64,000 bases of DNA from Paraspadella gotoi (lineage: Eukaryota > Animalia > Chaetognatha), in NCBI GenBank assembly GCA_051294375.1, contig CM119265.1, positions 13,508,124 through 13,572,123 of the forward strand. The letters run 5' to 3'. A program made the translations under genes and the position numbers. This document shows positions 1 through 64,000 of this stretch, piece by piece; position 1 is the stretch's first letter, and each line of letters begins with the position of its first letter. A model generated the notes under the pieces. The model had not been told where the DNA came from. It did no database searches and was given only the letters and a program-made list of their open reading frames with translations.

Positions 1-3751
<3,751 letters not shown>

Positions 3752-4319
3752 CGTGGTTCGGAGGGATGGGGGCGTCTGCCTGTCCCTCTGGAAGGGGAGG
3801 CGGCGGGGGCGGAGAAAAGGTCAGTTCTGTGGAGTCATTTTGTAGATGCAGGTCACGAGGGGCGTGGCGGAAGCGAAGATTACAAACCAGTGTTAAGTCA
3901 TTTTCAGATAGCTTTTTTTTTCTGAGGAAATTTTGCGCAAAAAAAATAAAAATGTTGAAATATTTTAGGTCATTCGAATTATATTATAAAATTACAAAAA
4001 CATGGAAAAGTTCGGGAAAGTTTATTGAATGAATAATATTTCTTATATTAGCTGTACCAATTCCAGTTGTTTTTTAACGAAACAATCATTTCAAAGATTA
4101 ATTTAAAATATGGTACCAAATAAAGATGTAAAAAATGGGGAATCGGTCATATCAATTATTATAAAAACATAAATTCGTACAGTCACAAATTTAGATTCAA
4201 ATATTCTTATTTACCAATTTGTAGTATTTCATTTATGAGTTTGTTTTATTTCTTTTCACTTACAAAAAAATGACCAACCGCCTCTGTTTTAATTTCTCGT
4301 GTGTTCGCGGAATAAAGAA

Positions 4320-4326
4320 TGAGTCA
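4320..4326. promoter_or_regulatory. AP-1 consensus site TGAGTCA upstream of the MMP coding start
   Basis: Exact TGAGTCA about 570 bp upstream of the ATG, with another at 2634-2640 in an intron. AP-1 control is typical of MMP genes, but a 7-mer also occurs by chance. Confidence 0.25.
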
Positions 4327-5784
4327 CTCAAATTTGCAACAAAAAAAAAAGGTAAAAAAAATTTTCTCCGAAAATGAAAAAAAAGTAAAAAGGTAAGTGC
4401 GAGAGGCTGTCTCACTTACCCAATTCGAAAGCGCCAAGGTTCTGTTGGCGGCTCGAACGCGACCAAGGAAACGGGGAAGGAGATGAATTAGGAAGAGGAA
4501 GAAGATGTGATGGAGGATGAGGAGAACGATGAGGAGAAGACGTAGAAGAAAAGAAAAAAGAAGATTTAAAAAAAANNNNNNNNNNNNNNNNNNNNNNNNN
4601 GGGGAAAGTAAAAAAAAAACAGAAGATGCAATTTTGGCAAGGAAGAAGTTCTCCAGAGCGGGTGGCAGCAGACTAATAAAAATAAAATCGAGTCGAAGAT
4701 ATTTATTCGAAAAAAAGGAGAAGAGAGAGAGACGAGAGAGAGAGGAGAGAACTTTGGAGAGAGACGAGAGAGGAGAGAGGAAAGAGAGAGAGAGATAGAG
4801 AGATAATTAATATATCAATATCATTTTTTTCGTTCGAAAATTTCCGAGTCCCACCCAAAAAAAAAAAAAGGAATAACCTTCGCGGATTTGGCGCAAAACC
4901 ACCTAACACAAAATTTAAATTCGGAAAAGAATTTGAAGGGATTTCGTTAAAAACGGAAATTCGTGTTCGACTCTGCGATGCACTAACTGCGGAGAGAGAA
5001 GACGCGGAAAGGAGACCTTATCCTCCGTCGCCCGCAGGAAAATCTCCCGCCGTTACCGCGCTGCGGGGTCTCGTCGCGCCGGTGCCGCCAGCCGCGCCCG
5101 CCGCTGCCAACGCCGGCCGAGCACCGCGTTCGATACGAATGTTCACAGAATTTAAAATACTATGAGCATGGCAATGTATAGAAAATTACAAAAATTAATA
5201 TGAAAATAGCAGAAAGAGAAAAAGAATAATAGATTACATGAGAATAAAATACGGATTCCAAATCTAATAAAGGCATCCGTATTAATGGCAGCATTAAAAC
5301 TTGGCTACCGTTCAAGAAATGCAATTCAATGGTTGGATATACCTTAAGACCCTGATAGTGATATGTGCTGTGGTTTTTATACGCTAAAAATAAAACATAA
5401 TGTTTTTTTCGGTTCATTACACTTATTTCATTCGTGAATGTCCTTGCAACAAAAAAAACCTTGCAAACTTAGAAGAAACTTAGAAGAAAAAAGCCTGAGA
5501 AAGATAAACAGAGCTAAAGAATAGCACACAAACACATTAAAACGAACTTTTTTAAAGAGAATGGGTTTTTTGAGGTTTTTTTTTGTTGTTGTTGTTGTTG
5601 TTGTTGTTCTTGTTTTTTGTAGGAAAGGGTCTATTACTGCGAAAATGTCGATAAAAAATTAAAACGAGTAAATTTAGAGAAGTAAGACATGAGACGGATG
5701 AAGAAACTTAGCCTAATGTAAAGAGAAAATAAAGAGATATAAACAAAGGAAAGAAAGAAAAAGAAAAGAAAGGGAGAGACGTCT

Positions 5785-6600
5785 GCGGTGGTCCTATCAC
5801 CACAGGATGAGATTAAAGCTTGCTACTTTTCACAGCGCATCTCAGTGGCTCATGGTGGACTGAATTGCACTCACCCAATGTGCGTCCCTGCGTTCGAGCC
5901 CTGAGGTTGTTCAAGTGTAGAAAGTGGATGGGACCGGTTAAACCCGCCTGTAGCATGGCGAGCCTTACTTGCCAGATCCAAAGCTTCTGGACTACATTTG
6001 AACATGCTGTCTCGCCTTGTCGCCACCGATGACACGCTGCGCGGTGGCCCTGTGTAAAACCAGCCTCTCAATGGTGACCGCCACGTTGATCGCCGAACAC
6101 GCAACCCCGGCATTGGATAATACCTCCTTCTGCCGTTGATGTTTTGGTTTGAGCTTACACACTGCCACTCAAAGTCGAGCCCAACCAGAATGAAAGAGCA
6201 GTCAGCGGAGAGACATTGCGCGTTGCATCCCCGCCTGCGTTCGTACCTCTCAGATGCGAGATCCCGGGGCCGGCTGTCTGACTTGTTTGGTCCATCACCA
6301 CAGTATGGATTTACTACCACGCTGTCCCTGTTACTTTCAGCGGCGAAAGCATCGTGCCTCCAGTGGACTAATGGCACCAGCCCTCAAAGTGTCGCGTCGC
6401 CTGTCGTTCAGAAGCCCTGAAGCGTTTGCGTCATGTTAGAAAGTGGGAATGGAGCCGCCGGTAACCCGCCTCTGTAGCATGGGCCCTACTTGCCAGAGTT
6501 GCCACGCTGGAGTCTACTATGAACATGCTGTCTCGCTGTTCGCCACGACCGCGTGACACCGCTGCGGGTTGTGGCGGCCCTTAAAAACCAGCCTCTTCAA
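5785..6600 (+). mobile_element. Two tandem, diverged or noisy copies of a roughly 300 bp SINE-like interspersed repeat
   Basis: About 5790-6070 and 6288-6600 share blocks in the same order (GGTCC.ATCACCACAG, TAGAAAGTGG, AACCCGCCT..GTAGCATGG, TACTTGCCAGA, TGAACATGCTGTCTCGC, AAAACCAGCCTCT). The first copy has a B-box-like GTTCGAGCC. The core AACCCGCCTGTA.CATG is shared with the 10480 element. Confidence 0.55.
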
Positions 6601-7407
6601 GACGGAGAAAGAGAGGATGAGATCGGAGTGAGAGAGAGAGAGAAAGACTGAGGAGAGAGAGAGATCATGGGCTGGAAGCCGTAGCGGCGATCTTTTCCTT
6701 TACGGAACGTTCGAATCCAAATTCGTCGTGCCCCATGATGGCTTCTTTTTTTTCTGCATTTGTAAAGCTATATTGAAAAGGTTACGTAAAACGAAATGTA
6801 CTTATTTCTGTTTATTTTCAGCGTACGACCGCAAGTTTTTTTCCTATTTATTTATTTCTTTATTTATTTTGTTATTTTTTTTGGCTGCCAGAGAGACGGC
6901 GTAACTCTCGAACGAGACGAACAATGACATTTAGTGTCCATCAGCAAAGTTATTGTATTGTCGAAGTAATCGTACTTATCATGCGGATCTTCCAAAACAT
7001 TTTCTTGGAAGATTTATCTAATTTTAATTTTCCGGGAATAAAATCGGTTTTAGTCCGGTTTTAGTTTTAATTCCGGCGATAATCCGTCTTGAGACGCGGG
7101 AATTCCGGGTTTGATACCTTTTCTCATCTCGCGAATCCTTTTGACAAGTTTTAAGAAGAACCACGCGATTGTGGAGACGTTGAGAAGAAAAGGCTGAAAA
7201 ATGAATTAAGCTTAATTAAATGCAAAATAGGTATTCCTAGTTAAGGAATTATCTCTGCTAATTCAGAGATCGAAAAAAAAAATTATACATTTTCCTAAAC
7301 CTCGTCATTACTATTTTGAACTTAGAACTTCAGTCGTCATTGACATCATCATCGTTATCATCATCTCTCAATCGATCATTCAGTTCCCATCATCATCCAC
7401 ATCATCA

Positions 7408-7409
<2 letters not shown>

Positions 7410-7506
<97 letters not shown>
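7410..7506. repeat. (ATC)n microsatellite
   Basis: Pure trinucleotide run. Confidence 0.97.
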
Positions 7507-8107
7507 TCTTTCCACCGCAAATTTTTAAATCTGCCGATTATCCTCTTTGCGCGACGAAAACGACAACAAACAACGAATGTTATAGTGAAATAATCATTGA
7601 TTTTTAAATCAATGAATGCATGGATTTTAATTACTAGTTTCAATTAAGCTCTGTTGTTTGATGGCGGCGACATCGTGTTGTTCACAAGTTAATATCGAAA
7701 TTCCTCAGCAGTCAGCATCCTCTATTAAACTTTAGAAACAAACCCAAAGGAGGCAAGATCGATTTGACTGAGCGTTCGGTTTCTCTCTCTCTCTCNNNNN
7801 NNNNNNNNNNNNNNNNNNNNNNNNNNNNNNNNNNNNNNNNNNNNNNNNNNNNNNNNNNNNNNNNNNNNNNNNNNNNNNNNNNNNNNNNNNNNNNNNNNNN
7901 NNNNNTCTGTGTTTGGACGCGACGCGTCGCGCGGTGTTTGTATACAGAAATCAATAAACCAACATTTTTTACAACCGAAAAACCATTATCCTTATTTTCT
8001 AATCCTCCGTTCACGGCGTCGGAATAAAATTGATTTTTTTTAATACTTTTTTATACTCTCTTTTATACTATCTATACTCTTTTCTTATTTTGTCTTTCAT
8101 CGGACGA

Positions 8108-11100
8108 ATGTGGTTGTACTTTTTCTCGTTGGTCCTCTACCTTATCTCTTTGCCGACGGAAACGATCGGGACGGGCGTCACTTCAGCGCCGGAAGACGCT
8201 TTTTCCGAATCGGCGTCCGCGCGAAATGTCCGAAGCCCCGAAGAGTGGCACAAAACTCTCGAGGACGAAGATCCCCACTCCAGCCTTTTATCCGTTTTTG
8301 AAAAGAGCAACAGGAAATATCGTCACGTGACCAAGTAAATTATAATTATAATTATTCTATTCCATGAAAAAAAAAAAAACGAGGGCGTAAGATTCACAAC
8401 TATTTGTATTGCCGCAGAATGCATGGTTGGGACGCTAATGGGGCGATAACCCGCCAAGCCTTTACGATTGGGATGAATGTAATTATTCGATTAGCCAATT
8501 AAATCTTTCCCTTAACCGACCAATCAGATTCTTGCAAGCGTCGACCCGCGTCGATGTCAACGTATCCACCTATCTCGTCCGCAGCGTCAATCTGGACGAG
8601 AAGCGCGAATGTCTCGACGTGACGTTCAGTTGTCGTTTCCGGTGGCGGGACACGCGGCTCGGATGGAATCCGGGGGAATACGGGGGAGTCACCTCGCTCA
8701 TTCTGTCCGTCGACGCGATCCCTGTCCCCGACGTTAGCGTTTTAAACGAGAGGGACGAAGGCGAGTCGGGGGACGGAATCGTAGCGCGGATTGTGTCATT
8801 AATGATACTAACAGTAACCGATGAGTGAATGACGTATTCTTTTTCTATCTGTTTACAATAAAATTGATTGCAGTTTGAAGTTTGTTTGAAGTTTTTAGTT
8901 GCGCCGCGAGTGCTCGCGGAGAAATTCTATAAGTCACTTTTCGGTCCGTCGGTCCGTCGGTCCGTCGGTATGTCTGTCTGTCTTGCATATAGTTGGTTTC
9001 TCGATCCTCAAATTTAAGGAAATCCTAAAATCCTAAATCCTAAAACTATTAAAAATAAAAGACGAAATTCTGATGTAGTGCGTGTCATAAATACATGAGC
9101 TAAGAAAGTTATTGTTGTCATGTAGTTATGTCGCGTCATATCATTTTATGTCATGTCATATCATGTCACAAAAATAGACGTGATAAGACAGTCACTGCGA
9201 CGCAACACATTTGAGTTACCGTTCTTGTTACTTTTGATTTCGAAGTCGACCCTAACGTTAACTCGATTTCGGCTCGAAAATTCTAANNNNNNNNNNAAAA
9301 ATGCTCATAATTTGCATATAGTTGGTTTCTCGATGCTCATTTGTTAAGAAGGGATAAAATCCTCCAATTTCAGGAAATCCTAAAATCCTAAATCCTAAAA
9401 CTATTAAAAACAAAAGACGAAATTCTGATGCAGCGCGTGTCATAAATACATGGGCTAAGAAAGTTATTGTCATGTCGTCATGTCACGTCATATCATTTTA
9501 TGTCATGTCATGTCATGTCACGAAAAATACACGTGATAAGGCAGTCACTGCGACGCAACACATTTGAGTTACTTTTCTTGTTACTTTTGATTTCGAAGTC
9601 GACCCTAACGTTAACTCGATTCAGGCTCGAAAATTCTAATTTTTTTCCTTTAATTAAAAGTCAAAACCTTCCTTCCAATTCAGAGTATNNNNNNNNNNNN
9701 NNNNNNNNNNNNNNNNNNNNNNNNNNNNNNNNNNNNNNNNNNNNNNNNNNNNNNNNNNNNNNNNNNNNNNNNNNNNNNNNNNNNNNNNNNNNNNNNNNNN
9801 NNNNNNNNNNNNNNNNNNNNNNNNNNNNNNNNNNNNNNNNNNNNNNNNNNNNNNNNNNNNNNNNNNNNNNNNNNNNNNNNNNNNNNNNNNNNNNNNNNNN
9901 NNNNNNNNNNNNNNNNNNNNNNNNNNNNNNNNNNNNNNNNNNNNNNNNNNNNNNNNNNNNNNNNNNNNNNNNNGGACCACTCACAGATCGTTGATCGTCT
10001 GCAGATTGGACGTGACATATTTTCCCTTCGATGACCACATTTGCGACATCTACATGGGAACTTGCGCGAGTCGGGAAGACAGGATTCGCGTTAGAACTTA
10101 GTTTTGTTATAGAATTATAATTTAAAAATATTCAGAAGTAAAATTGTTCCCGAGAGTCTGTGAAAAGCAATCCCATCACACTCGGATTAAAAATTTCTTC
10201 TCAAAATTTAAATAATTTATTTATTTTAGTTGTTGTCCGACGTCAACGAAATTCGTGAATTAGAATTCTCCCAAACTCATGGGCAGTGGAATATCCTTCA
10301 ATCTTGCGTGATGACGAAAAGTGACGAAAACCGAAGATCGCTCCTTATTTTCAGGCTTAAGATGCACAGAATTAACACCCTGAAAGTTGTCAATCTCATT
10401 CTTCCAGGATGCATGATTCTTATTCAAGTAAATGTTTTTTACAGACGTTATGGTGGACTAAAATCCACCAACTGTTGATCAGCGGCCATTGGTGCCGGAG
10501 GCAAGTCATTCGCCTCCCAACCCAAAGGTCCGGGGTTCTAGCCCGGTGGTCGTCTGGCAGTTAAGAGGGACGGGGCGCTCAACCCGCCTGTAACATGATC
10601 CGAAGCTCAGGGACTGCTTATATGGAAAGGTTCTGTCACTAACATATAACAATAATTACTGTCTCTTCAACGTAATAATTTTGGTCTTACCTTTCACTTT
10701 ACAATTGATTTTATAACATCGAACCCCAATAATTTTTTTAAATTAGAAAATAAATTACAAATATAATCCCTAACGCTTACCTATAATCCTTTTTTTTAGA
10801 TTGTCTTTAGTTACTGGCTGCCATTGGATTCGCCGGGCAAACCAATGATGGGGTATCAGTTTATCTGTCCGCAACTTACCAAAGCAGCACCATTCATAGA
10901 GTGACCCCCGACTCCAAACCTTTTCCAATGCTCGGCATTTCTACGCTTTCAATTGCGTACTCGCCACTGTGCAATTCGTGTCAGCCGTCGTTGTACTTTA
11001 CATTCGTTACCAGGTAAGGAAAAAAAACAATATATATTGAATATGGATAACTATTTAGACATTGTTATAATCCTTTCATTCATTTCGGATAACTATTTTA

Positions 11101-12149
11101 AAAATTTGATCCCATTTCCTAGGGTACGCTGAAAAAACCAATGCCCATTTTATGCAAAAGGTTTTTAAACTGAGTGATGCAACAGAATTGTGGACGGATT
11201 ATTTTCCTTTCAAGGTGGTTAGGTAAGGCATAAATTACGATCAAACAGTTTTGTTTTTTTTTATAATTTACTCTTTATTCTAATGCAGGCATGAACAGCA
11301 TCTGGAACAAGCAAAAATTTGGGCGATTTTGAAAAAAACTAAGAAACAAGGAAAAGTTGAAGGATTTGGTTACAGTCTTCCAGGATCACAAAAAGAGGTT
11401 CAGCACCACGAGTTTTACGAGGTACAAAACGATTTTAAATTTCGAGATCAAAAATGATTTTCAAATAATAAATAATTTTCATGGACATCTGTGATGCGTT
11501 TAATTATTAGTATTATATAGTAGTAGTATTAATAGTGTTAATAATACCGAAGGTTAATACTAGGATTGATCTTTTGTATCATTTTTATAGGCAAATTTAC
11601 AACCTTCTTCGCTTGAGCGACACCTAGCATCCATTGACTTGACAATGCGTCAAGAATCAAACAATTGGCGGCGAAAATGGGCCAGGGAGAAGCACCTCTT
11701 GGAATGTAAATCAGATTGGGAATCGCTAGCGTTAAGGGTAGACAGGTAACTATAACTACACCTAGATTTTCCTAAATATCAACGAAACAATGGCGAAAAT
11801 ATCTCGGGATATTCGAAAGCTTAGTACCGATCTTAGCTCATTGAAAAGCAGCGTAACAACTTCTGAACGAGCCAGCTGGGTTTTAAGTCCAAACTAGGAT
11901 TATCAGCTGCAGTTACCGGCTTCCCCGTTCATAATGTTTTATAGATATTAACGATTGACGCCCCTCTAGACAAGAGACGAATCCCAAGTATTTTAGCTAA
12001 TTAATTTGCATCATAGGATTTTGTTTTTGGCTTTCATATTGGTGTACTTCGTTGCTATGCCCGTGATTATCCTTGGTTCAACGACGAACCGAAGATTCAA
12101 CGGAGAAAATAATTACTGCACCTACACTGAATGGAAAAAAAATGATTGA
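8108..12149 (+). CDS. Divergent nicotinic acetylcholine receptor-like Cys-loop subunit (non-alpha type)
   Basis: Exons 8108-8334 (signal peptide MWLYFFSLVLYLISLP), 8528 to about 8790 (WRDTRLGWNPGEYGGV..PDV), <9974-10089 (Cys-loop C-RLDVTYFPFDDHI-C, exon start lies in the N gap), 10230-10427 (GQWNIL, M1 VVNLILPGCMILIQ), 10800-11013 (M2/M3), 11123-11222, 11289-11421, 11591-11745 (SDWESLALRVDR) and 12017-12149 (M4). Three single-base frameshifts must be assumed in homopolymers at about 10851, 10939 and 11150. Confidence 0.88.
8891..9290 (+). mobile_element. Helentron/DINE-1 (HINE)-like non-autonomous repeat with (GTCC/GTCT)n tract, in an nAChR intron
   Basis: T-rich start, short hairpin CCGCGAG-TG-CTCGCGG, then CTATAAGTCAC and GGTCCGTC/GTCT repeats. 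Similar GTCY tracts occur at about 38450, 45478 and, inverted, 56566-56630. The body is repeated at about 9315-9640 across an N gap. Confidence 0.5.
10480..10640 (+). mobile_element. tRNA-derived SINE-like element in an nAChR intron
   Basis: A-box-like TGGTGCCGGAGG and B-box-like GGTTCTAGCCC at tRNA-like spacing. They are followed by the core AACCCGCCTGTAACATG/GATCCGAAGCT shared with 5790-6070. No intact cloverleaf. Confidence 0.55.
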
Positions 12150-12233
12150 TACCGTTTTTAATGATAAAAAACGCTTCGTAGACATTAGGAAACTCATCTA
12201 ACTTAATTTGGACTATTGAAAAATCGGAAAAAA

Positions 12234-12418
12234 TTTACTTTCGACGACCGCGGTTATGACGGCTTTTAAAAAAACCCATTTAAAAATACTTATTTTTTTA
12301 AAAAAACTTAAAAAAAAATATTACCTAATTACCCTAACCCTAAACCCTCCTAACCTTAAACCACCCTTAAATCACCCTTATCCCTAACCCCTCCCTAACC
12401 CCAGTCGGCGAAAGTAAA
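12234..12418. mobile_element. MITE-like element with roughly 23 bp inverted repeats and internal degenerate CCCTAA repeats
   Basis: TTTACTTTCGACGACCGCGGTTA (12234-12256) matches the reverse complement of 12396-12418 (TTTACTTTCGCCGACTGGGGTTA) at 20/23. Interior 12325-12400 has CCCTAA/CCTTAA units. Confidence 0.65.
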
Positions 12419-12850
12419 AGTAACCAGAAAAGTTAAAAAACTTACAACCTTGAATGTAATTTGTAAATTGTACAGCGAACTAAAGGTTTTGTTAAAAAAT
12501 TTTTCTCTTTCAAACGGGTTGTAAATATTCGGAGCTGTCTTTGAACCGGTTTTATCGAAAAAAAATCCAAACTAACGCCCTTTTTTATTTTGATAAAGTT
12601 TATGCTTTGGAATCATAAAAATGTAATTTAATGAAATGAAATATTTGCATTTACGAATTTGAAAATATTACTTATAATTTTTTATCAGAAAAACCCCATT
12701 TAAAAAAAAAAAAAAAGAAATCGCTTCACCAATACTTTTTTTACTCCAAAAAAGGTCACGAAAAACACAACGCATCGAGAGAATCATTAAAAAAAATTTC
12801 ATAAAAATCACATCAAGTCACACACTAGGTATTCACTGCAAATACAACCG

Positions 12851-14235
12851 TCACAAATGACATTCAACGACGATCGGCGGAGGCGCGAGGTGATTTTTAG
12901 ACATTCTTATTTGATCTTTGACGTTCTGTACCGGACTCTCGGAAATCTGCATCGACTGGAAAGCGAAGATCTCCTTGTCCAAATCGTCGCCCTCCACGAT
13001 CTTGTAGAGGGGGATCTTGTCGTCCTGCGGGCGAAGGCCGGCGTCCAAATATTCTGGCAGAAGCCACTGAGAGTCGCGATGGCGCCGAGTCGCGTCGCGC
13101 GGGTCCGAGACGTCGATTCCGCGCCGCTCTTCCGGCCCCTTGCGGCGGGAATCGTCAAAATGGCGGTAGTCGGTGGCGCCGTTTTCGTGAAAATCGGCGG
13201 AAGGAAAAAAATCGAAGATTCCTCGACGGTCGGCAGAGGGCGAGGGAGAGAGCGTGTCGTAGGCAGAGTCCACGGACATTCTCTCCGCATCTTCGTCCAC
13301 CTCGAAACCCGGCGACATCCTTTCGGCGAAATCCTTTCCGAACGCCTCCAATTCCGTTTTGAAGTTGTGCGGACGCGAACTTCGGCCTTTCTGAACTTCA
13401 AGCGAGGTTCGCCTATCGCCGTAAGAAGCTTGGCTTTGCAGAGAAACGCGGCGATCTACAGGAGCTTGGCTTTGTAAGGAAATTCTGCGATCTTGTAAAG
13501 CTTGGCCTTGCAGGGAAACTCGGCGATCTACAGGAGCTTGGCTTTGTAAGGAAATTCTGCGATCTTGTAAAGCTTGGCTTTGCAGGGAAACGCGGCGATC
13601 TACAGAAGCTTGGCTTTGAACCGAAACTCGCCGTTCTCCTAATGCTTGGTTTTGCAGTGATACACGGCGATCTAAAGAAGCTTGGCTTTGCAATGAAACC
13701 CTCCGATCTGGAGAAGCTTGGGTCGTTTGTGATTTTCGACGATATTTAGGTTTTGGGGAATCTTTCAAAGTCAAGCTATCTAACGAAGTTACGCTTTCTT
13801 CAGTATTGTAGTCTTTGTCGATCGGCTCTTCGCCATTACGGCTCCCCTTTAGAAGTTCACGCTCTTGCGAAATTTTTCGTTCCGTCGACATCCGATGCTC
13901 CATTGAAATTCGTCTGCGACAGGTTTCCTTTGACGCCGAGACGGACACGTCGGCCAACTCCTCGTCATTTGTCGACGTCGCTTCATTGGCCGTCTTTGCC
14001 CAACCACCATCTGCTCGATCGACGACAAACGGTCCCATAACTTACAGAATAATTATTAAAAAAAATATTATTAATTTTTACCTTCGACTTTGACTGCCAA
14101 CACTTGTTCAACTTGCGCCGCCACCCTCTTCCGCTTTTTGCATTCGTTTTTCACGCAAAAATAAAGCGAAAAAAGCGCGAAAATGAAGACGAGCGAAAGC
14201 AGCGGCCAAGTGGCTACGTCGCTTAAATTTTCCAT
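12851..14235 (-). CDS. Orphan single-pass membrane protein (about 447 aa) with tandem 12-aa RRxS repeats
   Basis: Exon 14235-14082 encodes MENLSDVATWPLLSLVFIFALFSLYFCVKNECKKRKR.., a TM followed by a basic stop-transfer. A 41 nt GT-AG intron (14081-14041) joins it in frame to the long ORF 14040-12851. Confidence 0.8.
13400..13720 (-). repeat. Coding 36 bp tandem repeat (DRRVSLQSQAxx, about 9 copies) with a 72 bp higher-order duplication
   Basis: Visible in both DNA (GCTTGGCTTTG..CGGCGATCT) and protein. Confidence 0.9.
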
Positions 14236-14650
14236 CGTCAACGTGTAATGATATCGCTAATTATTTTTTGGTCTAGTAAGTCTACTTTTATTGATTTTTT
14301 TTTTATTGATTAGATCGTCATTAAAAAAAATTGTAGTTCGAATAATCTTAGACAAGAACGAAAGAGATAAAGAAATTAAAAAAAAAAAGTTGACAAGGAC
14401 GTTGTTATAAAACGAAGGACGTCGTCCCAATAACAACAACAAAAGAAAACCGATAAGGTTAAAAGTAGTTTTTAGGTCAATGGGTCGCGAAAATATTGGC
14501 ACCGGTTAAACATTTTGATCGAGATATCTCTCTAAACGTCGTTAAATTAACAAGTATAAATGCGCTTACGACACGACTTTTATGAAAAAATTATTGTGTC
14601 TCGAACATTTAAAATATTATCAAAGTCTCAGAAGAACGAGATTAAAACTC

Positions 14651-15547
14651 GATGTGGCAAGATAATAATCGCTACATGTTTACTTAAAAGATTGAAGTAC
14701 CAGACGAAAATAAGTGTCTTGGAACGCGTTGGTTTTTGAAATTGCTAAATAACTTACAATTACATATGCATTCATCGGTATATATTATATTAATAATATT
14801 ACGGAGAGGATTATATGATGTGCAACTTTGTAAGGTAAAATGAAATAATATAGAAACACACACAATTGAAGCGGTCCAGTCACGGGGATCGAACACGAGT
14901 CTATGTAACTTAGCCTGCTCATTGATATAATTGATATAATTTACAGACAAACCAACGTCATATTATGGCAACGGGAGCTATACTGCCCTCCCCTTCTGAA
15001 AACACACTTTGGCCCTCAAAACCCAGAGTTTCTGTCTTAAAAGTCGACAAACTCATTGCCACAGAAAGAGAACTCCCGACAGCTGGCGCTCTGGGCTTAA
15101 GACCTGCACTGACCAGTGACCACCTAATGTCACTGGCGTGCTTATATAGGCACCATGACCTTGAAGAGATTGAATCCGGTGCTTACAGTTGGTGAGAAAA
15201 TACATAGCTGTCAAAGCTAATGGGACCAAGCTATACGGGGGGCGAATTTAGGATTTGCCACACAAGACACTAATATTATTGATACTTTATGGCAACGGAG
15301 GGACATGTGTGATGCCTGGGGTGTGAGGCATCTCCCGACAGCTGGCGCTGAGGGGTATTGACCTGCAGTAACCACCCCATGTCACTGGCGAGTTCATGCC
15401 AACACCATCACACTTTAACCAGCGTGACCATGAGGGGATTGAACCCGGAACTAACGGTTGGTGAATGAGTACTTAGCTGTCCAAGACAATGGGACTAGCT
15501 GAGTTTCACCAAGCTATACGGGAGGCGAATTTATGATTTGCCACAAC
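14651..15547. mobile_element. Composite repeat: imperfect terminal inverted repeats enclosing two tandem tRNA-like SINE units (minus strand)
   Basis: Units at about 14960-15262 and 15275-15547 share TTATGGCAACGG, CTCCCGACAGCTGGCGCT, ATGTCACTGGCG, GATTGAA.CCGG and CCAAGCTATACGGG.GGCGAATTTA.GATTTGCCACA. B-box GGTTCAATCCC on the minus strand. GATGTGGCAAGATAATAATCGC at 14651 resembles the reverse complement of the right end. Confidence 0.55.
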
Positions 15548-15806
15548 TTGATATTTAACGGGAATCTAATGTTAATTTTAACAAAATTGAAAGTCTTTGA
15601 ATGTCTTAAATTATCCCTTTAGTATATTATAAAAATATTTAATGTGTCTCTTTGATGTAATGGAAAACAAATTTTGATGTTGAAAATATGAGTACAAAAT
15701 GATTCATTCAAAGCCTTGCGATTTCGTGAGGCAAATATATTGCGAAACGTCTTGAAAATATATTGTTCGAACTTTTGAAATAAAACTGTTCCTCGATCCT
15801 TTTTTT

Positions 15807-15868
<62 letters not shown>

Positions 15869-16729
15869 ACTCTTACTCACTCTCACTATCCCTGGTGCCC
15901 TAATAAAGTTACGGTGAATTCTGAATTCTGACTCCTAGTAAAATATGTATTTGAACGACTATTTTGGAATGTTGACTTCTCTCCTCATTAATCTGAATCA
16001 CAGAATTCAATCCCACGAGCATAGGGGCCTTCAAGTCCAATACTACTATACTGGTCTGTGATCAGAACGATTTACTAAAGGTTAAAAGGGAACGGTGAAA
16101 GAATGATCGCAGCAAAAGCAGTGAAATCACGAAGGTTTTAAAATGTGAAACGCGATCGACTAATCTTATCACTGCTCGAAAAAAGACGGAAAGAGAACGT
16201 GTGAGTCCACTTGATACAAGACAAACCTAAAATCACTTCCCGGTTTCTCGGTTTTTTTTTCGAATCGTCACAAAATGAGAAGAAAATATCACGATTTTTT
16301 CGTTTTGAAGCAAGGGGACGTGATGGGAATGAAGGATCGTAAATCATGAAGAATAGAAGTCGCGTCATTTCAGTTGTCCAATAAATATTTTGACAATTTC
16401 TGATTATGATTAATTTTTTTAGGTTTACAAAATGTATTGACATTGAACAACGATTTTACAAATTAAATTTGGGTAATGAACGAAACATTACTAATGTTTC
16501 GTTCTTTGTTCAGACCTTCATCAACGCATTTTTTGACAAATTTTGACAAATATCAATACATTTTAAATCTATTTCAACCTCATTCAACAACGAAAAGAAA
16601 GGAAACGATACAAAATATTTTTTTTTTAAATCTATCTTTTTTTCAGAAAGTTTTTCTTAATCAACCTCAGCAAAAGTTGAAAAACTATTCGACTCCAACC
16701 CAATAAACTCACAATTAACCGAAAAAAAA

Positions 16730-17581
16730 ATGGGCGCGAATGAAAGTAAATCTCCACACGGCGCCGGCGCCGCCTCTGCTCCACACAATCATCTCATCGA
16801 CGACAAAATCAGCGCGGCGCTCTTCCGCAAGTACGACGTCAGCAAGACGGGCACGCTCTCTGGGCACGAACTCAAAAAACTTCTGAAGGCAGAGTACGGC
16901 TTCGACGAGGAGCAGATACAGTTGTCCGGAGTTTTGATGGACGGAAACTTGGACGGAAAAATCGATCTGAAGGAAATGCAGGTACTACTAGATTTCCGAA
17001 CCTTTTTATTTATTTATTTATATTGAACGAAGGAAAATTCGCAGATCTATTTAGTATCTACTTTAGAGAGATTTACCGCATCTTACTGCAGGTATTGAAA
17101 AACTATTGATGTTTGATGCCCATAGTGACTATGACATTGTTTTTTTTTTTATTTGATAGAGTGGCGTTAAATAAATCAGAATGAATCTACTAAAAAAATT
17201 TTGTTTACTTTGTAGAGAATATTAAAGGAGCAAAATCTTTGTAAAATGATTTGCGAAACCGAGTCGAGCAAATTCCTGTCCGAAGCTTGCAAGATTTTTC
17301 ACAACTACGACAAAGACGGAAGTGGAACACTGAACAAAAAAGAACTCTATGGTAAGAATGATATTCCTTAAAAAAATTAGATTATTGTTTCTTATAAGAT
17401 ATTCTTTATTTTACTTTTATGTTTTTAAAAAAAAGATTTGCTGATTTCAATGGGTATTCCCAAGAACCAATGCGACAAGATCCTCAGCGACGCTGATGCG
17501 GACAAAAATGCTCTTCTCAATTTCAGCGAGTTTATACACTGGCTGCCAGCAACAGCTAGTCTCCTGAAGCATTATAAATAA
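16730..17581 (+). CDS. N-myristoylated four-EF-hand calcium-binding protein (about 177 aa)
   Basis: Exons 16730-16981, 17216-17351 and 17436-17581 are in frame. MGANES fits the myristoylation consensus MGxxxS. EF loops: DVSKTGTLSGHE, DGNLDGKIDLKE, DKDGSGTLNKKE, DADKNALLNFSE. Confidence 0.9.
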
Positions 17582-18794
17582 ACAAACTCTTACCTAACAA
17601 ATGAATATATGATTGCGAAATTGTATTCACATTATTTTTTGTATAATATTCTCGGTAGGTTTTTATAATAACCTACTTCTGACGGAATTTTGCAGTACTT
17701 TAATACCAAAAATTCGCTAATGCTAATTACTAATATAATTTTACTCCAAATTTTAACAATATACAATATCTAAATTGTAAAAAAAATCCTATGGCACTCT
17801 AACATCGTTTCCATAATTATAATTTGTTTTATACCACTGCATATGCATTTATTTCTGTTCTTTTATTTCACTGACTTCGAAAAATCCTAGATACGTTCAT
17901 TTCCACAATTATTTTTTATCTAATGTAGCTAATTTTAAATTAAGGATCAGAAATTCCGCTGCCAAATATAAAAAAGTTTGACAACATTGCTCGTGTCGTC
18001 TGCGTCGATTTAGTTCCTACTAAAAAGCTGTATTTGACATACATTTGTTAGGATTTACTAATTAAGAGTTATATTTTCCTGAAATTAAGACTAAATTGTG
18101 ATTAAGAAAAAAAATTTGGCCGATACCTGACGATTTAAAAATATCTCTGGTTGTGTGAATTTGACAGAATTAAAGCTATGATGAACCTTCACTGAACCAC
18201 ATGCAACGCGATGAAACATCCAACAGCAAAACCCAATCATTTTGACATAATTGTTACAATTCAATCGTGCATAAAACTCGTATTAATGCACGATCAAACT
18301 GATGACTATAAAGATACAAGTGAATCATTGATGATAAGCCATAGTAAAGAATGTTTTTTACCTCGAGTGCTATGACTGTAATGTATAACAGTGCAATCAA
18401 AGATACTTTTTAGTATCTATGATATTGATAATATTTGACGTGGTCTCACGGCTTGTATAAATTAAAATAATTACCTTCCTATTGACAATAAATGTGTAAC
18501 TACTTCTCAAATTTGATATTAATAAACTACATAGAGATATTGCGAGAAATAACTTTCTGATAGCATTAAAACGTAATTAATACAAATTTTTTTCAACTGA
18601 CTGAAAAAATATAAGTAAAAGTTGCTGGTGATCATTTTTTGGTTTTGTATTGTTTATTTACTAGCGTGAGTAAAGGACCTGTTAAAGATGTTATCACCTT
18701 ATATGCACTTACAAAACTAAATTTAATACAATGAATTGGTAAAACTAGCTCGTTCTCCCAAGCTAACTATCAAGCGTTTTTGTTTGAAATACAG

Positions 18795-20860
18795 GAATTG
18801 ATGAATGAAACATTATGAGCGGGTTTAAGTTGAATTACATGATTTTGTAAGTCGTATTTTGGTGATCTTAAAATCTAGATAAAAACTTTTCAACAGTAAA
18901 ACAATTTGTGAAATCTCTATTTTTCACTTGTTCAGACAAATTGTTTATCGTCAAACTTGTACTTTTTTTAATATTTTGTACATTTAACCACACTTTGTAA
19001 TGTGAAAAGTCAGTGGGGTGGATGTATATATAGCACCAAAAGAAAAGATGCTAAGCTTACCAATAAAAAACAAAATTTTTCGTGTTAAACCTAGTCATTT
19101 GTTAAATTATTTAAGTGAGCTGTCAGGATGGTCGGACCTCGTCGAATTTCGAAAAAATATTATCAATTAGGTTATTTTACTGGAGTAGGTATAGGTACGA
19201 TTAATTTGCAGGAGACCAGACCTCCTTTTTTAAGGCACTCTACCTTGAAAATAAATTCGAAAACTGTCTTCTCAACGTAAAGAAGTATACATTTTGTCAA
19301 TGCTCTGTAAGTAGAAAATATTCTTAAATTTAACTTTATATGACCCAAGGAAATTAAGTAATATAATAATTGACTTTTTTAAATTTTAGGTAGGCCTTTT
19401 TGAGATTCTACCCTGACAGCGAGTGAGTTTAATGACTACTTCTCCTTCCACTATGGAAATCGTGATATTGATGGTGAATCACATTGTTAGTAATTTGACA
19501 ATTTCAACATTAAAAATTTCATTGGTAAGTCTTAAATTCTTCAATGTTAATATGCTTTACTTAACAATAAGTAGATCAAATACGATTTTGCATGATTCAC
19601 AAACAATTAGTAGAAATATAGTCAGTCCACTTCTTTCAAAGATAGAATCTCAAAATGAAATTCTCATTCTTCTGCAAAGAAAGCAGAAGGAAAGCAACCC
19701 AAAATTAAATGTTGCAATATTGCAAATCTGGTTAAATACTAAAAGTATCTTACTGTTAAAACTGTTTACATAGTTCTTTGTTAATGCAACATTTCATTTC
19801 TTGTGCAGATCATATTCCACAAAATAAAATAAACTATGCAGCAGTAATCTAGTAGTTTATCATTCAACGAACAACCTAATTTAGCTTTTGGCGCATATAT
19901 TTTTCATTTGATGCTATACAAAGTTAAAAATTAATTATAATGTTAAAATAGTAGAAAAGATTTAAAGATTATTTTGTCATGCCACGAAAGACTGATCATG
20001 AATGATGAAACTTTTTTAGAAATGCTATTATATTGAAAAAGTAATATAAGAGTAAGAATTAACATGCACCAACGATGTAAAAGCTTGGTGAAATTTTTAT
20101 CCTATAATTATTATCCACTGTGCTACAGTCACATAACAGCTGCATAAACTTTTTTTATGGTTTGCTTCAATATGATTCAAATTTTGAGTTAAACCTCTTT
20201 TGAAGAATATTTACTAGTTTGTTTTAATAACACCTCTAGTTGAATGATTGGCATTGAAATAATAACCTATGGTCAGGGGTGACCAATGTGCAAAAAGTTA
20301 AGTGGCTCGTTAATCCACCGATAGCCTGTCCTAAAAAATAATAACTTAAGTTTAAATCTCTCAATTCCTAGTAATATCCATTTTTAATAACCATTTTATA
20401 AAAAAAAATTTAGATTAAAAATGTTTAATTTAACATTATAAAATGCTTAATCTAAAAAGATATTATTGTTAATAACATTCCAAAATAGTAGTAAAAATAC
20501 TAAAGATACGGCTTTTAAACTCGGTTACAACATTTGCAAAGCTGACAAACAATTCAAAGGTGAGCAGTAACACAGAAAACAAAGAATTAACAGTTAAATC
20601 TATTAAAACGAAAAGCGCTACAACAATTATGATTTTGTTTTTTTTTGGAATCTTAGTTTTTGTTTTACCAATGCAACACTGACCTGCAATAACAAATGAT
20701 CCATTAGCTATCAATCCTGGATTGTGCCTATAGATGTATTTAAATTCCAAAGGTAAGGTATAATTTCTTTCTTAATTATATTAATTTTTAAAATAGACAC
20801 CACCAAAGTTGAACGAATGGACAGACAAAAGGGAAGGAATCCACTAAAAAGCTCCAATAA
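18795..20860 (+). other. Possible AT-rich multi-exon gene or remnant, not resolvable
   Basis: A run of plus-strand AG..GT-bounded blocks (about 18795-18847, 18936-19170, 19212-19283, 19390-19473, 20505-20559, 20734-20752, 20797+). Partial frames include KLFIVKLVLFLIFCTF and VDVYIAPKEKMLSLP..LSGWSDLVEFR, but they are interrupted by stops or frameshifts. Confidence 0.25.
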
Positions 20861-21880
20861 ATCGTTTAATTTGATCAGTTTAAAAACCAATTTGGCTTAC
20901 AATAAAGATCGAAACAGATTTTTCTTGTGTTTTATGTATGAGATCTACATTTTTGTGAATAAAGAGCAAGGCTTCAATTGGCCTTGAAAAGCAAATAAAC
21001 AATCATAACTTCTGTTTCTTTGCTTGCCTAGTCAAAATAAATTTAAAATGGATTTATAAAAAAACGATATTTTTATACGAAAAAGCAACATTTTTTTTTG
21101 ACGGATCTCCTGTCGTTTTTCAGAAATTAAAAAAAATTATTAACTAGTATAAGACTTAATGTATTACACTCTTCCAACGTATAGGTCCAGGAAGAAAAAT
21201 AATGGAATGTCGCATTCATAGTTTGAAATTAATCTCCGTTTGTTTTGTGCACCTTTTTTCTGGTTAGAATATTTATTATAAATTGCCTCTAAATGAAAAG
21301 TACAAAGCTACAACTGGCATTTTGGAAAAAAGTTGTTTTCAAAGCACTTATTTATGTCGCAACAGAAATCAAAACCTTCACAATTTAACTAGAGGGCTAT
21401 GGGGAAAAGAAAACGCGAAAAATAAGTAGTATAGGTACAATAGCTAAAGATCCTCTGTTAATTAAAATTTATGTTCTGCGTGGTAACACTTACATGACAT
21501 ATCTTTTTAACAATAGACTACTGTAAATTTAGTTTTAACAAAAAGGTGACTTTAGTCTTCATTCTATATGCTAAAAAATCTTATCTTGCTATCTTTGCTT
21601 CGTGGCAAATGAAAATTAATTGTACTAAATTATTTAAAATTCCGCGAATCTTCGGCGATTTCTGTTTCGTAAAAAAGTAACATTTCGGTACCAAAAAATC
21701 GGTAGAGGTAACCTTGAACATTGTGACCCATAAAATAATAAAAATAAAGTTAACCGCTGCGTGAAGGCGCTAGAAAAAGGGCAGAAGAGCGGGGGAGATC
21801 AGACAAAAACAAAAAAAAAGAGAGAGAGAGAAACAGAGTCTCTCTCTCTCGATCTTCGAAAAATTCCATTCCTCTTCGTA

Positions 21881-24575
21881 TCACAAAGAAACGGTATGGT
21901 TCTCCTTTCGGGCGAGATCAAGCAGCGAGATGGCGGAGCCGTTCCTCGAGACGGCCTTCTGCTGCGCCAGCTGCCGTCTCAACTCGCTAAAGTGTCGGTC
22001 CTTCTTCTTCATGATGCGGCGCCTCCGACACGCCGTCACGAAGACGACGCTGAAGAAGATCACGTGAAACATGAAGTAGATCGTAATGAGGGAGATTAAG
22101 GCCATGGTGTCCCAGTTCATGACCTCCTCGAGGACCGACTTGCGGAGGCCCTTGTACGACTCGTCCTCGGACTGAAAAACGATCATGTGATGGAAGATCT
22201 TGTCCATGTCTCCAGGGGCGGAGGAGGCGGAGGAGGAGGATGAGGAGGAGGCGTTGGCGACGTAGAGGAACTTCTCGATCACCGGGTCGCGCAGGTAGGA
22301 GACGATGGCGTGCCAGATGCACACGAAGCACAGCGTGCCCATCGAGAAGAGGATGTACTTGTCCAGGTAAGTCAGGTAAGAGATTCGAGGCAGAAAGTGA
22401 TTGACGACGAACTTGAAGCTGACCGACGTCAGCAGCAGCGTGAAGGAAAGTTGCAGCCGGTTCTGCGGCCGCGTGAACTCCACCGAAAAAGTTGTGAACG
22501 CGAGGATCGTGATGAAGAACATGATGAGGAAAACGTTCCACATGTGAAAACCGTATCTGGGCGGAACGGGTGGCCGGGGTAAGGGGAGGGAGAGCCGGGT
22601 GAGAAGCATTGCGTCAATTCAAGAATAAAAATACTTGTATTTTAATGGAGTATTGTGTAATGTGTAATTTATCTAATTCTATTAAAGATGAACAAATGAT
22701 CGGCTTGTTTGCCCTTCGCAGATGGAAGCGATGACTACTTATAGCACGAAAATCCCGAAGAAAATCTCACCTCCGGGCCGCTCGGCACATCACTGTTAGA
22801 GCGGGTCTCGAATAACGCGTTTTGGCATATTCATGGTTGATTTTTAATTTGGTCGTTTCGACGTGATTGTACAGTCTCCATTCCTGAAAAAAAGGATATC
22901 CGAATCAAATATATATTTAATTTAATACACCCACGCCAAAAAAAACAAACAATGAATTAACCTGTTGTTCGACTGTTGATTGAATGTTGATGGAACAGAG
23001 ATCTTCTTCGTCCTCGACGATTTCTACTTCCGCATCGGACCTTAATTTCACAAAATGTAGCAAAAATCAATTATTATTATTATTATTNNNNNNNNNNTTA
23101 TTATTATTATTATTTCTATTCCTAAAAGGCAGAACGACGACACCCAACCTCTCGGTCGTCAGAGTGACGCTGAGGTCCTGAACGTCGAAGGGAAAGTCGG
23201 CCAACTCGAGCGTCTCCGCGAAGACGCCTTTGATCGTCTTTCGCTCCACGACGTAGGCTTCGTTCTGGTCGTTTTTCCCCACTATCATCCATTTCTTCTC
23301 CTTCGGTTCGCCTGATTGTGGGGTTGAATGAGGAATAGAGAAGAGAAGACAAGAAAAGAAAAGAAAGAAAAGAAAAGAAAGAAAGAAAGAAAAAGAAAAG
23401 AAAAGAAAGAAAAGAAAGAAAAGAAAGAAAGAAAAAGAGCGGAAAGAGAAAAAAAGAGAGAAAAAAGAAGAAAAAAATTTTTCAAAAAAATCACTTTGTC
23501 AAAGAAAAAAGAGAGAAGAAAGGAAAAGGGGAGAAAAAAAAAGAAGAGAAAAAGAAAAAGAAAAAGAAAAAGAAGAGGAAAGGGAAAGTAAAAACTAACC
23601 CACTATATTGTCGATAGTGATGTGGGGATTCCAAAGGGACTTGAAATCGACGGACGTTGGATCAGCATCGGGGTCCATTTGATCCAGTTCCGGTTCTCGC
23701 CATCTGCAACGGAACGGCGCCTTGGCGTCATACAAACCGGGTTGCCATGGCAACGAAAAAGAAAAAAAAAACGGACCTGAGCTGAACGTAGATCTCCGCA
23801 TTGTAAACTTCCTTAAGAGTCTGAATTTCTCCGATTTTCAAAAAATTGAGTTTCACGTGCACCGTAACCTTTCCGTCTTCTCTGATCGACATTCCCCTGC
23901 GAAAGAAATCCATCCATTGGTTCATTCGTTTCCCCCCAAGTTCTCTCCATTCTCCTCACCTTTTGTCAATGGGTTTTGGTCTTGTGGGTGTGAAGCAACC
24001 GGAGGGTGAGATCGGCACCTTGGAATATCTGTTGGACAAAAATACCGAAAGAGTTTTTATCACCGATTTTCACACCATCACAAATTGAATTTTTTTTTTT
24101 CAATCTTATTATAACGCTCAATGCAATAAGAATGAAAACGTTATTACGAAAGAGGTTAGGCCAATTTTCCTGTTGACCATTCGACCTGAATTATTTCCTC
24201 TGTGGCCTTGTTTTACTGGGCTTCATCTGCTATTTTCAGTCGCCGTCACGAGGGACACAACTCCCTACTCCATTCGCTCTCCTCCCTATTTTCTTTCTTT
24301 TTCATTTTGTCCTTATTTTTTTTCCGTGACTAACGATCGGTCTCTCTCCCTAAACCCTTCCCCTCTACTCTTTCTCAGAGCCGGTCGTTCCCCACGGTTA
24401 ATCGTAAGATTTGAGTAGTTATAAATTTTTAACATTTGTTTATTGTCGTGTTGCAGGTTATGGTCATTGTTTGCTCAACTCAATTAGGAACAATCAACAT
24501 AATTAAACGTGAATTAATAATAATTTACCTTGTATCTTTTCTGTTTAACCCCCTTCCGAAGGAATTCGCCGCCAT
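21881..24575 (-). CDS. Cys-less (Pro-loop) pentameric ligand-gated ion channel subunit, at least 456 aa
   Basis: GT-AG exons 24575-24529, 24028-23960, 23896-23777, 23703-23600, 23311-23149, 23040-22962, 22883-22771 and 22556-21881 total 1371 nt in one open frame. Motifs: KVTVHVKLNFLKIGEIQT, QLRWREP, LWNPHITIDN, LELADFPFDVQDL (no flanking Cys), QQEWRL, RAARRYGFHMWNVF (M1), NRLQLSFTLLLTSVSFKF (M2), LPRISYLTYLDKY (M3), and M4. Confidence 0.93.
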
Positions 24576-25057
24576 GTTGGCGATAATTTCCTGACAAATT
24601 TAAGAGGAAAGTTTCAAATTATTACAATTTTGCTTTGATCGCAGACGATAAAATCTTTAAGAAGTCCATTTCGGACAAAGCGAACAATCTCAAGATCGGT
24701 TTTCATGAAATAGTTTCATAAAATGCCTTAATCTCCTTCGTAACTAAAGCATTATAGACGCTTATTAATGAAATTGGAACAACCAATATAAAAATTATCC
24801 ATTCATTTAATAAATAAGCTGTCTTGTCCCTGACTTTGGACAGGCTTTGGTGGTTTAAGGCCTCCATCACTCTTACAAGATTATGACATATCAGGTCCCT
24901 GCAAGCTTTCAATCAAGACTCTCTCACAGTCTTATTTATTCACTCCCCGAGTACCTGGCTTTCCTATCAATGAAGTGGTATAATATTTCAAAGAATGTTT
25001 CAATTGTATAACAATTATATAATATAACATTTTAAATTCTGATCAAAATGAACGAGC

Positions 25058-25721
25058 CTGATTTTGCCGAACGCTGGCCTCGAGGGATTTGAGGACATTG
25101 AGAATGTCTTGGTTGTTGTTGCTGTTGTCACCGCCGCTGGTCGAATCGAAATTTGGCCTCGAAAAATCCGTATTGTGAACTGGGTGCTGAAGATGGTGAA
25201 AAGCTGGAGAGGGAAAAGGGAAGGGATGAAATTTGGTTTAGTGAAAAGAAATGTCAACATCTAAAAAATTCACATTTATAGTATAAATTGTCTTAGATAT
25301 TAAAAATAATTCTCGAGAAAGCGGTTTAATTCATTTGTGTAACATCTGAAAAAAACTTTTGTTCAAAATAATAACTAGTTGTCCAGTACAATATTTATAT
25401 ATAAATAATCACAGTTCCGTAACGATCCAAGTACAAACTTAGATCAAAAGAAAAATTGCATTTTTCTGTTTTATTGTAAATTGTCTTCACTGTCAGAATT
25501 AGCACCTATGAAAAAAAAATATCAAAGGATCCGGGTTGGACTCTGCAAAAATCGTAAATTAAATCCATTTTTTGACAACTTTTTTCTGGTCCAACGACAA
25601 TTTTATTAACCCCAGAATCAAGACTCTTAGATTAATAATCATCGTAAAACCTGATTCAATCTCATCGGCATAAAAGTCACTTTCTCTCTCTCTCTCCGAA
25701 TCCGAGTGAATTCGGCGACAT
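25058..25721 (-). CDS. Probable additional 5' coding exons of the Cys-less pLGIC
   Basis: Exon 25203-25058 follows a strong acceptor (CCCTCTCCAG) and reads ..STSGGDNSNNNQDILNVLKSLEASVRQNQ with C-ending codons. It joins EIIAN-MAAN (acceptor before 24590) only through a GC donor. A candidate first exon at about 25721-25651 crosses a (GA)n tract and needs a length correction. Confidence 0.45.
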
Positions 25722-25761
25722 CGCAATCGCAAAATCCTGCGGGAAACAGAGAAAAAAAATC

Positions 25762-27700
25762 ATGGAGAATCCAGGGAACGCTGACTCCAGAATGGAGATG
25801 GAGACAGGCGACGCCAACGATCATCTCGACGGCGACAAAAAGCCCAAGGACTACCGCCTCAACATCGACGACGTGCCCGCGCTTCGCTTGACGATCCTCT
25901 TGGGTTTTCAGCATTTCTTGTCCATGTACGTGACGAGCATGTCGGTGCCGTTCCTGCTGACTCCGGCTCTCATCCCGGGCGGAGATCCGCGGGTCTTTGG
26001 GAGGCTCTTCGCCTCCCTCGTTGTAGCCGGCGGCATCGGCACGTTGCTGCAGACGACGCTGGGATGCCGTCTGCCGATCGTGCAAGGAGGATCGTTCTCT
26101 TATCTCGTTCCAACCCTAGTCATTCTCGAAATGACCCAAGACGACCCGGATTGGCAGCGTCGACTCTGCGCCATTCAAGGCGCCATGATGGGAGCCTCCA
26201 TAATTCAGATGATCATGGGCGGGAGCGGCTTCATGGGAAAGACTCTGACTTTCATCGGACCCATGACTATGGTGCCTCTCATCAGCTTGATCGGTCTGGC
26301 GCTTTTTAAAAGCGCCGCGAAATCCGCGGCGTCGCATTGGGGAGTGTCCGTCGCCACCATGGCGTTGACGATCATCTTTTCGCAGCATCTGAGCGGCGTT
26401 CTCGTTCCGACTCTGCGACTTCGAAAATTGGAGCCAGGGTCGACGTCGGGCCTACTGTCGACCTGGCGTCGACGCGTGTCGTTCGGCGGCGGGTTCCCGC
26501 TCTTTCGTCTCTTTCCCGTCATCTTGGCCATTGGAATCATGTGGTCGATCTGCGCCATCTTGACGGCGGCCGGGGCTTTAAACTCCTCGGAATCCACGTC
26601 CGGGAACAACTCGACCAACTTGACCACTCTGTCCAATTTCTCATCCCCGATCGACGTTCAACCGGCGCGAGAATATCACGTTCTTGATACGAGAAAAAAA
26701 TGGTCGGCAGTCACCGATTCTCATTGGTTCTTTTTTCCCTACCCGGGTCAATGGGGCCCGCCCACTCTCGCCATCGAACATCTACTCGGCCTGCTCGTCT
26801 CGGTCTTCGCCGCTTCATTCGAGTCGGTCGGAGATTACTACGCATGCGCGCGCGTGGCGGGCGCACCGACGCCGCCCAAGCACGCCGTCAACCGCGGGAT
26901 TTTCTTCGAAGGATTTATCGTCATGCTCATGGGCCTGGTGGGCACCGGGAACGGATCGACCTCCTACAGCCTCAACACGGGACTGCTTAACATCACCAAG
27001 GTGGGAAGCCGAGTGGTCATCCAAGCTGCCGCCGTCTTCATGATCATCTTTGGCTCGTTGGCCAAGTTTTCCGCCTTCTTCTCGACGATGCCCGACCCAA
27101 TTCTCGGGGGGGTGCTAATCGTGCTTTTCGCGGGAATTACGGGCGTGGCCTTGTCTAATCTCGAAGGCGTGCCCTTAAACTCGTCCAGGTTAACTACGAT
27201 AGTGGTTTATTTAATCATGATTGATTGATTGGTTGATTGATTGACGATAGATTGATTTTTTCTTTCATTCTTTCAATCATTCTCACTAGCATATCATCTC
27301 ACTTGATTATTGATTCCATTTGAAGTTATGTTCTAAATATTTTTTTTTTTTAATTCTTTTTTTTTGTTTGTTTTTTTTAATTTCTACTTAAAGATTTCAT
27401 TCATTCAGGTATCCTCTCATGCTCTCATCTTAATCTCACATATCTTCCAGGAACGTATCATCCTCGCGTTATATCCTCTTCCTCGACTCTCATTCGCAAC
27501 TACTTTTCAACGCGGCGTCCGGTCGGCGCCAACACCGCGGTCGCCATCGCATCGAGCCGCTCAACATTTGACTAAGAGCGACGTCGATGTTCGTACGGTC
27601 GGCGTCTAGGATTCGTCCTCGACAGACACGATCCGGGATCCTTGGAGGAGCGCGGTTTTGGCGCCAGTCCGGTTAATGCCTGGGGAAGGGCCATCGTCGG
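25762..27700 (+). CDS. SLC23 / nucleobase-ascorbate transporter (NAT/NCS2) family member
   Basis: Exon 25762-27188 contains GFQHFL, TLLQTTLGCRLPIVQGGSFSY, LFRLFPVILAI, FPYPGQWG, ESVGDYYACA, HAVNRGIFFEG, NTGLLNITKVGSR and PDPILGG. A second exon from 27451 is error-ridden, but GFVLD..PGSLEERG is recognisable. The true end is uncertain. Confidence 0.92.
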
Positions 27701-28309
27701 TCGAAGGAGACGGCACACGCTCGCGACCCAACGGATACGGGATGAAAACGACGGCGTCGCGACGTCGTCGTCATCGTGAGCGGCCACCGTGCGTCACGTA
27801 CGACATTCGTTTTGTAACGAATTTTTTGGAAAATAGAAGCGAGTTAACGAGATATATTCCGATACAGATCATACTTACGGTTACTGAGTACTGAGTGTGA
27901 GTAGTGAGTTGTGAGTACTTACTACTAGTAGTATTAGTAGTACTTTGTCTCATTTTATATTTTTATTTCTTTTCAATGACCATGTTCTTGGTAAATTGAT
28001 ATTCCAATAAACGGAATTAAATAATTTCGGCTTCCGTGTTCTGAATAAAATTTCAATTCATTATCTTTGTCTGAGGGAATTTTGAAAAGTAAACGTCGAG
28101 CTTAGTGAAGAGTTGTTTTTCTCATTCCTGAACAAAAGCCGGTTTGGCCAAAAACAATAACAACTTTTATGAAATGATGAACTATTCCTACCCTCTTTTA
28201 CATTCAGAATTGGCTCCAATTTGTGCTGTAAAAATTATTTAACATTGGTTTTTATTATTCAATATTCTATTTTTAATAATACTATTACGTTTTTATATTT
28301 ACAATGTAT

Positions 28310-29133
28310 CTAACTCCTGACGTCCTTGATGGTTACTGGTTGGCACATAGTATCTAATAAAATCCTCTTTTTTTTTCGTTTTTAATTTTTATTCCCTAAC
28401 GTTTCTAATCAATATTCATTCATTTCATATACGTAACAGAATCATAAATCACAGAAACAAAAATCTCACTCGTTTTCGATGTGTCCGATTGAGAGCGCTG
28501 CAGATCGAACTTGACACACGAATGGAACCTTTTGTGTTTGCTCCTCAGAGATTCGAGCCTTTCCCGCTTGAGTTTCGAGGAACGGTGCCACGAGTGATTG
28601 AGGCGATCATTGACGCTCGGGCACTTTCTCTTGACGGTGCCAAAAGCGGCGCCGGCCTCGGCGTCGTCCATCGACCCATAATTTTTAGTCCCGTCGCCGG
28701 AAAAGGGCGGATACTTGTTGCGAATGGCATCCGCGTCGGCGTCGTAGTAGAAACTTCCCTCGCGCAGGTAAGGTTTCTTCGCTACGGACAATGAGTTCGC
28801 TCCGCCTTCCGCTCCGGCGTCGGCGGTCGAACCCTCGGTCAAACTCTCAACGCAGCTTCCGGCGCAACTTCCGCCGCGCCACGATCCCGGCAAAGCGTCG
28901 AGTCTCAAGAACAACGACGAGAACGACGACTTGGACGACGCCGACGAACAGGTGGAGCTCTTCGAAACGGGGCGCGCCCGGAAGAAAGATCGCCAATTTT
29001 TCGACGAGGACGCCAGCAGGTGCGGTCCGTGATCGGCGGACGTTTGGCGCCATCGAGACGGGTGATCCGCCGGAGCTTGAAACGACGACGCGTGAAACGA
29101 GGAAGAGCCGGGACTCTTCCGGCCCAGCGTCAT
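28310..29133 (-). CDS. Ser-rich, probably disordered orphan protein (about 235 aa)
   Basis: GC-rich 237-codon ORF 29133-28420. A likely donor after 28470 (A|GTGAG) splices in frame to 28353-28310 (NTMCQPVTIKDVRS*). No recognisable domain. Confidence 0.55.
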
Positions 29134-29539
29134 CCGCGGCGCGATTCCATCCGGTCGGGGATCGTCGAGTCTCGAAAAAAACGCCGTGGTGCCGAAGTGG
29201 AATCTCGGCGCGCCGAGAGACGATTAAATTCGTCGAAAATTCGAATAAGAGAAATAAAAAGTGCGAATGAAAATGGGAGAAGAGTTCTGAGCGAGAAAAA
29301 AAACCTGAGGAAAAAAAAACGGAGATCCTTGAAAGAAAGATAAAACGATGGCAGACGGGAACAGTTTGTTTCGAAAATGTCGTAAAGATTAAAAAAAAAA
29401 GTAAACAAAACCAAAGGATCGACGTAAAATTCCGCTCTGAAGTGAGTCGCGAAAGAAAAAGTAGAGCACAGCACGCGCGAGGCGGNNNNNNNNNNNNNNN
29501 NNNNNNNNNNTGATTGCATAGCAGACGAATCAATTTGAC

Positions 29540-30500
29540 GCTCCGGGCACATTCTCTTCGACGGTGCCATAAAAAAGCCGGCGCGGCCGCTGGCGTCGTC
29601 GAGTTGCCGACCATTAATTTTTAGTTCCCGTCGCCGAAAAGTGGCGCATTAAGGCATGATATAGCGAATGGTCAATATCATACGGTCGGCGTCGTAAGTA
29701 GAAACTGTCTCTCTGCCTCACGAGTTCAATGCGCTTTTCTTTCGCTACGGACAATTGAGCTTCGTTCCCGCCTCCGCTCTCTCTCTCTCCCGGTCCTCGG
29801 CTCTGCGTTCCGTAACCCTCTCTCTGCTCAAACTCTCCAACGCAGGCTTCCGGCGCAACTTCCGCCTGCGCCCATTCCGATCCCGGCAAAAGCGTCGAGT
29901 CTTCAAGAACAACGACGAGACGAGACCTTGGATCCGAACCGCCGAACGAACAGGTGGAGTTTCTCCTCTCTCTCGCTCTCTTTCCGAAACCGGGGCCGCG
30001 CCCGGAAGAAATGCGATCACTCCAATTCCGTGCAACCCGAAAAGGAATGCGAGCTATGTGCGGCGGGCGCTTCCGGTTGATCGGGCCGGGGAACGCTTTG
30101 GCCCGCCCACTCGGAGAAACCGGGTGATCCGCGCCGCGAGCTGATGAGAACGAAACGGGGCGGGCCCAGGGGGCAGATGGAAAACCCAGAAAAGAGGAAA
30201 CCCAGGGACTAACACCCTTTCTCCCCCCTGGACAAGATCATTTCGAACAGCCGCGAGTTCCAATCTTCTCTGCGGCTCCGGCGGAAACTCTCACAAGGCC
30301 GCCATCTTCCCCTCGTGACCGAAAATCCGCGGATCCGTCGAGTCCGAAAAAAACGCCCGCGTGGTCCGCGCCAGGGAACTGAGCGGAGCACCTCTCGGCC
30401 CTCCCTGCTCCGAGATGAACAGAATTTAATACGTATTCCGTCGATAGAGTTCTGTCGAATAAGAAGAAAGTAAGAGCACGAGATATGACGAATTTGGACA
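29540..30500 (-). other. Indel-riddled second copy of about 28620-29300, probably unpolished read sequence
   Basis: Collinear matches (ACGGTGCCA, ATTTTTAGT.CCCGTCGCCG, GGCGCAACTTCCGCC, AAGAACAACGACGAGA, CGGGTGATCCG) with dense indels, directly after an N gap. Confidence 0.75.
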
Positions 30501-31007
30501 CACATGGCAGATCCAGCATGTTCCTGCGAGCGAGGAAAACACGAGGAGTAGCATAGGATATTACATAAAATCTCAGCGATGCCATTTCTAGGAATAGAAA
30601 GTATTTACAATAAAGACATCAGGCGCCATTACGAAAACCGAAGGAGAAAAAACAAACACGTATATTTGATCTTTCGAAATTTCGAATAAAGAGTATTTTA
30701 AGCTACAAAAAAAAAAGTAAACACAAACCAAAGGAGTCCCATAGGACCCTAGGTAAAATTCGTCGTCCGTCCATATCAAGAATAAGAGAGAAATAGAGCT
30801 TGTTCACACACATATTATCATGGCTTAGCTAATAGCCAATCCACAAGTGCATCTTTGCGGCGACATCGGGCAGCAGAGAGCGAAGAAAGAGATAGAAGAA
30901 GGGAGGAGGGCAGGGACGTACGGACCGAAAATGGTCAAGGGCATTCTACGCACGAAGTACGACGCAAGCAGTGCTTCCGCCTGGCCCGATGAGAGAGAGA
31001 GAGGAGA

Positions 31008-31090
<83 letters not shown>

Positions 31091-33277
31091 AGAGATGAGC
31101 CCCGGGTCACCAAGGATCGAGGCGGGAAGTAGCAGACTCGCGACGGTTCGCGGTAAGATGAGAATATACGCGGAAACGTCGGGATGTTAGAAGTGGCGCA
31201 GTTAAAGGCACGGAAAGTAGACTTCCTGCGGCGTTTAATTCCGGCTGAACCTGAGTGAGAAGCAGTTCTTTTGTCGGAAATAGGGAGAATCAGTGGCAAA
31301 GAACAAGGCGCGTTACGTCGCCTCCCAGAGAGAGAATTTCTCAGTGGAAATCAAAGAATTAATGTCAGTCGTCAATTAATTCCGCAGCCCGAAACTGGGG
31401 AGGAAGATCAAAGATCCTTCTTCCCGCGTGGTCCGCCGTCAGCGTCGACGAGACTCCCGTCGCTTCGAGCTGCCGTTTCCGGGCGCTTCGACTTCCTGGC
31501 GCTACTCCGAGACTTTCAACAACCGGACTGGGGATTTGTGCGAGCTTCTTTCTTATACGTTCAATGCCGCCTATTTTTTTTCCAGATGAGAGTGAGGATG
31601 GCGTGCGGGGGTCACGTAAATACAAAGTCGATTGATTAGATTGCTCTTTAAAAAAAAGAAGGGGTCAGGGATCTTGAAAAGTTTGAGATTCCCTCAGTTT
31701 AATAGTAGGGCCCGCATGGAAATTGACATTTTCCCCACATGCGAGAACGATAACGATATTTTCCGTGGCGATCGACGAGACAAGATTTCCATGAGACGAA
31801 CGATTGTTTTTTCCCCGCGCCGATCGATTAAGGGCTTTCCCGCGAGTTCGGTGTGGGCGAAGATCCGCTAATAACATCGAGGAAAAAATCAAAGAGATAC
31901 TAACAACGTGGCGAACGTCGGAAGATGGTAATTCGAAGCGCGGACGAAATCGAGATTTCTCATCGAATAAGAAATTAAAGAATGATTTATAAAATTTATG
32001 AGACAGAAGGGGGACCTCCGCGTCAGAATGGAAATCGGGGGTGAATATATCGCGTGAGAAGCCTTTTAGTCGGCGTTATCTGGAATTTTTTTTTTTTTTT
32101 TTGTTTTTTTTGCGACGTGAGTTGGCATCGGAAACGAAAGATTATTAGAAAAAACTGTTATTGGAAATAACCCTTTAAGCTGTTCTTATAACTATGTACT
32201 GCGAGAGAATAACATAAAGGATTAATAAAATTAATGTGTTACAAGATTTATGAAAAACTAGGGAAATAAATGTGAAGAAATTAAACGATAAAAGGAGACA
32301 AAAATTGATTCCGGTAATTAACCGGTTCTTAAAACTCTCACCATGAAAAAAAATTGCCGTTTAAATTCACATTTAATTATGCATTTATGATATTTTCCCG
32401 TGTTTTTTATCTTCTCCGGCTCTAAAACGATCGATTGATTGATTTAAACGAAATGATGGATTTTTTGGATTAATTTATTAATTGATCGATTAATTTATTG
32501 ATTGAAATATGTATAATGCATAATGTATGACTGGGGCAACGACGTTCTTGCGAAATTCTCCAGATAACGGGTCATAACTGATTTATGAATGAGTTAGAGA
32601 AACATAATAGGAGATCGGAGAAGAAAAGAGTAGAAAGTCAAAAAGAAATTTATACAAGCAGAGTCCAGTCTTCTATCGCACGCGAATAACCCAAGCAGAA
32701 CAGGCAAGCAAAATAAAAAAAAATAAAAAAAGAAAACGCACGCAGAACGCGGCAAAAGCTTTTCGCTCAAAAACGTCGATAACTCCCTTTGACAGAGAAG
32801 AAAAAAATGATCTTTAGCTAATCACTCAACGCATGAACCTGAACGCGCTCAGTCTGCAATCCGTTTAGCGTTGTCGCACTCGTCGCGAACAATGTAGGTA
32901 AAGAGGAGGGGGGGGGAATAGTTTTTTTTTTCTTTCGAATGAATAGTCAAAAAACTTTTTAAATTCTCTTTAACCCTAATAGTACAAAGCGAATCGATAA
33001 CGCGCTCGTTCTTTTCATTTCCTCTTCCGAACTTCTCTGCCTGAAATATNNNNNNNNNNNNNNNNNNNNNNNNNNNNNNNNNNNNNNNNNNNNNNNNNNN
33101 NNNNNNNNNNNNNNNNNNNNNNNNNNNNNNNNNNNNNNNNNNNNNNNNNNNNNNNNNNNNNNNNNNNNNNNNNNNNNNNNNNNNNNNNNNNNNNNNNNNN
33201 NNNNNNNNNNNNNNNNNNNNNNNNNNNNNNNNNNNNNNTCTCTCTCTCTCTCTCTTTCTCTCGCTCTCTCTCTCTCT

Positions 33278-34366
33278 CATCCGAACTTCTCAGCCTGAAA
33301 TATATTGTTTCCACCAAAACATTGCTCCGCTTATTGCCTCCGGCGAAGCGACGCTCGTTCGATCTCCCGTCTTGCGCGCCAAATATTCTCCGCGATAAGG
33401 ATTGAGCTTTCCGTGCGCGCGACTGAGCAACGCCAACCGCAACGATATAGAAGGGGAAAAAAAAAGAAGGTCAGTCTCACCCCCTGATGAACGACCAAAG
33501 CCGAGTACGTGACGTCCTCAAACCGGAAATCGTGTGGGCGTGGTTTCGGGAGTAAATTCTGGGGGTGGTGTGAGGGGTTCGAAGGCGACAGTGGCCACCC
33601 GGAAACGAAGATTAGGGAAAGTTGCCCGTGTCAAATGAGGAAAAAAAAAAGGAAAAGGGGGGGAAGGCTAACGATGAAAGGGAAGATAACAAATTGAGAA
33701 AGGAATGGATAATGGGGAGAGAGGAAGAGAAAACACGTGTGGTGGAGATAAGTGGATACTGACAGAAACTAGATAAGGCGAAAGAATAAGAGGCGAGAAG
33801 GAAGACGGAATTATAAACGACAAAGNNNNNNNNNNGTGTCTGCCACTTAGATTAAATGCGCAAAACCGGCATTGATTCTGTGACTAAGACAAAGTCTCGA
33901 AATCCCGGATGTACAGTCCGGATGTAGCGACTTCTAAGGGGAACAGGGGTGTGATGGAAAGAGTTTTGAGGAAAAAAAGGGGATAAATCAAGAAGGCACG
34001 AATCGATGAAGCCAATCGGCTTGAAAAAGCCGATCGGCAAAAAGGCAACCCGTTGAGATGAATACAAATAAACTAAGAAATGAAAAAAGTAAACGAAAGA
34101 AAAAGAAATCCCAAATAAATGGTAGGTGAAGTCTTTCATTTTTTATAACTGAATGCATAATTGTTATTATGTAGCATTTGGATTGAGCTAATATTGTTGC
34201 CAGCCCAAAAAAAGTAAAATAATTATTTCGATAAGCAATATTAATAAAAAATATTAATCAAATAAAGCTAGCAATATTTCAAATTTCGTATGTATAGATA
34301 TAGATGTATTTGGAAGTGAAAGGATTTCGTTAGGAATGCATGTTAGATATGCATTATGCAACATAT

Positions 34367-34457
<91 letters not shown>

Positions 34458-36435
34458 GTAGCTCCGGGTGTCACTTCGTGTGGTATCCAACTCATTGTCC
34501 AAGGAGATGTTTTCCGAAGACGCGACTCGGAAGCAGACGGCGGGCGCCTGCACCGCCGCGTCAAAACCATCTCCACCCGTGTCCATGATCTTCGGTACCT
34601 CCAGACACACCTGGTAAGGAGAGAAGCCGGGTCGGGATTCGATTTAACTTACTTTTTTAAAAGAAGGAAACAAAGGAGGATCGCGACTCACTTTTTTGAC
34701 TGGATCGTCTTTCTTTTTGATTTAACTTACTTTTTTGACTGGATCGTCTTTCTGCTCCGGCGACTCTTCACCAACTTCAGTGATTCGTTGATCTTGAAGC
34801 GAAGTTTTTTGGATTTTGGTGAGGCTGACGAGGTTCGACCCGCAACTCGAGGACGTCCTGGGAAGCAAAATACGTTTTTCACGATCTCTCTCGTTAATTA
34901 TAATTTTATACATTTGGTTTAATTAATGCATCTAAAGTTCTCTACCTTGTTTCCTATTTTTTTTATAATCAACAAATAATAGAATACACATGATATGTCT
35001 TTACAGCGTTATCAAGAAAAGCACAGGGCAATGTTGTAAATATCTAAAATTACGACAAAAAAACAAACAAAACAAAACGAATAGTTTTTAATCTTTTTCC
35101 AGAATGATACTGATATAAACCGGTAAGCTTATAGTGATTTAGTTATTTTGGATTATCAAATCCCTCGCACCTTATCGAACATGAGCCTCGTCTTCTGTCG
35201 GCTTCTGGAAGGTTTTCGGTACTTTTTCCGGACCCTTGACTGCTTTGATGCGCTGTCTCTACCGCGTAGTAATACTTTATAGTCTTTTGTTTTCGAAGGC
35301 GGGACGAGTGCGACACTCTGTGTTCTGAAACGTGAATCGCCTGGGGAGACTCCTGTTGGAGAGAAAAACAAAAGGTCGCGTTTTAAGCGAAAAGGTCTGG
35401 ACTTCAAAATTTTCTCATCATATTTCCCATCATTATCATTCAATTTATAATTATATATCAATTACCTATGACTGTAATTATAGAAATTATCTATGAGAAT
35501 AGCTTGTGAGTTGGAGATTGGGTGAGTTAAGTATTATATAAAACGTCGCCCTTGTACGTACAATGTACAATTGCACATAGTTTTCAATTAGTGTTATCAA
35601 CCGCAGGTATCAATTTTATTACAAAGCATTTTTAAAGGAGCTGACAGATGAAATTTTACAAACAGGTTAATTATTACACTCACAACTGACTAATGATTAA
35701 TTTAATAGCGAGAACACAACTCGTCTTCGCCAGCGTCATTAATTTTATTTCAGAATATTTTTTTTTCAAAAATAATTGTCGATAATCTCTCNNNNNNNNN
35801 NNNNNNNNNNNNNNNNNNNNNNNNNNNNNNNNNNNNNNNNNNNNNNNNNNNNNNNNNNNNNNNNNNNNNNNNNNNNNNNNNNNNNNNNNNNNNNNNNNNN
35901 NNNNNNNNNNNNNNNNNNNNNNNNNNNNNNNNNNNNNNNNNNNNNNNNNNNNNNNNNNNNNNNNNNNNNNNNNNNNNNNNNNNNNNNNNNNNNNNNNNNN
36001 NNNNNNNNNNNNNNNNNNNNNNNNNNNNNNNNNNNNNNNNNNNNNNNNNNNNNNNNNNNNNNNNNNNNNNNNNNNNNNNNNNNNNNNNNNNNNNNNNNNN
36101 NNNNNNNNNNNNNNNNNNNNNNNNNNNNNNNNNNNNNNNNNNNNNNNNNNNNNNNNNNNNNNNNNNNNNNNNNNNNNNNNNNNNNNNNNNNNNNNNNNNN
36201 NNNNNNNNNNNNNNNNNNNNNNNNNNNNNNNNNNNNNNNNNNNNNNNNNNNNNNNNNNNNNNNNNNNNNNNNNNNNNNNNNNNNNNTGAGCAGTCGAGCG
36301 CGTGTCGAGTTCGCGTCGGCGTCCGCCTTTTCGATGCCGATCGATCTCTCAGCAGCGAATTTGTTCCATGTCAAAGCCTTTAAAAAATGTTGCCAAATGC
36401 GAACCTAATAAATTGCCTCAGTGAACATCTCGGCA
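33278..36435 (-). CDS. Exons of an orphan gene inside the duplicated block (second copy at about 40677-43850)
   Basis: Phase-compatible AG..GT exons: about 35353-35171 (ESPQAIHVSEHRV..RRRGSCSIR), 34857-34731 (TSSSCGSNLVSLTKIQK..DDPVKK) and 34611-34455 (VCLEVPKIMDTGG..DTRSYR). Additional blocks: DVTEAIIRF..WQHFLKALTWNKFAAERSIGIEKADA (about 36430-36290) and a possible terminal exon ..NVWWKQYIQAEKFG* (about 33423-33278). The full model cannot be resolved. Confidence 0.45.
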
Positions 36436-36584
36436 ACAATGAAATTTTAAAAAAAACCCAAAAAAATGTGCGTCGTCAATGCAACTTCAACCTTTGCTGA
36501 TTCACAAAGTTTCACGTTCCACAATCTGAAATCACAAGCCTTATATCGCTCGAAAAAGAAGGCGATTTAAATCACCCAATCACC

Positions 36585-37045
36585 ACGAACTCATTACTGA
36601 CCCAATCAATATGAACTTAATACTGACCCAATAAAAATGAACTCATTACTGACCCAATCACCACGAACTCATTACTGACCCAATCAATATGAACTTATTA
36701 CTGACCCAATCAATATGAACTCATTACTGACCCAATCACCACGAACTTATTACTGACCCAATCAATACAAACTCATNNNNNNNNNNNNNNNNNNNNNNNN
36801 NCTTGACTCCCTATTACTCCCCCACCCACTCACATACCTGAACTCCATTACTAGAGGAGACACCACCGAACTTACTTACTCCGATACCAATAATACAAAC
36901 TCATTGCCGACCAATAATAATGAACTCATTACTGACCCAATCACCACGAACTTATTACTGACCAATGCACGAAGAACTTATTACTGACCAATCACCATAG
37001 AACTCATTACTGATCCCACAATCACGAACTCATTACTGACCAGTA
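36585..37045. repeat. 26 bp minisatellite GAACTYATTACTGACCCAATC(AATAT/ACCAC); also at 40527-40565 and 43974-44143
   Basis: Head-to-tail units with no unique spacers. Confidence 0.9.
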
Positions 37046-38962
37046 ATAAACTCCTTTTGAGGGTTCCCTCGCTCATGGCTTCGTTGAGCTCGATCTTCCG
37101 ATCGGAAGGTTGCTTTTGAAGGCTAAGGGCTTGAATCACTACGAAGGGGAAGGAGTGGAGAATCCTCGGTTATTCCTGATGCTAGAAAAGAAGGGAAAAT
37201 GGAGCCGCAGAGGGGCTACGGAGGGGAGGGGAACAGGGAAGGGGGAGCAGGAAAGAAAAAAACGTGGTTACGATCAGTCTGATCTTTCATTTTGGTCTCA
37301 CCTATCTGATCAGTATTACCTTCCGATTTCCTTTTTGCCTTCTCCATATCGTCTTTCTAAAGCGGATCCATATTTTCCCTCCGTGGTTATCTCTTTATAA
37401 TTTTCCTCACGAAATTCACGAATAAAGTCGTTTCGATTTTTACTCTTATTTATTCTTCGAAGAACTCACGTTCGTCGTCGTCTTCGTACGTCGTCTTCGT
37501 CGTCGTCGTGGACATCTACAGTACTCATTCTTCAATCTCTCTAAACCTTCTATAGTTAATAACTACTTTTTCCATACAATTTTTGTCGCATACAAACACG
37601 CCAACGTAGCAATAGTGAACGATTACCTTATATTTTTGTTTCCATAAAATTATAGCAAATTTACAAAAATTAGAGAAAAAGCGAACATTGATTTGATTAT
37701 ACACATTACAGCATAGATGTATCGCAATATCCGCTATTATTGATTTGACACTTAATAAGTTTTTTTGATGCATTACCGGTTTAAACGCTCACTGCTAACG
37801 AAAATTAAAAATGCAAACGAAACTAGCAACTTTAGTATTAAATATTAGTCAAGGAAATATCTATGGTGTTCAAAGGCCGTATCGGTATTTTATCGTATGC
37901 GATATCTTAGTGTAATTTTCTCTAATATCTATTCCTGATTCATTTACTTAAAATCCCGGAGTCGGTGTTTGTGCCATGACGGACAAAGCCACCGTCGTCT
38001 TGGTCACTACGTGTAGTCAAGACACGTGTTGACGGGAAAATCGGCGCATGTCAAGCGAAAGTTGATGCGGCTGCTAAGCCGAGGTCAGTCTCTGCTCGGC
38101 GTTGGAATCGTTTGGGGCCAATGTAAACATATGTAGTACATATGTTTGTTTAAATAAGCGTTACGATATGGAAATAAATATACGCACTCCACTATTTAAA
38201 ACTCTCTTTTATTTAAATCGTTTATTTGTCTTGAATAACTTTCATATCACCACGACGACCTTTTGACCGCAGGATTCTTTAACCGATTCTTCCTCCTCCG
38301 CTGAACTTCATCCTCGCCATTCCCCTCTTACCCACTAATCTCTTTTCTTTCCTTTCTCCGAGGACGCGGCTGCGTTCGACGATACTGAAGCCCATGAGGC
38401 CAGACAAGCCTCTTCCTCACCCACTCCCGACGCGGAGCAACTCACATTTTCGGTCGGTCGGTCGGTTTGTCTGTCTGTCTAACATCGGCTTTCTTAATTA
38501 CATTTAGAGAGCTAATAACTTGGGTAAATATTAAGTCAATATTTGGTTGGAAGGTAAGGTTCATTAGCACTTTACACCTGGCATAATATCACACTTTTGA
38601 AGTTTATGTGATAATCGGAAAATGATCCACGAAAAAATTACAGCAACGCCTTGAACTTGCCAGTTTTTTTTTTCTCTTTTTTTTCTCCTCAGAAAATGTT
38701 ATTATCTTTACACGACCGAACTTTAACTGTTGACAAAATATCCTCTTGCTTGGAAAACCTTCTTAGTGCGATAGGCCTGGAACTTTCCTTTTTTTTTGGG
38801 GTCTTCCGGATATCGGGATATATTCTGGTCGCATCGGGGTCGCAAAACGTTTCCAATTCAAGTGTCCTATTCCTTTAGTTGTTTCTTTCTTTTTTTATGT
38901 TTATTTATTAGTTTGTTTATTTTGTCGCACTCACAAACGGTTTTTATTCGTTTCTGATTCTT

Positions 38963-39003
<41 letters not shown>

Positions 39004-40123
39004 CTCCTCTCTTCTTCTCTCTCTCTTTCTTCTTTGACTCCAGGAGGACGGAGTGGGGCGTGCGTCAACCGTAGCTTGAGAGGCGCAGGGGCCGATCGGT
39101 TCCGGAATGAGTCCATCAATCGCGAATTACTATTCAGGGATCGGGGGGGAGGTTCTTCTTTGATCCACGGCTATGCTTCCTAGTTAGAAACGTTTTTTTC
39201 GAGATATAAGTTTTCATTCTCGTACAAAAATCGGGTGTTTTAGGCACGAAATGGAATAATGATAATCTCCGAAATTCATCCTTCAAGTTAGAAATGTAAT
39301 TACGAAAAAGAAGTCGGTTATCAAAAAACATCATAAATAATATTGCCAAAAAAATTCAAACTGGAAAATAAATTAAATCGGACGCCTAAGAAAATAAAAA
39401 AATAAAATAAAAGCTGCTTGAATTTTTTTTTTTTTTTGATAAAAAATAGTTGTCGAGCGAAACTCGCCCACTAACAATGTCAACGAGAATATTTTGCGAG
39501 AAGCTTTTGCGCTTCCACATCGTGTCCTTCTGGCGTATTTCATCACCAGTCCTCGCGCGTTCCATCCTGTCACTCGTCCATACCAAAAGTGTGCGTGCCA
39601 CAGCTTTCAGATGAAGCTCCTCATCTTATCCGCTCTGATGAAATAAATTGTTGACAACGTTGTAAGAAGTGAGGCCTCTATAATCAATAAATAGTGATAA
39701 TAAGAAACAAAAATTACGACAATTTTTATTCTAATAAGTATAATTCACCTCGATTATGACAAAAAAACAATTCGTGACGTAATTTCCCTTTTGGGAATTA
39801 AAAAGATTATTAGCGGCCTTATATAAGATTATATAAAGAGAGCAGAAATCTTGACACTTCTCAAAGATAACACTTTTTTTTTTTTTGCAATAATAATGAT
39901 CAGCTCAAGTAAAAAAAGTTTATGAATAATGATTTAAAACTTACGTTGAATGTATGATAAATATCATTGGCCGACCTTTTCATCAGGAAGACTTCTTCTG
40001 CCAACAGAGGATCAACGACTGATGAGATTGACTTTCCTGTCATGTTATTCCTGAGAGAGTGGGAGGAGAGAGGGAGAAAGGAAGAGGTGAAGCAGGAAGG
40101 GGAGGAAGCGAGAGTAGAGCAAT

Positions 40124-40177
<54 letters not shown>

Positions 40178-41248
40178 AAAAGGAAAAAGGAGGAAAAAAG
40201 AGCAAGAAAAGGGAGAGAAGGGAAGAGAAGAAGAAGAAGAGGGGAGAGAAGGGAAAAGGAGGCGGGGCCCCGGAAAAGAAGGAAAAAGAGAAAAAAGAGA
40301 GAGAAGCGAAAAAGAGATAGAATAAGAGAGAGAGAAGAGAAGACGAGAGAGGAGAGAAGTAGTAGGAGAGAGAGGAGAGAAGAAGAGAGAGAGCTACAGA
40401 GAAGAGAAGAAGAGAGAGAGAGAGAGACACCGAAGACACGGAGAAGAGAAAGCGACAGAAGAAGAAACGCGAGATCGACGAGATGAGGATCAAAGAGAGA
40501 TCGCCGTCGTTCGTGACGTTCTTGGACTCATTACTGACCCAATCACCACGAACTCATTACTGACCGCTCCTTTTGGGGTTCCCTCGACTCTGGCTTCGTT
40601 GGAGCTCGATCTTCCGTNNNNNNNNNNNNNNNNNNNNNNNNNAGAGTCTCTCTCTTTCTCTCGCTCTCTCTCTCTCTCATCCGAACTTCTCAGCCTGAAT
40701 ATATTGTTTCCACCAAACATTGCTCCGCTTATTGCCTCCGGCGAAGCGACGCTCGTCGATCTCCCGTCTTGCGCGCCAAATATTCTCCGCGATAAGGATT
40801 GAGCTTTCCGTGCGCGCGACTGAGCAACGCCAACCGCAACGATATAGAAGGGGAAAAAAAAGAAGGTCAGTCTCACCCCCTGATGACGACCAAAGCCGAG
40901 TACGTGACGTCCTCAAACCGGAAATCGTGTGGGCGTGGTTCGGGAGTAAATTCTGGGGGTGGTGTGAGGGGTTCGAAGGCGACAGTGGCACCCGGAAACG
41001 AAGATAAGGGAAAGTTGGCCCGTGTCAAATGAGGAAAAAAAAAAGAAAAGGGGGGGAAGGCTAACGTATGAAAGGGAAGATAACAAATTGAGAAGGAATG
41101 GATAATGGGGAGAAGGAGAGAGGAAGAGAAAAACACGTGTGGTGGAGATAGTGGATACTGACAGAAACTAGATAAGGCGAAAGAATAAGAGGCGAGAAGG
41201 AAGACGGAATTATAAACGACAAAGAATAACTGATAACTACTACTTAAC

Positions 41249-41324
<76 letters not shown>

Positions 41325-41866
41325 CAAGGCCAATAAGTGTCTGCCACTTAGATTAAATGCGCAAAACCGGCATTGATTCTGTGACTAAGACAAAGTCTAG
41401 AAATCCCGGATGTACAGTCCGCGGATGTAGCGACTTCTAAGGGGAACAGGGGTGTGATGGAAAGAGTTTTGAGGAAAAAAAGGGGATAAATCAAGAAGGC
41501 ACGAATCGATGAAGCCAATCGGCTTGAAAAAGCCGATCGGCAAAAAGGCAACCCGTTGAGATGAATACAAATAAACTAGGAAATGAAAAAGTAACGAAAT
41601 GAAAAAGAAATCCCGAATAAAATGGTAGGTGAAGTCTTTCATTTTATAACTGAATGCATAATTGTTATTATGTAGCATTTGGATTGAGCTAATATTGTTG
41701 CCAGCCCAAAAAAGTAAAATAATTATTTCGATAAGCAATATTATAAAAATATAATCAAATAAAGCTAGCAATATTTCAAATTTCGTATGTATAGATATAG
41801 ATGTATTTGGAAGTGAAAGGATTTCGTTAGGAATGCATGTTAGATATGCATTATGCAATATATGCA

Positions 41867-41956
<90 letters not shown>

Positions 41957-43278
41957 GTAGCTCCGGGTGTCACTTCGTGTGGTATCCAACTCATTGTCCA
42001 AGGAGATGTTTTCGCGAAGACGCGACTCGGAAGCAGAACGGCGGGCGCCTGCACCGCCGCCCCGCTCCAAAACGCATCTCCACCCGTGTCCATGATCTTC
42101 GGTACCTCCAGACACCACCTGGTAAGGAGAGAAGCCGGGTCGGGATTCGATTTACTTACTTTTTTAAAAGAAGGAAACAAAGGAGGATCGCCGACTCACT
42201 TTTTTGACTGGATCGTCTTTCTTTTGATTTAACTTACTTTTTTGACTGGATCGTCTTTCTGCTCCGGCGACTCTTCACCAACTTCAGTGATTCGTTGATC
42301 TTGAAGCGAAGTTTTTTGGATTTTGGTGAGGCTGACGAGGTTCGACCCGCAACTCGAGGACGTCCTGGGAAGCAAAATACGTTTTTCACGATCTCTCTCG
42401 TTAATTATAATTTTATACATTTGGTTTAATTAATGCATCTAAAGTTCTCTACCTGTTTCCTATTTTTTTTATAATCACAAATATAGAATACACATGATAT
42501 GTCTTTACAGCGTTATCAAGAAAAGCACAGGGCAATGTTGTAAATATCTAAAATTACGACAAAAAACAAACAAAACAAAACGAATAGTTTTTAATCTTTT
42601 TCGCAGAATGATACTGATATAAACGGTAAGCTTATAGTTATTTAGTTATTTTGGATTATCAAATCCCTCGAACCTTATCGAACATGAGCCTCGTCTTCTG
42701 TCGGCTTCTGGAAGGTTTTCGGTACTTTTTCCGGACCCTTGACTGCTTTGATGCGCTGTCTCTACCGCGTAGTAATACTTTATAGTCTTTTGTTTTCGAA
42801 GGCGGGACGAGTGCGACACTCTGTGTTCTGAAACGTGAATCGCCTGGGGAGACTCCTGTTGGAGAGAAAAACAAAAGGTCGCGTTTTAAGCGAAAAGGTC
42901 TGGACTTCAAAATTTTCTCATCATATTTCCATCATTATCATTCAATTTATAATTATATATCGATTACCTATGACTGTAATTATAGAAATTATCTATGAGA
43001 ATAGCTTGTGAGTTGGAGATTGGGTGAGTTAAGTATTATATAAAACGTCGCCCTTGTACGTACAATGTACAATTGCACATAGTTTTCAATTAGTGTTATC
43101 AACCGCAGTATCAATTTTATTACAAAGCATTTTTAAAGGAGCTGACAGATGAAATTTTGCAAACAGGTTAATTATTACACTCACAACTGACTAATGATTA
43201 ATTTATAGCGAGAACACAACTCGTCTTCGCCAGCGTCATTAATTTTATTTCAGAATATTTTTTTCAAAAATAATTGTC

Positions 43279-43388
<110 letters not shown>

Positions 43389-43389
43389 C

Positions 43390-43450
<61 letters not shown>

Positions 43451-43455
43451 ACTCT

Positions 43456-43534
<79 letters not shown>

Positions 43535-45449
43535 GTCGGGGAAATTCGAATCCGGTTTTAATCCAATTGGATTTCATTTGAGGGAGAACCGCCTCCACGC
43601 TGGAATCCGTATCGAATTTTCAGACGGAAGAATATTCATCACAAATTGGTCTCCCGCCCTCTCACGCCCCTCCCCCCCTTTCCTATCCCCCCCCCCTTAA
43701 AAAAACTGCAGCAGTCGAGCGCGTGTCGAGTTCGCGTCGGCGTCCGCCTTTTCGATGCCGATCGATCTCTCAGCAGCGAATTTGTTCCAGTCAAAGCCTT
43801 TAAAAAATGTTGCCAAATGCCGAACCTAATAATTGCCTCAGTGACATCTGGAACAATGAAATTTTAAAAAAACCAAAAAAAAAATGTGCGTCGTCAATGC
43901 AACTTCAACCTTTGCTGATTCACAAAGTTTCACGTTCCACAATCAAAGAAGCGATTTAAATCACCCATCACCCGAACTCATTACTGACCCAATCAAATGA
44001 ACTTAATACTGACCCAATAAAAATGAACTCATTACTGACCCAATCACCACGAACTTATTACTGACCCATCAATATGAACTTATTACTGACCCAATCAATA
44101 TGAACTCATTACTGATCCAATCACCAGGAACTCATTACTGACCGCTCCTTTTGGGGTTCCCTCGACTCTGGCTTCGTTGGAGCTCGATCTTCCGCGGAGG
44201 TTGCTTTTGAAGGCTAAGGCTGCTTGACTCACTACGAAGGGAAGGAGGGAGACCGTACCTGAGGAAAAAAGGAAAATGGACGAGAGGGGTCGGGGGGGGC
44301 GGAGGGGTGATGAGGAAAGAAAAAAACTGGTTACGTCAGTCTGTCTTTCATTCTTTCTCCTATCTGTCAGTTTCCTTCCTTTCCTTTTTGCCTTCTCCTC
44401 TCTTTTCAAGCGGATCCATATTTTCCCTCCGTGTTATCTCTTTAAATTTTCCTCACGAAATTCACGAATAATCGTATTCTTTTTTACTCTTTATTTATTC
44501 TTCCGAAAGAACTCGTTCGTCGTCGTCTTCGTCGTCGTCTTCGTCGTCGTCGTCGCCGACATCACGTATCATTTTCAATCTTCTTCTTAACTTTATAGTT
44601 ATAATCCTTTTTCATAATATTTTTGTCGATAAAAACGCCAACGTAGCAATAATGAACGATTCCTTAATATTTTTGTTTTCATAAAATTATAGAAAATTTA
44701 CAAAAATTAGAGAAAAAGCCAACATTGATTGGATTATACACATTACACATAGATGTATCGCAATATCGCTATTTGATGTTGACACTTAATAAGTTTTTTT
44801 GAGATAGCCATACCGGTTTAAACGTCAATGCTAACGAAAAATTAAAAATGCAAACGAAACTAGCAACTTAGTATTAAATATAGTAAAGAAATATTATGTG
44901 TTCAAAGCCGTATCGGTATTTTATCGTATCGATATCTTTAGTGTATTTTCTCTAATTATCTATTCTTGATTCATTTCACTTAAAATCCGGCGTCGGTGTT
45001 TGTTGCCATGACGACAAAGCCACCGTCGTCTTGGTCGACTACGTGTAGTCAAGACACGTGGCCTTGCGGGAAAATACGGCGCTGTCAAGCGAAAGTTGAT
45101 GGGTCTGCTAAGCCGAGGTCAGTCTCGGCTCGGCGTTGGAATCGTTTGGGGCAATGTACATGTGTAGTACATATGTTTGTTTAAAAGGCGTTTACGATAT
45201 GGAAATAAATATAACGCACTATTTCAAAACTCTCTTTTAGTTTAAATCGTGTTATTTTCTTGAATAACTTTTCATACACCCGACGACCTTCTTCCATTCT
45301 TTAACCGATCTCTTCCTCCTCCGCCCAACTTCATCCCTCGCCTTTCCCCCCGCTTCCCACCCTCTCCTCTCTCTTTCCTTTCTCCCGAGGACGCGGCTGC
45401 GTTCGACGATACTGGAACCCATGAAGCCAGACAAGCCTCTTCCTCACCC

Positions 45450-45690
45450 ACTCCTACGCGCGGAGCAACTCACTTTTCGGTCGGTCGGTCGGTTTGTCTG
45501 TCTGTCTAACCATCGGTCTTTCTTAATTACATTTTAGAGGCTCATAACTTGGGTAAAATTAAGTTCATATTTGGTTGGAAGGTAAGGTTCCATTAGACCT
45601 TTCACCTGCATATTAATCACACTTTTGAAGTTATGTGATAATCGGAAAATGAATCCACGAAAAAAGTTACAGCAACGCCTTGAACTTGCC
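45450..45690 (+). mobile_element. DINE-1/HINE-like repeat (duplicate at about 38425-38660)
   Basis: (GGTC)n(GTCT)n tract followed by AAATTAAGTTCATATTTGGTTGGAAGGTAAGG, a layout typical of these elements. Confidence 0.4.
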
Positions 45691-47395
45691 AGTTTTTTTT
45701 TTTCTCCTTTTTTTCTCCTCAAGAAAATGTTATTATCTTTACCGACCGAACTTTAACTGTTGACAAAATATCCTCTTGCTTGGAAACCTTCTTAGTGCGA
45801 TACCGGAACTTTCCTTTTTTTTGGGGTTTCCGATATCGGGATTATTCTTGTCGCATCGGGGTCGAAAAACGTTTCCAATTCAGTGTCGCTATTCCTTTAG
45901 TTTTTCTTTTCTTTTTTTTTAGAGATAGGAGGGAAAAAGGGGAGATAAACGCACTCCACCTATTTCAAAACTCTCTTTTAGTTTAAATCGTTTTATTTTC
46001 TTGAATAACTTTTCATACACCCGACGACCTTTTCCATTCTTTAACCGATCTCTTCCTCCTCCGCCCAACTTCATCCCTCGCTTTCCCCCCGCTTCCCACC
46101 TTCATTCCTTTCTCCGGGCTTGGCCGACAGTCGTTCGGTCGTAACCTTGTCAGTCGCAACCATTGTGACGAGCGAGCGCACGCTGAGGCGTTCGATGTGT
46201 ATGTTGAGCAGGCGCTCGAGATTAGACATCCGAGGCCAGTGTATATGGTCTCGTCTCGACCGTAGGCTTCTCATACGCTATGAGTGAAGGAGCGCGTGAG
46301 AGCTCTCCTGGATGTTGGTCTAGTGACGTGAGGTGTGCGGGTGGCAAACTGGAGAAAGTGCGTGATCTTACTGCTGAGAGCTATCGCTCTGGGTACTCAT
46401 GTACAAATTGGAATGTCGAGAGGCTGGAGGAGTCTTTCCGTAGGCATACATCCACACAGGAGGTTACATGATTCGTTAGGCCAGGATCACCTTATATAGA
46501 TTATTTGTCCACGAGCTGATGTTGATTAGGTGAGGTGGAGGATGCAGACCTTGCAGCACCCCGCCATATAACTCACAACGAGAGAGATAAGCCATCCAGG
46601 CGGTAGTTCACAACACTTTCAGATCTTTTTGAACATTATGTGATATTATCGTGATAAATGGATAACGGTTGTATTAGAAAATTGCGGGAGCGTGGAGACG
46701 CGAGCCGCACACGTCATTGAGTGTTGGACCAGACGCGACTCATTCCAGTGTGCGCAATACTGTGTACATATGGGTGTCATGAGTTATGTCTCGATACACA
46801 CGTCACGTGTCGAGCGAGTATGGCTCTCAGAAGACATGTCGAGCCGAGAGAGGAACCAGTAGAGATAATCGGAGGGAGCAGAGCTCTGTCACAGGGAAGA
46901 TAGAACTCTTCGTCTAAACACGATTACCTCACTAGATCGCTACGCAATCTTTCCACACACGTCTTTGTCTCTCAATGGCGCATACTTGAATACTTCAGCA
47001 TCTGTGGCGCTGTGGCCGACATCTGATGAGTCGTCTTCTACTGTCGCACGAGAAGGTTACTGCTCTTCAGCAGTATATGTATCGTATGCTCTTATATACA
47101 CGCGTTGTCGGAGTATCCTCTCTCTGCGCGTAAGGAGTGTATACTCATGGGTATGTCACACTTTGTTATATCGAGGAACAAACGGTTTTTTATATATCGT
47201 TTCTGATTCTGTCCTCTCTCTCTCTCGTCTCTCTCTCTCTCTCTCTCCTCTTTCTCTCTCTCCTCTCTCTCCTCTCTTCGTCTTTGACTCCAGGTAGGCG
47301 GGAGTGGGNNNNNNNNNNNNNNNNNNNNNNNNNGTTTAATTTATTTGTTTGTTTATTTTGTCGCACTCACAAACGGTTTTTTATTCGTTTCTGAT

Positions 47396-47438
<43 letters not shown>

Positions 47439-48532
47439 TCTCTCTCTCTCTCTCTCTCTCTCTCTTTGACTCCAGGAGGCGGAGTGGGGCGTGCGTCAAC
47501 CGTAGCTTGAGAGGCGCAGGGGCCGATCGGCTTCGGAATGAGTCCATCCAATCGGAATTACTATTCAGGCGATCGGGGGGGAAGGTTCTTTTGATCAAGC
47601 TATGCTTCCTAGTTAGAAACGTTTTTTTCGAGATATAAGTTTCATTTCTCGTACAAAAAAATCGGGTGTTAGGACGAATGGAATATGATAATCTCCGAAA
47701 ATTCAATCCTTCAAGTTAAAATGTATTACGAAAAAAGAAGTCGCGTTATCAAAAAAACATCATAATTAATATTGCCAAAAAATTCAAACTGGAAAATAAA
47801 TTAAATCGACGCCTAAGAATAATAAAAAATAAAATAAAAGCTGCTGAATTTTTTTTTTTTTTTGATAAAAAATGTTGTCGGAGCGAAACTCGCCCACTAA
47901 CAATGGTCAACGAGAATATATTTGCGAGAAGCTTTGCCGATTCCAATCGCTGTCCTTCTGGCGTATTTCATCACCGTCCTCGCGCGTTCCATCACTGGTC
48001 ACTCGTCATTGTGCGTGCCACGCCTTTCAAGATGAAGCTCCTCATCTTATCCGCTCTGATGAAATAAATTGTTGAACAACGTTAAAAAGTGAGGCCTTAT
48101 AATAATAATAGTGATAATAAGAAACAAAAATTACGCACAATTTTTATTCTATAATATAATTCACTCGATTATGACAAAAAAAATTGTGACGTAATTCACC
48201 TTTTGAATTAAAAAGATTATTGCGGCCTTATATAAGAACTTATCATAAAGAACAGAAATTCTTCCTTCTCACAAGATAACACTTTTTTTTTTTTGCAATA
48301 ATAATGATCAGTCAAGTAAAAAAAAGTTTAATGAATAATGATTTAAAACTTAGTTGAATGTATGATAAATATCATTGCCACCTTTCATCAAAGACTTCTT
48401 CTGCAACAGAGGATCAACGACTGATGAGACTTGACCTTTCTCTGTCCATGTTAATTCCTGAGAAGAGTGGGAGGAGAGAGGGAGAAAGGAAGAGGGAAGA
48501 GGAAGGGAGGAGAAGCAGAGAAGTAGAGCAAT

Positions 48533-48588
<56 letters not shown>

Positions 48589-50185
48589 AGAGAGCGAAGA
48601 AGAGAGAGAGAGAGAAAAAAGAGGATAGATAAAGGGGAGAGAAGGGAAGAGAAGAAGAAGAAGAGGGGAGAGAAGGGAAAAGGAGGCGGGGCCCCGGAAA
48701 AGAAGGAAAAAGAGAAAAAAGAGAGAGAAGCGAAAAAGAGATAGAATAAGAGAGAGAGAAGAGAAGACGAGAGAGGAGAGAAGTAGTAGGAGAGAGAGGA
48801 GAGAAGAAGAGAGAGAGCTACAGAGAAGAGAAGAAGAGAGAGAGAGAGAGACACCGAAGACACGGAGAAGAGAAAGCGACAGAAGAAGAAACGCGAGATC
48901 GACGAGATGAGGATCAAAGAGAGATCGCCGTCGTTCGTGACGTTCTTGGCGTGGTCAACCGTAGCTTGAGAGGCGCAGGGGCCGATCGGCTTCGGAATGA
49001 GTCCATCCAATCGGAATTACTATTCAGCGGATCGGGGGGGAAGGTTCTTTGATCAAGCTATGCTTCCTAGTTAGAAACGTTTTTTTCGAGATATAAGTTT
49101 CATTTCTCGTACAAAAAAAATCGGGTGTTAGGACGAATGGAATAATGATAATCTCCGAAAATTCAATCCTTCAAGTTAAAATGTATTACGAAAAAAGAAG
49201 TCGGTTATCAAAAAAACATCATAATTAATATTGCCAAAAAAATTCAAACTGGAAAATAAATTAAATCGACGCCTAAGAATAATAAAAAAATAAAATAAAA
49301 GCTGCTGAATTTTTTTTTTTTTTGATAAAAAATGTTGTCGGAGCGAAACTCGCCCACTAACAATGTCAACGAGAATAATTTGCGAGAAGCTTTGACGATT
49401 CCATCGCTGTCCTTCTGGCGTATTTCATCACCGTCCTCGCGCGTTCCATCACTGTCACTCGTCATTGTGCGTCCACGCCTTTCAAGATGAAGCTCCTCAT
49501 CTTATCCGCTCTGATGAAATAAATTGTTGAACAACGTTAAGAAAGTGAGGCCTTATAATAATAATAGTGATAATAAGAAACAAAAATTACGACAATTTTT
49601 ATTCTATAATATAATTCACTCGATTATGACAAAAAAAATTGTGACGTAATTCCACTTTTGAATTAAAAGATTATTCGGCCTTATATAAGACTTATATAAG
49701 AACAGAAATTCTTCCTTCTCACAAGATAACACTTTTTTTTTTTTTTGCAATAATAATGATCAGTCAAGTAAAAAAAAGTTTAATGAATAATGATTTACAA
49801 ACTTAGTTGAATGTATGATAAATATCATTGCCACCTTTCATCAAAGACTTCTTCTGCCAACAGAGGATCAACGACTGATGAGACTTGACTTTCTCTGTCC
49901 ATGTTATTCCTCCGAGAAGCAGTGGAGAGAGAGAGAAAGGAAGAGGGAAGAAGAAGGTGAGAGGAAGAGAGTAAGTAGAGCCCTAAGCAGCAAGAAGGAA
50001 GAGAGAGGAGAGGAAACGGAGACAACGAGACCGCGAGGAAAAAGAGAGAGAGAGACGAATCATGAGACGGAGCACTCGCAAGAGAAGGGAGAAGACCAGA
50101 ACGAGATGAAGACGAGAAGATAGATAGATTAAAGAGGCGATACGACGAGAGAGGAGAGGAGAGAAGACATAGAAAAGAGAAGAGA

Positions 50186-50225
<40 letters not shown>

Positions 50226-51258
50226 AGAGATAGATAAAAGAAAAGGAGAGAGAGAGAGAAGAAAGGAGGAGAGAGAGAGAGAGAGAGAGAGAGATGAGAG
50301 AGAGAGAGACACGAAAGACACGAACGAGAAAGACAGAGAGAAAAGGAGATGACAATGAAGTCAAAAAGAGACGATCCGGTTCGTTCTTGCTGCGTCGCAG
50401 TCTACGTCGTCGTCGTCGTCTGTCGTTCTAATCTCGACGGCAATCACCACATGGAAAACGGTTCCCGGCCGCGTTGGAGCGGCGCCGGCGCCGATTCCGT
50501 ATTTCTTTATCTTCTCTCGTTGCTTCGCGTGGATGGACCGGAATGAGGGGGACTGTTAGAGGAGGAGAGAAGAGAGAGAAGAGAGAGAGACCACGAGAAA
50601 TTCTCACGGAGAGAAAGAGAACGAGGACATGAGAGACGATAGACAAGAGAGAGAACTCATCAAGACCCGCAGCCACAGAGACGACACAACCCACCCGAGG
50701 TGCCACACAACGATACATAACACGACAAGCCCTATTACCACTGGGCGGCGTGCCCCAGGACTGACGCCCGAGACGAGATCCAACCAAACGAGCCGCTACA
50801 CAGACGACCGAAGCAAAGAGAAGACGACAAGACCCTCGAACACTAGAGAGAAAGAACAGACAGAGAAGAGATGAGAAGAGAAAAGCCGCAAAAGGACGGT
50901 CATGCGATCATCCTCAACATTTAGTAAACAACCAAGAGAGCGCGACGCTTATATTGCCCCGGGCGCTCAACCTCTGACTCTGTGAAGTCCCGACTGTCAA
51001 CTCAACTAACAGCGACCCAGTTTGAGAGGCTCGTATTCCTCTTTCTGCATTAAAATTCAAACTTTATCCTTCGGACTACCGTTTTTTTTTCTCTGCTCAG
51101 TTTCAACAACTTTTAGTTTTATAATTGTCTCCAACGCGCTCGTTTTTATATCACAATTTTTCCTTTTCATAATTTATTCAGCTCTCTTTCATTTTTTTTT
51201 TTTTAGCACGACTTTCTCCCTTTTATAATTTTAACCCGTTTTAGTTTTCTTTCTCAAC

Positions 51259-52453
51259 CTCTTTGGCCTTTTCCGTCTTTTTGTCTCTCTTCCTCGTCTT
51301 GAGTTTGACGTAGAAGAAGAGAACTCCGGCGCCGATAAACCCCGTGATCCCTGTCCCCAATAACACTCCGGTCACGATCCACAGAGTGCTGCTCCCTTTT
51401 TTTTATCGTTGGAGCGATGGAAGAGAAAAGGAGGAATATTAGGTTATTATCCTTCCTTATTGCAGAGAAATATACTTTTTTTTATTATCCTTATTGCTAA
51501 AAAAAAAAAATCAAATCGAGTTGCGGCTTTTATGTTAAAAGATTGGGGAAAGGAGGACTATATAGAAAATGACAATTGGAAAGAAAAAAAACACTTCGCC
51601 GTCTGACGCTGCCTTTTTATGGAGGGATGAGGAACGCAATCTAACAAAAGAACATTCCATTGTTTTTTATTTCCTTTTTTAAAGTATTTTTTTGTTCTTT
51701 TTGTGCTCAAAATTTTGAAGAATAAGCCAAAACTAAGTAATTATGTTTTTAAATGAATAAGTCAACTAACTAAAGCAATCCTCTCAAAATAGTGGAATTT
51801 AAATTAGATTTTTCTTAAACCGAACTCAACAAACCAAGCCGGAATTGTCGACCGGGAAAAGCCGATAACGCCGGAAAAAACACTGACCTCCGACGCCGGT
51901 GACGACGCCGAGACAAACGATTCCCGGAAGCAAAAAAGTCGTGGCGAAGGTGAAAGAGGAAATCTTGGAGGTTTTCTTGAAGCAGCCGAGTGGGCCAGCG
52001 ACGGGATCCTAATGATCGAGCCAACGGTTTAGTCGATAAATTATAAGAGAAAAAAATTTAAAAGGATGACTTTTAGACGTCAAATACGATTATCGGACAA
52101 TCGGATCTCGATATCACCGGTTAAAAAATTACAAAAACCTCTGATTTCAACGATTTTTTAGAGGCTGTCTTTGCCGGACTCTTCTCGTGGTCCTCCGTCC
52201 GTTCCTGTGGCAGTCCGAGTACCAGCCTCCCCGCCAATCCGCCCGCCGTCGCCTCCGCCCGACCGTCTGCCATCCTGGGCCATCCGTCCCCTCGGTTGAC
52301 GTTCCTCTCGGCCAGAGTCGGGCTCCGTTCCGCGCTCAGTCGGGCTAAGCGCTTGGCGGGGCTTTCGGCGGGGCTTTGGGCGGGAGTCGAGGCGGGGCGG
52401 GCATCGGCGTCCCCGCCGACTTCGATATCGGGGTCGTCTTCGAAAGGGTTCAT
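51259..52453 (-). CDS. Orphan two-transmembrane (hairpin) membrane protein with an N-terminal NPF-acidic motif; 3' exons unresolved
   Basis: Exons 52453-52139 (MNPFEDDPDIE..), 52008-51888 (..SFTFATTFLLPGIVCLGVVTGVG) and 51395-51259 (GSSTLWIVTGVLLGTGITGFIGAGVLFFYV-KLKTRKRDKK) are phase-compatible. Further candidate exons at about 51044 and 50552 lie in noisy sequence. Confidence 0.7.
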
Positions 52454-52923
52454 TATTCGAGGGACTTCATCGCCGGATCCGATGATAAAAAATTATCACA
52501 TCCTTTTTTCCTCCTATCGATGAAAATCGAAAGTCGTTTGTGGACGAAAAAAAGATTGTGAGCCGAATCGGTAAGTGCCGTCGAAAAGGGAACCGCTTAA
52601 TCCTAAGATTTAGAAAAACGGCCAAGTCCTAAGTTTATGAATTTTGAAAGCGATACGAAGTTTTGGTATACTAGACGGTTCTTTTCGTGCAGTATGGCTA
52701 GGACAGATATTCCTTTATCTCTGACAACTCTTTTGAAATCTGCTAAAACCTAAATAAATACTAGTTATTTATTTTCATTTTTGTATTTCGTGCTTAAGTA
52801 GTTATTAAGCTTAAATATCTTAATTTTCTTATTCTATCTCTTTTTCACCAACTGTCCTCAACTTCTCTTCAACTTTGCCCTCAATCTTTTCACTGCTTTT
52901 GCCTGAACCTTTGTTAGTCCCGA

Positions 52924-53035
<112 letters not shown>

Positions 53036-55335
53036 CTCTTTCTCTTCAGTTTTTCCTTGACCCTTTGTTGGTCTTTATGGTTTCTCTTTTTCCCTCCTTT
53101 CCTTCTTTCTCTCCTTCTATGTCTCTATGTCTTCTATGTCTCGCTCCCATTCGTGAATTCTCTTCTTTTCTGTAAAGAAATAAAGATATATATAAAGCAA
53201 ACCTTTAGTTTTCTTCCACTCCCGTTTTCTATTTCAATTTTAATTTTTCTCTCTTCAACCCTGGGCGAAATGAAAATCTTTTCTACGTATATTTCATGAA
53301 AATTATTATGTCAGTGCTGTTTCTGCTCAGAATTAGAAAGGACGCAATTAAAAAAAAAACAAAAAAAAAAACAAGAGGAAGAGGAGCAAGACCAAGAGAC
53401 AGACAAGAGAGAGACGCTAGACGAGTCCCTGTTGTTGTGGTTTTCACTGTGGAGCGGTGACTTGCGAATCACAAACGGAGTTGGCTACTCGATGGACTCA
53501 TCGGTGAAATGGAGTTTGAAACCTCGCGCGATCCCCTGGGACGAATTTAGGGTGAAACTGGGCGCCAGGTTGTGGGACGACTCAATCGGTCAGGCGCGGC
53601 GCGACGAGGCGTTTCAACGACGCCAATTCATCTATCACAGAAAAACCTCCAGTGGTGATGGGTTTAGTTTAATATCTAAATTGATACGGGCAACAAAAAA
53701 AAGAGAAATTTTAAACGATTATCTTTTTCTCTTTTTTACGGATAATTTGTGACTACTTAAGGCCAGGGATCACTCAATCTAATATTGTAGAAATCTTAAT
53801 TTACTGTATCTTAATCATTTTCTCACATCTTGTAAGAGGTTTTCTATTAAAAAATAATCGAAAACTTTTAAAAATCTACCTAAAATGTTAATAAAAATTT
53901 TAAAAAATTTTTTTTCTCGGTAAAACTAGATTTTCAAAAGAAAAATATTTTTTTTAAATGTAAGCTAAATTTCTACAACCAAATTTTTAACTTAAAACTG
54001 ATTCTTTACAGTAAGCTCAATTTCTACTTTTTATATTTAATTCTTCCTTTGGTACAAGTCCATACTTGGAGTTGTATCACTAATAAGTCTAAAACAAACT
54101 ACTCTACACATTTTTCATATGGGTTTTTTATGCTTTTATGGGTTTTATGAGTTAAAAAACTTATCGAATTTATTTCAATTTGACTTTTTACTTTATATAA
54201 ATGTTAATATCATAAAATAGTTGCCCTATTTTCTAGGAAATCTCTGAAAAAAAAATCAAATCTGAATTTAAAAAAATTAAAAACAGTAAGCCATTTTTTT
54301 AAGACATCGGCGTTGAACAAACTCCATCATCACATCCCGTGCTTGTGTATGTTGTGGTGAATCTTGCAAAAGTAATGAGTACAGAATTTAACTTTCTTGA
54401 CGAAGTGAAGTTAAAAACGAAGAGTTGCAGCTCAAACCACAGGACTCTTCTTGAAGAAAAAAATATCTTGGGCAAGAAAGGAAAGATGGGGAGATTCTAT
54501 GAGCGCGTTTTTGGAAAAATGTTTTTCGTTTCAAAGATATTAAGGAATTTATCCCAAAAATTGACTAAAATAATCAAATTTTCTATGAAGGAAGGCAAAT
54601 TTTGAAAGTATCTTTTCATAGAATTGGAGTTCGTGACCTAAAAGTAATCCATGCCAAATTTCATGAGAAACCGCCTTACCGTTTGGGCTGCAACTCTTCA
54701 AATAGGTTTCTTTTATTTTATATAGTACCAAAAAAATCGAAAAAGCGATAACGCCTTTGAAAAAATAGTAAAGTGAATACATTTTCGGAATCGTCAGGAG
54801 CTCTCCTTTCGAAATCCGAGCTCGGTTTTAGCCTAATTATAATTTGAATTGAGTGATCCCGGACCTTAATAGTACTAAACTACTTATATAGTGGAGGTGG
54901 TCAAGATAAAAATGGCGAACAAAATGAGATGAGTCGAGAAAAACGAATGGAATCGAATTGACTAATTGTACAAAGTGACATTAATTTTTATAAAAAAAAC
55001 TTTAGGTAAAGTTCTTGCGACCGGCGTTTGAACAGAGGGAGCAAAATAATTTCTTAGCGGGCATTGGAATTTTGAAAGAATTCGGCCGGTTAATTTTATT
55101 TTCTTGCTCACTCTTTCTCATATTATGTTTCGTTTTTGTATTGTTTTGAAATCACGCAGCTATCGATATGGGAAAATAATGGTTCTTCATTCGTAGCAGG
55201 TACTCGACTCTAAATTGTAACAGTCACAGATCTCTAAAAATGTGACCTCGACAAAACGCAGATTCGAAAGAACCGGTCTGCCGGTGTCGTGCGAGTAAAA
55301 TTGCAAGTGAAATTGTAGCGAACAAGCGAGAGAGC

Positions 55336-55397
<62 letters not shown>

Positions 55398-55759
55398 AAA
55401 TAGAACCGGGCCGCCTTCCAAAAAATCAATTTTTTCCAGACTCGCACACGAAAATAAAAGAGACGAAATATTTTAATAGAAACTAAACAGAAAATTGGTT
55501 GCTGATTCGGCTAAAACTGATACTAAAGCTGCGAAAGAAAAAAAAAGTAATCATCAGGTCTCCCCCTTTTTTTCATTGTCTCGACTCTCGGTGGTGGGTT
55601 TTAATGAAATTTTGGCCAGATTTGGGGCCAGATTTGGGGCCAGAATGCTTTTGCCTTTGATTCATTTACCATTCGTAGATGGATTTCTTTCAAGGTTCAT
55701 TTCGATCGTCCTTCAAATGGTTCGAGGTTCGAAGGAAATGGAGAAACCGTCGCTGACAA

Positions 55760-55773
55760 CGATGATAATGATA

Positions 55774-55860
<87 letters not shown>
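55760..55860. repeat. (GAT)n microsatellite
   Basis: Pure trinucleotide run. Confidence 0.97.
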
Positions 55861-55862
<2 letters not shown>

Positions 55863-56093
55863 GATGTCGAATGAATCTGGAAATTCACGGCTCTTTTGCT
55901 CTAAAAATCCATGAACCGGATAAATATGCAAAAAAATTTTTTATTACATAGTTAGCTCTCGAGATGACGAAAGTTTTAACCAAACTACAAAAAAAAAGTA
56001 TATTGTTGTACGTAGCTCCATTGGCTTTGGCGACGTCCTCGTCAGCAAGCGCCGGAGCCTCGCTTTTAAAATTAAGATGGAAATTGTTTTTGC

Positions 56094-56228
<135 letters not shown>

Positions 56229-57157
56229 GAGGGAGAGAGAAAAAAAACAGCAAAACGAGTGAAGTTCGAAACTTCACTACTCGGAATTCTGGGGTAGAAT
56301 GGAAAGTTGGTGTAGCGGAAAGCTATTAAGGTCTGCGTTAAGAAGATAAACGCGAAAGTGCAACCGTAGTGAGAGGTTAAAGCTAAATGGAAGGAAAAAA
56401 ATGAATAAAAAATGATTAAGTTGAGGTGGAAGAGAAAAACCGAGAGGAGAAAAAAAAACATATATATATCGGGAAAAAAATAGGAAATACTACGTTCATA
56501 TGACATATCATATTCACGTATTAATTTAATTTAATTATCACTTAGGAGGCCAACCTTTCCGAAATCGGACGGACGGACAGACGGATAGACATAGACCGAC
56601 GGACGAACGGACAGACAGACGGACGGACATCATTTTTTTACAAATAATTTTTAATAATTTAATTTTTTTTAGATGATCTAAATGATTTACCGACATTATT
56701 AGGGGGATGGCTAAAAATCTGGAACTCCGTTTACGGAACTACTGTGTAATAGAGAGAAAGAGGGAATGTGGAATTCGAATTCGAGTCCAGTCGAAATGAT
56801 TCGTCAGAGGAGAAATGCAAACGAGGTCTGAGTTGAAGCTTAACGGCGACTCGATGATCCCTATTGATGTCGTTAGTGAAATTCCGCGGGAATCTCATTT
56901 GGAACTGGAATTGATCTCATGAATGGGTCGATCTTTTATAACATAATTTTACGTTAGAGTTATCGAGTGATCAATTGATCCACTTTACTAATAAGGTAAT
57001 AAAGTAATTTCAATTAAATCGTGACTAATCGCTCACACGACGGAGAATTTACTTTTCTCGTTATTCCATCAGTGGCATTCGAATTGATTTTAAAACGCTG
57101 AAGTCGAGCCGCAGAACACAATGGCTTTGCGGTTTTATTTTTATTTTTTTAAATTTT

Positions 57158-57230
57158 TCCCGCCCTCGTCCTCGCGGAATTGTTCATAGATCCCACGCCC
57201 CCTTCCGGCGACAAAGAGTGTATAAATACT
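57158..57230 (+). promoter_or_regulatory. Candidate Pol II promoter: GC/KLF boxes plus TATA box
   Basis: CCCGCCC (about 57159), CCACGCCCC (about 57193) and TATAAATA (57221-57228), followed by a GC-rich leader. A downstream acceptor at 58352-58353 precedes another GC-rich block. Confidence 0.4.
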
Positions 57231-58059
57231 CGCTGGCGTTACGCCGATGACAAAAGATTCAACAGGGATGCCGCCGCTGCGGTTTCCGCTGCCGCTGCTG
57301 TTGCTTTCCGAGAGGCTGCTGTTGAAGGGACAACAACAGTCGCAACCGCTAACGAGGACATCGTGTCGTCAAAACAACCACGACCTCAAGTCCAAGAATG
57401 CTCGAAAAAAAAAAGAAAAAAAAGAAGGAAACGAAAAGGGAAAGAATTCAATGAAAAAAAAGGGGGAAAAAAAATATATTGACTATGACTACAGGGCAGT
57501 GATTCAAAACTTATAAAATCCGTATCACTTTATCTTTTTATATTTTGTGACGCATCGGGTGCACTTAATAAAAAAAAATTTAATTGAAGATACTTAACTG
57601 AATGACTGACTATGATTGGTTTTTGACCATTTCATTAGTTAGAAAAGTTGATGACGTTTGTGTTCTTTTATAACAAATTGATAACAACTGGTGCGCTTGT
57701 CTCGCAGGAGATTTTTTGGCAACGTTTTCCTCCCTCTTTGATACTTCACTCATAAGCGGTAAAAAGCTGATTATTTTATTAGTTGCTTAAATATTTCATT
57801 AGTTCCTATTTGTAATCCATGTAATTACATTTAAAACTAATCGTTTCATCTTTCGGACCGCGACATCTCGGGCGTATACCACTGTTTTCCTGCCCAGAAG
57901 CCGTAATCGTAATCGACGTCCCATGACTTGTTTAAGGATAGCTATTTTGATTTAAAATTACTTTTCCTAGAATTACTGAACGTCAAACTTCACACTCCAT
58001 ACTTCTCTTTCTTTTCTCCACTTTCATCCGGTTATTCTTTCCTCCATTTTATTTCTCTC

Positions 58060-58292
58060 TCTTTTTTCCTTCTCTTTCCTTCGCCTTCCCTCTCCATCTT
58101 GCACTCTCTTTCCCACACCATCCCTCTCCATCTTGCATTCTCTTTCCCACTCTCTCTTTCCTTCGCCTTCCCTCTCCATCTTGCATTCTCTTTCCCACTC
58201 TCTCTTTCCTTCGCCTTCCCTCTCCATCTAGCACTCTCTTTCCCACTCTCTCTTTCCCACGCCTTCCCTCTCCGTCTTGCACTCTCTTTCTT
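58060..58292. repeat. Roughly 48 bp pyrimidine-rich minisatellite, about 4-5 copies
   Basis: Unit CTTCGCCTTCCCTCTCCATCTTGCATTCTCTTTCCCACTCTCTCTTTC. Confidence 0.9.
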
Positions 58293-60475
58293 CCAGTCGT
58301 CTCATTCTTCCACTCTCACGCCTCCACTAACCAACATTCTCTTTTTTTCGTAGTTTCGGAAGAAAGCGACCTCCACCCACTCATCCAACCGCAGCAGCCT
58401 CGCGGCAAACAACAGCAGGAGCCGCTTCCCCGTCTCTGCCCGGTGAAACCAACTAAAACAACCGGATGCAGCCGCCGCCGCCGCCGCGAACGCGGAAGAC
58501 GACCTCGACGCTGCCAACTCTGGATCCCAAGAAAACAAATCTTTGTAGTATTCGTTTGGCCAAGATTCGGAGTTTAAATTTTAATAGTGTTTTTTTTATA
58601 TTTTGGTGAATGTTAAGATGAAGGAAGAAGTCTACGAAACATTGTCATTTTTTTTTAATGAATGAAATTAAAATATTTTATTTGACTTTATTGTCTCAAG
58701 ATAAATTTCAAAAGACTTTAAAAATATGCTCTGAATCAAAAAAAATTTTATCATTTTTTTAAAAAAAATATACTGAAACGATACGAAGCTCTCGGGATTT
58801 GATATTTACGAGATGACGAAATGGCAGCGCATTACTTTATATAAGAAAATATTGGTAAAATAGTACAGCAGATCAACATTTTTTTATTTTTTGACTTAAT
58901 TGGTTATTTCAAAAATTCCAGTAATATAATTTTATCAAGGTTCATAAAAGGACGGTCGGACGGACGGACCCACATTGAATCTCGTTCAAGCGACGACAAA
59001 TTTCGATGAAAGAAAAAACGAAAAGATGAATTAATGCGAAGAGAATTCGAAATGAGAAGGTTGGGGCAAAGACGGGCAGCGAAGAGATGGAAAAGTGGAC
59101 AGGGGAAAAAGAAAAGGCTGAGACGAAGGAGACAAATAAGGGAAGAAGAGGGTTTGTGTGTGGGAGCGATGAAAATAAGAGTCGGACTTCGAAGGGAATT
59201 AGACTGGGAGGCAAAGAAAGAGGCTTTAGAAAGGGAAGGGGTTTAAATCTTATCACATCTTAGTACCTCTGTATTGTAAGTTTCATAAAAATTATATTGT
59301 TTTATATTGCTTTTGGCGAATATTAATGATTGAGACCAAGCCATCTTATCCTGTGATATAAACTCTATATCCTAAACTATCAACAAAATATCTAGAAATA
59401 TCTAGAACAAGAAAAATAGAAAAACCTTGTGATAGAATGAAAAAAAAGAATACAATGAAAAAAAGAAAAAAATAGTTAAAGAATTACGAAAAGAGAACGA
59501 GAACAAGAAAAGAGAAAATAAAAAATCTTCCGAAAAAAAAGACAGATAAAAAAAAGAAAGAAATTGGGAAATTGTCAGTCGAGTCGCGGTCCCTGGCCCT
59601 GCCTTCTTTCCGCTTCAAAAATCCCCGAGATTACTGCCCCGCTTCTCGGTGACTCGGGGAAGGCCGAAGGAAAAAAAAAGGGCAGCGCCGTCGTCGTGAA
59701 AAACCCGATGGTGAATCCAAAGGAATCACAGACAATTCCCCGAAGCGATCACAATGAAAGTCTTTTCTTGGGTCTAAGTCCGCAGACGAGCGAGCGCGAG
59801 GGATGACAATTAACGAATGAGCCTATTTCAACGATGGTCAAAATAGATTTTTTTTATTTCGCCAATTTTCTTCGTCGTTGTTTGTTGAAAGTAAAAAATG
59901 AATGAAGGACGTTGGAAAAAACCTCGAGGGGCAGAGAAGGAAAAAACGATTGAATTTGGTCGACAATGTCTTGTTATATATCAGACTAAACGATAGTATT
60001 ATTTATATGTAATTAGACTTATGATTTAATATTTTTCTTCAAATCAAATAAGTAGCGGCTTAATTATAATTACTAAACTAACGCCAACTAATCGTGAATT
60101 TTTTTAATCGAGTTTTTTCTCTTTTTTAAAAAATGAAAATTCAGGTGGCGCTTTATGTTACAACGCCGCAGGTTCGTTCCCCACCAAAACAAAAAAAAAT
60201 AAAGTTTCATAAGTTCATTTAAGCTAACGTAATGAGCGGTAAACGAACTCAGGCTGAGCACGAGACTTTTCATCGTTTTTTAACGTCATGCTGAGCCATT
60301 CAATTTGTGGGAAAGTGCGGGAGAAAAGCAATTTTGAGGGAGAAAAATATTGGGGCAAAAAAAAAGAAAGGAAGAAGGTGACAGAAGAAAAAATTAGACA
60401 AAAGGGAAAGAAAGGAGACAGGAAATAAAAAAAGATGGAAAGAAGAAAGAACGAGAACGAAAAAGAGAGAAAGAG

Positions 60476-60592
<117 letters not shown>

Positions 60593-61553
60593 AAAAGAAA
60601 GAAAAAAAGAAAGAAAAAAAGAAAGAGAGAAAAAAAGAAAGAAAGAAAAATTTTTAAAAAAGAACGAAAAGAGAAAAAAGCCCATTCTAGATCATTATTT
60701 TCTCTCTCATTCTTCTGCTTCTCAACGAATAATTTTATTTTCCTTTTGTATTTGATCTTTTTTTTTAGCGTATAACTGAATAATTCAGGCGAGAGAAATT
60801 ACATCCGACAGTATGTAAATTCAGAGCGCTGCATTATGGTTACTTAGAGATGTATTAGAAATAATATGATTTTATATTTAAGCTTTTGGTTTCCTCAGTT
60901 CTATGATTGCACTTGATCTGAAATTAATCGTCCGATAGGACATGTCAATTGCATATTATACTTGGTATGAAATATGTAAAGTTAATGCACTAAAATGGGC
61001 CATAGCTGTTTCTTGACGACTTCAACTTATTTTTAATGTTTTCTAGATTTATTTTTTATTTACTGGTGATTTATGTATCTTCACAACGTTCCCTGGGGTT
61101 CAGTGAACATGAAAATCGAAAAATCGAGAAAAACGCAATAAAATGAGACGGGGATAAACAAGGAAAGCTCTCTCTCTTTTTTCTTTGCAAGGCCAGACTC
61201 AATAGGACAGTTTTTGGTCGGTCTGGTTTTCTTTAACTTTTTAAAGACTAGAACTATGTTTAAGTACTAAATATACTATGAAAATAGTATCGGATGTACC
61301 GAAGGTACAATCATAAAAAAAAAATAAATATATGATCGAATAAAAGAAGAAGATGAGCCACCAAAGATTTATAGGGATTAGAGAAAGAAAAAGTATATCT
61401 TTCTTTAATAAACTTCTTTAGTATATACGCACAGTTCACAGAACATACTCAAGAAAGGGAAAAATGAAACAACATGAGTCAAATCTGATAGCAATCTCTA
61501 GGAAATTCTCACCCCTCAACTCTCTCTCTCTCTCTCTCTCTCCTTTCTTTCCT

Positions 61554-61588
<35 letters not shown>

Positions 61589-62882
61589 CTTTCTTTTCTC
61601 CTCCGTTTCTTCATCCTCTTCTTTTCCGCAGTGGGGCCTCCTCGGTAATATTATCAGTCTATTCGCTCCCCACTGGTGTACCTTTCTGCTTTTTCCTGTC
61701 TTCCTCTCGCACCTTGTTACGCCACCTGCGGGGCTCTGTCCTTTTCTCGGTATTCTGCTGTTCCCGTGTGCCGTGTGCCTCGGCTTCGGCGTCCGTCTCC
61801 TCATGCGCCCTCCGGCCCGTGCCACGACGTTGCCGTCTTCTCCCTCTCGTGCGCTCATCTTTCTCTCACTCGGTCCTCCTCTCTCTCTCTTCCTCCTCCT
61901 TTTCCGACAGTATCTCGCCTCTTCAATATCAATCTCTTTTTTTTTCACTTAACAAAGCGTGACGTAGCCCCGGGGTTTGCTGTCCATAGACGTCGCATGA
62001 CAAATGCTGTTTAAAGATTAATATAATGACATAAAAACCCTATTTGAAGGCTAATTTGCCGTATATTCAATAACGATTTCAGAGCTTGCCACGGGATCGA
62101 GCCCCGATAAAAACCAAACAAATTCAAGCCAAACCAACCTATCTCCTGTCGGCCATATCAACATTCACAATTTTCACCACGAAACAAGAAGGGAGAAACA
62201 AAAAGTGAAATTAACCCAATCGTGGAAAAGGCGGCAACTCTCTCTATCGGGGTTGCTCCATCAATTCGCTCGATAATAATTAATTCCCATCTTATTTATT
62301 GTCATCGGCTATTCATAAGGCGCAAAGAAGGCGGAAGACTACAATTCGTAACTTCTTTAGCCACCTCGCTTGCGATGGAACGGTTGCTTCGCTTGGCCCA
62401 CAAAGAGGTTTACGGCCTTTGAATTTTCTTCTCAAGTTCAATTCAACCTGTGTGGTTCGGAAAATGACTCCGAGTTAAAACTAAGAGCCTTCTCCTCTTA
62501 TTGGTATCGGCGCACGAGCTTAGCGAGAGTCAGCATAAATTCTATACTCGCCATTTATTTTTATGAGTCTCGAAAACTATTTTTCTTCACAATTCACAAA
62601 CTTTTTGAATTAAAACAAAGAGGCAATAATAAAAAGATTAAAAAAAATAATGATGTGACGAACCATTCCGACGATGAGTAAGAAGATAATGATGTCTTCA
62701 TCTAAATTTATTTTTTTCGACCAGAAAAAAAAAAGAATCCGAAACGAGATTCGAATAAAAACCATGAATTTTCACATCGGGGCGTCATGGTTCAAAACCA
62801 TTTCTCACGTTCGTGGCTGTGGCTCTTTCTTTCTCTCTCTCTTTCTTTATTTTTCTTCATATCTCTTTCGTCCCCCTTCTTT

Positions 62883-62971
<89 letters not shown>

Positions 62972-64000
62972 CTCTCTCTTCTCTTATACAAAATACATAT
63001 ATCTTGAAAGTAAGACGACATGGGCCTCGACGGGGCGTGGCGCGCCCATGAATTCCTCAGGATTTTCATAACTTGTTTCCACGATTCATCTCCGTCTCCC
63101 GGACGAGGTTTGGATGTTAGCCTTTTTCTTTCCTTCATCTATCGCTCCCCACTGTCCGACCCCCCTCTCTCTCGGACAAGCTTAGGGATATCTCGCCCTT
63201 GGATGAAAGAGATGGAGAATTTGGGGCGTAGGGGGATGCAGGCAGTGTTGGGGGTGCTAAAGGTATTTGGATGCTAAACTGGGGAGTGTCTTAAAGTCGG
63301 CATTACCGAAAAAAAAAGAAAAGCGGCACACTGTGGAATCGGAATTGTCTAGAGGCGTCAGGAGCCAATAGTAAAATCACTGGAAAGGCTCTATCGGGCT
63401 TCTCTCGTCGCCAAATTGTCGAGCCATAATGTCGAGTCCCCCCAAGACCTTTGGCGGGAATCGTGCTGAAGATGGCGCGGCGTGGCCTCGGCTACGTTGA
63501 CAAAAATCACCGTCGAGCGCGCGGAGTTGTCGTCCCTCGCCGAGCGGAGCGAAGATCCGGCCGAATTCCATGGGGCGATAAGTTATTCCCCCCAGAAAAG
63601 AGGATTCGATGCGTCCTGAATCCAGAAATCGTGGCCACCGTAGGCGAGGTCATGGGGTCACCCCATAGCGGTTGAGTGGAATAGTGAGACGTTCCGCGCA
63701 AAAATGAAAAAAAAAACCGGGGAAGGCTGGCCGGAAGGGAGAAACGAATCCCTGGGGGTATAATCGGGATAAAGAGATCTAGAGTCGGAAGCGGGGGGTG
63801 GGGGAGAGAGAGAGAGATAGTGTCGTGGGAGAAAAGTCCCAACTGAGGGCGCTGAATGATATATATTCCAATTGTATTCCGTATTAGAGAAGGGTGAGGA
63901 GGGTTTGGCAGGCGAGGGATCATCGTGTAGTGGGCTTGGCACCGAGGAAATGTTTTGGGCGGAAAAAAGGGAGGCCGGGCGATATTTCTGAGCCTTTGAA

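Follow-up and report, generated by a model that had tools for sequence, protein, structure and literature searches.

On the minus strand of the window (the whole stretch of 64,000 nucleotides that was analysed) lies a gene for a predicted pLGIC subunit. Its nine exons run from 25203 to 21881 and carry an open frame of 509 residues, as found by translating 21500-25700 and checking the splice sites. The gene extends beyond the interval 21881-24575 of an earlier, sequence-only reading: RNA-type contigs, together with homology in the family, place further exons upstream, across an intron of 9.25 kb (Table 1). The contigs come from run X1, the one public run matching the stretch, whose type is a guess at RNA. 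A 1412-nt contig of this run spans the core exons with 0 mismatches over the pieces listed and joins exons across five GT-AG introns between 23959 and the last exon; a sixth joint, over 23312-23599, is taken from adjoining contig pieces and not from the joint table. A 3340-nt contig of the same run continues from the stop codon over 18500-21798 on the gene's strand and is possibly a long 3′ UTR.

Table 1. Exons and other features of the channel gene, with positions in the window and the evidence for each.
Feature	Position	Strand	Evidence
Last exon: pre-M1, M1-M4, M3-M4 loop, C-tail, stop	21881-22556	-	RNA-type contig 21852-22556, 0 mismatches
Membrane helices in the last exon	M1 ~22549-22487, M2 22456-22403, M3 22357-22301, M4 22105-22031	-	
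C-tail, 49 aa	21884-22030	-	charge count and AlphaFold helix
M3-M4 loop, 65 aa	22106-22300	-	NAS codons from 22255
Exon: end of loop F, β9, loop C, β10 up to RAAR	22771-22883	-	contig joints
Exon: β8 and acidic loop F	22962-23040	-	contig joints
Exon with the Cys-less Pro-loop LELADFPFDVQDL (23210-23172)	23149-23311	-	contig and translation
Exon: WREP to WNP (loop A)	23600-23703	-	contig and translation
Exon: β1 and β2	23777-23896	-	contig and translation
Exon: polar linker preceding β1	23960-24028	-	joint with 72 letters on this side
Exon with MAANSF	24529-24590	-	in frame on both sides; no run X1 contig cover (uninformative)
Exon: polar stretch and family N-terminal amphipathic helix	25058-25203	-	contig 25057-25203 and profile match
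Intron of 9.25 kb, GT..AG	25204-34454	-	loose end of 182-nt contig
Exon with first in-frame Met; acidic, polar, no h-region	34455-34610	-	RNA-type contig
Putative exons 34857-34731 and 35352-35171; same open frame, polar, no in-frame Met, no RNA support	34731-35352	-	
Putative exon within an assembly block that is duplicated and error-prone; signal-like hydrophobic 8-mer in the continuing frame	44143-44258	-	gene link putative

Where does the protein start? The exon at 25203-25058 is the best of 50114 windows in a profile scan for the family's N-terminal helix (score 18.9, next 9.7), and because that helix is encoded upstream of it, MAANSF is probably an internal methionine of a longer form. 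The donor at 25058/25057 is probably of the GC-AG type, the RNA-type contig ending one base beyond it. A 182-nt contig links this exon to the one at 34610-34455: it has a loose end of 35 nt at 25203, and the 30 letters of this end compared by eye agree, apart from one added base, with the window read upward from 34455. Compared with both assembly copies, the contig has one base more in a short run of G/C, and it is only with this extra base that the frame from the methionine of exon 34610-34455 is unbroken. The product of that exon has a net charge of -4 in its first 30 residues and a best uncharged 8-mer of 1.52. By hydrophobicity proxies, no signal-like h-region occurs in any RNA- or homology-supported N-terminus of the gene. 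The absence of a signal peptide, seen by the sequence-only reading, thus stands for every supported model; the N-terminus from which it had been read was incomplete and the gene is longer.

The spliced protein combines pLGIC hallmarks with the lack of several Cys-loop receptor traits. FPFD (23195-23184) is the F/YPxD motif of the β6-β7 loop that marks pLGICs (Pro-loop), and the pre-M1 Arg (RAARR), the β9 Trp (QEW) and the M2-M3 Pro (LPRISY) are all present; the M1 kink Pro of Table 1 in PMC4795631, a source available in part, is absent. No cysteines flank the loop, as had been noticed, and the C-x13-C loop that defines Cys-loop receptors is missing. The same holds for their signal peptide and glycosylated N-terminal domain: supported models have no h-region, and the spliced β domain has 0 sequons, in line with the earlier count. 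At M2 the sequence is PQNR, placing N at -1′ instead of an acid at -1′ or -2′. A β sandwich followed by four membrane helices is seen in models of homologue P0010 and of the window's last exon alone. The AlphaFold model of P0010 (pLDDT 90.5; target TM 0.7-0.84 against GLIC, GABA-A and GlyR chains) has the pLGIC subunit fold plus an extra N-terminal helix, and its M4 helix runs for ~60 residues in all. That of the last exon (pLDDT 84.9) has four membrane helices and predicts that the C-tail, starting CRRRRIMKKKDR, prolongs M4 (helix 133-221).

The segments around M4 also bear out the sequence-only reading. The M3-M4 loop of 65 residues is net acidic (6 K/R vs 10 D/E) with an NAS sequon 15 residues past M3 and a Ser tract, and M4 runs directly into the basic 49-residue tail (14 K/R vs 4 D/E), which carries NGS and NHT. 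These two sequons had been raised as counter-evidence to an inverted topology and weigh little, family C-tails holding 39 sequons vs 49.2 expected. The tail does end in TVSL; by the definitions of the PDZ motif classes, with Val at position -2, it fails as class I and fits class II.

Among 1060 candidates, searches with the last exon gave 81 longer relatives (E up to 0.001), of which those with names are from annelids, molluscs, nemerteans, rotifers and one brachiopod; a profile search was followed through its best 150 cluster representatives. The channel protein shares 40-46% identity over 375-494 columns with named annelid, nemertean and related proteins. A quick tree of 57 rows, drawn without Cys-loop receptors of animals and the secondarily Cys-less proteins of nematodes, places it among lophotrochozoan proteins within the invertebrate Cys-less clade (SH-aLRT 97), apart from 6 Cys-loop and 4 bacterial rows. 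Judged by sequence, it is a member of the metazoan Cys-less 'Pro-loop' clade known from the available parts of PMC4795631 and PMC9874803, the latter on schistosome LGICs; planarian gabrg1 and gabrg2, cited there, belong here too. Shared traits are an F/YPxD loop without cysteines, the pre-M1 Arg, the M2-M3 Pro and a short or variable M3-M4 loop, which at 65 residues is long here against a clade median of 16.

For counts over the clade, fragments, rows of poor coverage and tandem units were dropped first (59 of 219 in the family, 6 of 120 among the controls), and reduction to <70% core identity left 101 family proteins and 27 controls. The Pro and Asp of the Pro-loop, the pre-M1 Arg and the M2-M3 Pro are conserved in 100-101 of the 101. 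An acid at M2 -1′ or -2′ is described as frequent in Cys-less proteins in the text of PMC9874803 that is available, which reports it at -2′ for schistosome Cys-less LGICs, against N at -1′ in the present channel. Among the family proteins, -1′ is N in 43/101 and D or E in 19/101, so such an acid is not general in the clade. Pfam found no fused cytosolic domain (EF-hand, kinase) in 42 longer family proteins, a DUF4706 being the single hit; an alignment search restricted to 1464-4180 residues found no long fusion proteins among 5649 candidates, and none of the viral contigs yielded a family relative. Four relatives (P0181, P0186, P0215 and P0173) carry tandem Cys-less pLGIC units: three in P0173, and five per chain, with a Pro-loop in each, in the other three, unnamed proteins of 2078-2473 residues that are natural one-gene pentamers. 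A basic bias on the β side is found in 16 of the 18 tandem units, and P0186 and P0215 have ~670 extra N-terminal residues without a Pfam match. By their sequence, the five-unit chains would be consistent with a pentameric assembly of the channel.

Is the unusual charge pattern a feature of this subunit or of the clade? The controls were Cys-loop nAChR-like proteins of one clade, found by a giant-virus query and not animal receptors, and a second set comprised six bacterial homologues, four of them near-identical in type; signal peptides were judged by hydrophobicity proxies standing in for SignalP. A signal-like h-region is present in 2/101 non-redundant family proteins and in 24/27 controls. 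With a second proxy (at least 2.0), the counts are 0/101 and 16/27, and all six bacterial homologues score 2.65-3.48. Family N-extensions range from 1 to 911 residues, 22/101 proteins starting no more than 20 residues from β1. Lys+Arg are in excess on the β-domain side in 101/101 family proteins (13 vs 5 in the channel protein), compared with 4/27 controls and 1/6 bacterial proteins. When post-M4 is set against the M3-M4 flanks alone, the difference is positive in 86/101 vs 0/27: the 12 residues past M4 hold on average 4.39 K/R in the family and 0.48 in controls, and the M3-M4 flanks 1.74 and 5.15. The C-x13-C loop is found in 0/101 family proteins vs 26/27 controls.

Glycosylation and sorting motifs follow the same division. 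Beta-domain sequons number 72 in the family vs 90.3 expected (3/500 shuffles as low), a modest depletion (O/E 0.80) that is absent for NxT alone (44 vs 42.6); 54/101 family proteins have none, vs 0/27 controls, whose O/E of 1.16 is not a significant enrichment. Related sequences are not independent and shuffled low-complexity tails can overstate motif enrichment, and it is with these caveats that the following are to be read: 9 sequons vs 3.2 expected in nine non-redundant long M3-M4 loops (0/500 shuffles), 26 vs 13.5 in all 13 such loops with close relatives included (0/2000) and 5 vs 1.9 after trimming 12 residues per end (13/500); 113 RxxS/T basophilic kinase motifs vs 88.8 in N-extensions (0/500); and a C-terminal V/I/L in 36/97 family proteins vs 18.0 expected (0/2000), the controls having 5/21 vs 4.7. 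Taken by sequence proxies, the inversion signature is clade-wide. The inverted topology proposed earlier for this one subunit is thereby supported as a property of the whole clade, and the check that went with it, a family-wide absence of signal peptides together with a basic segment after M4, gave the predicted outcome against the controls. Palmitoylation of a post-M4 Cys as a family trait was considered and rejected, a cysteine lying at the M4 end in only 18/101. The available phosphoproteome supplements of schistosomes (PMC7089424) have no rows for three Cys-less gene ids and give no orientation evidence.

Comparison with solved and canonical receptors sharpens the picture. Among solved structures the best sequence match is ELIC (Dickeya/Erwinia; E 1.9e-27), which belongs with GLIC, sTeLIC and DeCLIC to the bacterial pLGICs. 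The M2 segments of ELIC and of the channel align without gaps and share Q2′, T6′, L9′ and F16′, and both proteins lack the Cys-loop disulfide. The six bacterial homologues differ in having clear signal peptides, C-tails of 2-8 residues and, in 5/6, the opposite charge bias, whereas in the animal Cys-less clade the N-extensions are polar and a long, basic helix follows M4. With canonical Cys-loop receptors (nAChR, GABA-A, glycine, GluCl) the clade shares the predicted subunit fold and an LPxISY-type M2-M3 loop; it differs in lacking C-x13-C, the signal peptide and the long basic M3-M4 loop, in its few β-domain sequons and in its reversed charge bias.

How would such a subunit sit in the membrane? 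Building on the spliced transcript, the pLGIC sequence and predicted fold, the clade membership and the sequence signatures, we consider it probable that the gene encodes a Cys-less clade subunit inserted upside down and acting as a cation channel under cytosolic control: the β domain would lie in the cytosol together with the N- and C-termini, and the M1-M2 and M3-M4 loops would face the outside or a lumen. The C-tail is likely cytosolic and the M3-M4 loop likely luminal or extracellular; the plasma membrane is somewhat more likely as the site than an organelle. The insertion step itself appears highly probable: without a signal peptide, the β domain of ~190 residues would fold in the cytosol, M1 would act as an N-in signal anchor behind the basic RAARR, and the basic post-M4 helix would hold the C-terminus inside. 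By the rules of topogenesis, an M1 of this kind would invert all four helices. The loss of the Cys-loop disulfide and of β-domain glycans fits a cytosolic β domain.

What would pass through the pore, and on which signal? The ELIC-like pore residues and the net acidic β domain (mean -7.2) make a cation channel more likely, and we lean towards a conductance of cations rather than anions. More tentatively, the gate may be read at a conserved acidic cluster (β1-β2 loop, β6 and loop F), where Ca2+ or protons are the likeliest signal, and phosphorylation of the disordered termini may tune it. Acidic residues occupy profile positions 88, 90, 171, 174, 217 and 220 in 79-93% of the 101 proteins, and no position in loops B and C reaches 70% aromatic residues. 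Divalent modulation at loop F and the β1-β2 loop is described for DeCLIC, ELIC, alpha7 and 5-HT3A in PMC9897478, as far as its text is available. The acids, the lack of an aromatic position and the divalent sites of DeCLIC, ELIC and alpha7 together favour cytosolic Ca2+ or proton control. The channel protein itself has Q where 81/101 have D in the β1-β2 loop, and its -1′ N is no acid, which weakens both the Ca2+ and the cation readings. In its broadest form, the proposal is that a whole pLGIC branch in invertebrate animals, and probably protists, is flipped and gated by an intracellular messenger (cytosolic Ca2+, protons or a metabolite), and that it has no disulfide because the domain would be cytosolic; we regard this as evenly balanced.

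For this particular gene, the main residual doubt is the hydrophobic 8-mer of putative exon 44258-44143. Were a 5′ exon to complete a signal peptide, the subunit would have the ordinary topology, which we think improbable. The 8-mer is uncharged with a mean hydropathy of 2.58 (a comparable value is internal in 1/27 long family N-extensions) and is followed by an AxA motif, in a frame that has the best codon score of three and continues open across the three putative exons that follow. Further upstream, 285 Met-plus-donor candidates can be drawn, with a best donor score of 8.4, and one such putative Met-bearing exon with a good donor score can be placed 1.2 kb upstream. On the other hand, the h-region is short and contains a Pro, the codon-usage scores of the putative 5′ exons are weak and mixed, no RNA links the exon to the gene, and the best candidate further upstream consists of tetranucleotide repeats. 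The exon also falls in duplicated, error-prone assembly: blocks of 0.4-2 kb are repeated at 85-98% identity over 33247-50371, with many indels and adjoining N gaps, so this region is uncollapsed or noisy assembly that obscures the 5′ end of the gene. The charge bias of the protein and of all 101 relatives is opposite to that of the ordinary topology. The same noisy assembly (33-50 kb), and the frame break between exon 25203-25058 and exon 34610-34455 in both assembly copies of the latter, could point to a decaying gene or an assembly artefact. We give this very little credence, as the spliced contig matches the core with 0 mismatches, an unbroken frame runs for 509 residues, the invariant family residues are kept and the RNA-type contig is in frame.

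Could the clade be in the ordinary orientation without a cleavable signal, through M1 as a reverse signal anchor or through unconventional export of the β domain? For this, a reverse anchor would have to bring 190 to 1100 residues across the membrane, which runs counter to what is known of topogenesis. Ordinary pLGICs likewise have basic residues before M1 and between M2 and M3, the control mean on that side being 4.59 K/R; the family's M3-M4 flanks, however, lack the basic residues that controls keep, and the sequon gain in long M3-M4 loops and the V/I/L gain at C-termini also speak against this route, which seems to us a shade less credible even than a missed signal-peptide exon. The published descriptions do assume an ordinary orientation: in their available text, PMC4795631 and PMC9874803 treat the β domain as extracellular, with no remark on signal peptides or orientation. 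An inverted channel might also not be ligand-gated at all, forming a leak, mechanical, lipid-regulated or organellar conductance whose β domain would serve mainly as an assembly and coupling scaffold. The missing aromatic box in loops B and C is compatible with this, as are planarian members that are reported from mechanosensory neurons and whose RNAi reportedly causes sensory loss (Ross et al. 2018, cited in the accessible part of PMC9874803). Conservation of the coupling elements (Pro-loop, pre-M1 and M2-M3 residues) and of the acidic interface cluster suggests that domain-to-pore coupling is still used, and a channel of this sort is a doubtful yet appreciable prospect.

The inverted orientation of the clade would be new as far as the literature searched goes. 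The Cys-less clade itself is already known; its predicted inversion, strongly supported by the sequence signatures, was not found in print: full-text searches, with subscription papers outside their scope, returned no statement of it. In the literature examined, as far as its text was available, pLGICs are always described with the ligand domain outside the cell. The clade receives passing mentions in the accessible portions of PMC13174522, PMC11085791 and PMC8634148, and the supplement of the first includes signal-peptide prediction for a Cys-less clade of 231 sequences and may already tabulate the absence; the part of PMC6896357 available mentions neither Cys-less proteins nor signal peptides. 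A precedent comes from heliorhodopsins, an inverted branch of the rhodopsin superfamily with an unrelated fold (10.1101/2025.11.27.691015, available in part), for which inversion is established, in contrast to the Cys-less channel, where we infer it. The lack of the disulfide in animal Cys-less subunits is partly unexplained in what is available of PMC4795631, and no ligand is known according to the corresponding text of PMC9874803. If the clade is inverted, both would be explained. The sensor would answer intracellular signals and not neurotransmitters, a reuse of the neurotransmitter-receptor fold; this would bear on flatworm sensory biology and, with the sensor domain inside the cell, on the suggestion of these channels as drug targets made in the available text of PMC9874803.

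Other sequences were seen around the gene and in the searches. The 9.25 kb intron of the channel gene contains, on the opposite strand, an SLC23-type nucleobase/ascorbate permease gene (25762-27228, plus strand; PF00860, E 1.5e-68), transcribed and apparently intronless over that stretch. An intronic element at 24768-25001 is likely a very high-copy repeat: its contig depth in run X1 sums to about 100000, and it occurs with many different flanks; no clear terminal repeats were found in it. On the plus strand at 16661-17581, 4 kb past the 3′ end of the channel gene, lie ORFs for small EF-hand proteins, one of which starts MGANES and may be myristoylated. In giant-virus metagenome contigs (L007-L038) there are nAChR-like Cys-loop genes that are intact, lack introns and encode signal peptides; a contig set often has two or more of them, and 285 relatives of these genes were found.
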